A stretch of DNA of 32,000 nucleotides, taken from positions 1-32,000 of the forward strand of contig LFSP01000007.1 of the NCBI GenBank assembly GCA_001513145.1, read 5' to 3'. Position numbers and translations under genes: made by a program. The notes under the pieces were generated by a model that did no database searches, was not told the DNA's origin, and saw only the letters and a list, made by a program, of their open reading frames with translations. How positions within the stretch are numbered: position 1 is the first letter of the stretch; the number at the start of each line of letters is the position of its first letter. Positions 1 to 32,000 of this stretch are shown here, one piece after another. The stretch comes from Clostridia bacterium DTU025. Its GTDB lineage: Bacteria > Bacillota > DTU025.

Positions 1-1038
1 GCGGTCAACGTTGGCCGCGATGATGGAGTCGTAGAAGGCCATCATGAGCTCTGCCTTCTGCTGGCTCAGCGCCAGTTCGATCCTGGCGTCCAGCGCAGCG
101 ATGGCGGCATCCCTGGCTGCCTTCTCCTCGGCGGCGTGCACCGCCAGCAGGCTCTTGATGGCGTTCTCGTAGTCGGCCTTCGAGGGCACGTCCTCTACCG
201 CGAGGGCAAGCTCCTCGAGCTTGGCCGCCAGCTCAACGCTGATGGCTTTATTCTTCGTCTCTGCTGCTTCAGCCTGTTCGAAGAGAGCTCTCCTCAGAGC
301 CTCGAGGCGGGCCTCAAGGTTGTCCTGACCCTCTGCAAGCTCCGCGATCTTGCCCTCTACGTTGGCTACTGCGGCCTGCCAGGCGGCGTTGCTCTCTGCA
401 ACCGCCTCAGCGACCAGCTGCTCGCAGCCAGGCAGCAGCTCACACGCCTCCTGCACCTCCTTTGCCACTGGAGTGGTGGCTGGAGTGACGGCTTCAGGGG
501 CCTCGACCTTGGCGCGGAGCGCCTCGATGGCGGCCCACAGCTGGGCGTGCTCTGCCTTGTTGTCCTCGGTCAGGTCGTCAACCCGTGCAAGCAGCGCCGA
601 CAGCCTTTCGTCGAACTGCTCCCACTGGTCCTGCGACATGACTGCGATCTTCTCCGCGATCACCTGCTCCAGGATGGTGGCGTCGGGAGAGGCCACGGGC
701 TGTAGTATCACGCCATCCTTCTGGTCAGGCAGCAGCGGCGCGCCGCCAATCTTGGCGTCGAGCTCGCCGATGCTCTCGGCAAGGCTCCGAATGTCCTTGT
801 CCAGGTACTCCAGGGCCCTTGCGATCATCAGCGCCACTTCGTACCTGGTGGCAGGCTGCCCGCCCTTGAAGGTTCCATCCGGATAGCCTTCCACTACGCC
901 CAGAGCCGCGAGGAGATTCACGGCGTCCACCGCCCAGTGGTAGTCCGGTACGTCGGCGAACGGCGTAGTTGCCATAACTGGTAGCGCCGTCATGACCACC
1001 ATGAGAGCGCTCACGAGTATGGCGAGGAGTTTCTTCAT
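1..1038 (-). CDS. SLH-domain envelope protein with a long coiled-coil region; only the N-terminal 346 codons are present (C-terminus lies beyond the left edge). OmpM-like OM tether candidate.
   Basis: Hand translation of the minus strand from the ATG at 1038..1036 stays open to base 1. It is absent from the ORF track because no stop falls in the window. RBS AAGGGGGGA lies 6 nt upstream. The N-terminus MKKLLAILVSALMVVMTALPVMA looks like a signal peptide. FADVPDYHWAVDAVNLLAALGVVEGYPDGTFKGGQPATRYEVALMIARAL is a textbook SLH motif. The remainder is Ala/Glu/Leu-rich and heptad-like. Confidence 0.8.
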   Translation of the reverse strand, partial: MKKLLAILVSALMVVMTALPVMATTPFADVPDYHWAVDAVNLLAALGVVEGYPDGTFKGGQPATRYEVALMIARALEYLDKDIRSLAESIGELDAKIGGAPLLPDQKDGVILQPVASPDATILEQVIAEKIAVMSQDQWEQFDERLSALLARVDDLTEDNKAEHAQLWAAIEALRAKVEAPEAVTPATTPVAKEVQEACELLPGCEQLVAEAVAESNAAWQAAVANVEGKIAELAEGQDNLEARLEALRRALFEQAEAAETKNKAISVELAAKLEELALAVEDVPSKADYENAIKSLLAVHAAEEKAARDAAIAALDARIELALSQQKAELMMAFYDSIIAANVDR

Positions 1039-1323
1039 GAACTGTCCCCCCTTATTCGTACTCAACGCTAAAGGCCCACTAGAGCGGAGTGCGTGAATCG
1101 AGTGTTCTAGTTTCCTCGATGGACGCTTCTCCGCCTCCGCGGGTCGTTGCGCTCAACCGTGGCAGCTTATCGGCCGCCTCGCTCCAAACGGCCTCAAGCT
1201 GCGGGTTATGCCCCCGAAAGGGCACGTGGATAATCGAGTTACATCTACATATTCTTCAATGTAGAGGCAACTCCTTCAGAGGCTCCAAAAATCCCACCGG
1301 GACAAAAAAGCCTGCAAGGCGCC

Positions 1324-2664
1324 TCATTCAACGATCAGCCGAATCGATGGTGAAGCGCTCGCCCGCCATATGTCGGCGCCTGCCACCGCCTTCACCGTCC
1401 GCACTGACCTGGAGTTGATCACTTCGATTATGGCATTGGCAAACTCGGAAACGCTCAGTAAAGTGCCTATCTTACCTTCCTCGTCTGAGGGCATGCCCTC
1501 CGCTATGAGGATGCTGTTTACCTCCTGCACCAGGCTGAGGATGCCGGCCTGCACCATGTCTGCGCCGCCGGCCCCGTCTACCCTGGCGGACGCGATCACC
1601 TCCCCCTCCCTACGTATGAGCTCATCGGGATAAACATGCAGCGACACCGTGAGAGGTTCCCCGCTCCACGTGTTCACCGGGGAGATCGCCCGCAGCACCA
1701 CCTTTCCCGATGCCTCGTCAATCTTCTGGAACGCGGCCAGCACGTTGGCTTCCTCAAAGCTCAGCACGAACGGGTCATTATCGTCCCTGCTGGAGCGCGC
1801 ACCACGCCTCCTGGCAACGTCGTTGACCCTGAGGAGAAAGTCGTTCACCTGCTCCTGAACCACCTGAGCCGGCTGCGAGCAGTCGATAACCGAACCCAGC
1901 ACCACCTCATCGGCGCGGAATATCACGGTGCCCCACATGGAAAGCTGGCCGGCCTCCCACAACAGCTCCGCACTGCGCTGGGTGGTCTCCGCCAGGGCCC
2001 TCTCGAGGGCGGCAACCTCGCTGGCCAACATGTCACGGGTCTCGGTTAGCGTCCTCAGCTGCTCCGTCTGCACCTTCCGCTCTTCCTCCAGCGAGGCGAT
2101 CTCCCTCTGCGCTCGCTGAACATCCGCCCTGGCCTGCTCCAGCTGTGCCGACACCATCTTGAGGCCCGCCTCGGTCTCCTCCAGCCTTGCGGATGCGATC
2201 AACAGCTGGCTTTCGGAATCTTCAAGCTTCGACTGCAGCATGGCCAGCTCCTCCAGGGCGGCCTCTCTCTCCTCCGTCACGCGAGCCAGCTCCGCGACGG
2301 CCAGGTCGAACTCCGCCTGCAGGGCGGCCCTCTCCTTGCCCATCAGCTCCACCTGCGTCGACAGGTCCTCCACCTCGGCGCGCTTGGAGTCCAGGTCACT
2401 CCTGGCTGCAGCCAGCGACTCCTGGATCTCGTCGATCTCGAAGAGGGCGATCCTCACGTAGTCAGAAGCCAGCGACAGGAGAACGATGGAGCAGCCTGCG
2501 ATCATCACTCCCGTGAGGATGGTGATAATCATAGACGTGTACTTGGGGCGCAGGCCAAATATGGACAGGCGGCGGCGCCCAACCTTCATCCCTATCCTGT
2601 CGCCGATGTAGGCGATCACCCCGCCGGCGATCGCCAGGCCGACTATCAGAGCGAATCCGTACAA
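1324..2664 (-). CDS. DUF3084-like membrane protein (two N-terminal TM helices, long coiled coil, C-terminal globular domain)
   Basis: 446-aa ORF. The N-terminus MYGFALIVGLAIAGGVIAYIGDRIGMKVGRRRLSIFGLRPKYTS matches the conserved DUF3084 start as I recall it. This is followed by about 200 aa of Glu/Ala/Leu coiled coil. Confidence 0.6.
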   Translation of the reverse strand: MYGFALIVGLAIAGGVIAYIGDRIGMKVGRRRLSIFGLRPKYTSMIITILTGVMIAGCSIVLLSLASDYVRIALFEIDEIQESLAAARSDLDSKRAEVEDLSTQVELMGKERAALQAEFDLAVAELARVTEEREAALEELAMLQSKLEDSESQLLIASARLEETEAGLKMVSAQLEQARADVQRAQREIASLEEERKVQTEQLRTLTETRDMLASEVAALERALAETTQRSAELLWEAGQLSMWGTVIFRADEVVLGSVIDCSQPAQVVQEQVNDFLLRVNDVARRRGARSSRDDNDPFVLSFEEANVLAAFQKIDEASGKVVLRAISPVNTWSGEPLTVSLHVYPDELIRREGEVIASARVDGAGGADMVQAGILSLVQEVNSILIAEGMPSDEEGKIGTLLSVSEFANAIIEVINSRSVRTVKAVAGADIWRASASPSIRLIVE

Positions 2665-2695
2665 ACGTTATCCCCCCACGCCGCCGCACATGCCT

Positions 2696-3424
2696 TCAGA
2701 GGCTGAATCTGTCGCCCAAGTACAGCTGCCTTGCGGTCACATCGTCGGCGATCTCCCGGGCGCTTCCTGACACTAGAATCCGACCTTCATACATTATGTG
2801 CGCACGGTCCACTATCGCAAGGGTGTCCCGCACGTTGTGGTCGGTGATGAGCACTCCCAGGCCTCTGCGCTTCATGTCGACTACGATCTCCTGCAGCTCG
2901 CCCACGGAGATGGGGTCAACTCCGGTGAAAGGCTCGTCCAGGAGCACGTATGATGGAGAGGCCGCCAGCACCCTGGCGATCTCGACGCGCCTCCGCTCAC
3001 CTCCCGACAGGGTGACACCTGCCTGTCGGGCAAGATGCTCCAGGTTCAGCTCGCGCATCAGCTTCTTGAGACGCTCCCTGCGCCTGGCCCCGTCAGGTTC
3101 GAACAGCTCCAGCACTGCCATGATGTTCTGCTCGACGTTGAGCTTCCTGAAGACTGAAGGCTCCTGCGCTAGATACCCCAGCCCCAGCCTCGACCGGCGC
3201 CACACAGGCAGAAACGTCACGTCCACGCCATCTATCCAGACCCTGCCCGAATCGGGCTGCTCCAGGCCGACCATCATGTAGAAGGTGGTGGTCTTGCCTG
3301 CGCCGTTGGGCCCCAGCAGCCCCACGACCTCTCCCCTTTCTAGGGAGATATCGACGCCGTTCACCACGGTCCGCTGCCGGAAGCTCTTAACCAAGGCCTG
3401 GCCCCTGATGCCCACGAACTGCAC
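2696..3424 (-). CDS. lptB: LPS export ABC transporter ATP-binding protein LptB
   Basis: 242 aa. Walker A in LLGPNGAGKTTTFYMMVGL, signature LSGGERRRVEIARVL, Walker B LLDEPFTGVDP. Length and sequence are typical of LptB, and it lies in an lpt cluster. The start is GTG at 3424; an alternative GTG lies at 3415. Confidence 0.85.
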   Translation of the reverse strand: MQFVGIRGQALVKSFRQRTVVNGVDISLERGEVVGLLGPNGAGKTTTFYMMVGLEQPDSGRVWIDGVDVTFLPVWRRSRLGLGYLAQEPSVFRKLNVEQNIMAVLELFEPDGARRRERLKKLMRELNLEHLARQAGVTLSGGERRRVEIARVLAASPSYVLLDEPFTGVDPISVGELQEIVVDMKRRGLGVLITDHNVRDTLAIVDRAHIMYEGRILVSGSAREIADDVTARQLYLGDRFSL

Positions 3425-3437
3425 CGCCTCATCCCGT

Positions 3438-3459
3438 CACCAGGCCCCAGTGCCTGGTG
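3438..3459 (-). promoter_or_regulatory. Perfect 8-bp stem hairpin (CACCAGGC / GCCTGGTG, 6-nt loop) 14 nt upstream of the lptB start
   Basis: The inverted repeat was read directly from the sequence. It sits in the only sizeable intergenic gap (3425..3591) of the lpt cluster. No U-tract follows on the minus strand, so it is not a canonical terminator. Confidence 0.3.
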
Positions 3460-3591
3460 GGACAGAAGAAACTAGGCATTAATGACGACGGCTGCCACGC
3501 AAAGGTTCCTCGTCGCGGGATTCCTTCGACAACCATGCAACTCATACCTGCCCATAGCTGGTATCTGCCTGATGGGTATTGCTGGCACTCC

Positions 3592-4836
3592 TCACTGTGC
3601 CCTCACGACGCTGCGCATGCTGTGGATCACTGCATCCACAGCTCCCGAAGGCCCCACGGCCTCGCGGAGTTCCCTGGCTATCCGCTCGGCCCGCGAGGCA
3701 TCTTCCATGACCTCAACGACGGGGATCACCACATCCTCAGGCCTGATGGCGCCTACAGCCTCGTGCGCCACCATCTTTCCGGCTCTGGAGTTGGGCCCCG
3801 ACACCAGTCGCGCGTCACCCTTGGATGAGTGCGGAAGGGAACTGCGGAACCTCTGTAATGCGCTCGACGAGAACGGGAGGCTAATGCGGGAGGAGGTCCT
3901 GGAGACCCCCAGGTAGCCTGGTACGTTGGACGGGGCGGCGACCACATATGGTATGCCGGCGTAGGCCAGCTCATGGCAGATCGGCCCTGGCACCGTCAGG
4001 ACCACATCACACTGGGCCAGCCCGCTGTGGTCGGGGCCGGCGTCGATGGACACCTTCAGACCTTCTGCGGTCACGGCTTGGAAGGGAACGACGGAGCGAT
4101 CGACGGTGGCGTGGGTGGCCTCAACCCGGGCCGGCCGCGCGGGAGGCTTCAGCAGATCGTCCAGGGCGAAAGTGCCTATGAAGGGGGAGATGCGCAGCAC
4201 GAAGCCTATGTCCGGCTGCACTCTGGCGAGGAGCTCCGCCACTCTCAGAAAGAATGGCGCCGCCGCCCTGGCCTGGCGGGCGCTCTCGCCTGGGAATAGC
4301 CCGACGGTGGTTGCGCCGCCGGCAGAGGCGCTCCTTCCCTCGGCGGACAAGCCATCCTGAACCGCCGCGTCGACTGCCAGGTTGCCAACGACCTTCACCG
4401 CGTCAGGCGCCGCACCTGCGGCGATGAGGGCGGCCTGCAGCCGCTCGTCTTCGGCGAGGTACAGCGCAGATCCCCTGGGCTCCACAGGGCACTCACGGGC
4501 CACATAGTGGATCAGGGGATATCTCAACCTGCGCGCGATCATCTGGGCGAAGCCGGCGGAACCTCCCAGGTTCACGACGACGCCCCTGCCGGACACGGTG
4601 AAACCCTTGGGCCTCACGCCGGCAAAGTACAGGCGCCATGACTCCGAAGGCGAGAAGGCTCTCCTGACGCCTTGGTACGCCGACACCACGCGGAGCTCCC
4701 TTCCGGAGACCCCTGCGCCCGGCGACGGGAAAACCCAGATATCCGCCGCGGAGAGTGCCAGAGAAGCCCTGTACGCCACTGGCCGCACAAGGCTGTTCAA
4801 CTCCGCGGGGCCGTTCGATACCAGGACTATGTCCAC
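3592..4836 (-). CDS. LpxB-family (GT19-like) glycosyltransferase: lipid-A-disaccharide synthase or a related enzyme
   Basis: The N-terminus DIVLVSNGPAELNSLV resembles the LpxB/LpxB-related SxGExSGD region. CDVVLTVPGPICHELAYAGIPYVVAAP resembles the LpxB C-terminal ASGTATLE..G.PMVV block. The track start is TTG at 4842; GTG at 4836 has a better-spaced GAGGTGG RBS. Confidence 0.5.
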   Translation of the reverse strand: MDIVLVSNGPAELNSLVRPVAYRASLALSAADIWVFPSPGAGVSGRELRVVSAYQGVRRAFSPSESWRLYFAGVRPKGFTVSGRGVVVNLGGSAGFAQMIARRLRYPLIHYVARECPVEPRGSALYLAEDERLQAALIAAGAAPDAVKVVGNLAVDAAVQDGLSAEGRSASAGGATTVGLFPGESARQARAAAPFFLRVAELLARVQPDIGFVLRISPFIGTFALDDLLKPPARPARVEATHATVDRSVVPFQAVTAEGLKVSIDAGPDHSGLAQCDVVLTVPGPICHELAYAGIPYVVAAPSNVPGYLGVSRTSSRISLPFSSSALQRFRSSLPHSSKGDARLVSGPNSRAGKMVAHEAVGAIRPEDVVIPVVEVMEDASRAERIARELREAVGPSGAVDAVIHSMRSVVRAQ

Positions 4837-4888
4837 GTACAACCACCTCGTCCGAAAGAGCTGCGGTTGCCCTCGGACGCACTACCTT

Positions 4889-5653
4889 CTACAAGCCCGC
4901 TGTTTTCTCCTTCACAGGCACCGACGCGTACGCCAGCGCCCTGGCGTATCGGATGCCTATGCCTGAAGTGGGCGCGGCCAGCACCTGGTCAGGCGGCCCC
5001 TGCTCCACGACGCGGCCTGCGTCCATCAGCACCACGTGGTGGGCTGCCCTCAGCGCGAACCCCGCCTCGTGCGTGACCACCACCATGGTGGCCTCGAGAG
5101 TTCGCGACAGCTTCTCCATGAGGCTCAGTATGTCCACCACCAGCGTGGGATCGAGGGACGCAGTGGGCTCGTCCCACAGGATCAGCGAGGGCTTTTCGGC
5201 GATGGCCCTGGCAATGGCCACGCGCTGCATCTCGCCGCCGGACAGGTGTCGCACGCTCTGGTCCGCCCGAGGGCTCAGACCGACTTCGTCAAGGGCATGC
5301 AGGGCAAGCTCATGAGCGTCAGCGACTGGGCGGCCGGCAGCCACCATGGGCAGCATCACGTTCTGCACCACGCTCAGGTGCGAGATGAGGTTTGCCCTCT
5401 GAAAGACGAAGCCCACGCCCTGCCTGAACTGCTCGAGCTCCGCCTCGGTCATTCGCGTCACATCCCGACCCATCCACGTGATGGTTCCGGAATCCGGCTC
5501 CACCAGCCGGATGATGCTGCGCAGAGCCGTGGACTTGCCGCACCCCGATGGGCCCATCAGGGCCACCACGGAGCCTGTCTCGACGTCCAGGTCCAGGCGG
5601 TCCAGAGCGGTCCTATCCCCGAACGTCACGGTGAGGCCCTGTATCCTGAGCAA
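4889..5653 (-). CDS. ABC transporter ATP-binding protein, FtsE/LolD/MacB-like
   Basis: Walker A GPSGCGKST, the FRQGVGFVFQ..NL block, signature LSGGEMQRVAIARA, Walker B LILWDEPTASLD. The track ORF starts at GTG 5836, but those first 61 residues are Arg/Pro-rich and overlap the upstream gene. TTG at 5653 (MLRIQGLTV...) follows GGAAGGTGG, so it is the preferred start. Confidence 0.75.
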   Translation of the reverse strand: MLRIQGLTVTFGDRTALDRLDLDVETGSVVALMGPSGCGKSTALRSIIRLVEPDSGTITWMGRDVTRMTEAELEQFRQGVGFVFQRANLISHLSVVQNVMLPMVAAGRPVADAHELALHALDEVGLSPRADQSVRHLSGGEMQRVAIARAIAEKPSLILWDEPTASLDPTLVVDILSLMEKLSRTLEATMVVVTHEAGFALRAAHHVVLMDAGRVVEQGPPDQVLAAPTSGIGIRYARALAYASVPVKEKTAGL

Positions 5654-8061
5654 AGCGTGATCCCACCTTCCGATGCTGATCTCATCTTCCTGCCCGCACC
5701 CTGGCGGTGCAGAGCGCCGGCTTGGCGCGACTTGCGGGCGAACGCTGTCCTTCCCCTGTTGAAAAGGCTGAGCAACCCGGGCCTGGTGGCGGGCACCACT
5801 ACCTCCCGCATGACGCAGGCTGGACCGATACCCCACGCCACCCCAGCTTCAACCTCGTCACGGTTGCATGGCGACAGCCTGTCAGCAGCTCCTCCGGCCA
5901 ACGCTCCCAGCGCCGCGCCCACCGGCAGGAACCACGCCAATCCGAGGCCGCCAAGCCTCGCCCCTGATATGGCCGCGGTGGCCATGAGGGTAACGGAGCC
6001 TGCTGCAGCGCCGTACGCTGCAGCCTCCACGCGGGCCACGCGGCCCCTGCGGCTCCCGAGCCCGTGCCCACCGGGCCTCACCATGGCCAGCGTGCCTGAG
6101 GCCACCGTGGCGTGGTCCACCACCAGCGATGCGGCGGTTATCACCATGCATACGATGCCGGCGATGGTGGCGCGCACGGTGGCGAGGAGCGATTGCACCT
6201 CGGCGCCTACCCCGCGGGTGACCATTCCCGCGGGCCCAACGAACACTCCGTAGTCGTCTCCAAGCTCTCTCTTCACGGCCCGGGCCAACTCTTCCGAAGC
6301 GGCACCTGCCTCCACGATGAACCTCGCCTGATCCTTCCCACCGCTGTCACTGTAAAGCTTGTCGATGGCGCTCACCACAGCCAGAGCCTGGCTTCCGCTG
6401 AGCGTCGGCACGCTGGAGCGAAGCTGCTCCAGGGCATCGCGCAGTGCCTCCGAGTCGAGGTCGGCCAGGGTCTTCAGCTGCTGCCCGGCCTGGGCCACCA
6501 GGTCGCCCATGGCATCCAGATCCATGCTCTGCAACGCCTCAACCATGGAGGCCGCCGCATCTGACGCATCACCGATGAGGCCTGCCCCGCCTGCCATCCG
6601 TCCCGCAGCGCTCTCCATTGCTGATAGTCTCTCCCTGAAGCCTGCCAGCGTCCCGCGCCACTGGGCCAAGTCCTCTATGAGCCTGTCGTAGCTGCGCGTC
6701 AGCAGCGAGACGCCGGATGCCACCTCAGACAGCCTGTCGATGGCGCCGATACACTGGTCGGTGAGCTTGAGCAGCAGTCTCACCCCGTCGAGGCTCAACG
6801 GCATCCTGCCCCCTGCCCTGGCACTCTCCAGGGCAGCGCGCAGCCCTGCCACGGCCTGTTCGGCTCCTTCGAACGACTGCAGCACCTGCTCGATCTCCTG
6901 TGCCTGCTGCACTGCGGCGCGGGCAGTCTCCGCCACTCCCGCCGTGGAGCGCTGGATCCCTGCCGCTGCCCTTTCCAGTGCCGCGGCCGCGGACATCACG
7001 TCTGCGCTTCCCACAGGCCTGCCTTGGGCATCGTAGGCCACGATTGGCTGCGACCTGCCGTCTGCCGCATCCTGTCCTGCCGAGCCCTCAACGCTTTCAC
7101 CTGCGGCATGGCCCCCCAACGCCTCGAACACCACGGCCGGCTCGGAGATGACGACGGCGGTGGCGGAGACACCGTCCGCGTCCACCACCTGGGCGTCCGC
7201 CCTGCGGACACCGAGGCGAAGAACCAGCCTGTCGCCTCTGGTCACCTTGGCCCCTGCATCCAACCTCACGCGTACGCTGGGAGCCCACGACAGCGCAGCC
7301 TGCCTCAGCAGCGCCACGGCCTCCGGCAGCTCATCCGAACCGGAGCCGTTGCGCGCGCCGGCGGTCCACACCCTCACGTCAGAAGCCTGCGCGCCGCCTG
7401 TTGTCCTGCCCGCGCCGGCCTCCACCAGCTGCCGGACATGCCCTTCATCTATCTGGCGTCCGTCGGCGGCGCTCACCTGCACCTCGTGAAGCGCCTGCAG
7501 CTTGCCTTCGATCTCGTCCGACACCGTCTGGACTTCGTCCGCAGAGCGCAGCACGAAATGCAGGTTCGACCCATCTCTCAGGACGAACCTGATGCTCTCG
7601 TCGCTCTCGCCTCGGCCGATGTTCTCCTGCAGTGCCTCCGCGGCTTCGCCTGACAGCCCCGTCACGGTGACCCTGGGCTCCGCCACGATGGTCCTTCCGA
7701 GGTAGCCCGGAACGTCCCTCACGGCGTCCAGCGCCCACCTGAACTTGGCCTCGTCGGCGCCCTCCAGATCAATCATGAAATTGGATCTACCCAGCAACGT
7801 GACGCCCTCGCTGACTCGGATGCCCGGCGTCGACTGGGCCAGGGCCATCAGCGCCCCCTTGGCCTCGAGCCGCATGTCGCTGCGCACGTGGACCACCAGC
7901 TCGTGCTGGTCCTCGTCCCCGAGAATGCCCCTGGCGGTGCCTGCGAAGAAGCCGTGGGTGGCCCATGCAGTCATGAAAGCCACAGCCGAACCCAGCACGA
8001 CTGTGGCGAGTATAAGAGCGATAACGTCTTTGATGTAGCCCTTACGAAGAAGAGCGTACAT
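5626..8061 (-). CDS. Large membrane protein with FtsX/MacB-like topology (1 TM, ~600-aa extracytoplasmic region, 3 C-terminal TMs); probable permease partner of the adjacent ATPase
   Basis: 811 aa counted from the ATG at 8061, which has RBS GGGGGTGA 5 nt upstream. N-terminal TM is VIALILATVVLGSAVAFMTAW. The C-terminal hydrophobic segments are IAGIVCMVITAASLVV, AAAYGAAAGSVTLMATAAI and LGLAWFLPVGAALGALAGGAA. The central part has alpha/beta-looking segments followed by about 250 aa of Ala/Leu/Glu helical repeats. Confidence 0.5.
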   Translation of the reverse strand: MYALLRKGYIKDVIALILATVVLGSAVAFMTAWATHGFFAGTARGILGDEDQHELVVHVRSDMRLEAKGALMALAQSTPGIRVSEGVTLLGRSNFMIDLEGADEAKFRWALDAVRDVPGYLGRTIVAEPRVTVTGLSGEAAEALQENIGRGESDESIRFVLRDGSNLHFVLRSADEVQTVSDEIEGKLQALHEVQVSAADGRQIDEGHVRQLVEAGAGRTTGGAQASDVRVWTAGARNGSGSDELPEAVALLRQAALSWAPSVRVRLDAGAKVTRGDRLVLRLGVRRADAQVVDADGVSATAVVISEPAVVFEALGGHAAGESVEGSAGQDAADGRSQPIVAYDAQGRPVGSADVMSAAAALERAAAGIQRSTAGVAETARAAVQQAQEIEQVLQSFEGAEQAVAGLRAALESARAGGRMPLSLDGVRLLLKLTDQCIGAIDRLSEVASGVSLLTRSYDRLIEDLAQWRGTLAGFRERLSAMESAAGRMAGGAGLIGDASDAAASMVEALQSMDLDAMGDLVAQAGQQLKTLADLDSEALRDALEQLRSSVPTLSGSQALAVVSAIDKLYSDSGGKDQARFIVEAGAASEELARAVKRELGDDYGVFVGPAGMVTRGVGAEVQSLLATVRATIAGIVCMVITAASLVVDHATVASGTLAMVRPGGHGLGSRRGRVARVEAAAYGAAAGSVTLMATAAISGARLGGLGLAWFLPVGAALGALAGGAADRLSPCNRDEVEAGVAWGIGPACVMREVVVPATRPGLLSLFNRGRTAFARKSRQAGALHRQGAGRKMRSASEGGITLCSGYRASP

Positions 8062-8086
8062 GCAGCTCACCCCCGCTTCACACAGA

Positions 8087-8095
8087 ATTATAGCA
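8087..8095 (-). promoter_or_regulatory. Candidate extended -10 promoter element TGCTATAAT (minus strand)
   Basis: The plus-strand attatagca is the reverse complement of TGCTATAAT. It lies about 25 nt upstream of the 8061 ATG and 55 nt downstream of the lptA stop. No good -35 element was seen. Confidence 0.35.
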
Positions 8096-8149
8096 TCGGG
8101 GGTGGCTAGCAGAGGCCGATAATTGGAGCCTACTATGGGAATCGCTTAT

Positions 8150-8833
8150 CTAGTCTTCTATTTCGAAGGTGATCTCCATGGACTTGCCTTCGGCCTCGAC
8201 GCGCTCTCTGTCGGTGTACACCGTGGCCCTGTCGCACCTGATGCTCTCGTTGTCCTCTCCAGTGATGCTCACATCGCCCTCAAGCACGATGCGCCTCTCG
8301 GAGCTGGAGTACGAGGCTGTGCGGCAGCGAGCCACCTGTCCTCCCTTAGACACGGTGACGTCGCCGTCTGCGTCGAAATCCTGCGTGGCAGTGGAGATCT
8401 TCAGGGTGCTGCAGTCTAGCGTGATGGTGGTGGTCACCGGGTTGCCCTCTTCATCCATTTCGGCCTGCGGCTCGATCTTGGTGAGCCTGACCCCTCCTGA
8501 GAACTCGGCCCTGTCTTCCTTAAGGTAGATGTTCATTACCTCAGCCGTCACGGTGACTTCGCCCTGCACCAGCGTGACGCCGCCGGACAGGAGCGCCGTG
8601 CCGGCATCGATGTTCACGGTGGCCGATGACGACGTGATCACCACGTCGTCGTATTCAATGGTGACTCCGCCCTCAATGGTTGTATCACCTTTGGTGCCCT
8701 GGTAGGTCAGGCGGCTCTCTGGTCCGGTGGTCACCCTGACCGACTTGGCCGCCTCCGCGGACAGCGGCAAGACCACCATCGACGCCATGATCGCCAGGGC
8801 CAGCCCTCGCACAAGCGCACGCTTCACGTTCAT
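8150..8833 (-). CDS. lptA: LptA-like periplasmic LPS transport protein (OstA-like beta-jellyroll)
   Basis: 227 aa. Signal peptide MNVKRALVRGLALAIMASMVVLPLSAEA. It then shows repetitive OstA_N-type strands (IEGGVTIEYDDVVITSSSATVNIDAGTALLSGGVTLVQGEVTVTAE...), and it sits directly downstream of lptC. Confidence 0.7.
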   Translation of the reverse strand: MNVKRALVRGLALAIMASMVVLPLSAEAAKSVRVTTGPESRLTYQGTKGDTTIEGGVTIEYDDVVITSSSATVNIDAGTALLSGGVTLVQGEVTVTAEVMNIYLKEDRAEFSGGVRLTKIEPQAEMDEEGNPVTTTITLDCSTLKISTATQDFDADGDVTVSKGGQVARCRTASYSSSERRIVLEGDVSITGEDNESIRCDRATVYTDRERVEAEGKSMEITFEIED

Positions 8834-8849
8834 CCCTCCTATCTATCGC

Positions 8850-9518
8850 TCAGTCGCCGATCTCGAACTCGATGGTGGTGGGGCCAGTGGCCTCCAGTGC
8901 CTCGGCCTTCGGATCGAACACTATTCTGCCGCCCCTCACGGCTATGTCGCCGGAGGAGCTCGTGCCGGTGATGACCAGCTGGCCCTCGGAATAGAGCTTG
9001 TCAGCCGTCACGTCAAGCTGCAGCGAGTCCACCTTCACCTCGCCTGACGACGTGGTGATCACCGCGGGGCCAGGCACCACCGCCCTGGATTCGTCAGGTT
9101 TCCAGATCACCTGGTCGGAACGGAGCAGCTGCTCTCCGTCCTGATGGAACACCACCCCGCCGTCCAGCACCAACTCCGCGGTTCTCGCCGCGTACTGGCC
9201 GCTGCCGGCCGTGAAGGTCATGTAAGGCTCGCCATCACGCATTATCTCCCCGTGGATGATGCCACGGACGTGGGTGGAGCTGGACCGCTGGTCTCCGACG
9301 ACGCTCACCGACTCGGCCGCGATGCGCCAGGCTGTGACGCCCGCGTCCATGCCCTGTATCACAGCGCCGTCTATCACCAGCTGCTCTCTGGGGCCCGTCC
9401 GGGGCCGCGAGTCCTCAGCCTGCTCCTCCGGCCTGTTCAGGACGAACCCGTAGACGTACAGACACGCGACGATGAGAACCGCCGCCGCCACCACTGCCCT
9501 GTGTGCCCGTGGGCTCAT
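8850..9518 (-). CDS. lptC: LptC-like membrane-anchored LPS transport protein
   Basis: 222 aa. N-terminal TM anchor AVVAAAVLIVACLYVYGFVL followed by OstA/LptC-like beta-rich sequence. Strong RBS GGGAGGGA 5 nt before the ATG at 9518. It lies between the lptF/G-lptD ORF and lptA. Confidence 0.65.
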   Translation of the reverse strand: MSPRAHRAVVAAAVLIVACLYVYGFVLNRPEEQAEDSRPRTGPREQLVIDGAVIQGMDAGVTAWRIAAESVSVVGDQRSSSTHVRGIIHGEIMRDGEPYMTFTAGSGQYAARTAELVLDGGVVFHQDGEQLLRSDQVIWKPDESRAVVPGPAVITTSSGEVKVDSLQLDVTADKLYSEGQLVITGTSSSGDIAVRGGRIVFDPKAEALEATGPTTIEFEIGD

Positions 9519-9554
9519 CCCTATCCCTCCCGATTCCCCTGGCCGGGGTTGTCG

Positions 9555-12500
9555 CTACTTGAATATGATCCCTTCCTCCCCGAGACCGAAGCCAATCGGC
9601 ATGCCTGGCAGAGCCTTGAGCCTGAACTCCAACCACACCCTTCCGGTGGTGTGCTGGTACATGAGGGACACCTCGCGGCAGTGAAGGTCCTTCGTGATGC
9701 CTATGTCACCCCTGATGATGCCACCCTTCACTACGTCGTATATGCCCGCCCACTGCAGCCTCCAGTCAGACCCCAGCTTCAGGCTGGCCGAGCTCTCAAA
9801 CCTGGTCATCTTGGAATCCGTGAGGTCGTAATTGAACCCCGCCTTCAGCTCCAGGTCAGGCGCGGGCGACGCCGTCACCTTCAAGGTGGCGGTATTGTGG
9901 CTATTGAACGAAGGATAGAACCTGCCCGTTGCCTCCACGGTCACGCCCTTCCACACGGCGGCCGAGGCGCTGGCGGTCACAGCCCCAAAGGTGCCTGTAA
10001 GGAAGTCGTACGACGCGCCCGCAGTCAGCCGGAATCGGCCCACTGACGATGTCAGCGAGGCCGACACGGAACTGGACTCCGACATCTGGTCGAACCGGAA
10101 GGGCGAGTGGCCCTCCGTCACGGAACCGGAGTAGGTCAGCCTCAGTTGCGCCCAGTCCGCCGGGATCACGGTGGCGCTAGCGGTGAAGCTGGCGCCGGCG
10201 CGGGAGGCATCCTCGAACGAGTAGATGCTACCCCTGGCCGAAGCCGAGGCGTCAAGGCGCAGCCACGAGGCCGGCCTCAGGGTGTTCAGGCTCAACGACG
10301 CCTCCGCTTCGCCCTTGGACGACGCCACCTCCGTGAGCACGCCGTCGCGAATGGAGTCTTCCCTGTAAACGCCGAACAGGAGCTTCGCGCCTGCCGTCAC
10401 CGGGAGATTCCCGATCTTCAGCTGCGACACGCTGGCCGTGAGCTCCGGGGCCCTGCGCAGCTGGCGAAAGGGTGGAGGCGTGCTTCCCTCGCCCGATTCA
10501 TCGTCGCCCTCCTCATCTATGTGGATCTGCTCCTGAAAGAGGGCGGTGTAGGTTATTCCGCTGACCGAGGCGTTGGCCGCAGCTCTGATGTTCACCACGT
10601 TCTGCTTGACCTCATCCCCCACGCGGTTCAGCCTGTAGGAGCCGTCGGCCGTGAGCCTGATCACGTCGGCGACGGTGGAGGAATGCCTCAGGGTGGCGGT
10701 GGTAAGAACCGAGTCGGCGGCTGAATCGGTACGCCTGTGGGAGAAGGAGAAGTCCGACGTGCCCTTGGCCACGCGCCGCTGAAGCGAGAGGGAGTACGTG
10801 CGCTCCTCCGAGGGAGTGCCCAGCGATACGTAGTCCCGGTAGGTGTACCCGCCGCCCAGCGATAGCCCATCCTCGGGCTGAGCCTTCAGCCCCAGCTGGA
10901 GGGTGGTGTCCACTGAGGACGTGGATCTGTTGAAGAGCTCATACGCCGAGAGGTCGAGCTCGGCCCGGTCGAACCCTAGCCTGTGGGAGATGCCCATAGC
11001 GGGGCCAAGGAGCTGAAAGTAGTCCAAGAGGAGCTTGCCCCGGGAGTTCTCGTTCACGGAGTAGTTGGTGACGGTGCGTATGTACCAGCCCTCCCTCACG
11101 CCCCAGCCGATCTTGGGAAGTTCGAAGCCTTCGTCTTCCTTCAGCGGTATCGTGAGTTTGGGAAGCCTCGCCAGCCTGAGCTGGCCCTCGTAGTACAACA
11201 CCCCGTGCAGCACCACCCTGTCGTCCACGTAGAAGTCAAGGGCCTCCACTTCCAGCCTGTAATGGGGCTGCTCCAGCTCGCACGAGGTGATGCTGGCGTG
11301 CTCAAGGTGGAAATCCTCACCCTGGCGCGACAGCACGTCTCCAGATACGTAAAGGTAACCCTCCACCTGCTGCACCGAGAGCTTCGCGCGGGCCCCGTGC
11401 ACCTTCACGTCGCCTGTGGCCAGGTCCAAGGTGGCCGCATCGCCCCGAAGCTCCTCCGACCCCTCTATGATCACGACGTTCCCGGTGAACGTGGCGGTCT
11501 TCAGGTTGACATACATCTCTGCGCTGTCGGAGCGGATCACGGTGTCATCGAAGGACGTTTCCACTCCTCCCCAGGCTGTCCATAGCCCATCGCTGCCGTC
11601 GTAGACTATGTGCTCGGCGCGTATCCTCACCAGGGTGGTTCCTGAGCTAGCCGCCGCAGACGCCCCACTTGGAAGGGCCAGGCCCGCCGCGCACAGCAGG
11701 AGGGCAACCAGCGCAAGCGCCGCGACGCCCCGGCGCCTCGTCCTGCGCCGCCATTCGGCGCCTCGAAGGAGAGTCACCCCCAGCGCCAGGAAGGCCGAGT
11801 TGGGAAGCCACGCCGCCACAAGGGGCGGGATGGTACCCTTGATCCCCAGCGACCTGCAGACAGCCGAGAACACGTAGTACGCCAGCGCCAGCACGGATGC
11901 CGCCACAACACCGAAGTAGCCGCCTGCGTGGCGCGGCGACTTGGTGACCAGGGGCGCGCCCACCACCGCGAACACCAGCGCCGCGAAGGGCTGGGCCACC
12001 TTCAGGTGGTACTCCACCTCAAGGCCGCTCACCCGGACGCCGCTGCGCCGGAAGAGGTCGATGTGGCGCGCGAGCTCCTGCCGGGTCATCTCGGAGGGCT
12101 CCTTCTGGCTGGACGTGAATCCCTCCATGGTCTCGTCCATTGGCACGGTCAGGGTGTCGAAGGAAATGGCCATGGTCACCTGGCCCTCGCGGTCTAGCTC
12201 GTGGATATGTCCGTCTTCCAAGACCCAGCTGCCCTGCTGCACCCTGCCGCGGGCGGCGGTGAGCAGGCGCGGGAAGGTCGAGGATCCGGTCTCGTAGATC
12301 ATGACCCGGCTGATGGTGCCCGCGTCCCTGTTCACCTGGCCCACGTAGAAGTACCTGTCGCCAGGGGCCTTGAAGAACACGTCCTGTTCCACGGCGGGCA
12401 TCGCCTCACCGAACACGATCTCCCTGAATATCCTCTGGGACTCGTGGTTCGCCCTGGGGACGATCTCCTCGCCCAGGGTGAACAGGCCGCCGCTTATGGC

Positions 12501-12824
12501 CACGCCCAGCACCACCAGGGGAAGGGCGAGCCTGGCGAAGGACACGCCGGCGGCTCGGATGGTGTCGAGCTCGGAATCCTTGGCGAGGCGCCCGAGGCCC
12601 AGCATGGTGGCGAATAACACCGCGATGGGCCCCGCTTCAAGCACGATGCCCGGCAGGCTGTAGACGAGCATGCGCACCACAGCCAGCACGGGCACCTTTC
12701 TCTGCACTATGAAGTCGACCAACATGAACAGCTGGCCGCTGAGGATTATGATCACAAAGGCTGAAATGGACATCGCGAGGGGCCCAAGAAACTCGCGCAC
12801 AACGTATCTGTCGAGAATCCTCAT
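9555..12824 (-). CDS. Single ORF fusing an LptF/LptG-family permease (N-terminal ~360 aa) to an LptD/OstA-like protein (C-terminal ~700 aa)
   Basis: The frame is uninterrupted from the ATG at 12824 (MRILDRYVVREFLGP, a classic YjgP/YjgQ start; RBS GAGGGG 8 nt upstream) to the TAG at 9555. Residues ~400-520 look like OstA_N. ASITSCELEQPHYRLEVEALDFYVDDRVVLHGVLYYEGQLRLARLPKLTIPL followed by GWGVREGWYIRT matches the conserved LptD core pattern (TxC ... P.fy.P). The C-terminus is beta-strand-like and ends GIIFK. Confidence 0.75.
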   Translation of the reverse strand: MRILDRYVVREFLGPLAMSISAFVIIILSGQLFMLVDFIVQRKVPVLAVVRMLVYSLPGIVLEAGPIAVLFATMLGLGRLAKDSELDTIRAAGVSFARLALPLVVLGVAISGGLFTLGEEIVPRANHESQRIFREIVFGEAMPAVEQDVFFKAPGDRYFYVGQVNRDAGTISRVMIYETGSSTFPRLLTAARGRVQQGSWVLEDGHIHELDREGQVTMAISFDTLTVPMDETMEGFTSSQKEPSEMTRQELARHIDLFRRSGVRVSGLEVEYHLKVAQPFAALVFAVVGAPLVTKSPRHAGGYFGVVAASVLALAYYVFSAVCRSLGIKGTIPPLVAAWLPNSAFLALGVTLLRGAEWRRRTRRRGVAALALVALLLCAAGLALPSGASAAASSGTTLVRIRAEHIVYDGSDGLWTAWGGVETSFDDTVIRSDSAEMYVNLKTATFTGNVVIIEGSEELRGDAATLDLATGDVKVHGARAKLSVQQVEGYLYVSGDVLSRQGEDFHLEHASITSCELEQPHYRLEVEALDFYVDDRVVLHGVLYYEGQLRLARLPKLTIPLKEDEGFELPKIGWGVREGWYIRTVTNYSVNENSRGKLLLDYFQLLGPAMGISHRLGFDRAELDLSAYELFNRSTSSVDTTLQLGLKAQPEDGLSLGGGYTYRDYVSLGTPSEERTYSLSLQRRVAKGTSDFSFSHRRTDSAADSVLTTATLRHSSTVADVIRLTADGSYRLNRVGDEVKQNVVNIRAAANASVSGITYTALFQEQIHIDEEGDDESGEGSTPPPFRQLRRAPELTASVSQLKIGNLPVTAGAKLLFGVYREDSIRDGVLTEVASSKGEAEASLSLNTLRPASWLRLDASASARGSIYSFEDASRAGASFTASATVIPADWAQLRLTYSGSVTEGHSPFRFDQMSESSSVSASLTSSVGRFRLTAGASYDFLTGTFGAVTASASAAVWKGVTVEATGRFYPSFNSHNTATLKVTASPAPDLELKAGFNYDLTDSKMTRFESSASLKLGSDWRLQWAGIYDVVKGGIIRGDIGITKDLHCREVSLMYQHTTGRVWLEFRLKALPGMPIGFGLGEEGIIFK

Positions 12825-12862
12825 AGCGCAAACCCCTCGCAAGTGCCCGCGGGCCTACACTG

Positions 12863-13318
12863 CTACTTGGCCCCGCCCTTCTTCAGCACGTCCTCGGTGA
12901 TGTCGATTCCGCCGAGATGAACGACGCTGTCGTCAATGACCACAGTGACGCCCTTCTCCTTGGCCACGGCGGCGATGGCGTCTTCCAGGCTCTTCTGGGC
13001 AGGCTCCAGCACAGACCTGGCGTAGTCGTTGTACTGCTTGTTGTACTGCTCCAGCAGGCTGGTCCTTTCGGCCTCGTCCTTGCCGGCGGCCTTGGCGTTC
13101 AGCTCCTCCTCGAGCTCAGCCTTCTTCTTGGCTATGCTCTCCCATGCGGCCTTCATGGCGGGGAACTCCTGGCCCACCCTGGCGCCGTTAAGCCTTCCGA
13201 TCACCACGTTCTCGCCAGCTGCGCGAAGCACGGCCATGTTGGTGACCGCCAGGCCGATTCCGACCAGAAGAGAACATAGGAACAAGGTCAACAGCGCCTT
13301 AGGCAGATTCTTAAACAT
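12863..13318 (-). CDS. OmpH/Skp-family periplasmic chaperone
   Basis: About 150 aa. N-terminal hydrophobic signal, then a Lys/Glu/Ala coiled-coil arm (KKKAELEEELNAKAAGKDEAERTSLLEQYNKQYNDYARSVLEP), then KEKGVTVVIDDSVV, typical of the Skp C-terminus. It sits immediately downstream of bamA. The track start is 13327; the second ATG at 13318 has a better-spaced GAAAGGA RBS. Confidence 0.7.
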   Translation of the reverse strand: MFKNLPKALLTLFLCSLLVGIGLAVTNMAVLRAAGENVVIGRLNGARVGQEFPAMKAAWESIAKKKAELEEELNAKAAGKDEAERTSLLEQYNKQYNDYARSVLEPAQKSLEDAIAAVAKEKGVTVVIDDSVVHLGGIDITEDVLKKGGAK

Positions 13319-13370
13319 CCAAGTCATCCTTTCTTAAGTGCCTACTTAGCACTGAGTAGCGTACTGCTTG

Positions 13371-13376
13371 ATTATA
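13371..13376 (-). promoter_or_regulatory. Candidate -10 hexamer TATAAT (minus strand) in the bamA-ompH spacer
   Basis: The plus-strand attata is the reverse complement of TATAAT. It lies about 40-50 nt upstream of the ompH start. No convincing -35 element was seen. Confidence 0.25.
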
Positions 13377-13409
13377 CAACGCCGCAGGACGAGCCGCTAC
13401 ACGAAACGG

Positions 13410-15140
13410 CTAGAAGGTCTGGCCGAAACTGAAGTACAGCTGACCGCCCTGCTTGCTGATGCCGTAGTCGATCCTTATGGTACCGAGGAACGGAACGGTG
13501 AGGCGTGCGCCGATGCCGTAGCCCACCTTAGTGGCGGAGAAGTCCGGGCTATCTCCGATGTCCCAGGCCTGGCCCGCGTCGACGAACGCGACGCCCTGCA
13601 GGTTGTCGATGATCTTGAACCTGTACTCGGCGTTGGCGAAGATCATCCTGTCACCCTCGATGTCGCCGTACTTGTAGCCGCGCACGGTCTCGGCTCCGCC
13701 TAGCACGAACCTCTCCTGCTCAGGAAGGTCGGTCAGGCCCCAGCCGCCGCTGACCCTGGCAGCCAGCACGTGGCCCTCATGCACCTGCAGGTAGCCCGAG
13801 CCTTCGGCCTGCAGCTTGGTGAAGTGGTTGTCGCCGCCAAGGAGGCCGCCGGCGTACTCGATGGAGCCTGACAGGCGGTGGCCAGCCGACGGGTTCCACA
13901 GGTCGTTCCTCTCATCGTTGACTGCAGACAAGGTTATCGAGCGGGTGACGCCGCCCGGTGGTATCTCGTGGGCCATGCCAAGGTCGGCCGGGGTGTTCAC
14001 GGCGTTGTCCCACTTGAACTTCACGTACGCCCTGGTGTTCAGGGACAGCTTGGTTCCGAGGCTCACATCGGCGCCGGTGCGCCTCTGGGAGTACGGGATA
14101 GGCTCGATAGGCTCGGGGTCTTCCTCACCCTCTGCAGGTTCCGGCGTGAACTTCTTGTCCGCTGTCCTGTTGTACAGGTTCAGGCCCAGCGACATCTTGC
14201 CCGTCTTGCCCAGCCACGGCTCGTAGAAGCCCAGCTCGTAGTTGGCCCTGCCCATGCCGAACTCGGCCTTGACGTTGATGGTCTGGGCGTTGCCGAGGAA
14301 GTTCTCATCTCCAAGCTGCAGGTAGCCCATGATCCCCGTGGCCGAGCTGTAGCTGAGGTTCATGTTGGCCACGCCGGTCTTCCTTTCAGTGAAAACGTAC
14401 GTCACCGCGAACTCGGGCCTTCCCTGGATAGGCTCCACCCTGGCCTGAACGTCCTCGAACGCCCCCAGCATGTAGAGGGCCCTACGGTCGTTGTTGATCG
14501 TGGTGACGTTTATGACCTCGCCCTCTTTGAGGGTGATGGTGCGCCTGGCCACCGCGGGCTTGGTCTTCTCCAGGCCCTCAAGGCGTATCTCGGCCACCGT
14601 CCATTCCACGAAGTTCACCTGAAGCTCGGCATCGTCGCCGAGCACCGGCTCAATGCTGACCCAGTAGCCCTTGTCGCTGTACAGCTTCGACAGCTTCTCC
14701 AGGTCTGATCTGAGTGTTGCCGCGTTCAGCTGCTCCCCAGCCTTGGTCTCCATCACGGCGAGGAGCTCCCCCGTGGGCACCTGTTGGTTGCCGGCCAGCC
14801 TCACGTCCTTCAGCACCGGGAACTCCCTGACGAAGAAGATGAGCTTGTAGCCGTCGAGGTGCGGGACGGTATTGGCGCTGAGCTCCATGAACCAGCCCAT
14901 CCTGTCGAGCCTGGCGAAGGTCTCGTTCACCGCCTGCTCGGTGATGTCGTCACCGATCTTCAAAGTAATCTGTTCCAGAATGAGGTCGGTATCTACTTGG
15001 CTGTTCCCCTGCACTTCAACGGCGGTGAGCTTGCCCAGCGGCTTGGTCTGGGCAAGAGCGCCAGGAGCAGCAACCAATACCATCGCGATCAGGATCGCCA
15101 CCGCGATGCTGCAAGACTTTCCGGCACGGAATGAGTTCAT
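13410..15140 (-). CDS. bamA: BamA/Omp85-family outer membrane protein assembly factor
   Basis: Signal peptide MNSFRAGKSCSIAVAILIAMVLVAAPGALAQ from the ATG at 15140 (RBS GGGAGGGAG). POTRA-like repeats (VEVQGNSQV..., DVRLAGNQQV..., EIRLEGLEKT...). Gly/Tyr-rich beta-barrel ending GGQLYFSFGQTF with a C-terminal Phe beta-signal. The track start at 15227 adds 29 unlikely residues. Confidence 0.85.
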   Translation of the reverse strand: MNSFRAGKSCSIAVAILIAMVLVAAPGALAQTKPLGKLTAVEVQGNSQVDTDLILEQITLKIGDDITEQAVNETFARLDRMGWFMELSANTVPHLDGYKLIFFVREFPVLKDVRLAGNQQVPTGELLAVMETKAGEQLNAATLRSDLEKLSKLYSDKGYWVSIEPVLGDDAELQVNFVEWTVAEIRLEGLEKTKPAVARRTITLKEGEVINVTTINNDRRALYMLGAFEDVQARVEPIQGRPEFAVTYVFTERKTGVANMNLSYSSATGIMGYLQLGDENFLGNAQTINVKAEFGMGRANYELGFYEPWLGKTGKMSLGLNLYNRTADKKFTPEPAEGEEDPEPIEPIPYSQRRTGADVSLGTKLSLNTRAYVKFKWDNAVNTPADLGMAHEIPPGGVTRSITLSAVNDERNDLWNPSAGHRLSGSIEYAGGLLGGDNHFTKLQAEGSGYLQVHEGHVLAARVSGGWGLTDLPEQERFVLGGAETVRGYKYGDIEGDRMIFANAEYRFKIIDNLQGVAFVDAGQAWDIGDSPDFSATKVGYGIGARLTVPFLGTIRIDYGISKQGGQLYFSFGQTF

Positions 15141-15273
15141 CGATCTCCCTCCCACGTGTGGCCCCAAGACGCCGCATTCGAAAATGACGAACAACGAACG
15201 ACGGCGCACGGAGGCGCTGAACGTCATAGCAATGATCCCTCAGTAATTCCTTATCTTGTTCGCCTTACACTGG

Positions 15274-17340
15274 TCAGTTCCTGCCGATGTTCCACGGCAT
15301 CGAATCGATCCAGGAGGCAAGCTGGTCTAGGACATATTGACGCACACGGGACCCGATAAGTTTCGCAAGCAGGTCACCTTGTGCGGAAAAGTCGCCGGCA
15401 GGCTGGCCATCCTGGCCCGCTGCCTTCGCAAGCTCGAGCTGGATGTCGCCGAGCTCCCCGAAGGCGGTGACCAGAACGTCGTCGCCGCCCAGGCTCTCGA
15501 CGATGGTCAGCGCGAACCGCGGCGCGGCGCCGGGCTCCATCGTCGCCTGCCCGCCCAGGACGCGGAGGGTTTGCCCGGAGACCGCGATCTGCCCCTCGCC
15601 AAGGCCCACCTGGCCTTCGAAGGTGGGGTTGCGCAGGCTCCCCGCCACACGCACCTCCGAGCCTGGCATCACCTCAGCCCAGGTTTCTCCCCGCTCCACC
15701 GTGAGAGCCTCGCCGGCCCTCAGCGTGACGTCGACGGCGATGTCTGGAATGGTCGGCACGGAGGAGAAGCCGGCCGTCACGGCGTCGATGGTACCGTCTC
15801 CGACGGTTATCGCTCCGGCCACTGAGCCCTGGGCGTAGGAAAGGCTGGCATCAACCACGGCGTTCAGGAGCTGATGGGACAGGCTGACTTGGCCGGCCTC
15901 AAGGCTCCAACAGTCGCCAGCTCCTTCGACTCTGACACTGCCCCCGCCGAAGTCCGCCTGAAGCGTTGCAGAGCCCAGAGCGATGGTTGGATCAGGCTCG
16001 TGGCCCGCCTGAGCAGCCGCGGCTCCTCCGTCGAACTTCAGTGAGCCACGCACCTTCGAGAACGTGCCCTCAACGCCCTCCACCTCCAGCTCGCCGTCGG
16101 CCAGCTGGAGCTCGCCTGCGAGCCCGGAGGCGTCCACTTTCAGCTGGGCCCTCCAATCCAGCCACCCTCGGACCATCTCCGCCGATGCGCCGGCCCCGCT
16201 TTCAGGCAGCAGGGGTCTTGCGGCGTCCAAGATCCGGTCCAGGCCGGTCTTGCCCCCGTCCAGGCGCGCGAGGCCCGACTCTCCGTCGTATCTGACGTCC
16301 GCCCGTAGCTTCCAGTCTTCAAGTTCAATGGAATCCCACTTGAGGGACGAGACCTCCACGTCGCCGCCAGCCTGCACCAGCGGCCTGCCGCCCTTCAGCC
16401 GGGCGTCAAGCTCTCCGACGAAGCCCAGCTCCGCGTGGCCCTCTGGGCCCGTGATGCGCATGTCGAGCCTGTCGTCAGAGGACTCGCTCAGCTTGAGCGC
16501 TCCCTGGACAGTCAACCCGCCTCCACCTGCGACATCGAACCGCACGTCAGCGGCGGCCAGAGACTCAAGCCCGAGGGGCAGGCGCAGCTGCACGGCCCCC
16601 TCAAGCTGCCACTGGCTTGCAGCGATGCTCGCCGTGTCAACCGCCAGGATGAAGCCGCCCTCGCCGGACCGAGCCTGATCCAGAGCCAGTTCGGCGCTGC
16701 GCACCGCCACAGGCCCGAACCGATGGGTCACAATGACGCAGTCGTACAGGCCGATCGGAGCGTTCCACCCCGCCAGGTAGCTCGACCCGCCGCGCGCGCC
16801 AACGTTCTTCGGCTGCTTCTTCGGCGCTGCGGGCCCGGCGCCGGCGTCGGCCCGTGCGCCGTCGGATCCCCCGGCCTCAGTCGAGGCCACCGACGCCGCC
16901 ACTCCCGCATCCGCCAGCCTCCGGCCCAGGGCATACAGTTGGTCCTCGTGGCCGCGGAACCCGTGGAGGTCCACCCTGACCACGCTGGCCAGAGGGTCGA
17001 CCCTCCCGGAGATGAAGTCCGCCAGGTCGTACGTGATGGCAACCGTGTCGACGCTGATGCCGCCGTGAGCGCCCCGGCCACCGTGACCGCCCTGGCGGCC
17101 CTCGGCGCAGGCCTTGCCGCCGTCACCAGCTTCGATGGTGACGCCTTTCAGCTTGAGCTGGCGACCGTCGATCACCGCCACCTCAGCGACGTCAACCTCC
17201 GCGCCACCCAACAGCGCAGACAGCACTGACTCAGCCGCCACCGCGCCCAGCCACGTTCTATTCTTCACGATACACGCGCCGGCTGCAACTGCCAACACAA
17301 GCAGCGTCAGGCACACGATGCGCCCTCGCCTCATCCGCAT
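15274..17340 (-). CDS. TamB/AsmA-like translocation and assembly module protein (short form)
   Basis: About 688 aa from the ATG at 17340. N-terminal signal anchor RIVCLTLLVLAVAAGACIV. The rest is long, repetitive Gly/Ala/Val/Asp beta-rich sequence typical of TamB/DUF490. It sits immediately upstream of bamA, as in other OM clusters. Confidence 0.55.
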   Translation of the reverse strand: MRMRRGRIVCLTLLVLAVAAGACIVKNRTWLGAVAAESVLSALLGGAEVDVAEVAVIDGRQLKLKGVTIEAGDGGKACAEGRQGGHGGRGAHGGISVDTVAITYDLADFISGRVDPLASVVRVDLHGFRGHEDQLYALGRRLADAGVAASVASTEAGGSDGARADAGAGPAAPKKQPKNVGARGGSSYLAGWNAPIGLYDCVIVTHRFGPVAVRSAELALDQARSGEGGFILAVDTASIAASQWQLEGAVQLRLPLGLESLAAADVRFDVAGGGGLTVQGALKLSESSDDRLDMRITGPEGHAELGFVGELDARLKGGRPLVQAGGDVEVSSLKWDSIELEDWKLRADVRYDGESGLARLDGGKTGLDRILDAARPLLPESGAGASAEMVRGWLDWRAQLKVDASGLAGELQLADGELEVEGVEGTFSKVRGSLKFDGGAAAAQAGHEPDPTIALGSATLQADFGGGSVRVEGAGDCWSLEAGQVSLSHQLLNAVVDASLSYAQGSVAGAITVGDGTIDAVTAGFSSVPTIPDIAVDVTLRAGEALTVERGETWAEVMPGSEVRVAGSLRNPTFEGQVGLGEGQIAVSGQTLRVLGGQATMEPGAAPRFALTIVESLGGDDVLVTAFGELGDIQLELAKAAGQDGQPAGDFSAQGDLLAKLIGSRVRQYVLDQLASWIDSMPWNIGRN

Positions 17341-17451
17341 CACCACGATCCTACATACGCGACACGCGCCCCACATACCTGCCTCTAGCTGGGCGTTAAT
17401 CGGGGGAAACTGGGGAACTGCTTGCCGAGCCAGGCTGAGCCCGCCTGGTAT

Positions 17452-17503
17452 GCAAGAAAATGCCGGGGCGACGCGGAGCCCAAGCCCCGCACCGCCCCGG
17501 CAT
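17452..17503 (-). terminator. Rho-independent terminator downstream of the S55 protease gene
   Basis: Perfect 11-bp arms: ATGCCGGGGCG (17460..17470) and CGCCCCGGCAT (17493..17503). On the minus strand the hairpin is followed directly by TTTTCTT. It lies 19 nt after the stop at 17522. Confidence 0.7.
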
Positions 17504-17521
17504 ATGGCTGCAGCAGACGCG

Positions 17522-19339
17522 CTACGCGGGATCCGACTCGTCCAGAGAGCCCGCTACGATCTCTCCGTCCACCCAGGTGCTGCCCTCCACGAACCACTCG
17601 GTACGCACCCTGGTCACAGGCAGCTCCCTGTTGCCCGCGTCCTGCTCCGACCGCTCATCGCCTTCCTCGTTGGCACCCGCCTCGGGTGCACGCTGCGCCT
17701 CCTTCATCTCATCGGAGACCTCCACGGGCTTCGATCCCTTCTCCGTCTTCAGCGGCAGTCCATACTCCTCCGACATGAACGGGTCGTCGAGGAAATAGTG
17801 CTCCATGCGGACCACGATCTCGTCTCCCCTGGGAGCAGACGCCAGCTCCGCCAGGAGCTCATCGATGGGCAGGTACAGCAGGCGCTCCATCTCATCCTCG
17901 CCATCGTCCAAGTCGTCTTCGGTGGAGCCTCCCCCACTGATCAAGAACGACACCGGCCCTTCGATCATGTCTTCAGGGATCTGAACCTGGACCGCCCTGG
18001 TGACAAGCTCCCCGCGATACCGGCGCAGCTGCACCTCTATTTCGAACACGCCGCCCGGAGCCACTTCAGGGGTGAGGGCGCGGGCGCCCACTATCCTGGC
18101 GGTCCTCCTGCCCGTCTCCACCTGAACGTCCACGCTGATGGACCTGACCGATGCCTCCTCCGCGGCGTTGCCTACGATGAGGCCAAGGGCCCTCGCGGCG
18201 ACGTCTACCACCTCGTAGCAGATGTCGGAATCGCTCCACACCACGTCCGACCTGCGCAGAGGCTCGTGCCCGTCAAGCTCTATGACGTACTCGAGCTCCG
18301 CGGTGCCCGGTCCGATCCTGTCGATGGCCTGGTCGACTCCGCCCACTGCGACGGTGAAGAACAGGTCATCGATGAGCGGCTCAGAACTGGCGATCTTCGA
18401 GGACGTTATGACCGCCGCGCCGGTGTCGTCGCCCTTGACCGTGACGGTGACCGGGACCATCGAGGCTTCCCTGCCGGCGACTCCCGCCGCACCATACAGC
18501 CTGTCCTGAGTGAAGGCGCCGATCTCCTTGAGGGCAGACACGACCTTGAACGGCACCACGTCGCTCCTGACGATGGTGTGCACCGCGGCCCCGGAGGCCT
18601 GAAGGTCCACCTGGCCAGCTGTGAGCACCGGGTGGCCGAAGGCGAGGAACCTGTCGCCGTCAGTGTATGTGACCGTTCCGAAAAGCCCGGCCCCGACGTC
18701 CCCCGTGATGAGCTGCATCCCCACCATGGCGCCAGGCACCAGCCTGTACTCGGACTCCGCCTGAGGCTCTGCTCCGGGGCCGAACCCGCCGGCGGCAGGC
18801 ATGACCTTGAGCCCGCGCTGAGCCATGACGTCCGACAGGCGGCCAAGAGCCCTCGGCGATAGCCCGGACACGTACACGGTGCCTGAGGCGGCAGCGGCAG
18901 GCATCTCCTGCAATTGCGAATCGTCGGGGTACTCCAGCATCTTTAGCATGTCGCCGATGGGTGTGACCCCTGCGATGTAGTGGTCGCTGCTGGGGAACAC
19001 GTAGGCGACGGCGCCTATGAGTCTGCCGTCCACGTACACCGGGCTGCCGCTCATCCCTTCCGCGACGCCCCCGGCCTCCTCGATCCTTGGGCCAGATGCC
19101 CTCACCAGTATCAGGCTTCCCGGGCTCGAGCCCCTGGACAGCACCGCCACGATCTCCACATCGAATTGCTCCGGCTCAACCCCTCTGAAAACCGTGAGGC
19201 CGTAGCCTTTCATGCCCGGCGCAAGCTCGTCCACACCCATGGTAGGCGTCGACGCCGCAGCTTGCAGCGAGCCTGCTCCCAACAACAGTATCGCCATAAT
19301 CAGACAAGCGAGGGTCGTTCGAATCTTGAAATAACCCAC
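17522..19339 (-). CDS. Peptidase S55 (SpoIVB-family) serine protease, long form
   Basis: EPEQFDVEIVAVLSRG...LILVRASGPRIEEAGGVAEGMSGSPVYVDGRLIGAVAYVF aligns by eye with B. subtilis SpoIVB EKFDIEIVST...[26 protein letters not shown]. A later segment, GTVTYTDGDRFLAFGHPV, resembles SpoIVB GTMTFY...YGALGHVI. The track start is GTG at 19387. GTG at 19339 (MGYFKIRTTLACLIMAILLLGAG, a signal peptide) follows GGGAGGGGG and is preferred. Confidence 0.7.
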   Translation of the reverse strand: MGYFKIRTTLACLIMAILLLGAGSLQAAASTPTMGVDELAPGMKGYGLTVFRGVEPEQFDVEIVAVLSRGSSPGSLILVRASGPRIEEAGGVAEGMSGSPVYVDGRLIGAVAYVFPSSDHYIAGVTPIGDMLKMLEYPDDSQLQEMPAAAASGTVYVSGLSPRALGRLSDVMAQRGLKVMPAAGGFGPGAEPQAESEYRLVPGAMVGMQLITGDVGAGLFGTVTYTDGDRFLAFGHPVLTAGQVDLQASGAAVHTIVRSDVVPFKVVSALKEIGAFTQDRLYGAAGVAGREASMVPVTVTVKGDDTGAAVITSSKIASSEPLIDDLFFTVAVGGVDQAIDRIGPGTAELEYVIELDGHEPLRRSDVVWSDSDICYEVVDVAARALGLIVGNAAEEASVRSISVDVQVETGRRTARIVGARALTPEVAPGGVFEIEVQLRRYRGELVTRAVQVQIPEDMIEGPVSFLISGGGSTEDDLDDGEDEMERLLYLPIDELLAELASAPRGDEIVVRMEHYFLDDPFMSEEYGLPLKTEKGSKPVEVSDEMKEAQRAPEAGANEEGDERSEQDAGNRELPVTRVRTEWFVEGSTWVDGEIVAGSLDESDPA

Positions 19340-19379
19340 GGAAAAACCGCCCCCTCCCTGACGCCCCGCGTCCTTTCTA

Positions 19380-20351
19380 TCATACACTGACGGACGCGTT
19401 TGTCACCCGGGAAATCCCGCACTCGGCGATGGCGACCAGGCCCCTGGCCGCCGCGAGTTGAGGCTCAGGCGCGATGATACAGCTTATCCCTGCAGCCTCG
19501 CCGATCCTTGCCGCGCACGGGTACTGAAGCGCACCGCCTCCGGCGACGACGGCGCTGCGAGCCTCACATAGCAGGCCTGCAGCCTTCACCGCATCGGCGA
19601 TGGCGTCAGCCACGCCCTCCACCGCCTCGTCGATGAGCTCCACAGGAACGGACACATCCACCGGGAGCCGGGTCTCCACGTGCATCCCGCGGGCCGAAAG
19701 CTCGGCCTGGTTCGGGCTGAAACCGTTCCTGGCCTCCCGCACTCGCCTGGCTTCGCCTTGGCCGAGCCTGACCATCATACGCTCCCTGACCGCGAGCTGA
19801 AGGCGACGGTCCGCGCATTCCATGCCTGCGCGAACCGCAACGCTCCAGGCCGGGGAGCCCCCGCGTATCAGGGCGATGTCGGTCCGCCTGGCGCCTATGT
19901 CGACGACCAGGGTGTCGCCTGCTGGCGCGCCGGCGTCGACCCATATGGCCACGGTGGAATGAACGACCCCGGCCGGCATCAGGCCTGCGTCAGCCACAAG
20001 CTGAACCATGCTGCGCAGGCACAGCGGCCCGGGCGCTGAAGGCGCCTGCAGCACCGCTCTGGGCTTGGCCATGCGCAGGGTGCCGCACACGGTGCGAGCC
20101 AGGGCACTGAGGACGTAGAGGGCCAGATGGCGCTGGCCGCCATGGTGCCAGGGACCTACCGGAGCCAGGTAGTATCGATCGGGGCTCGCCTCAAACAGCA
20201 GGGCGGCACGGCGCCCCCAGGCCACAGGCCATCCTGACTCCACGTCGATGGCCACCACGGCAGGCTCCCAAACGACGACTCCGCGCCCGGGAGCAACTGC
20301 AACCACGTTCGCGGAGCCAAGATCCAGCCCGATCTCGAATTGTCGTCGCAT
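19380..20351 (-). CDS. Divergent MreB/Mbl-like actin-fold protein with a degenerate nucleotide-binding loop
   Basis: [29 protein letters not shown] matches MreB [41 protein letters not shown] stands where MreB has [23 protein letters not shown] matches IVLTGGGALL. The ATG at 20351 has RBS GGAGGAGG. Position downstream of spoIIID equals the mbl position in Bacillus. Confidence 0.65.
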   Translation of the reverse strand: [323 protein letters not shown]

Positions 20352-20370
20352 CGAGCCTCCTCCACATGCG

Positions 20371-20628
20371 TCAAGTGATCTTGCGAGCCTTGTACTTGCG
20401 TCGCGTGGCCTCCCCACCCCTGATGTGACGCTCTGCCTTGTTCTGGTCGAGGATGAGCTTCACCGCCGAGGCGAGCTGCTTGTTAATGGAAGGCAGCCTC
20501 TCCGTCACGTCCTTGTGGACAGTGCTCTTACTGACGTTGAACAGGCGGGCCGTCTGCCTGACCGTAGCCCTGGTCTGGAGCATGTGATCTGTGATCTCCA
20601 GTACGCGCCGACGGATGTGGTCCCTCAT
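20371..20628 (-). CDS. spoIIID: Stage III sporulation protein D (SpoIIID), small HTH transcription factor
   Basis: 85 aa. MRDHIRRRVLEITDHMLQTRATVRQTARLFNVSKSTVHKDVTERLPSIN...AERHIRGGEATRRKY is near-canonical SpoIIID. Confidence 0.9.
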   Translation of the reverse strand: MRDHIRRRVLEITDHMLQTRATVRQTARLFNVSKSTVHKDVTERLPSINKQLASAVKLILDQNKAERHIRGGEATRRKYKARKIT

Positions 20629-20658
20629 GCAGAGCCCGGCCTCCTCCCTGCCGTTTGG

Positions 20659-20692
20659 TAGATATGTATTCCAGCAAAGGAGGATTATTCAC
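20659..20692 (-). promoter_or_regulatory. AT-rich patch upstream of spoIIID with sigma-E-like elements (GAATAAT ... ATACATATC on the minus strand)
   Basis: The minus strand reads GTGAATAATCCTCCTTTGCTGGAATACATATCTACC, 30-60 nt upstream of the spoIIID ATG. It loosely resembles the mother-cell sigma-E consensus (ATA-rich -35, CATACA-T -10). spoIIID is sigma-E dependent in Bacillus. Confidence 0.3.
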
Positions 20693-20715
20693 GCCACACG
20701 GGCTCACAGGTTGCG

Positions 20716-21333
20716 TCAGATGTGGTCGTCGGGGTTCTGCGGTTCGCCAGCCTGGATCAGCTTGAAATCCAGCACGGCGCGGCCCGGCTCCGACGGTAGT
20801 TGGCCCAATGGAGCGCCGGCTGACACGCGAACGCCGGGGGTGACCTCCACCTTCTCAAGCGGGCTGTAACATGTTTCAAAGTCGTTCGAATGTTTGATCC
20901 TGACCTCATACCCGCCGCTTGCTGCCGAAACGGCGTCCGCCGCCTTCACCGGCACCGCGTTCACCGCGTCCACCGTGCCGGCAGCTGAAGCCCTGACCGT
21001 GCTGGAGGGCGGGGCCTGTATCCTCACACCGTCCCTGTAGCGCCACTCGCCGGAAAGCAGATCCCTGTGCCATCCGAAGGCGCCCACCAGCGTCCCTTCC
21101 ACCGGCCAGGAGAACGCGGGCGGAGGTTCGTCCACCGAGGCGCCGGGCCCGAGCATGTCGGTAACGACGGTGGCCAGAGACTCCACGTCGGATTCAGGCG
21201 CGTCAGCCGTCTGCCGTGACCAGTAAGCCTCGTACGCCAAGCGGAGCGCGGCTCCCAGGAGCACACACGCCAGCGCCCCGGCCACCAGTCCCAGCGCGCG
21301 CCGGTTGAGCTTCCATTTTCTGAGCCGTATCAC
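20716..21333 (-). CDS. SpoIIQ-like membrane-anchored protein with a degenerate LytM (M23) domain
   Basis: 205 aa. GTG start at 21333 with a GAGGTGA RBS. TM anchor ALGLVAGALACVLLGAALRLA. The LytM-like core has RDGVRI where M23 has HxGxD, and VLDFKL where M23 has HLHFE, so the metal ligands appear lost. The position between spoIID and spoIIID matches spoIIQ in Bacillus. Confidence 0.55.
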   Translation of the reverse strand: MIRLRKWKLNRRALGLVAGALACVLLGAALRLAYEAYWSRQTADAPESDVESLATVVTDMLGPGASVDEPPPAFSWPVEGTLVGAFGWHRDLLSGEWRYRDGVRIQAPPSSTVRASAAGTVDAVNAVPVKAADAVSAASGGYEVRIKHSNDFETCYSPLEKVEVTPGVRVSAGAPLGQLPSEPGRAVLDFKLIQAGEPQNPDDHI

Positions 21334-21354
21334 AGTCCATCACCTCAGGTGGTA

Positions 21355-22362
21355 TTATTGCCCGAGGTTCTGTGATAATACGCGCTCCAGCGTCGCGCCG
21401 GGGTAATAATGCGCCAGGATCTGTTGGAAGGACCATCCCCGAAGGGCATAGGCGTGGGCTCCCCACTGGCACATGCCGACCCCGTGGCCGTAACCTACGG
21501 TGGTGAAGTGCACGGTGTCACCGGAGTTGGTCACCGTCATCGCGGTGGATCTCAGCGCCAGCGCCTTCCTGAGGTCGGTGGCTTTGACCACAGCGCCAAA
21601 CACCGAAAGGGTCTTCGCCCGATTGGTGGCCGTGGTGGACAACACCTGGACTCCGCCGGACATAGCAGGCACTGCCCCCTGCAGCAAGCCCGGCGCCGTC
21701 ATCGCAAGCAGATCCGACCTCTTCACAGATACCGTGTGGACCTGTGCAAACCCATACTCGGCGCAGACGCACCTCACCGCAACCAGGTACGGCACGCTCC
21801 TGCCCCAGACTTCCGATGCGTGCTCGGTGGCACCCCCGCAGCACGCGTGGTAGACAGAGTCGATGAGCTCGCCCCCATGCTTCAGGGCCAGCCCTGCGGT
21901 GGACCTTACCGCTTGGACCACTTTGACGACGTTCTTGACGTAGTCGGCGCTGCCCCACTGGAGCAGTAGCTCCTCCCTGGACTTCCACGCCTGACAGCAT
22001 CCGGGATCAGAACACAACACGGCGCCGCGGTGGCTCGCGGGCAGGTCCGCGGGCCCCGGAGCCGCGGAGAGCCGTCTGAGGGTGTAAGTGCGCGCAGCCA
22101 CGGCCTGGGCTTTGAGGGCCTCCACCTCGAAGGCCGCCGGCATCTCAGCGGCGACCACCCCCACCAGGTAGTCTTCAAGTGGAATACGAATAACGCTCCC
22201 TGAAGATTGGACGTGAAGCGACACGTAAAGCTCCCTACCGGCGGGGGGCTGCGGTGCTTTCACCAAGACGGCGATACCTGCGGGCAGGACCACGGTGACG
22301 AACGCGCAGACGGCCACAAGGACGTTTAGGCCCGCTCCTGACGAGCGGCTCCTTGTGGCCAT
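21355..22362 (-). CDS. spoIID: Stage II sporulation protein D (SpoIID/LytB-domain lytic transglycosylase)
   Basis: The blocks EDYLVGVVAAEMPAAFEVEALKAQAVAARTY, AVYHACCGGATE and GYGHGVGMCQWGA are SpoIID hallmarks. The ATG at 22362 has RBS GGGAGGTG 6 nt upstream; the track start at 22380 is a TTG. Confidence 0.85.
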   Translation of the reverse strand: MATRSRSSGAGLNVLVAVCAFVTVVLPAGIAVLVKAPQPPAGRELYVSLHVQSSGSVIRIPLEDYLVGVVAAEMPAAFEVEALKAQAVAARTYTLRRLSAAPGPADLPASHRGAVLCSDPGCCQAWKSREELLLQWGSADYVKNVVKVVQAVRSTAGLALKHGGELIDSVYHACCGGATEHASEVWGRSVPYLVAVRCVCAEYGFAQVHTVSVKRSDLLAMTAPGLLQGAVPAMSGGVQVLSTTATNRAKTLSVFGAVVKATDLRKALALRSTAMTVTNSGDTVHFTTVGYGHGVGMCQWGAHAYALRGWSFQQILAHYYPGATLERVLSQNLGQ

Positions 22363-22395
22363 GCACAACACCTCCCGCAAGTGACGCCGTCCTAG

Positions 22396-22403
22396 ATACT
22401 ATG
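22396..22403 (-). promoter_or_regulatory. Candidate sigma-E-type -10 element CATAGTAT upstream of spoIID
   Basis: The minus strand reads GGACTGCATAGTATCTAGG, about 35 nt upstream of the spoIID ATG and just downstream of the murA terminator. It resembles the CATACA-T consensus. The -35 region overlaps the terminator T-tract. Confidence 0.25.
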
Positions 22404-22413
22404 CAGTCCGACG

Positions 22414-22442
22414 ACGAAAAAGACGCCTCCACGAGGGAGGCG
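22414..22442 (-). terminator. Rho-independent terminator downstream of murA
   Basis: The minus strand reads CGCCTCC-ctcgt-GGAGGCG (7-bp stem) followed by TCTTTTTCG. It lies 29 nt after the murA stop at 22471. Confidence 0.7.
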
Positions 22443-22470
22443 CCTCCACTGTGCTCGGATCTCGGAGGCT

Positions 22471-23730
22471 TCAGGCCTTCTCTATCCGCTCGATGTCGGC
22501 TCCGACTTGAGTCAGCTTCTCCTCAAAGCGCTCATAGCCACGGTCGATGTGGTAGACTTCTGACACTTCGGTGACGCCCTGAGCCACCAGGCCCGCAATC
22601 ACCAAGCAGGCTCCTGCTCTGAGGTCGGTGCATCTGACCTGGGCACCCGACAAATGCTCCTGGCCTTCGATCACCGCCGACCTTCCGTCGATCCTTATGC
22701 TCGCGCCCATACGGGCAAGCTCCGCCACATGCATGAACCTGTTCTCGAAAACCGTCTCAGTTATCACGGACATGCCGGAAGATACGCACATCAACGCCAT
22801 GAACTGTGCCTGCAGGTCAGTGGGGAAGCCGGGATATGGCATGGTCTTGACGTCCACGCCATCGGGGCGGCTGTCGGCCTGGACGGTGATGGAACCGTCC
22901 ACGTCTTCCACAACGTATACGCCGGCCTCTCGCAGCTTCGCGGTGATGGACTTCATGTGCTCGGGCACTGCGTTCTCAATGGTCAGGGCGCCCATGGTGG
23001 CGGCGGCTGCTATCATCAGGGTGCCAGCCTCGATCCTGTCGGGCACCACCATGTAGCTGGTGGGCTCCAGGGCTTCGACGCCCTCTATCCTGAGGACGTT
23101 TGTTCCGGCTCCCCTCACCCGGGCTCCCATGGCGTTCAGGAAGTTCGCCAGGTCCACCACCTCAGGTTCCTGAGCGGCGTTCTCGATAACCGTCAGCCCT
23201 TGGGCCAAAGAGGCCGCCATCATGATGTTTTCCGTCGCCCCTACGCTGGGGAAGTCAAGGTATATTCGGGCGCCTGAGAGCTTGTCTGCTCTTGCGCTGA
23301 TCTGGCCATAGCCCATCTCTATGTCAGCGCCCAGTGCCGAAAGCCCCTTGAGATGCAGGTCGATCGGGCGCGAGCCGATGGCGCAGCCCCCCGGCAGCGA
23401 GATCGTGACCCTGCCGGTCCTCGCAAGGAGCGGCCCCATGACCAGGAATGACGCGCGCATGGCCCTGACCAGGTCGTACGGGGGTTCGGTGCTATCGATG
23501 GAGGACGCGTCGATGCTGATGGTGCTGCCTTGGCGAGCTGTGGGGGTACCCAGCGCGTTCAGCACGCCACTCATGGTGTCGACATCCTTCAGGTGCGGCA
23601 CGTCCTCGATGGTAGACGCGCCTGGCGCCAGAAGCGCAGCGGCCATTATGGGCAGAGCTGCGTTCTTAGCTCCTCCAACCCTCACTCTGCCCTTGAGAGA
23701 CGCTCCGCCCCTGATAACGAGTGCCTCCAA
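22471..23730 (-). CDS. murA: UDP-N-acetylglucosamine 1-carboxyvinyltransferase MurA
   Basis: 419 aa. [35 protein letters not shown] and the ...[19 protein letters not shown]... catalytic Cys loop are canonical MurA. The start is TTG at 23730. Confidence 0.92.
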
Positions 23731-23971
23731 GTCCTTTCCCCCGTTCCACGTCGGCTATAGGCCGTGAGCTGGTATATCTCTCCCGGCCCTCACGTAGTGT
23801 AGCATCTAGCAGCAAGAATACACAACAGGCAATGCTATGAAATGAAACACCAGTTCAACAACTAAGTAACGGGACGCGTGCGACAGAGAGTGCACCGAGC
23901 GCATCTGCTGACGCCGACGGATGGGCGGTGATGCCATCCGGAGTAACCGGGATCCCCGTGTCTCGCGCGTG

Positions 23972-25181
23972 TACCGGCCTTCGGGCAGAGTGCCGTGCGT
24001 ATGCACGTCTGGAAATGCGTACATGCCCGGATGGACTGGCTTCGGGTGTGCCCAGGCGCTCTCCGAGGGGGTTCTCCTCGAGACAAAGGAGCAAGTGTGC
24101 TTCCTCGCCTCCTTCTGGAGGAGCACACCTCGATCTGCTCCTCCAGAAGGAGGAGTACTCGAACTCTGACTGTGCCGGATCCGTGCGCCGCTCCGAACCA
24201 CCGAATCGACCAACGCCTCTAGCTGGATCTTTGGCGCAGCGCTATCGCGGCGTCGGATCCGCTTCGGTACGACTCACCCGCAAACGGTGCCTTCGGGATC
24301 TCCCCGAGGGGGGTTCTCCTCCAGAAAGAGGAGCAGATGCGCCTCCTCGCCTCCTTCTGGAGGAGCACACCTCGACCTGCTCCTCCAGAAGGAGGAGTAC
24401 TCGAACTCTGACTGTGCCGGATCCACGCCCCGCTCCGAACCACCGAATCGACCAACGCCTCTAGCTGGATCTTTGTCGCAGCGCTGTCGCGGCGTCGGAT
24501 CCGCTTCGGTACGACTCACCCGCAAACGGTGCCTTCGGGGTCTCACCGAGGGGGGGTCTCCTCCAGAAAGAGGAGCAGATGCGCCTCCTCGCCTCCTTCT
24601 GGAGGAGCACACCTCAATCTGCGCCTCCAAACGGAGGAGTACTCGAATTCCGACGTTGCCGGATCCGCGCCCCGCCTCGGGCCGCCGAATCGACCAACGC
24701 CTCTAGCTGGATCTTTGTCGCAGCGCTGTCGCGGCGTCGGATCCGCTTCGGTACGACTCACCCGCAAACGGTGCCTTCGGGATCTCACCGAGGGGGGTTC
24801 TCCTCCAGAAGGAGGAGCAGATGCGCCGCCTCGCCTCCTTCCGGAGGAGCATACCTCAATCTGCGCCTCCAGAAGGAGGAGTACTCAGATTCCGACGGTT
24901 CCGGGCACACACCACGCCAAAGGCCGCGGAGTCGATCAGCGCCTCTAGCTACGTGTTTCTTTCAGCGCTCTCGCAGCGTCGGATCCGCTTCAGTGCGACT
25001 CACCCGCAAACGGTGCCTTCGGGATCTCACCGAGGGGGGTTCTCCTCCAGAAAGAGGAGCAGATGCGCCCCCTCGCCTCCTTCTGGAGGAGCATACCTCA
25101 ATCTGCGCCTCCAGAAGGAGGCGAGCTCGAATCACGCTGCCCCGTCGCGCCAGTGGCCCCACTGGCTCTCGCCGCGTTCCG
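23972..25181. repeat. Tandem array of about five 242-bp units in the wecB-murA intergenic region (non-coding)
   Basis: The unit boundary motif cgcctctag recurs at 24214, 24456, 24698 and 24940, an exact 242-bp spacing. The ORF track confirms this with ends at 24222/24464/24706/24948 and starts at 24287/24529. The three internal units are roughly nine-tenths identical by eye. The first unit (23972..24213) is degenerate in its 5' half. The last unit decays after about 25130. Confidence 0.9.
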
Positions 25182-25284
25182 CGCAGCAAGATCGACCCCG
25201 CGAGCAAACCTGCAGGCCCGCAGCCCCGCAGGCGCACCGGCCCTCTGCCCGCCGCTGGCCAGCCGCCGGCCGTCCAACACCCCT

Positions 25285-26484
25285 CTACAAGCCCAGGAAA
25301 TCAGCCGGGCGCTCAGCAACGATCCCGAAATGGTGTAGCACGGCCTGAACGGTGCGTTCGGCAGCGCGCCCGTCGCCGTACGGATTGCGCGCCTGCGCCA
25401 TGGCCCTGTGCTGCTCGGGATCGTCCAGGAGCGTCGAAGCAGCCTCCACTATGTTGCGCCTCTCGACTCCCACCAACCGCAGGGTGCCGGCCTCTACACC
25501 TTCCGGCCTCTCGGTGGTGCGCCTGAGCACCAGCACCGGCACGTTGAACGCCGGCGCCTCTTCCTGAAGCCCTCCGGAGTCAGACATCACCAGGTAGCTG
25601 CGCTTCAACAACCCCACCATATCAGGGTAGCTCAGAGGCTCCACCAGAACGCAGCGGCTAACCTGGCTGAGTGTCTCGAGAACGGTCCGGCTAACCCTCG
25701 GATTGGGATGCACAGGCATGACAGCTACCGTATCCGGGTGGGATTCCAGCACGTCGCGCACGGCCTCGCAGATGTTCTTGAGCGGCTCTCCTATGCTCTC
25801 CCGACGGTGCGCCGTCACAGTAACCAGGCGCCTGCCCTCGAGCTCAAGCGCCCTAAGCACGGGGTTCTCGAACTCCATGCGTCGCGCCGCCACGTCGAGC
25901 ACCGCGTCGACAACGGTATTGCCGGTGACGTATATGGATGACGGGTCCACGTTCTCAGCCACGAGGTTGGCCTTATACTGGGCTGTGGGCGCGAAGTGTA
26001 GCTCCGCTATGCACCCCACTAGCCTCCTGTTCATCTCCTCGGGGAACGGCTCGTAACGCCTGAAGGTTCGCAGCCCGGCCTCCACATGGCCCACGGGTAT
26101 CTGCATGTAGAACGCGCTGAGCGCGCCCACGAACGCGGTGGACGTGTCGCCGTGCACCAACACCAGGTCAGGCTTCTCCCTCTCCAGCACCTCGCGCATG
26201 CGGGGCAGCCCGCGCTCCACGATGTCGAAGAGGGTCTGGTCGTCTCGCATGATCCCGAGGTCGTAGTCGACGCCGATGTCGAACACCCTCAGGACCTGGT
26301 CCATCATCTCCCGATGCTGAGCCGTGCCCACCGTGACCGAACACACCAGATCTGAATGCCGCCTGAGCTCGTTGACAACCGGTGCTAGCTTGATCGTATC
26401 CGGCCTGGTGCCGAAGACTGACAGGACCTTTACGCGCCTCCCGCCCATGCCCATCCTCGTGCCCATCCCCATACCCGTGTCCAT
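25285..26484 (-). CDS. wecB: UDP-N-acetylglucosamine 2-epimerase (non-hydrolysing), WecB/MnaA
   Basis: VKVLSVFGTRPDTIKLAPV, DLVLVHGDTSTAF, HVEAGLRT and SDSGGLQEEAP are canonical WecB blocks. The ATG at 26484 is preceded by AGGAGG (8-nt spacing), so the Met/Gly-rich 17-aa N-terminal extension may be real. Confidence 0.88.
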   Translation of the reverse strand: MDTGMGMGTRMGMGGRRVKVLSVFGTRPDTIKLAPVVNELRRHSDLVCSVTVGTAQHREMMDQVLRVFDIGVDYDLGIMRDDQTLFDIVERGLPRMREVLEREKPDLVLVHGDTSTAFVGALSAFYMQIPVGHVEAGLRTFRRYEPFPEEMNRRLVGCIAELHFAPTAQYKANLVAENVDPSSIYVTGNTVVDAVLDVAARRMEFENPVLRALELEGRRLVTVTAHRRESIGEPLKNICEAVRDVLESHPDTVAVMPVHPNPRVSRTVLETLSQVSRCVLVEPLSYPDMVGLLKRSYLVMSDSGGLQEEAPAFNVPVLVLRRTTERPEGVEAGTLRLVGVERRNIVEAASTLLDDPEQHRAMAQARNPYGDGRAAERTVQAVLHHFGIVAERPADFLGL

Positions 26485-26543
26485 GGTCGAGTGCCTCCTG
26501 TAATCGCCCTAGCCCTGGGTACCGAGCATTCGCGCAACTGACG

Positions 26544-27578
26544 CTACCGCTTGCCGTCGCCAGATCCCAGCTTCAGCAACCCGGACTTGTCGCCCAGCAG
26601 TATCAGAACTCCGAAAGCCGCCAGCGCCCCGCCTGTGCCGATGCGTGTATCCGCCACCACCACTCCGCACGCCGCCACCGCCAGACACGCGCTGACCGCA
26701 TACACGGTGAGCACAGCCTTCGTATGCGAAAGACCCATGGCCAGCAGGCGGTGGTGCACATGATCCAGGTCCCGCTGCGAGAACGACACGCCCTTTCGCA
26801 CCCTCCGGAGAATCGCAAAGGCGGTATCAATTATAGGAACTCCCATCACCAGCACAGGCACAGCCAGCACCAGGGTGGCAGGGGTCTTGAGGGCTCCCAT
26901 GGCGGAAAGGCCAGCAACAGTTAGCCCCAGGAACATGGCCCCCGAGTCTCCCATGAAGATGCTGGCAGGGTGGAAGTTGTACCGCAGGAACCCAAGGGCG
27001 CTACCGATCAACGCCACCGACAGCACGATCAGTCTCGGCTGCCCCTTGTACCCCGCCGCGAATGCCATGGCTACGGCGCCGATTATCGTGACCCCGGCTG
27101 CCAACCCGTCCAGTCCGTCCATGAAGTTGACCACGTTCATGAAGGCGGCGATCCACAGCACGGTTAGGGGGCCCGAAAGCCAGCTGAGGTAGATCATCCC
27201 GCCGAACGGATTCGTCACGAACTCGATACGTACGTCGCCGACGAACATGACCGCACAGGCGGCCAGTAGCTGCCCGAGGAACTTCGTCCTGGGCCTCAGC
27301 TCCCACTTATCGTCGGCGACGCCCAACAGCACTGCAACGGCGCCGCCCACCAGCACGCCGAAGGTGTTCCTGTCAACCCCCGCTGTGAGCAGCGCCGCGA
27401 TGACGAATGCTGCGTACATGGCCACACCCCCCAGAAGGGGAGTGGGTATGTCGTGGACGTGGCGGCGCCTAGGCCGGTCCACGATGTCCAGCTTCAGCGC
27501 TACTTGCCGCACCACAGGAGTGAACAGCAGCGACAGCGATGTGGATACGGCTAGAGCCAACAGCACTCTGGTGGACAA
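26544..27578 (-). CDS. tagO: Undecaprenyl-phosphate GlcNAc-1-phosphate transferase (TagO/WecA, MraY-like GT4 family)
   Basis: 344 aa polytopic membrane protein. It carries the motifs VADDKWEL, NFMDGLDGLAAG and FMGDSGAMFLG. TTG start at 27578 with an ACGGAGTG RBS. Confidence 0.85.
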   Translation of the reverse strand: MSTRVLLALAVSTSLSLLFTPVVRQVALKLDIVDRPRRRHVHDIPTPLLGGVAMYAAFVIAALLTAGVDRNTFGVLVGGAVAVLLGVADDKWELRPRTKFLGQLLAACAVMFVGDVRIEFVTNPFGGMIYLSWLSGPLTVLWIAAFMNVVNFMDGLDGLAAGVTIIGAVAMAFAAGYKGQPRLIVLSVALIGSALGFLRYNFHPASIFMGDSGAMFLGLTVAGLSAMGALKTPATLVLAVPVLVMGVPIIDTAFAILRRVRKGVSFSQRDLDHVHHRLLAMGLSHTKAVLTVYAVSACLAVAACGVVVADTRIGTGGALAAFGVLILLGDKSGLLKLGSGDGKR

Positions 27579-27597
27579 GGCAATGCACTCCGTTGCA

Positions 27598-28062
27598 TCA
27601 TTTCTTCGGGAAGACGGATATCTCCACGCCCGCTTCGCTCAGCATCTGCCTCGCCAGCTCGTCAGGGTAGTCCCCGCGGAACACCACCCGCGCAACGCCG
27701 GCGTTTATCAGCATCTTGGCGCACACGACGCAGGGGTGGTGCGTGCAGTACACCGTGGCTCCTGCCAGCTTGGCACCGTGCAGAGCGGCCTGGATTATGA
27801 CGTTCTGCTCAGCGTGGAGGCCGCGGCACAGCTCGTGCCGCTCGCCAGAGGGCACCCCCTGTTGCTGCCTGATGCAGCCGACCTCGCCGCAGTGCCGCAT
27901 CCCCACCGGGGCTCCGTTGTATCCGGTGGCCAGTATCTGCTTGTTCAGCACTGCCACCGCCCCCACCTGCCTTCTCAAGCAGGTGGATCTCTTGGCTGCG
28001 ACCTGAGCTATCTCCATGAAATACTCGTCCCACGAGGGACGGCTCGCATCGTTGAGCTCCAT
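27598..28062 (-). CDS. dCMP deaminase (ComEB-type zinc deaminase)
   Basis: [26 protein letters not shown] and [14 protein letters not shown] (HAE / PCxxC zinc motifs). The ATG at 28062 lies 4 nt after the upp stop; the track start at 28125 would overlap upp. Confidence 0.85.
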
Positions 28063-28066
28063 GGCG

Positions 28067-29150
<1,084 letters not shown>

Positions 29151-29154
<4 letters not shown>

Positions 29155-29618
29155 TCACATACACCTCGATCCGCCTGGAGGTCCAAACCGTCGAGCACCT
29201 TCTTCAGGGCCTCGGCTATCTGATCTCGAGTCCTTCGGTACACGTCCACAGACATCATGAAGGGATCGGCGATGTCGAAGTCGGCAAGCTTCCTGGCTTT
29301 ACCCGCCGCGTCAGGCCTCATCCTGAGCACGGCGTCGAGATGGTGTCCTTCCATGGCGAGCACCAGGTCAGCCTCGTCGATCATCTCCGGCCTGAGCCTT
29401 CGGGACCGGTGCCCGCTGATATCGATGCCCATCTCGGCCATGGCTGTTACAGCGTTGGACGACGCACTCTGCCCGTCAAGGGCCGACACGCCTGCCGACT
29501 CCGCGACGATGCCGCGGTCGGAGTAACCTGCCCGCCGGGCCAAGTGTGCCAAGAGCGCCTGGGCCATCGGACTCCGACAGGTGTTTCCACCACAGACCAT
29601 CAGGACCCTAAACGGCAT
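29151..29618 (-). CDS. Low-molecular-weight protein phosphatase (YwlE-type arginine/tyrosine phosphatase)
   Basis: VLMVCGGNTCRSPMA carries the CX5R(S) P-loop, and a DPF-type segment (ADFDIADPF) is present. It holds the ywlE position between sua5 and rpiB. The ATG at 29618 is preferred over the track GTG at 29627. Confidence 0.85.
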
Positions 29619-29658
29619 CACCCACACCGCCCTTCAAAAAGGTTTCGTCTATTATCGG

Positions 29659-30795
29659 TCATTTCCTGCACTCTTCGCACAGAAACACGACCCTGCCCCC
29701 AGCGGCCCTCATCAGCCTGTTCATCACCGCGAGCCCTATACCTGCCACGGGATACGACTCCGCAAGGATCAGGCTGACGCTCGCCTGGTCCAGCTCTCGC
29801 ATGCGACCGAAAAGCGCCGAGGCCACTCCCTCAAGAGCTCCGCGCGACCCCACCGCAGACAGCACGACGTCCTCCCGCTCCAACAGGTCGGGCCTCCGCG
29901 CCCTTATGTGGTCCAGCGTCTCGACGCTCACCAACAGCCCCACCTTTGTGCCACCGGCGCCCGCCCGGCGCCCCGAAAGCCCAGCGCCAGCAGGTTCGGA
30001 GCCGCCGTCTTCGCCTGCGCCTATCGCCCGCTGGGCCTCCTGGAGTATGGCCTCAGCCTGCGCCGCATGGTCTCCAATGAAGAGCTTGAGAGGCGCCCTC
30101 GGCGAGTAGTGACGGTGTTTGAGCCCTGGCGACCTGGGCGATTCCACGTCGGTCACGCCTCCGAAGTCGTCGAGCGCCCGCACCCCCGGAACCACCGCCG
30201 CCAGCTGCTCCAGCGACACTCCACCGGGCCTCAGCACCGTGGGCGCGTCGCCTGTGAGGTCCAGCACGGTGGACTCCACCCCGATGCCTGCGGGGCCGCC
30301 GTCAACGATCACGTCCACCCTGCCGGCAAGGTCGGCCCACACGTGCTGGGCGGTGGTGGGACTGGGCCTGCCCGAAACGTTGGCTGACGGCGCCGCCACG
30401 GGCACGCCCGCCTTCTCTATCAGGGCAGACGCCACCGGGTGCGACGGCATGCGCACGCCCACAGTGTCAAGCCCCGCGGTGACCGAGGCCGGTATCAGGT
30501 CAGACTTGGGCAGCACCAGGGTGAGCGGTCCGGGCCAGAACGCGCCAGCCAGCGCCGACACCGCGTCAGGCACCTCGCGGACCACTGCAGCCAGCTCGTC
30601 AAGGCGCGCGATGTGGACTATCAGGGGATTGTCGGAGGGACGGCCCTTGGCCGCGAATATCTTGCCCACCGCCAACGGGTCGAGAGCGTTGGCGCCCAGG
30701 CCGTACACGGTTTCAGTGGGGAAAGCCACGGTTCCGCCCTCCCGAAGCACACGGGCGGGCTCCGCCAGAGCCTCCAGAAGCGATTGCCGAGGCAT
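29659..30795 (-). CDS. tsaC: L-threonylcarbamoyladenylate synthase, Sua5/YwlC type (TsaC domain plus Sua5 C-terminal domain)
   Basis: GGTVAFPTETVYGLGANAL, KGRPSDNPLIVH and PSANVSGRPSPT are present. The ATG at 30795 has an AAGGTGGA RBS 7 nt upstream and gives a canonical N-terminal length. The track start at 30840 (GTG) overlaps prmC. A Gly/Ala-rich insert (GAGEDGGSEPAGAGLSGRRAGAGG) lies in the inter-domain region. Confidence 0.85.
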   Translation of the reverse strand: MPRQSLLEALAEPARVLREGGTVAFPTETVYGLGANALDPLAVGKIFAAKGRPSDNPLIVHIARLDELAAVVREVPDAVSALAGAFWPGPLTLVLPKSDLIPASVTAGLDTVGVRMPSHPVASALIEKAGVPVAAPSANVSGRPSPTTAQHVWADLAGRVDVIVDGGPAGIGVESTVLDLTGDAPTVLRPGGVSLEQLAAVVPGVRALDDFGGVTDVESPRSPGLKHRHYSPRAPLKLFIGDHAAQAEAILQEAQRAIGAGEDGGSEPAGAGLSGRRAGAGGTKVGLLVSVETLDHIRARRPDLLEREDVVLSAVGSRGALEGVASALFGRMRELDQASVSLILAESYPVAGIGLAVMNRLMRAAGGRVVFLCEECRK

Positions 30796-30823
30796 CGCAG
30801 GGTCCACCTTGATGCTCAACGTC

Positions 30824-31711
30824 TCAGTCAACGCCCTCACCGCCCTTCATCCTGGCCACGACCACCCTTGGCGTGCCTGCGTAATCCGGCATCACCTCAA
30901 GGTCGCTCCAGCCGTGGGACGCCAGGATCGAGCGCACCTGGTCCGCCTGGCCGTCGCCCACCTCCAGAAGCAGCCAGCCGCCGGGCGCAAGCACCGCCGG
31001 CGCCTCCTGCGCCAGCCTGCGGTAGTAGTGCAGCCCGTCGGGTCCGCCGTCGAGGGCCGCGGCCGGCTCATGCCTTATTTCCTTCTGGAGACTGGGCACG
31101 GCTGAGCTGGCGATGTACGGTGGATTGGACACGACCATCGTCGCGCCGGTCCAGCCGGGCGGCACCGCTTGCACCAAGTCGCCGCAGACCAACGTCACCC
31201 TATCCTCGAGACCAAGCGTCCTAACGTTCTCGGAGGCGTATCGCAAGGCGTCGGCTGAAAGGTCAGTGGCCAGGACCTGGCACCACGGGGCGTAGTGGGC
31301 GATGGCGCAGGCTATGGCGCCGCTGCCGGTGCCAGCATCAATGACGCGGGGCTGCGGCCGCCCCTGCCCCCGGCAAGCCTCCAGCCTCCGGATAGCCTGT
31401 TCCACCAGCACCTCCGTATCCGGCCGCGGGATCAGAACCCCGGGGCCCACTTTCAGGGGCAGGGACATGAATTCCCGCACCCCGGTGATGTATGCCACCG
31501 GAACGCCGCGGGCGCGGCGGATCAGGTCCCGCTTGTAGCGGTCCAGCTCGTCCTGGCTCATGGGCCTGTCGAACTGCACGTAAAGCTGTATCCGCTCGAC
31601 GTTGAGGATGTTTGCCAGAAGCACCTCCGCGTCCAGCCGGGCGCTGGCAACCTGCTGGCGCGCAAGGTAGTCGGTGGCCTTCTTTAGTATCTGTAGCAGC
31701 GTGCGCTGCAT
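30824..31711 (-). CDS. prmC: Release-factor glutamine N5-methyltransferase PrmC (HemK)
   Basis: 295 aa. It has the SAM-binding motif DAGTGSGAIA and the catalytic VSNPPY, and it sits immediately downstream of prfA. Confidence 0.9.
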   Translation of the reverse strand: MQRTLLQILKKATDYLARQQVASARLDAEVLLANILNVERIQLYVQFDRPMSQDELDRYKRDLIRRARGVPVAYITGVREFMSLPLKVGPGVLIPRPDTEVLVEQAIRRLEACRGQGRPQPRVIDAGTGSGAIACAIAHYAPWCQVLATDLSADALRYASENVRTLGLEDRVTLVCGDLVQAVPPGWTGATMVVSNPPYIASSAVPSLQKEIRHEPAAALDGGPDGLHYYRRLAQEAPAVLAPGGWLLLEVGDGQADQVRSILASHGWSDLEVMPDYAGTPRVVVARMKGGEGVD

Positions 31712-31718
31712 CGTCGAC

Positions 31719-32000
31719 TCACTCAGCTCTCTTGAGCTTCTCGCTCTGCTCGTTCAGGATCAGCGCCTCGAGGATCTCGTCCAGGTCGCCGTCGAGAACC
31801 TCAGTCAGTCGGTGGATGGTCAGCCCGATCCTGTGATCGGTGACGCGGTTCTGAGGGAAGTTGTAAGTCCTAATTCGCTCAGACCTGTCCCCGGTTCCCA
31901 CCTGGCTCTTGCGCGCCTCCGCGATGCCCGCCTCCTGCTCAGCGCGGGCCTTCTCCAACAGCCGCGCCCGCAGCACCTTCATGGCCTTCTCCCTGTTCTT
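31719..32000 (-). CDS. prfA: Peptide chain release factor 1, C-terminal part (N-terminus beyond the right edge)
   Basis: ...[34 protein letters not shown]...LDEILEAL... is the conserved RF1 C-terminus. The frame stays open to the window edge. Confidence 0.9.

Follow-up and report, generated by a model that had tools for sequence, protein, structure and literature searches.

A conserved fusion of a single LptF/G permease gene with an adjacent lptD gene, joined by a signal-peptide-like linker

The window analysed here, a 32-kb stretch of DNA, contains one continuous minus-strand ORF that spans 9555..12842 in the ORF listing (1095 aa when read from a TTG) and yields 1089 aa from the ATG at 12824. 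This ATG (MRILDRYVV...) is the start common to all homologues, and a GAGGGG sequence is found about 10 nt upstream of it. An earlier note on this DNA had described a frame-continuous ORF at 9555-12824; its coordinates and strand are exact. The note had also placed lptB, lptC and lptA in the cluster, and family matches bear this out. The features of the locus are as follows.

9555..12824, minus strand: whole fused ORF lptF/G::lptD, 1089 aa plus stop codon
11754..12824, minus strand: LptF/G permease domain, aa 1-357 (Pfam, NCBIfam, hydropathy, full-length model)
11730..11753, minus strand: linker n-region, aa 358-365 (WRRRTRRR), basic, predicted cytoplasmic
11673..11729, minus strand: linker h-region, predicted seventh TM helix, aa 366-384 (GVAALALVALLLCAAGLAL; hydropathy, model, alignment to the unfused locus L012)
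11643..11672, minus strand: linker c-region, aa 385-394 (PSGASAAASS), with predicted signal peptidase I sites
11130..11630, minus strand: LptD N-terminal periplasmic beta-jellyroll of the OstA/LptD_N type, aa ~399-565 (PF03968, PDB profile match, HHalign, model)
9558..11129, minus strand: LptD-like outer-membrane beta-barrel, aa ~566-1089 (HHalign, AlphaFold, Foldseek)
11280-11282, minus strand: invariant Cys515, TSCE motif, in the jellyroll
9678-9680, minus strand: invariant Cys1049, DLHCRE motif, in the barrel
8850..9518, minus strand: lptC-like gene (N-terminal membrane anchor and jellyroll; PF06835, TIGR04409), 36 nt downstream of the fusion
8150..8833, minus strand: lptA-like gene (signal peptide and OstA jellyroll; PF03968, 49 bits), conserved synteny
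2696..3424, minus strand: lptB, ATPase partner of LptF/G (TIGR04406, 335.6 bits against a cut-off of 240)
12863-13327, minus strand: skp (PF03938), directly upstream of the fusion in the same orientation, conserved synteny
13410-15227, minus strand: bamA (PF01103 and POTRA), upstream of skp in the same orientation, conserved synteny

The existence of one continuous LptF/G-LptD ORF is confirmed. In the assembly collection, 96 indexed blocks contain this 1089-aa sequence without any change; they come from independent digester metagenomes, and 22 contigs carrying the identical protein, from ENA, JGI and NCBI assemblies, were examined. The 90% cluster of the fused protein has 25 member sequences, one of which occurs on 58 contigs. 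The earlier note had considered an indel at the junction; no frameshift is found there. Promoter/terminator and Rfam scans gave nothing above chance. The carriers of the fused protein are uncultured, two-membraned Firmicutes from anaerobic digesters.

Beyond these identical copies, 15 diverged full-length homologues, phylogenetically related to one another, keep the fusion at 29-65% identity: 13 clusters at 48-65% full-length identity, and two more distant proteins (P0030 and P0031) at 29-32%. In a rough NJ tree, all of the fused proteins group together as a single clade. Thus orthologous loci do not uniformly carry two genes, and the locus holds a real, conserved fusion of a single LptF/G permease gene with an adjacent lptD gene. 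The fused loci share the order tamB/bamA-skp-[fusion]-lptC-lptA-...-lptB, and separate lptC and lptA genes are kept at each of them whose contig extends far enough. Skp is the chaperone and BamA the insertase that an LptD barrel would need. A 416-aa ORF at 3592-4842, considered as a second, small LptD, shows neither a signal peptide nor a high beta content, and nothing in the PDB matches it.

The N-terminal part gives a full-length match to Pfam PF03739 LptF_LptG (aa 6-354, E=1.9e-92, 310 bits, model positions 1-352 of 353). Hydropathy peaks mark the six TM segments of LptF/G at aa ~15-40, 55-77, 99-117, 276-294, 304-322 and 335-353, and the periplasmic beta-jellyroll lies between TM3 and TM4 (strands 149-221 between helices in the full-length model, at low confidence). 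Both NCBIfam equivalogs are missed, LptG with 223 bits against a cut-off of 240 and LptF with 190 bits against 230. Judged from these scores, the permease is an undifferentiated LptF/G, as described for diderm Firmicutes, in which a single LptF/G was already known (PMC5007114, PMC13018214). In agreement with the earlier note, which saw only one gene of this type, a single lptF/G is present within ±10 kb at every locus; a search with the LptF/G domain retrieves standalone relatives at 37-48% identity. The six predicted TM segments of the note are also present, but a seventh hydrophobic segment beyond them (aa 366-384, hydropathy) had been missed, and this segment is the key to the mechanism.

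The C-terminal part is more divergent. Among the Pfam models proposed earlier as a check, PF03739 and PF03968 match, the latter partially (LptD_N, aa 430-471, 23.1 bits against a cut-off of 20.4), but PF04453, the LptD barrel, has no match in the fused protein at E<=0.01; DUF3769 gives a weak match only (21 bits). Homology to LptD therefore had to be sought by profile and fold methods. With HHalign, the fused-only alignment (A3) matches an alignment of seven PF04453-positive proteins (A5) with a probability of 99.9% and E=1.8e-33, over query positions 5-677 and 590 columns that cover both jellyroll and barrel. Against the PDB, the profile of the fused family alone detects only the jellyroll (LptD 8h1r, E=4e-5; LptH, 3e-4). 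Stronger PDB matches were obtained with a mixed alignment (A1) and with A4, yet these are partly driven by true LptD rows, so that we rely on the comparison of A3 with A5 and on the fold search. The AlphaFold model of the LptD part (pLDDT 84.2) has as its top 37 Foldseek matches solved structures that are all LptD, with E down to 2.8e-25 and TM about 0.5. About 30 DSSP strand elements follow the jellyroll in this model, a count of elements and not the exact strand number of the barrel; solved LptD barrels have 26 strands. Moreover, C515 and C1049 are invariant in 13/13 sequences and align to TRCE and DSCCW of LptD 8h1r, and to invariant cysteines of A5. They align as the cysteines of the disulfide that links jellyroll and barrel in LptD, the bond itself being predicted here. 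Altogether, profile-profile comparison and fold bear out the earlier view of an LptF/G permease continued, without a change of frame, by an OstA_N-like region and then an LptD-like core, and show that residues ~395-1089 are a true but divergent full-length LptD homologue.

Between the two domains, a linker of about 40 aa varies in sequence and in length but always keeps the reading frame, the fused proteins measuring 1080-1110 aa. In the window, the h-region has a hydropathy of 2.59 and contains a helix at 367-383 in the full-length model. Signal peptidase I is predicted to cut at ASA/A after aa 390, with alternatives up to aa 394. A hydrophobic core with Pro/Gly and a small-x-small site shortly after it is found in 15/15 fused homologues; at position -1, at least 90% of 13 aligned sequences have Ala, and the surrounding linker columns are unconserved. 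In most fused homologues, the stretch of 15 residues ahead of the hydrophobic segment contains 2-6 K/R; in two (P0003 and P0011), it contains 1. The sequence after the small-x-small site aligns with the mature N-terminus of unfused proteins. The linker thus resembles a Sec signal peptide that ends in a signal peptidase I site; this segment is internal in the fused protein (aa 358-394), but stands at the N-terminus in unfused relatives. As a lipoprotein signal it was rejected: the Cys of P0005 and P0011 is unconserved and has no preceding lipobox.

The unfused locus L012, 33% identical, helps to understand how this linker may have arisen. There, an lptF/G gene of 368 aa ends with a TAG stop and is followed, after 45 nt and in the same reading frame, by an lptD gene of 718 aa with a classical signal peptide (...AVLA/ADP). 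The h-region of the fused protein sits where this N-terminal signal peptide is found, and is predicted to correspond to the core of the former LptD signal peptide. The fusion then probably originated by loss of the single stop codon that separated lptF/G and lptD genes lying in the same frame, as they do in L012.

Since the linker resembles the old export signal of LptD, the chain is probably cleaved into two parts once it has been inserted in the membrane. The following scheme can be proposed. The LptF/G part would insert co-translationally as six TM helices, ending in the cytoplasm, and the basic stretch would stay on the cytoplasmic side. The former LptD signal peptide would insert as a seventh helix, N-in/C-out, and start the export of the ~700-aa LptD part to the periplasm. 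Signal peptidase I would then cut at the conserved small-x-small site, at ~aa 390-394, leaving a 7-helix LptF/G, probably a homodimer with LptB. The freed mature LptD would be folded into the outer membrane by Skp and BamA, and LPS would follow the route LptB2(F/G)2 -> LptC -> LptA -> LptD that is known from other bacteria. With the fusion, both ends of the bridge would necessarily be produced in equimolar amounts, at the same place and co-translationally, which might be of advantage to the cell. We consider such a polyprotein, in which the old LptD signal peptide serves as the seventh TM helix and is cut to release mature LptD, to be the probable arrangement. Of the transenvelope and precursor readings that the earlier note had left side by side, the evidence favours the cleaved precursor.

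An uncut chain, with seven inner-membrane helices and a C-terminal barrel in the outer membrane, would make a covalent transenvelope Lpt machine. Such a chain is unlikely, in view of the geometry of the linker. In the full-length model, helix 7 is followed after only ~15 residues by the first strand of the jellyroll; this model (13 sequences) is a poor one, with pLDDT 64.8 and a linker below 50, and is uninformative on domain arrangement and on the packing of helix 7. In structures of LptB2FGC-LptA-LptDE, the contact with LptA is made by the N-terminal edge of the LptD jellyroll, well away from the inner membrane. So short a tether would keep the jellyroll edge that receives LPS from LptA at the inner membrane, with the barrel no farther off than the length of one jellyroll; nevertheless, the fused loci still have lptC and lptA where contigs reach. 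Moreover, a mere anchor needs no Pro/Gly and small-x-small c-region, the one element kept in a linker that is otherwise unconserved. On the other side, the ORF is continuous and conserved, and the hydrophobic cores (~14-18 aa, median 16) are slightly longer than those in 45 unfused relatives (median 13), a shift that would bring the linkers somewhat towards uncleaved signal anchors. Ala-rich, high-GC proteomes also yield small-x-small motifs easily. The long MlaD of Veillonella parvula is a proposed precedent in diderm Firmicutes (PMC10665443). A covalent LptF/G-LptD, uncleaved or only partly cleaved, that sits in both membranes at once, at sites where the inner and outer membranes make contact, seems improbable. 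In a milder version, the retained seventh helix would be functional in the permease, for instance in a place like that of the LptC helix, altering the regulation of the transporter.

The C-terminal part could also be an LptD-fold paralogue with another cargo, the true, smaller LPS translocon being encoded elsewhere. For LptD homologues of spirochaetes, surface lipoproteins have been proposed as cargo. Besides the lack of a PF04453 match, the case of Acetonema longum speaks for this possibility: LptD was assigned there to a 480-aa, 16-strand protein, and a 729-aa OstA-domain protein, of the same size class as the LptD part studied here, was not retained, as it might have a different role (PMC13018214). 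Nevertheless, a part that is covalently joined to LptF/G and encoded in an operon with lptC and lptA would be expected to act in the same pathway, profile homology to LptD is full-length and includes both interdomain cysteines, and no other LptD-like barrel is found within the 32-kb window. A paralogue of this kind therefore appears doubtful. Transport of LPS to the outer leaflet by the C-terminal part is predicted from the fusion to LptF/G and from the operon, the divergent ~700-aa LptD family being a putative LPS translocon in Firmicutes.

Alternatively, two proteins could be made from one mRNA by internal initiation in the linker, the full-length fusion being a minor or non-functional by-product. 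An in-frame start codon opens the basic stretch at 5/11 fused loci (ATG in L002, L004, L008 and L020, GTG in L007, with examples such as MFNKRR... and MGRRPRNGKG...). These codons look like relic lptD start codons, and some lineages could also make LptD in this way. However, in the window, as in L003 and L005, no in-frame ATG, GTG or TTG is found ahead of the hydrophobic core, so that the internal re-initiation envisaged by the earlier note is impossible in the window. Moreover, no conserved Shine-Dalgarno sequence is present in the linker, ribosomes on lptF/G would read through anyway, there being no stop codon, and the frame is kept across many linker indels, which would be needless if the parts were translated separately. 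Internal initiation as the general explanation is thus very unlikely. Finally, an assembly error, a sequencing frameshift or a pseudogene, for which only prior suspicion and a few short cluster members in ENA assemblies could plead, is refuted as the source of the fusion by the identical ORF in independent ENA, JGI and NCBI assemblies and by its conservation down to 29% identity, the short members being frameshift fragments broken inside the barrel and not at the junction.

In the literature searched, no description of an LptF/G-LptD fusion was found, in line with the earlier note. NCBI and JGI name the fused proteins only "LptF/LptG family permease", so that LptD would be counted as absent from this lineage in presence/absence surveys. 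Which protein is LptD in diderm Firmicutes has so far been uncertain (PMC5007114, PMC13018214): it was not found in 2016 (PMC5007114), and in 2026 two candidates were considered, with a disputed assignment (PMC13018214). A fusion to LptF/G that occurs in nature provides direct "Rosetta-stone" evidence for placing the divergent LptD class of ~700 aa in the Lpt pathway. If cleaved, the protein would be a rare bacterial polyprotein, with an outer-membrane barrel exported co-translationally behind a polytopic inner-membrane protein, and a natural experiment on outer-membrane protein targeting and on the ratio in which both ends of the LPS bridge are made; a homodimeric permease with LptF/G and LptD at 1:1 would imply two translocons per pump. 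If uncleaved, it would be a protein embedded in both membranes.

With the canonical Lpt system (E. coli LptB2FGC-LptA-LptDE), the locus shares LptB, an LptF/G-type permease, a TM-anchored LptC, a periplasmic LptA and an LptD with N-terminal jellyroll, large barrel and two conserved cysteines, BamA and Skp being available. It differs in having one LptF/G gene instead of two and a barrel too divergent for PF04453, in joining LptF/G and LptD in one ORF through an internal signal-peptide-like segment, and in that no family match to LptE was found among the window ORFs scanned.

A parallel for the fusion itself is the cytochrome b-c1 polyprotein FbcH of Bradyrhizobium japonicum, which is reportedly cut by signal peptidase into two subunits of one complex. 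In both cases, a polytopic inner-membrane protein precedes an exported partner in one ORF, with an internal signal sequence, a predicted one in the fusion, between them; the FbcH-type layout is found here in a polytopic domain that ends on the cytoplasmic side and is followed by a basic, then a hydrophobic, then a small-x-small segment. The two FbcH products stay at the inner membrane, whereas the part released here would have to cross the periplasm and be inserted by BAM in the outer membrane; for the LptF/G-LptD fusion, cleavage is only inferred.

Other diderm Firmicutes (Negativicutes, Halanaerobiales, Acetonema longum) share a single LptF/G, two OstA proteins of ~200 aa and the reported absence of LptE (PMC5007114, PMC13018214), as well as an outer-membrane gene cluster that adjoins sporulation genes. 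Their LptF/G and LptD candidates are separate genes, whereas here a ~700-aa LptD-like part is fused to LptF/G. The long MlaD of V. parvula is likewise a lipid-transport component of a diderm Firmicute; its single polypeptide, proposed to remain intact, combines an anchor in the inner membrane with a predicted C-terminal barrel in the outer one (PMC10665443). In MlaD, a long helical region spans the periplasm, whereas the LptF/G-LptD fusion has a tether of ~15 residues and a signal-peptidase-type motif.

The fused reading frame is found on the minus strand at 9555..12842 of the window in the ORF listing, with a TTG start that would give 1095 aa and an ATG at 12824 that gives 1089 aa. In the alignment, the methionine of MRILDRYVV is the N-terminus common to all homologues, and a GAGGGG sequence lies ~10 nt 5' of the ATG. 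Because the homologues share this start and GAGGGG precedes it, the gene is taken as 9555-12824 (residues are numbered from this ATG), exactly as the earlier note had placed it. Base composition is even along the fused ORF, and a scan within it found promoter- and terminator-like signals no stronger than chance. The N-terminal part matches PF03739 (LptF_LptG) from end to end at aa 6-354 (E=1.9e-92, 310 bits). Hydropathy gives the six transmembrane segments expected, with a TM3-TM4 gap leaving room for a periplasmic jellyroll. Scores against the NCBIfam equivalogs for LptG (223 bits, cut-off 240) and LptF (190 bits, cut-off 230) are both below threshold; judged by these models, the N-terminal part is an undifferentiated LptF/G.

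The LptF/G-LptD fusion is real, old, conserved and unannotated. The exact 1089-aa sequence occurs in 96 indexed blocks of the assembly collection and, among the matches listed, five places encoding the identical protein (from separate anaerobic-digester metagenomes, plus GCA_012521735.1, a MAG from NCBI) all have the same gene order. The 90% cluster of the window protein comprises 25 sequences, of which one was seen on 58 contigs. Its few short members are frameshift fragments whose break falls within the barrel and not at the junction. Five ENA members (P0206-P0210) are fragments of 204-347 aa with ends out of frame; they stem from indel-rich assemblies that fragment the barrel part, and they do not indicate a split ORF at the junction. 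More widely, 13 clusters hold proteins of 1086-1110 aa with 48-65% full-length identity. Two more diverged proteins, P0030 and P0031, are also fused, with PF03739 N-terminal in both and only 29-32% identity in the C-terminal LptD-like part (residues ~395-1089, hereafter the C-part). In the reference-genome collection, the fusion is present in all eight loci crossing the junction, and three more loci end at contig edges. In a rough neighbour-joining tree, built without bootstrap, all 15 fused proteins group as a single clade within the unfused ones, which suggests that the fusion arose once. Every record for the fused proteins is from an uncultured "Bacillota/Firmicutes bacterium", and database names call them LptF/LptG permeases only.

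Gene order is constant: (tamB-like)-bamA-skp-[fusion]-lptC-lptA-(~800-aa protein and ABC ATPase)-...-lptB-DUF3084. The other features of the window are as follows.

About 1-1300, minus strand: by analogy, putative counterpart of an SLH-domain protein gene
3592-4842, minus strand: 416-aa ORF between the ABC ATPase gene and lptB, kept in identical loci
4889-5836, minus strand: ABC ATPase with amino-acid/FtsE-like scores, downstream of the ~811-814-aa protein gene and overlapping it
5626-8070, minus strand: protein of ~811-814 aa without Pfam or NCBIfam match
15274-17376, minus strand: 700-aa ORF without family match, directly upstream of bamA
17522-22380, minus strand: sporulation-type genes adjoining the outer-membrane cluster

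The ~811-814-aa protein and the ABC ATPase form a pair located between lptA and lptB. Its position is kept in nearly all fused loci reaching that far and also in the unfused relative L012; the pair is absent from two loci, L020 and L021. It may represent an undescribed ABC-type component of the outer-membrane cluster. In the divergent fused locus L018, TamB (PF04357) occupies the position of the 700-aa ORF, which is, by this analogy, probably a divergent TamB/AsmA-like protein. The 416-aa ORF matches nothing in Pfam, NCBIfam or the PDB sequences and lacks a signal peptide; its product looks cytoplasmic. In the identical loci from public data, DUF3084 is followed by an SLH-domain protein of ~1200 aa (21787-23270 in L013, a locus identical to that of the window); it may be an S-layer protein or an OmpM-type outer-membrane tether. 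The sporulation-type region holds an S55 SpoIVB-like peptidase, an MreB-like gene, SpoIIID (called in L013), an M23 peptidase and SpoIID, followed by MurA. That sporulation genes adjoin the outer-membrane cluster indicates that the host is a spore-forming diderm Firmicute.

Family models say little about the C-part: Pfam gives a partial LptD_N match (23 bits) and a weak one to DUF3769, and PF04453 has no match. Beyond them, four lines of support from sequence comparison and structure prediction identify it as a divergent, full-length LptD. Firstly, the C-part as a single query against 5.8 billion proteins matched PF04453-positive ones (E=3e-11 to 2e-6), and exhaustive phmmer against 1.8 billion representatives returned 1508 relatives. 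Among these, hundreds are standalone proteins of 680-800 aa that align over their whole length (E=1e-74 to 1e-21), all of them carrying a signal peptide at the N-terminus. Secondly, HHalign of a profile of fused-family C-parts only against a profile of seven PF04453-positive proteins gave a probability of 99.9% (E=1.8e-33) over 590 aligned columns; the span (query 5-677, template 49-708) includes both jellyroll and barrel. Thirdly, the AlphaFold model of the C-part, from a 29-row alignment, is all-beta with a mean pLDDT of 84.2. Its top 37 Foldseek matches in the PDB are all LptD (including 8h1r, 4q35, 5iv9 and 7omm; E down to 2.8e-25, TM about 0.5), the runner-up folds (BtuB and similar) being 18 orders of magnitude weaker. 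Lastly, C515 (TSCE) and C1049 (DLHCRE) are invariant across the fused family; in alignments they correspond to the cysteines of TRCE and DSCCW in solved LptD, as well as to the invariant cysteines of the PF04453-positive profile. Their counterparts in E. coli LptD form the interdomain disulfide. As a control, the fused-only profile run directly against PDB sequences matched in the jellyroll only (LptD E=4e-5, LptH 3e-4); stronger PDB matches from mixed profiles are not independent evidence for LptD identity. The LptD class to which the C-part belongs is a candidate LPS translocon in Firmicutes.

The most distant locus found, L012 (CALFSR010000044.1, 71-3379; 33% identity), has two genes. Its lptF/G encodes 368 aa ending in ARADRAGRSLL before a TAG; lptD (718 aa) starts with TTG 45 nt later and begins MTSLRFRIVTAALLAAVAIVPVSGAVLA followed, past the presumed signal-peptide cleavage point, by ADPVSVQADG. 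lptC, lptA, a ~700-aa protein and an ABC ATPase come next. The two genes share a reading frame that the TAG alone interrupts; therefore, loss of one stop codon yields the fused architecture. Read through, the 45-nt spacer gives a basic peptide, AGRARGQRPGKGRDA, resembling the fused linkers. The fused linker corresponds to the former intergenic region (the basic peptide) plus the former LptD signal peptide, and L012 would represent either a pre-fusion or a post-reversal state.

In the window, the linker (aa 358-394) reads WRRRTRRR, GVAALALVALLLCAAGLAL, PSGASAAASS. Though variable in length and sequence, the linkers of the 15 fused proteins retain an organisation like that of Sec signal peptides. 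Most have 2-6 K/R within the 15 residues before the hydrophobic core (P0003 and P0011 have one). The core is about 14-18 residues (median 16, vs 13 in 45 unfused relatives) by a simple run-finding algorithm, which gave outliers of 8, 9 and 26 for P0011, P0014 and P0018. It is followed by Pro or Gly and by a small-x-small motif near its end, 4-9 residues past the core in most of the 15. In the alignment of 13 sequences, at least 90% have Ala at position -1, adjoining columns being unconserved, and the residues past this position match the start of the mature unfused proteins. The C-terminus of LptF/G is cytoplasmic in LptB2FG structures, so the hydrophobic segment would run N-in, C-out, as for a signal peptide. 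The AlphaFold model of the full-length protein is poor (pLDDT 64.8).

With moderate confidence, we infer from these features that the fused product is a polyprotein cut at an internal signal peptide. The LptF/G part would insert into the inner membrane, the former LptD signal peptide would enter it as a seventh helix and initiate export of the LptD part, and signal peptidase I would cut at aa ~390-394. The released LptD would then be passed to Skp and BamA, whose genes are directly upstream of the fusion. An uncut chain spanning the envelope ranks below cleavage. Three points weaken the case for cleavage: the hydrophobic cores are a little long for signal peptides, small-x-small motifs are common by chance in Ala-rich proteomes, and the 15 homologues are also related by descent. 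Two points favour cleavage over an uncut chain. In the model, only about 15 residues separate helix 7 (aa 367-383) from the first jellyroll strand (aa 399), a tether that would hold the LptA-docking jellyroll edge at the inner membrane and the barrel one jellyroll length off. Moreover, each fused locus of sufficient extent keeps separate lptC and lptA genes, which implies an ordinary multi-protein bridge. LptD cannot in general be made by internal re-initiation, since no in-frame ATG, GTG or TTG precedes the hydrophobic core in the window, L003 or L005 and the linker region has no conserved Shine-Dalgarno sequence. Five of 11 loci do have an in-frame ATG or GTG opening the basic stretch (at linker aa 4 in L002, L004, L007 and L008, at aa 363 in L020). 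Signal-peptide-like N-termini follow those starts (MFNKRR..., MNLAARRR..., MGRRPRNGKG...); the codons are probably relic lptD starts, and their persistence makes dual expression possible in those five lineages.

The Lpt components are known; the unannotated fusion variant is new, and no mention of an LptF/G-LptD fusion was found in the literature searched. The fusion connects a divergent type of LptD with the Lpt pathway, and whether its product is one chain or two can be tested simply. For cleavage, the nearest known mechanistic precedent is Bradyrhizobium FbcH, a cytochrome b-c1 polyprotein cut at an internal signal sequence. For an uncut chain, it is the long MlaD protein from Veillonella parvula (PMC10665443). 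Negativicutes and Halanaerobiales have one LptF/G and two small OstA proteins and lack LptE, and LptD was not found in them in 2016 (PMC5007114). In Acetonema longum, the LptD role was later given to F7NLY8, a 480-aa, 16-strand protein; F7NII2, a 729-aa OstA-domain protein predicted to have about 26 strands, was not given it and may serve a different function (PMC13018214). Likened by size, the window C-part falls in the same ~700-aa class as this 729-aa protein.

What the first reader, a model, noticed from the sequence alone, without database searches (positions are those of the whole stretch)
11655..11777. The fusion junction looks like an embedded signal peptide with an AxA cleavage site
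Between the two halves the protein reads ...LGVTLLRGAEW-RRRTRRR-GVAALALVALLLCAAGLALPSGASA|AASSGTT... This gives a strongly basic stretch, a ~20-residue hydrophobic core, and an A-S-A motif just before the OstA-like domain, the architecture of a Sec signal peptide placed after the last LptG TM. LptF/G C-termini are cytoplasmic, so this segment has the right orientation to export the downstream domain. It could then remain as a seventh TM or be cut by signal peptidase I. The only in-frame alternative start I could find nearby is GTG at 11777 (V in LGVTLL), which has no convincing RBS. Independent translation of LptD is therefore not well supported by the sequence.
Basis: seen in the sequence. 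Interest (0 to 1): 0.6.

Follow-up and report, generated by a model that had tools for sequence, protein, structure and literature searches.

The report
Signal peptide inside LptF/G–LptD fusion
One gene joins the inner-membrane pump subunit of the lipopolysaccharide export machine to its outer-membrane pore, and the joint is the pore's old export signal, so the product is most likely cut into two normal proteins; a published model of the Thermotoga counterpart instead draws it as one protein spanning both membranes.

Summary
Window 11655..11777 (minus strand) encodes V350–A390 of a 1089-aa ORF (9555..12824). The ORF is an LptF/G permease (Pfam 310 bits; Foldseek LptG E 4e-16) fused in frame to a full LptD (Foldseek E 4e-28).

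The joint reads RRRTRRR, then a 19-residue hydrophobic core (the highest hydropathy in the protein), then P-S-G-A-S-A|A. It aligns with the N-terminal signal peptide of unfused LptD orthologues. In those genomes lptD starts −4 to +12 nt from the lptF/G stop, and in some a single in-frame stop separates the two genes.

All 20 fused loci of the window's class keep a positive n-region, a hydrophobic core and an AxA-type site. So do 36 fused proteins from Halanaerobiales, Thermotogota, Bipolaricaulia and unnamed lineages. Sequence identity at the joint is only 13–17%, against 48–61% in the true TM helices.

The window has no usable internal start, and the genome encodes signal peptidase I.

Best reading (0.7): a polyprotein cut by signal peptidase I. 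No cleavage data exist, and no dedicated signal-peptide predictor could be run.

The fusion itself is published for Thermotoga maritima (PMC10160955), without the signal peptide. This scan has already noted the same fusion in other genomes.

The parts
9555..12824 (-). Fused lptF/G–lptD ORF, 1089 aa, ATG 12824 to stop 9555-9557
   Evidence: Pfam LptF_LptG residues 6-354 (E 1.9e-92), LptD_N 430-471, DUF3769 890-944. AF2 mean pLDDT 80. Foldseek hits LptD 5iv9_A (E 3.7e-28) and LptG 6mit_G (E 4.2e-16).
11766..12824 (-). LptF/G permease part (residues 1-353): six TM helices plus a periplasmic beta-jellyroll at 150-228
   Evidence: It is the only LptF/G gene in the genome.
11775..11777 (-). In-frame GTG (V350) inside TM6, the only candidate internal start upstream of the hydrophobic core
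   Evidence: The upstream sequence ttcctggcgctgggg has no GAGG-type SD.
11730..11765 (-). n-region and cytoplasmic loop, R354-R365 (RGAEWRRRTRRR, net +6)
   Evidence: In relatives the loop is variable in length and rich in G/P/R.
11673..11729 (-). h-region, G366-L384 (GVAALALVALLLCAAGLAL); would be TM7 if not removed
   Evidence: Highest hydropathy of the protein. AF2 gives a helix at 367-387 with pLDDT below 50. Pairwise identity is 17%, against 48-61% for TM1-6.
11655..11672 (-). c-region, P385-A390 (PSGASA). Predicted signal peptidase I site after A390 (A at -3, A at -1); neighbouring sites AA|A and AAA|S are also possible
   Evidence: The -1 residue is Ala in 20 of 20 class members, with a P/G helix breaker at -4 to -7. 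The same holds in 36 distant fusions.
11145..11630 (-). LptD N-terminal beta-jellyroll (OstA-like), residues 399-560, including invariant C515
9558..11114 (-). LptD C-terminal beta-barrel, residues 571-1089, including invariant C1049
   Evidence: (pLDDT mostly 80-95).
8850..9518 (-). LptC-like protein with an N-terminal TM helix
   Evidence: Pfam LptC (E 1.3e-5) and TIGR04409; N-terminus.
8150..8833 (-). LptA-like periplasmic protein with an ordinary N-terminal signal peptide (…PLSAEA|AKS)
12863..13327 (-). OmpH/Skp-like chaperone
   Evidence: Pfam OmpH (E 1e-12).
13410..15227 (-). BamA (Omp85 plus POTRA domains), the machine that would insert released LptD
2696..3424 (-). LptB ATPase
   Evidence: TIGR04406, 335.6 bits against a cut-off of 240.

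Best explanation
The junction is the original Sec signal peptide of LptD, kept after the adjacent genes lptF/G and lptD were joined by loss of the stop codon between them.

Proposed mechanism; every step is inferred and none was observed. The permease part inserts co-translationally as six TM helices with its end in the cytoplasm. The basic loop RRRTRRR stays inside. The hydrophobic core (366-384) inserts in-to-out as a seventh helix and starts Sec-dependent export of the roughly 700-residue LptD part. Signal peptidase I then cuts after A-S-A (A390|A391). This yields (a) an LptF/G subunit of about 390 aa that keeps the spent signal peptide as a poorly conserved C-terminal helix, and (b) a mature LptD of about 700 aa. 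LptD is carried by Skp and inserted by BamA into the outer membrane, where it works with the separately encoded LptC, LptA and LptB in an ordinary Lpt bridge.

On this reading, fused and split gene arrangements give the same mature proteins.
For: Shown:
- The two halves are a true LptF/G and a true LptD by HMM and by fold.
- The joint has a net +6 n-region, the most hydrophobic segment of the protein, and P…A-S-A.
- It aligns with real N-terminal signal peptides of unfused orthologues whose lptD start lies -4 to +12 nt from the lptF/G stop. In L056 and L100 only one in-frame stop separates the genes.
- All 20 fused loci of the window's class (4 families, 8 genera) keep the n/h/c features, with Ala at -1 in 20 of 20.
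- So do 36 fusions from Halanaerobiales, Thermotogota, Bipolaricaulia and unnamed lineages, with hydrophobic cores as short as 12-13 residues.
- The joint evolves like a signal peptide and not like a packed TM helix: 13-17% pairwise identity with many indels, against 48-61% for TM1-6. AF2 pLDDT is below 50 for 361-396.
- The window has no usable internal start.
- Signal peptidase I, Skp, BamA, LptC, LptA and LptB are all encoded.
- Two invariant cysteines (C515, C1049) sit where LptD's interdomain disulfide sits, which fits a periplasmic fate.
- On the LptD tree the fused/split state changes at least 3-6 times. This is easiest to understand if the two states are functionally equivalent.
- The T. 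maritima homologue is enriched in the outer 'toga' fraction (PMC10160955).
Against: - No experiment or proteomic datum shows cleavage.
- SignalP, Phobius and DeepTMHMM were not available, so the call rests on rule-based features and conservation.
- In the window the uncharged core is 19 residues, long enough for a stable TM anchor.
- Ala-rich AxA strings are common in high-GC proteins, so the window alone would be weak evidence.
- The only published view of a homologue draws it as one envelope-spanning protein (PMC10160955).
- 12 of 20 relatives keep the ancestral in-frame ATG, so some LptD could come from internal initiation there.
Confidence: 0.7

Rival explanations
1. The hydrophobic segment is an uncleaved signal anchor (a permanent seventh TM helix). 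The protein stays in one piece, so a single polypeptide reaches from the inner-membrane ABC permease to an LptD barrel in the outer membrane, as drawn for the T. maritima 'pABC permease'.
For: The published model of the homologous T. maritima protein is an envelope-spanning fusion. The window's core is 19 uncharged residues. The frame has been kept open across a whole class and in several phyla.
Against: - The AxA-type site with a P/G breaker is kept in 56 of 56 junctions examined, although an anchor needs neither.
- Many relatives have cores of 12-15 residues, too short for a stable anchor.
- Only about 11 residues link the helix end (387) to the first jellyroll strand (399). That would pin LptD's LptA-docking edge to the inner membrane, yet separate LptC and LptA genes are kept next door.
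- The fused/split state flips repeatedly on the tree.
- Enrichment of the T. maritima protein in the toga fraction fits a released LptD at least as well.
Confidence: 0.13
2. LptD is made mainly by independent translation from an internal start near the joint and carries its own N-terminal signal peptide. The read-through fusion protein is a minor by-product.
For: 12 of 20 class relatives (all of family f4) keep an in-frame ATG or GTG at the position of the ancestral lptD start. Some have an AAGGTG-like motif 11-12 nt upstream.
Against: - In the window that codon is TGG, and in 7 other relatives it is also not a start.
- The only in-frame start in the window (GTG 11777) lies inside TM6 and has no SD.
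- In family f4 the AGGAGG lies directly against the ATG (spacing 0).
- Ribosomes translating the permease must in any case read through into LptD, because there is no stop.
Confidence: 0.07
3. The two halves are separated by a protease other than signal peptidase I, or at another site (for example a rhomboid or site-2 protease within the helix, or lipoprotein signal peptidase at the Cys).
For: The window has a Cys (C378) in the core. Several relatives have a Cys near the c-region.
Against: No canonical lipobox is present: the -1 position before Cys is L, F or I. The Cys is not conserved. What is conserved is the -3/-1 small-residue pattern of signal peptidase I.
Confidence: 0.05
4. The open frame is an assembly or sequencing artefact that joins two separate genes.
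For: None was found.
Against: The same uninterrupted frame is present in 20 species-level genomes of the class, at 34-65% identity. It is also present in dozens of independent metagenome contigs and in cultured isolates of other lineages.
Confidence: 0.01

Closest known systems
Thermotoga maritima 'pABC permease' (UniProt G4FGC1; Sexton et al., PNAS 2023, PMC10160955)
   Same: One ORF with LptF/G, LptA-like jellyroll and LptD-like barrel domains. It is conserved across its phylum and detected and enriched in the outer (toga) fraction. A Thermotogota homologue in my set (P0148/P0213, 1139 aa) has the same joint: a K-rich loop, a 13-residue core and VFS|Q.
   Different: The paper presents it as an envelope-spanning fusion and does not mention an internal signal peptide or cleavage. 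T. maritima lacks LPS synthesis, whereas the window's cluster has LptB, LptC and LptA. On the LptD tree the Thermotogota/Bipolaricaulia fusions are a separate clade from the window's class.
Unfused lptF/G–lptD gene pairs of related Bacillota (Limnochordia MAGs, Ca. Darwinibacter acetoxidans, biogas-reactor MAGs; loci L002, L003, L025, L026, L056, L100)
   Same: Same gene order, same proteins, and an LptD signal peptide at the homologous position (for example MLRRDRRVFLIAWIVCTLFAILPPTIVVA|EE).
   Different: A stop codon, and a gap or overlap of -4 to +12 nt, separates the genes. LptD is translated on its own.
FbcH cytochrome b/c1 polyprotein of Bradyrhizobium japonicum (Thöny-Meyer et al. 1989 and 1991; from my own knowledge. 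PMC4986455 confirms only that the fusion exists)
   Same: A polytopic inner-membrane protein is followed in one ORF by an exported protein. The two are joined by an internal signal-peptide-like segment, and the precursor is processed into two proteins.
   Different: Both FbcH products stay at the inner membrane. Here the second product would travel to the outer membrane and fold as a beta-barrel. The protein families are unrelated.
Canonical Lpt machine (E. coli LptB2FGC–LptA–LptDE) and Acetonema longum Lpt (PMC13018214)
   Same: Same folds. As in A. longum, the window's genome holds only one LptF/G gene, which would imply a homodimeric permease, and no LptE is evident.
   Different: LptD is a separate gene with an N-terminal Sec/SPI signal peptide in both E. 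coli and A. longum.
Internal signal sequences of flavivirus polyproteins cut by host signal peptidase
   Same: Alternating TM segments and internal signal peptides let one translation product be cut into membrane and lumenal proteins.
   Different: That system is eukaryotic (ER) and viral, and it offers no evolutionary link.

Membership tests
Sec-type signal peptide cleaved by signal peptidase I | Positively charged n-region | tested here: met
   RGAEWRRRTRRR has net charge +6. All 20 class members are +2 to +10, and the distant fusions are +1 to +7.
Sec-type signal peptide cleaved by signal peptidase I | Hydrophobic h-region of about 7-20 residues | tested here: met
   G366-L384 is 19 uncharged residues with the highest KD score of the protein. 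Relatives have 12-27.
Sec-type signal peptide cleaved by signal peptidase I | c-region with a helix breaker, small uncharged residues at -3 and -1, and no Pro at +1 | tested here: met
   P385-S-G-A388-S-A390|A391. The -1 residue is Ala in 20 of 20, with P/G at -4 to -7. The same holds in 36 distant fusions.
Sec-type signal peptide cleaved by signal peptidase I | Located at the N-terminus of the precursor | tested here: not met
   It starts at residue 354, after six TM helices. It is N-terminal only in unfused orthologues.
Sec-type signal peptide cleaved by signal peptidase I | Call by a dedicated predictor (SignalP, Phobius, DeepTMHMM) | not testable with these tools
   No such program was available. 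Only rule-based scoring was done.
Sec-type signal peptide cleaved by signal peptidase I | Cleavage shown experimentally | not testable with these tools
   No proteomic or biochemical data are held. The enzyme is encoded in the genome (TIGR02227, 154.8 bits).
LptF/LptG permease (PF03739) | HMM match above the curated cut-off | tested here: met
   Pfam gives 310.4 bits against a cut-off of 27.9. The equivalog models LptG (223 against 240) and LptF (190 against 230) are both just below cut-off, so it is a generic LptF/G.
LptF/LptG permease (PF03739) | Six TM helices with a periplasmic beta-jellyroll between TM3 and TM4 | tested here: met
   AF2 secondary structure. Foldseek hit to 6mit_G with E 4.2e-16 and TMt 0.67.
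LptD (OstA) outer-membrane LPS translocon | N-terminal OstA/LptA-type jellyroll | tested here: met
   PF03968 gives 23.1 bits against a cut-off of 20.4. AF2 strands span 399-560.
LptD (OstA) outer-membrane LPS translocon | Large C-terminal beta-barrel of LptD type | tested here: met
   Foldseek aligns to full-length LptD 5iv9_A with E 3.7e-28 over 806 columns. Pfam LptD (PF04453) itself does not hit the window protein; DUF3769 does, at 21.0 bits against 20.5.
LptD (OstA) outer-membrane LPS translocon | Interdomain disulfide between the jellyroll and the barrel C-terminus | tested here: inconclusive
   Two invariant cysteines, C515 and C1049, lie at analogous places. Their bonding was not examined.
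LptD (OstA) outer-membrane LPS translocon | LptE plug partner | not tested
   No LptE search was run. LptE is reported absent from diderm Firmicutes (PMC13018214).
Fused LptF/G–LptD 'pABC permease' family (T. maritima G4FGC1 type) | LptF/G, jellyroll and LptD-like barrel in one ORF, conserved in a lineage | tested here: met
   A Thermotogota member is recovered by phmmer with the window protein.
Bacterial polyprotein with an internal signal peptide (FbcH type) | Two proteins that are separate genes elsewhere, joined by a signal-peptide-like segment | tested here: met
Bacterial polyprotein with an internal signal peptide (FbcH type) | Processing into two polypeptides shown | not testable with these tools
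   This needs a western blot or N-terminal proteomics.

The most novel reading that the evidence does not exclude
The segment is not cut. One polypeptide then has six or seven helices in the inner membrane and an LptD barrel in the outer membrane. It would be a covalent, single-chain lipid bridge across the whole envelope, as drawn for the Thermotoga protein, with the conserved AxA motif serving some other purpose.
Probability: 0.12. Interest if true: 0.85.

Novelty: new member of a known kind. Interest (0 to 1): 0.5.

Why it matters
LptF/G and LptD sit in different membranes in every characterised Lpt system. An open frame joining them raises one question: is it one protein or two? The junction anatomy answers this in silico. 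It is LptD's own signal peptide, kept under selection as a signal peptide. An outer-membrane barrel would then be made as the tail of a polytopic inner-membrane protein and released by signal peptidase I.

This matters in three ways.

- **A testable alternative.** It competes with the published envelope-spanning model for the Thermotoga homologue (PMC10160955).
- **The 'missing' LptD.** Surveys reported LptD as not found in Halanaerobiales (PMC5007114) or in 'atypical diderms' (PMC8871954). At least in Halanaerobiales and in the window's class, LptD lies inside ORFs that public databases name 'LptF/LptG family permease'.
- **An easy, repeated event.** Unfused relatives are one stop codon away from the fusion. 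This gives a natural example of how a Sec signal peptide tolerates being moved into the middle of a protein.

Cultured carriers exist (Halanaerobium saccharolyticum, H. kushneri, Fuchsiella alkaliacetigena; per the paper, T. maritima), so the test is practical.

Tried and rejected
- **Tat signal.** T362-R-R-R-G-V loosely resembles S/T-R-R-x-F-L-K, but the motif is not kept in relatives, and outer-membrane barrels go through Sec unfolded. Rejected.
- **Lipoprotein signal.** LLLC378 and the Cys residues of relatives lack a lipobox (-1 is L, F or I), and the Cys is not conserved. Rejected.
- **Out-of-frame ATG.** There is an ATG at 11752-11754 with GAGG 6 nt upstream. It opens a 35-codon frame ending in TAG and encodes no signal peptide. 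I treat it as chance or a relic.
- **Functional TM7 packed on the permease.** Not supported: 17% identity, many indels and pLDDT below 50.
- **Literature.** Searches for an LptF/G–LptD fusion in Firmicutes found none. Only a PagP–LptD fusion (PMC8346858) and the Thermotoga paper turned up. The FbcH papers could not be fetched, so that analogy rests on my own knowledge.
- **Supplementary data.** Peptide-level tables of PMC10160955 are not held.
- **Cleavage scorer.** My simple scorer picks a neighbouring site in a few distant sequences (L031, L082, P0132). By eye these have better sites a few residues upstream.
Full report
**What is there**

The minus strand of 9555..12842 is one open frame. 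From the ATG at 12824, the start shared by all homologues, it encodes 1089 residues.

- Residues 6-354 match Pfam LptF_LptG end to end (E 1.9e-92).
- Residues 430-471 match the LptA/LptD N-terminal domain, and a weak DUF3769 match lies in the C-terminal part.
- NCBIfam places the first half between LptG and LptF, just under both equivalog cut-offs.
- An AlphaFold2 model built on 18 homologues (mean pLDDT 80) shows six TM helices with a jellyroll at 150-228, a low-confidence stretch at 361-396 containing a helix at 367-387, a second jellyroll at 399-560, and a large barrel at 571-1088.
- Foldseek against the PDB returns full-length LptD first (5iv9_A, E 3.7e-28) and then LptG/LptF (6mit_G, E 4.2e-16).

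The two halves are therefore real.

The surrounding genes are, in order: a TamB-like gene, BamA, OmpH/Skp, this ORF, LptC-like, LptA-like, an FtsX-like/ABC pair, and LptB (TIGR04406, 335 bits). Sporulation genes lie further on. This is the outer-membrane cluster of a two-membraned, spore-forming Bacillota.

**Checking the observation**

The quoted peptide is exact, and 11655..11777 corresponds to V350–A390. The basic stretch RGAEWRRRTRRR has net charge +6. G366–L384 is 19 uncharged residues and gives the highest hydropathy peak of the whole protein (2.59, against 1.75–2.42 for TM1–6). P385-S-G-A-S-A390 supplies a helix breaker and small residues at -3 and -1.

The only in-frame ATG/GTG/TTG between TM6 and the core is GTG 11777. 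It lies inside TM6, and its upstream sequence lacks the GAGG/GGAGG motifs that precede the real starts in this cluster.

**Where the segment comes from**

In related Bacillota the two genes are separate but adjacent, and LptD begins with an ordinary signal peptide at the homologous position.

- L003: …RAEKVR*, then 4 nt, then MRGDGGKRDTRRAGVVAVVL….
- L025: a 4-nt overlap, then MRRVNVKAKKIVSILFVLFFAVAAVQA|E.
- L026: a 10-nt gap, then MRFFHFSVILIVSLLLLSTKTVQA|E.
- Further Limnochordia and biogas MAGs, and Ca. Darwinibacter acetoxidans, have gaps of -1 to +12 nt.
- In L056 and L100 a single in-frame stop separates the frames.

The fusion is thus one substitution away from the split state. The joint is LptD's old signal peptide.

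**Conservation**

Every genome of the window's GTDB class (one order, 4 families, 8 genera, 21 species representatives) has the uninterrupted fusion wherever the contig is intact. Identity goes down to 34%. Same-phylum genomes outside the class have separate genes or none.

In all 20 fused loci the joint keeps a net positive loop (+2 to +10), an uncharged core, a P/G breaker and an AxA-type site with Ala at -1. The sequence itself is hardly conserved: mean pairwise identity is 13–17% with many indels, against 48–61% in TM1–6 and 40–45% in LptD. That is how signal peptides evolve. A helix packed into a transporter does not evolve this way, and AF2 gives the segment pLDDT below 50.

**Beyond the class**

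A full phmmer search of 1.84 billion representatives lists about 25 further clusters of 1000–1200-aa LptF/G proteins with LptD-like tails. The named ones are:

- Thermotogota and Candidatus Bipolaricaulia/Acetothermia.
- Halanaerobiales, including the cultured Halanaerobium saccharolyticum, H. kushneri and Fuchsiella alkaliacetigena.

All 36 junctions I examined again show a positive loop, a 12–25-residue core and an AxA-type site, usually followed by E, D or Q. Many cores are only 12–15 residues. That is typical of cleaved signal peptides and short for a permanent anchor.

A quick ML tree of the LptD part (59 rows) needs at least 6 changes of the fused/split label, of which at least 3 are forced by well-supported branches. 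The window's class, the Halanaerobiales and the Thermotogota/Bipolaricaulia groups are separate fused clades. The tree is a quick LG+G4 search with some long branches, so I use it only to say that the state is labile.

**Mechanism**

From the solved LptB2FG structures (established knowledge; the same entries come up), LptF/G has six TM helices with both ends in the cytoplasm. A seventh hydrophobic segment preceded by a +6 loop must therefore run in-to-out and export what follows.

Three observations favour cutting by signal peptidase I over an uncleaved anchor:

- The conserved -3/-1 pattern.
- The signal-peptide-like evolution of the segment.
- The equivalence with split orthologues.

The genome encodes signal peptidase I. 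Only about 11 residues separate the helix from the first jellyroll strand. An uncut protein would therefore hold LptD's LptA-docking edge at the inner membrane, yet LptC and LptA genes are retained next door. After cutting, the permease would keep the spent signal peptide as an extra C-terminal helix. All of these steps are inferred.

**Internal initiation**

Twelve of 20 relatives, including all of family f4, keep an in-frame ATG or GTG exactly where the ancestral lptD started. The window and seven others do not: the window has TGG there. Internal initiation therefore cannot be the general way to make LptD, though it may contribute in some lineages.

**What is known**

- Sexton et al. 2023 (PMC10160955) describe the T. 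maritima protein G4FGC1 as a fusion with LptF/G, LptA and LptD domains. It is conserved in all Thermotogae, enriched in the toga fraction, and drawn as envelope-spanning. The text never mentions an internal signal peptide.
- Antunes et al. 2016 (PMC5007114) found a single LptF/G but no LptD in Halanaerobiales and Negativicutes.
- In Acetonema longum LptD is a separate Sec/SPI protein and LptF/G is a homodimer (PMC13018214).
- I found no paper describing the fusion in Bacillota.
- Public databases name these proteins 'LptF/LptG family permease'.
- The nearest mechanistic precedent is the cytochrome b/c1 polyprotein FbcH of Bradyrhizobium (my own knowledge; PMC4986455, confirms only that the fusion exists).

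Earlier notes of this scan report the same fusion with an internal signal peptide in other uncultured Firmicutes and in gut Alphaproteobacteria. They agree with this reading but are not independent evidence.

**Verdict**

The object is a new member, in a Bacillota class, of a fusion family already published for Thermotoga. The signal-peptide reading is a well-supported hypothesis, still untested, that competes with the published envelope-spanning picture.

**Limits**

Noticed in passing
whole genome G000; window 11766-12824: Only one LptF/G gene is present in this 97%-complete genome, and only one per genome in the rest of the class. Same-phylum genomes with unfused genes carry two LptF/G paralogues. 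The permease is therefore presumably a homodimer, as reported for Acetonema longum (PMC13018214). On the polyprotein reading, LptD would be made 1:1 with each permease subunit.
   Followed up: partly
L007, L011-L014, L016-L023 (relatives); corresponds to window 11751-11753: An in-frame ATG (GTG in L013) sits at the exact position of the ancestral lptD start in 12 of 20 fused relatives, including all members of family f4. In the window the codon is TGG (W358).
   Followed up: partly
window 11752-11754 and 11761-11764 (minus strand): An out-of-frame ATG (GAATGG) has GAGG 6 nt upstream at the same spot. It opens a 35-codon frame ending in TAG. It could be a relic of the old start or a chance match.
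   Followed up: no
L056:2491-2760 and L100:2491-2760: In several unfused biogas-reactor and Limnochordia-type MAGs, lptF/G and lptD are in the same frame and separated by a single stop codon, with the lptD Met 6-7 codons later. These genomes are one substitution away from the fused state.
   Followed up: yes
L023 (G018:C10:443156-446377): In one species of family f4 the fused frame is open only to about residue 627. The rest of LptD matches in pieces with a TGA and a TAG inside. This may be a decaying copy or assembly errors.
   Followed up: no
L059 and L060 (one MAG, Y23_30dBSe4.bin.27), also L055: A lineage nested inside the fused Halanaerobiales clade has LptF/G and LptD on different contigs, that is, split again. 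This suggests fission as well as fusion.
   Followed up: partly
window 5626-8070, 15274-17376, 3592-4842 (all minus strand): Three large ORFs of the outer-membrane cluster (814, 700 and 416 aa) have no Pfam or NCBIfam match at the thresholds used. Earlier notes call the first FtsX-like and the second TamB-like.
   Followed up: no
protein P0220 (cluster of P0147): A 686-aa fragment of a fused LptF/G–LptD protein is named 'transcriptional antiterminator Rof' by one source. This looks like an annotation error.
   Followed up: no

Follow-up and report, generated by a model that had tools for sequence, protein, structure and literature searches.

The window, by which we mean the whole 32,000-nt stretch of DNA analyzed here, contains a tandem array of a 242-bp unit (24059-25131) between the genes wecB and murA. 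The array is real, but it is an ordinary kind of feature: it is probably a young non-coding minisatellite in a lineage-specific intergenic segment, turning over by unequal recombination. It is probably neutral; at the very most, its hairpins would form a barrier that separates wecB from murA. This reading is based on the exactness of the array, its absence in four relatives, its variation in copy number, the presence of chimeric units and the lack of any other locus among the sequences searched. It is also based on the lack of Rfam, tRNA/tmRNA, Pfam, promoter and recurring terminator signals in the tests described below, and on a folding excess that is confined to the palindromes of the unit.

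Both genes that border the array are on the minus strand, as is every larger annotated gene of the window. The upstream neighbour, wecB (25285-26484), encodes a non-hydrolysing UDP-GlcNAc 2-epimerase (TIGR00236, 470.3 bits), and the downstream neighbour, murA (22471-23730), encodes a UDP-N-acetylglucosamine 1-carboxyvinyltransferase (NF006873, 601.9 bits). The gap between them, given as 1.55 kb in the original prediction, measures 1554 nt, and the array occupies about 69% of it. In four relatives with MurA proteins 76-84% identical to that of the window, the gene order is kept and the wecB-murA gaps are 103-174 nt in length. These short gaps align with approximately 110 murA-proximal nt of the window gap, where homology resumes at ...TTGCCTGTTGTG. 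As WecB aligns up to its last residue, the additional sequence begins directly 3' of the wecB stop codon. Based on these two alignments, approximately 1451 nt (23834-25284) are lineage-specific. This segment, array included, is absent in all four relatives, and is present in every fetched locus with an identical WecB protein and in a further locus, L129 (98.8% nucleotide identity).

The segment consists of the array and two unique flanks: 225 nt on the murA side (23834-24058), unlike the unit (z = 0.2), and 153 G+C-rich nt on the wecB side (25132-25284), likewise unlike the unit. Decayed units were considered as a source of the flanks and rejected, as local alignments scored no better than shuffles. 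The murA-side flank shows no excess of folding relative to shuffles (z = +0.56); the wecB-side flank has a fold z of -0.22 and no terminator-like site. A murA promoter-like element is found on the minus strand at 23796-23825, with a -35 sequence of TTGTGT (23820-23825), an 18-nt spacer and an extended -10 sequence of TGCTACACT (23796-23804). The pattern GTTGTG, 18 nt, TG(C/T)TACACTAC shows little or no variation among the window and the four relatives (stretch 23796-23833), and we read this conserved element as the putative murA promoter. The murA leader of the window is approximately 25 nt longer than those of the four relatives.

The source of the window is an uncultured Bacillota species from biogas reactors, and the accession of one member leads to thermophilic biogas-reactor MAGs. 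Positions 1-20500 carry envelope genes, encoding an LptF/G domain protein (a 1095-aa ORF), an LptA/LptC-like protein, OmpH and Omp85/BamA, with adjoining sporulation genes encoding SpoIID, an M23 peptidase, SpoIIID and an S55/SpoIVB peptidase. The occurrence of lpt, ompH and bamA genes beside spoIID, spoIIID and spoIVB indicates a diderm spore-forming member of the Bacillota. A 700-aa ORF without a Pfam domain (15274-17376, minus strand) contains an 18-bp tandem repeat at 17059-17096; it is called as 680, 688 or 700 aa depending on the assembly, a difference that may be due to start codon choice alone. Another 18-bp tandem repeat, with 2.4 copies of GCCCATGCCCATACCCGT (plus strand), lies at the 5' end of the wecB ORF (26443-26485). 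It lengthens the N-terminus of the protein by 13-14 MGMG-rich residues, an extension that is absent in the four relatives. The true start codon of WecB may lie downstream of this extension, or the extension may be species-specific.

Tandem Repeats Finder identified a single outstanding array in the window, at 24059-25121 (period 242, 4.4 copies, 90% matches, no indels, score 1620). A repeat search likewise found four copies in exact 242-nt register, with 95, 90 and 83% identity to the reference copy, and the motif cgcctctag was seen to recur at 24214, 24456, 24698 and 24940, as first described. When one unit was used as a BLAST query, the partial copy was extended to position 25131. The full units start at 24059, 24301, 24543 and 24785, and are followed by a partial fifth unit of 105 nt (25027-25131). 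The original prediction was therefore correct with respect to the exact 242-bp register, while its "about five" copies are tandem units that amount to four full and one partial, or 4.4. The range originally given for the array (23972-25181) begins approximately 90 nt too far to the left and ends approximately 50-60 nt too far to the right. Divergence among the units is uneven. The outer copies had been described as more diverged than the inner ones, and the wecB-proximal full unit (24785-25026) is indeed an outlier (77-86% identity), but the pattern is asymmetric in that the other three full units are 87-93% alike.

On the plus strand, each unit opens with a hairpin cluster of approximately 100 nt. 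The cluster has three 18-nt palindromes of the form CTCCTCC-N4-GGAGGAG (CTCCTCC-AGAA-GGAGGAG), spaced 32 nt apart in +,-,+ orientation. The five palindrome triplets are at 24074-24155, 24316-24397 (unit 2, used here as the representative), 24558-24639, 24800-24881 and 25042-25123. In a search allowing up to 3 mismatches, the 18-mer palindrome was matched 14 times (0.11 expected), with every match inside the array. The 5-bp cores CCTCC/GGAGG are exact in 11 of the 14 clear palindromes, the remaining three having GAGGAG in the 3' arm, and the second and third palindromes of a cluster jointly form an inverted repeat of 18-22 bp. The other 145 nt of the unit (24398-24542 in unit 2) are non-palindromic and carry no excess structure, with fold z-scores of +0.7 and +0.8 on the two strands, no better than shuffles.

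As originally predicted, the array is non-coding. None of eight ORFs across it has a Pfam match and the period of 242 is not a multiple of 3, and a coding array was rejected on these grounds. ORFs across the array are short (139-178 aa), but only because the period is not a multiple of 3: contrary to the earlier statement that every unit has stops in each frame, one or two of the three plus-strand frames per unit are free of stop codons. In one MAG, MurA and WecB have consecutive NCBI protein accessions, which suggests that no CDS is annotated between the two genes there. The GGAGG motifs were also considered as preceding a small conserved ORF, an idea rejected because the ATG that follows the first hairpin is absent in unit 1 and the frames are not the same from unit to unit.

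Other assemblies of the same locus show how the array changes. In public assemblies, 109 blocks are recorded with exactly this WecB protein, and ten loci were retrieved. The locus is assembled in at least 12 independent metagenome assemblies made with various assemblers, and the gap lengths in these assemblies differ by whole units. There are 4.4 copies in the window, L003, L005 and the error-rich L254, 3.4 copies in L001, L004, L006, L007 and L008, and approximately 2.4 copies in L002, while L129 has at least 3.8 copies, with the unit-3 type of the window repeated. The 2.4-, 3.4- and 4.4-copy forms occur in assemblies whose WecB proteins are identical. The fewest copies in any assembly seen is at least 2. 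The array thus behaves as a variable-number repeat, and the array-length variation that was to be looked for in related assemblies is found. L002, L007, L129 and L254 (from the ENA ERZ26478xx-ERZ26481xx assemblies) have very low coverage (0.8-3.8x), and their unit lengths of 239-240 nt and array ORFs are not reliable at the base level; L002, L007 and L254 contain many frameshift-like gene splits.

Forms with 3.4 copies have a middle unit in which window units 2 and 3 are joined as a single-switch chimera. The breakpoints are distinct in L001, L004/L009 and L006, and L008 is of the L004 type with point changes. One switch lies inside an identical run of just 2 nt; the longest identical run shared by units 2 and 3 is 97 nt. 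These observations argue for real recombination rather than k-mer collapse. Copy number and unit composition change via unequal homologous recombination between neighbouring units, and the chimeric units provide direct evidence for the earlier suggestion that the array is homogenized in this way. Their pattern is that expected of independent unequal-crossover deletions and would be hard to obtain by de Bruijn collapse alone in metagenome assemblies.

We propose that, in one species-level lineage, a segment of approximately 1.45 kb separates the wecB stop codon from the murA promoter, and that a 242-bp stretch within it was amplified head to tail. The palindromes, which are direct and inverted repeats of one another, would supply short homologies and structures that favour slippage and misalignment. 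The array itself would have no dedicated gene-like function. A scan of the whole gap for promoters of the sigma-70-type consensus returned no sites, and the only terminator-like site in the gap is in unit 1 and does not recur; the hairpins are not followed by U-tracts. A sigma-54 promoter in the conserved block of the unit (GGCAC-N3-TTGC) was rejected by eye, as a spacing of N5 is required. Since the array has no promoter or terminator of its own, any transcript of it would be read-through from wecB, and the G+C-rich hairpins would at most impede or stabilize this transcript. Expression of murA would still rely on its own promoter, which is conserved and lies downstream of the array. An effect of the array on wecB termination or murA expression, as raised in the original prediction, is possible.

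The main rival to this explanation assigns the hairpins a role in cis. As RNA structures in the wecB 3' UTR or spacer, they would block 3' exonucleases or terminate or attenuate read-through, and so insulate murA from the upstream operon in the manner of REP/BIME stem-loops in E. coli operons. With its position directly after the wecB stop codon and ahead of the murA promoter, the array is suited to such a function, and wecB is not followed by a canonical terminator. The hairpins are highly stable, at about -60 kcal/mol for each 100-nt cluster, with fold z-scores of -5.6 on the plus strand and -4.5 on the minus strand. Their stems are conserved while their loops vary, and the orientation of the palindromes alternates as it does in BIMEs. 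However, the four relatives do without the array in gaps of no more than 174 nt, the hairpins lack trailing U-tracts, and copies have been lost repeatedly. An array of cis-acting hairpins is therefore a possible explanation, but a doubtful one.

Several features count against a simple minisatellite. First, conservation within the unit is uneven. Positions 186-242 are nearly invariant (1-5 of 57 positions differ between units), positions 101-185 are variable (4-33 of 85) and the hairpin cluster is intermediate (6-13 of 87), so that selection, rather than patchy homogenization, may be acting on the 57-nt block. Second, the palindrome cores are uniform, with 11 of 14 exact, and substitutions in the cluster are mostly in loops and linkers. 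Third, at least two copies are kept in every assembly seen. Fourth, the palindromes have a 32/32/178-bp spacing that would suit cooperative protein binding. The first, second and fourth of these features keep a functional reading alive. A functional array would serve either as a phased platform of palindromes to which a protein binds cooperatively or as a multi-copy structured RNA module with conserved parts under selection, and copy number would act as dose. In a DNA function, the 14 18-bp palindromes may form a chromosomal centromere-like or titration site; in an RNA function, the conserved parts may be the hairpin cluster and the 57-nt block at unit positions 186-242. We consider it improbable that the array is functional in this sense.

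The more specific proposal of a phased DNA-binding platform takes the 14 palindromes as sites for a dimeric protein in a centromere-like, nucleoid-organizing or titration array. They are perfect or near-perfect 7+4+7 palindromes in far greater number than expected by chance, and both of their arms are equally conserved. The 32/32/178-bp spacing corresponds to approximately 3, 3 and 17 helical turns, and at 10.5 bp per turn all of the palindromes (24074-25123) are within approximately 2.5 bp of one helical face, a phasing that was seen post hoc and disappears if the pitch is taken as 10.4 or 10.6 bp. This proposal is quite unlikely given that the 32-kb window contains no partition, regulator or mobile gene, that the array is known from one species only and that the motif is absent elsewhere in the window.

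Tandem genes for a structured ncRNA or sRNA, comparable to NsiR1 or CcsR1-4, had been offered as a candidate in the original prediction and now appear less likely again. Fold energy is the one positive support for such genes: the whole unit has a z-score of -3.6 on the plus strand and -3.3 on the minus strand. This structure is limited to the DNA palindromes, and the 145-nt remainder shows no excess of folding. Further, the excess in the cluster is alike on both strands, as DNA inverted repeats would give, so no RNA strand is singled out. Two sequence features are in keeping with a plus-strand RNA. On this strand, every unit has an additional CCUCCUC that is unpaired, and CTTCGG occurs 9 times on the plus strand of the gap (23731-25284) and not at all on its minus strand, with 2 occurrences per unit and 2 in the unique flank (about 0.4-0.5 per kb outside of the gap). 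UUCG-tetraloop RNA is a weak explanation for this asymmetry, as the stems that adjoin CTTCGG are just 1-3 bp by sequence inspection. Other tests argue against ncRNA genes. The gap contains no promoter-like site, and the lone terminator-like site of unit 1 is not repeated in other units. As in the original prediction, in which no RNA family could be recognized, the 32-kb window has no Rfam match at the gathering threshold. Generic miRNA-hairpin models give the best sub-threshold matches; the score for CcsR1 is 12.8 bits, whereas its gathering score is 65.3. A tRNA- or tmRNA-like origin was rejected, as none were detected. Covariation, proposed earlier as a check on RNA structure, was assessed with RNAalifold using five distinct unit sequences: not one of the 84 predicted pairs has changed in a compensatory manner, and a slightly unfavourable covariation term was obtained. 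Finally, the nearest relatives lack the array.

It was also suggested that the array might belong, as a single locus, to a family of dispersed or mobile repeats, such as a MITE, a REP/BIME-like element or a satellite. The segment is an insertion relative to the sister species and its palindromes alternate in orientation, both of which would fit such a family. Inspection of the sequence, however, shows neither an inverted repeat between the two ends of the 1451-nt segment nor a target duplication there, and the palindromes do not adjoin the GTAG or CGTC tag that most REP families carry (PMC3733652). Searches for a second copy gave the same picture. BLAST with the unit found no second locus in the 32-kb window or in the fetched loci of approximately 21 kb. 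The whole gap had no match among PLSDB plasmids or INPHARED phages, and two unit patterns had none among IMG/VR viral contigs. Translations of unit-spanning ORFs from both strands, searched against 5.8 billion protein clusters and 1.84 billion representatives, returned only this locus. A 58%-identical ORF, P0146, was considered as a diverged second copy and rejected, as it is from the array locus itself on an error-rich contig with 0.8x coverage. The degenerate pattern CCTCC-N4-GGAGG-N14-22-CCTCC-N4-GGAGG was searched for in genome contigs, and among the matches listed, which are from unrelated taxa, none is unit-like by BLAST. Metagenome contigs with the 18-nt palindrome contain just isolated chance hairpins on unrelated contigs. 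An invariant 20-mer of the unit is present in seven JGI-derived loci and has no occurrence in the metagenome contig collection, which therefore lacks those JGI assemblies and evidently the organism itself, so that this result has no bearing on dispersal. The absence of dispersed copies elsewhere is well supported, if not proven, and membership in a mobile family is very unlikely.

A mis-assembled or inflated repeat is hardly credible: although copy number varies by assembly, the contigs of L009, L010 and L129 terminate inside the array and one MAG has murA and wecB on separate contigs, the units differ by 7-23% and can thus be assembled individually, the 4.4-copy form was obtained independently in the window, L003, L005 and L254, simple k-mer collapse would not give the chimeric breakpoints, and the locus recurs in independent assemblies from different assemblers.

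As a minisatellite, the array is mainly of practical use, as a large-unit VNTR marker with which strains of an uncultured diderm spore-forming member of the Bacillota can be separated. The host species is common in biogas-reactor metagenomes, where the array breaks or collapses short-read assemblies. Turnover of the array is directly legible, in that products of independent unequal crossovers are present in public assemblies. If the palindromes or the 57-nt block were bound or transcribed, the array would be a rare dose-variable regulatory element beside an essential cell wall gene.

Comparison with known systems bears out the earlier statement that this is not a CRISPR array, a set of iterons or an ordinary group of REPs. 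Unlike CRISPR spacers, the segments between the palindromes are themselves repeated; the palindromes alternate in orientation and no Cas domains are found in the neighbouring genes. The segment does not have the terminal inverted repeats or further copies of a MITE, in the sequences searched. The partition site sopC of plasmid F consists of 12 x 43 bp, with a short inverted repeat in each. The array is like sopC and parC layouts in the regular spacing of its short inverted repeats, and is unlike sopC in its chromosomal location, its much longer period and the absence of partition genes nearby; the window contains neither a partition gene nor a replication-initiator gene of the kind associated with partition sites and iterons.

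Among tandem small RNAs, the CcsR1-4 or 'cuckoo' RNAs with CCUCCUCCC motifs (Rfam RF02791) are similar in being arranged in tandem and in carrying CCUCC motifs that resemble an anti-Shine-Dalgarno sequence. In the array, in contrast, CCUCC is mostly paired with GGAGG in stems rather than exposed in loops. NsiR1 of Nostoc sp. PCC 7120 is encoded by 12 tandem sRNA genes of approximately 60 nt, each with its own promoter (PMC9045159). Like NsiR1, the array is made up of direct repeats in tandem and lies in the intergenic region ahead of a gene. It differs in its lack of a promoter-like site in the gap, in having a terminator-like site in unit 1 only and in its restriction to one species; there is neither a promoter and terminator for each unit nor conservation in related species.

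REP and BIME elements are closer. Like these, the array has short G+C-rich palindromes that alternate in orientation and are clustered in an intergenic region or 3' UTR (PMC3733652; bioRxiv 10.64898/2026.03.23.713779), and, as with these elements, it may have a role in termination or in the stability of mRNA 3' ends. Where REP/BIME clusters have alternating palindromes of 20-40 nt, the array has 18-nt palindromes in +,-,+ order. REPs occur in high copy number genome-wide, in contrast to the palindromes described here: all 14 are in one array, with none elsewhere in the 32 kb or in the fetched flanks, and they are part of a 242-bp unit of which 145 nt are non-palindromic.

The closest counterparts of the array are minisatellites. 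MIRU units are roughly 40-100 bp in length, and the family is dispersed over tens of loci. The array differs from these in its 242-bp unit, its single locus, its three palindromes per unit and its occurrence in one uncultured species. As in the MIRU loci of Mycobacterium tuberculosis, which are bacterial minisatellite/VNTR loci (PMC3635867), non-coding repeats are arranged head to tail in an intergenic spacer between co-oriented genes, and closely related strains differ in copy number via slippage or unequal recombination. All three of the properties by which a minisatellite or VNTR is recognized, namely a head-to-tail unit of more than approximately 10 bp, copy number variation between strains and a non-coding sequence, are found in the wecB-murA array.
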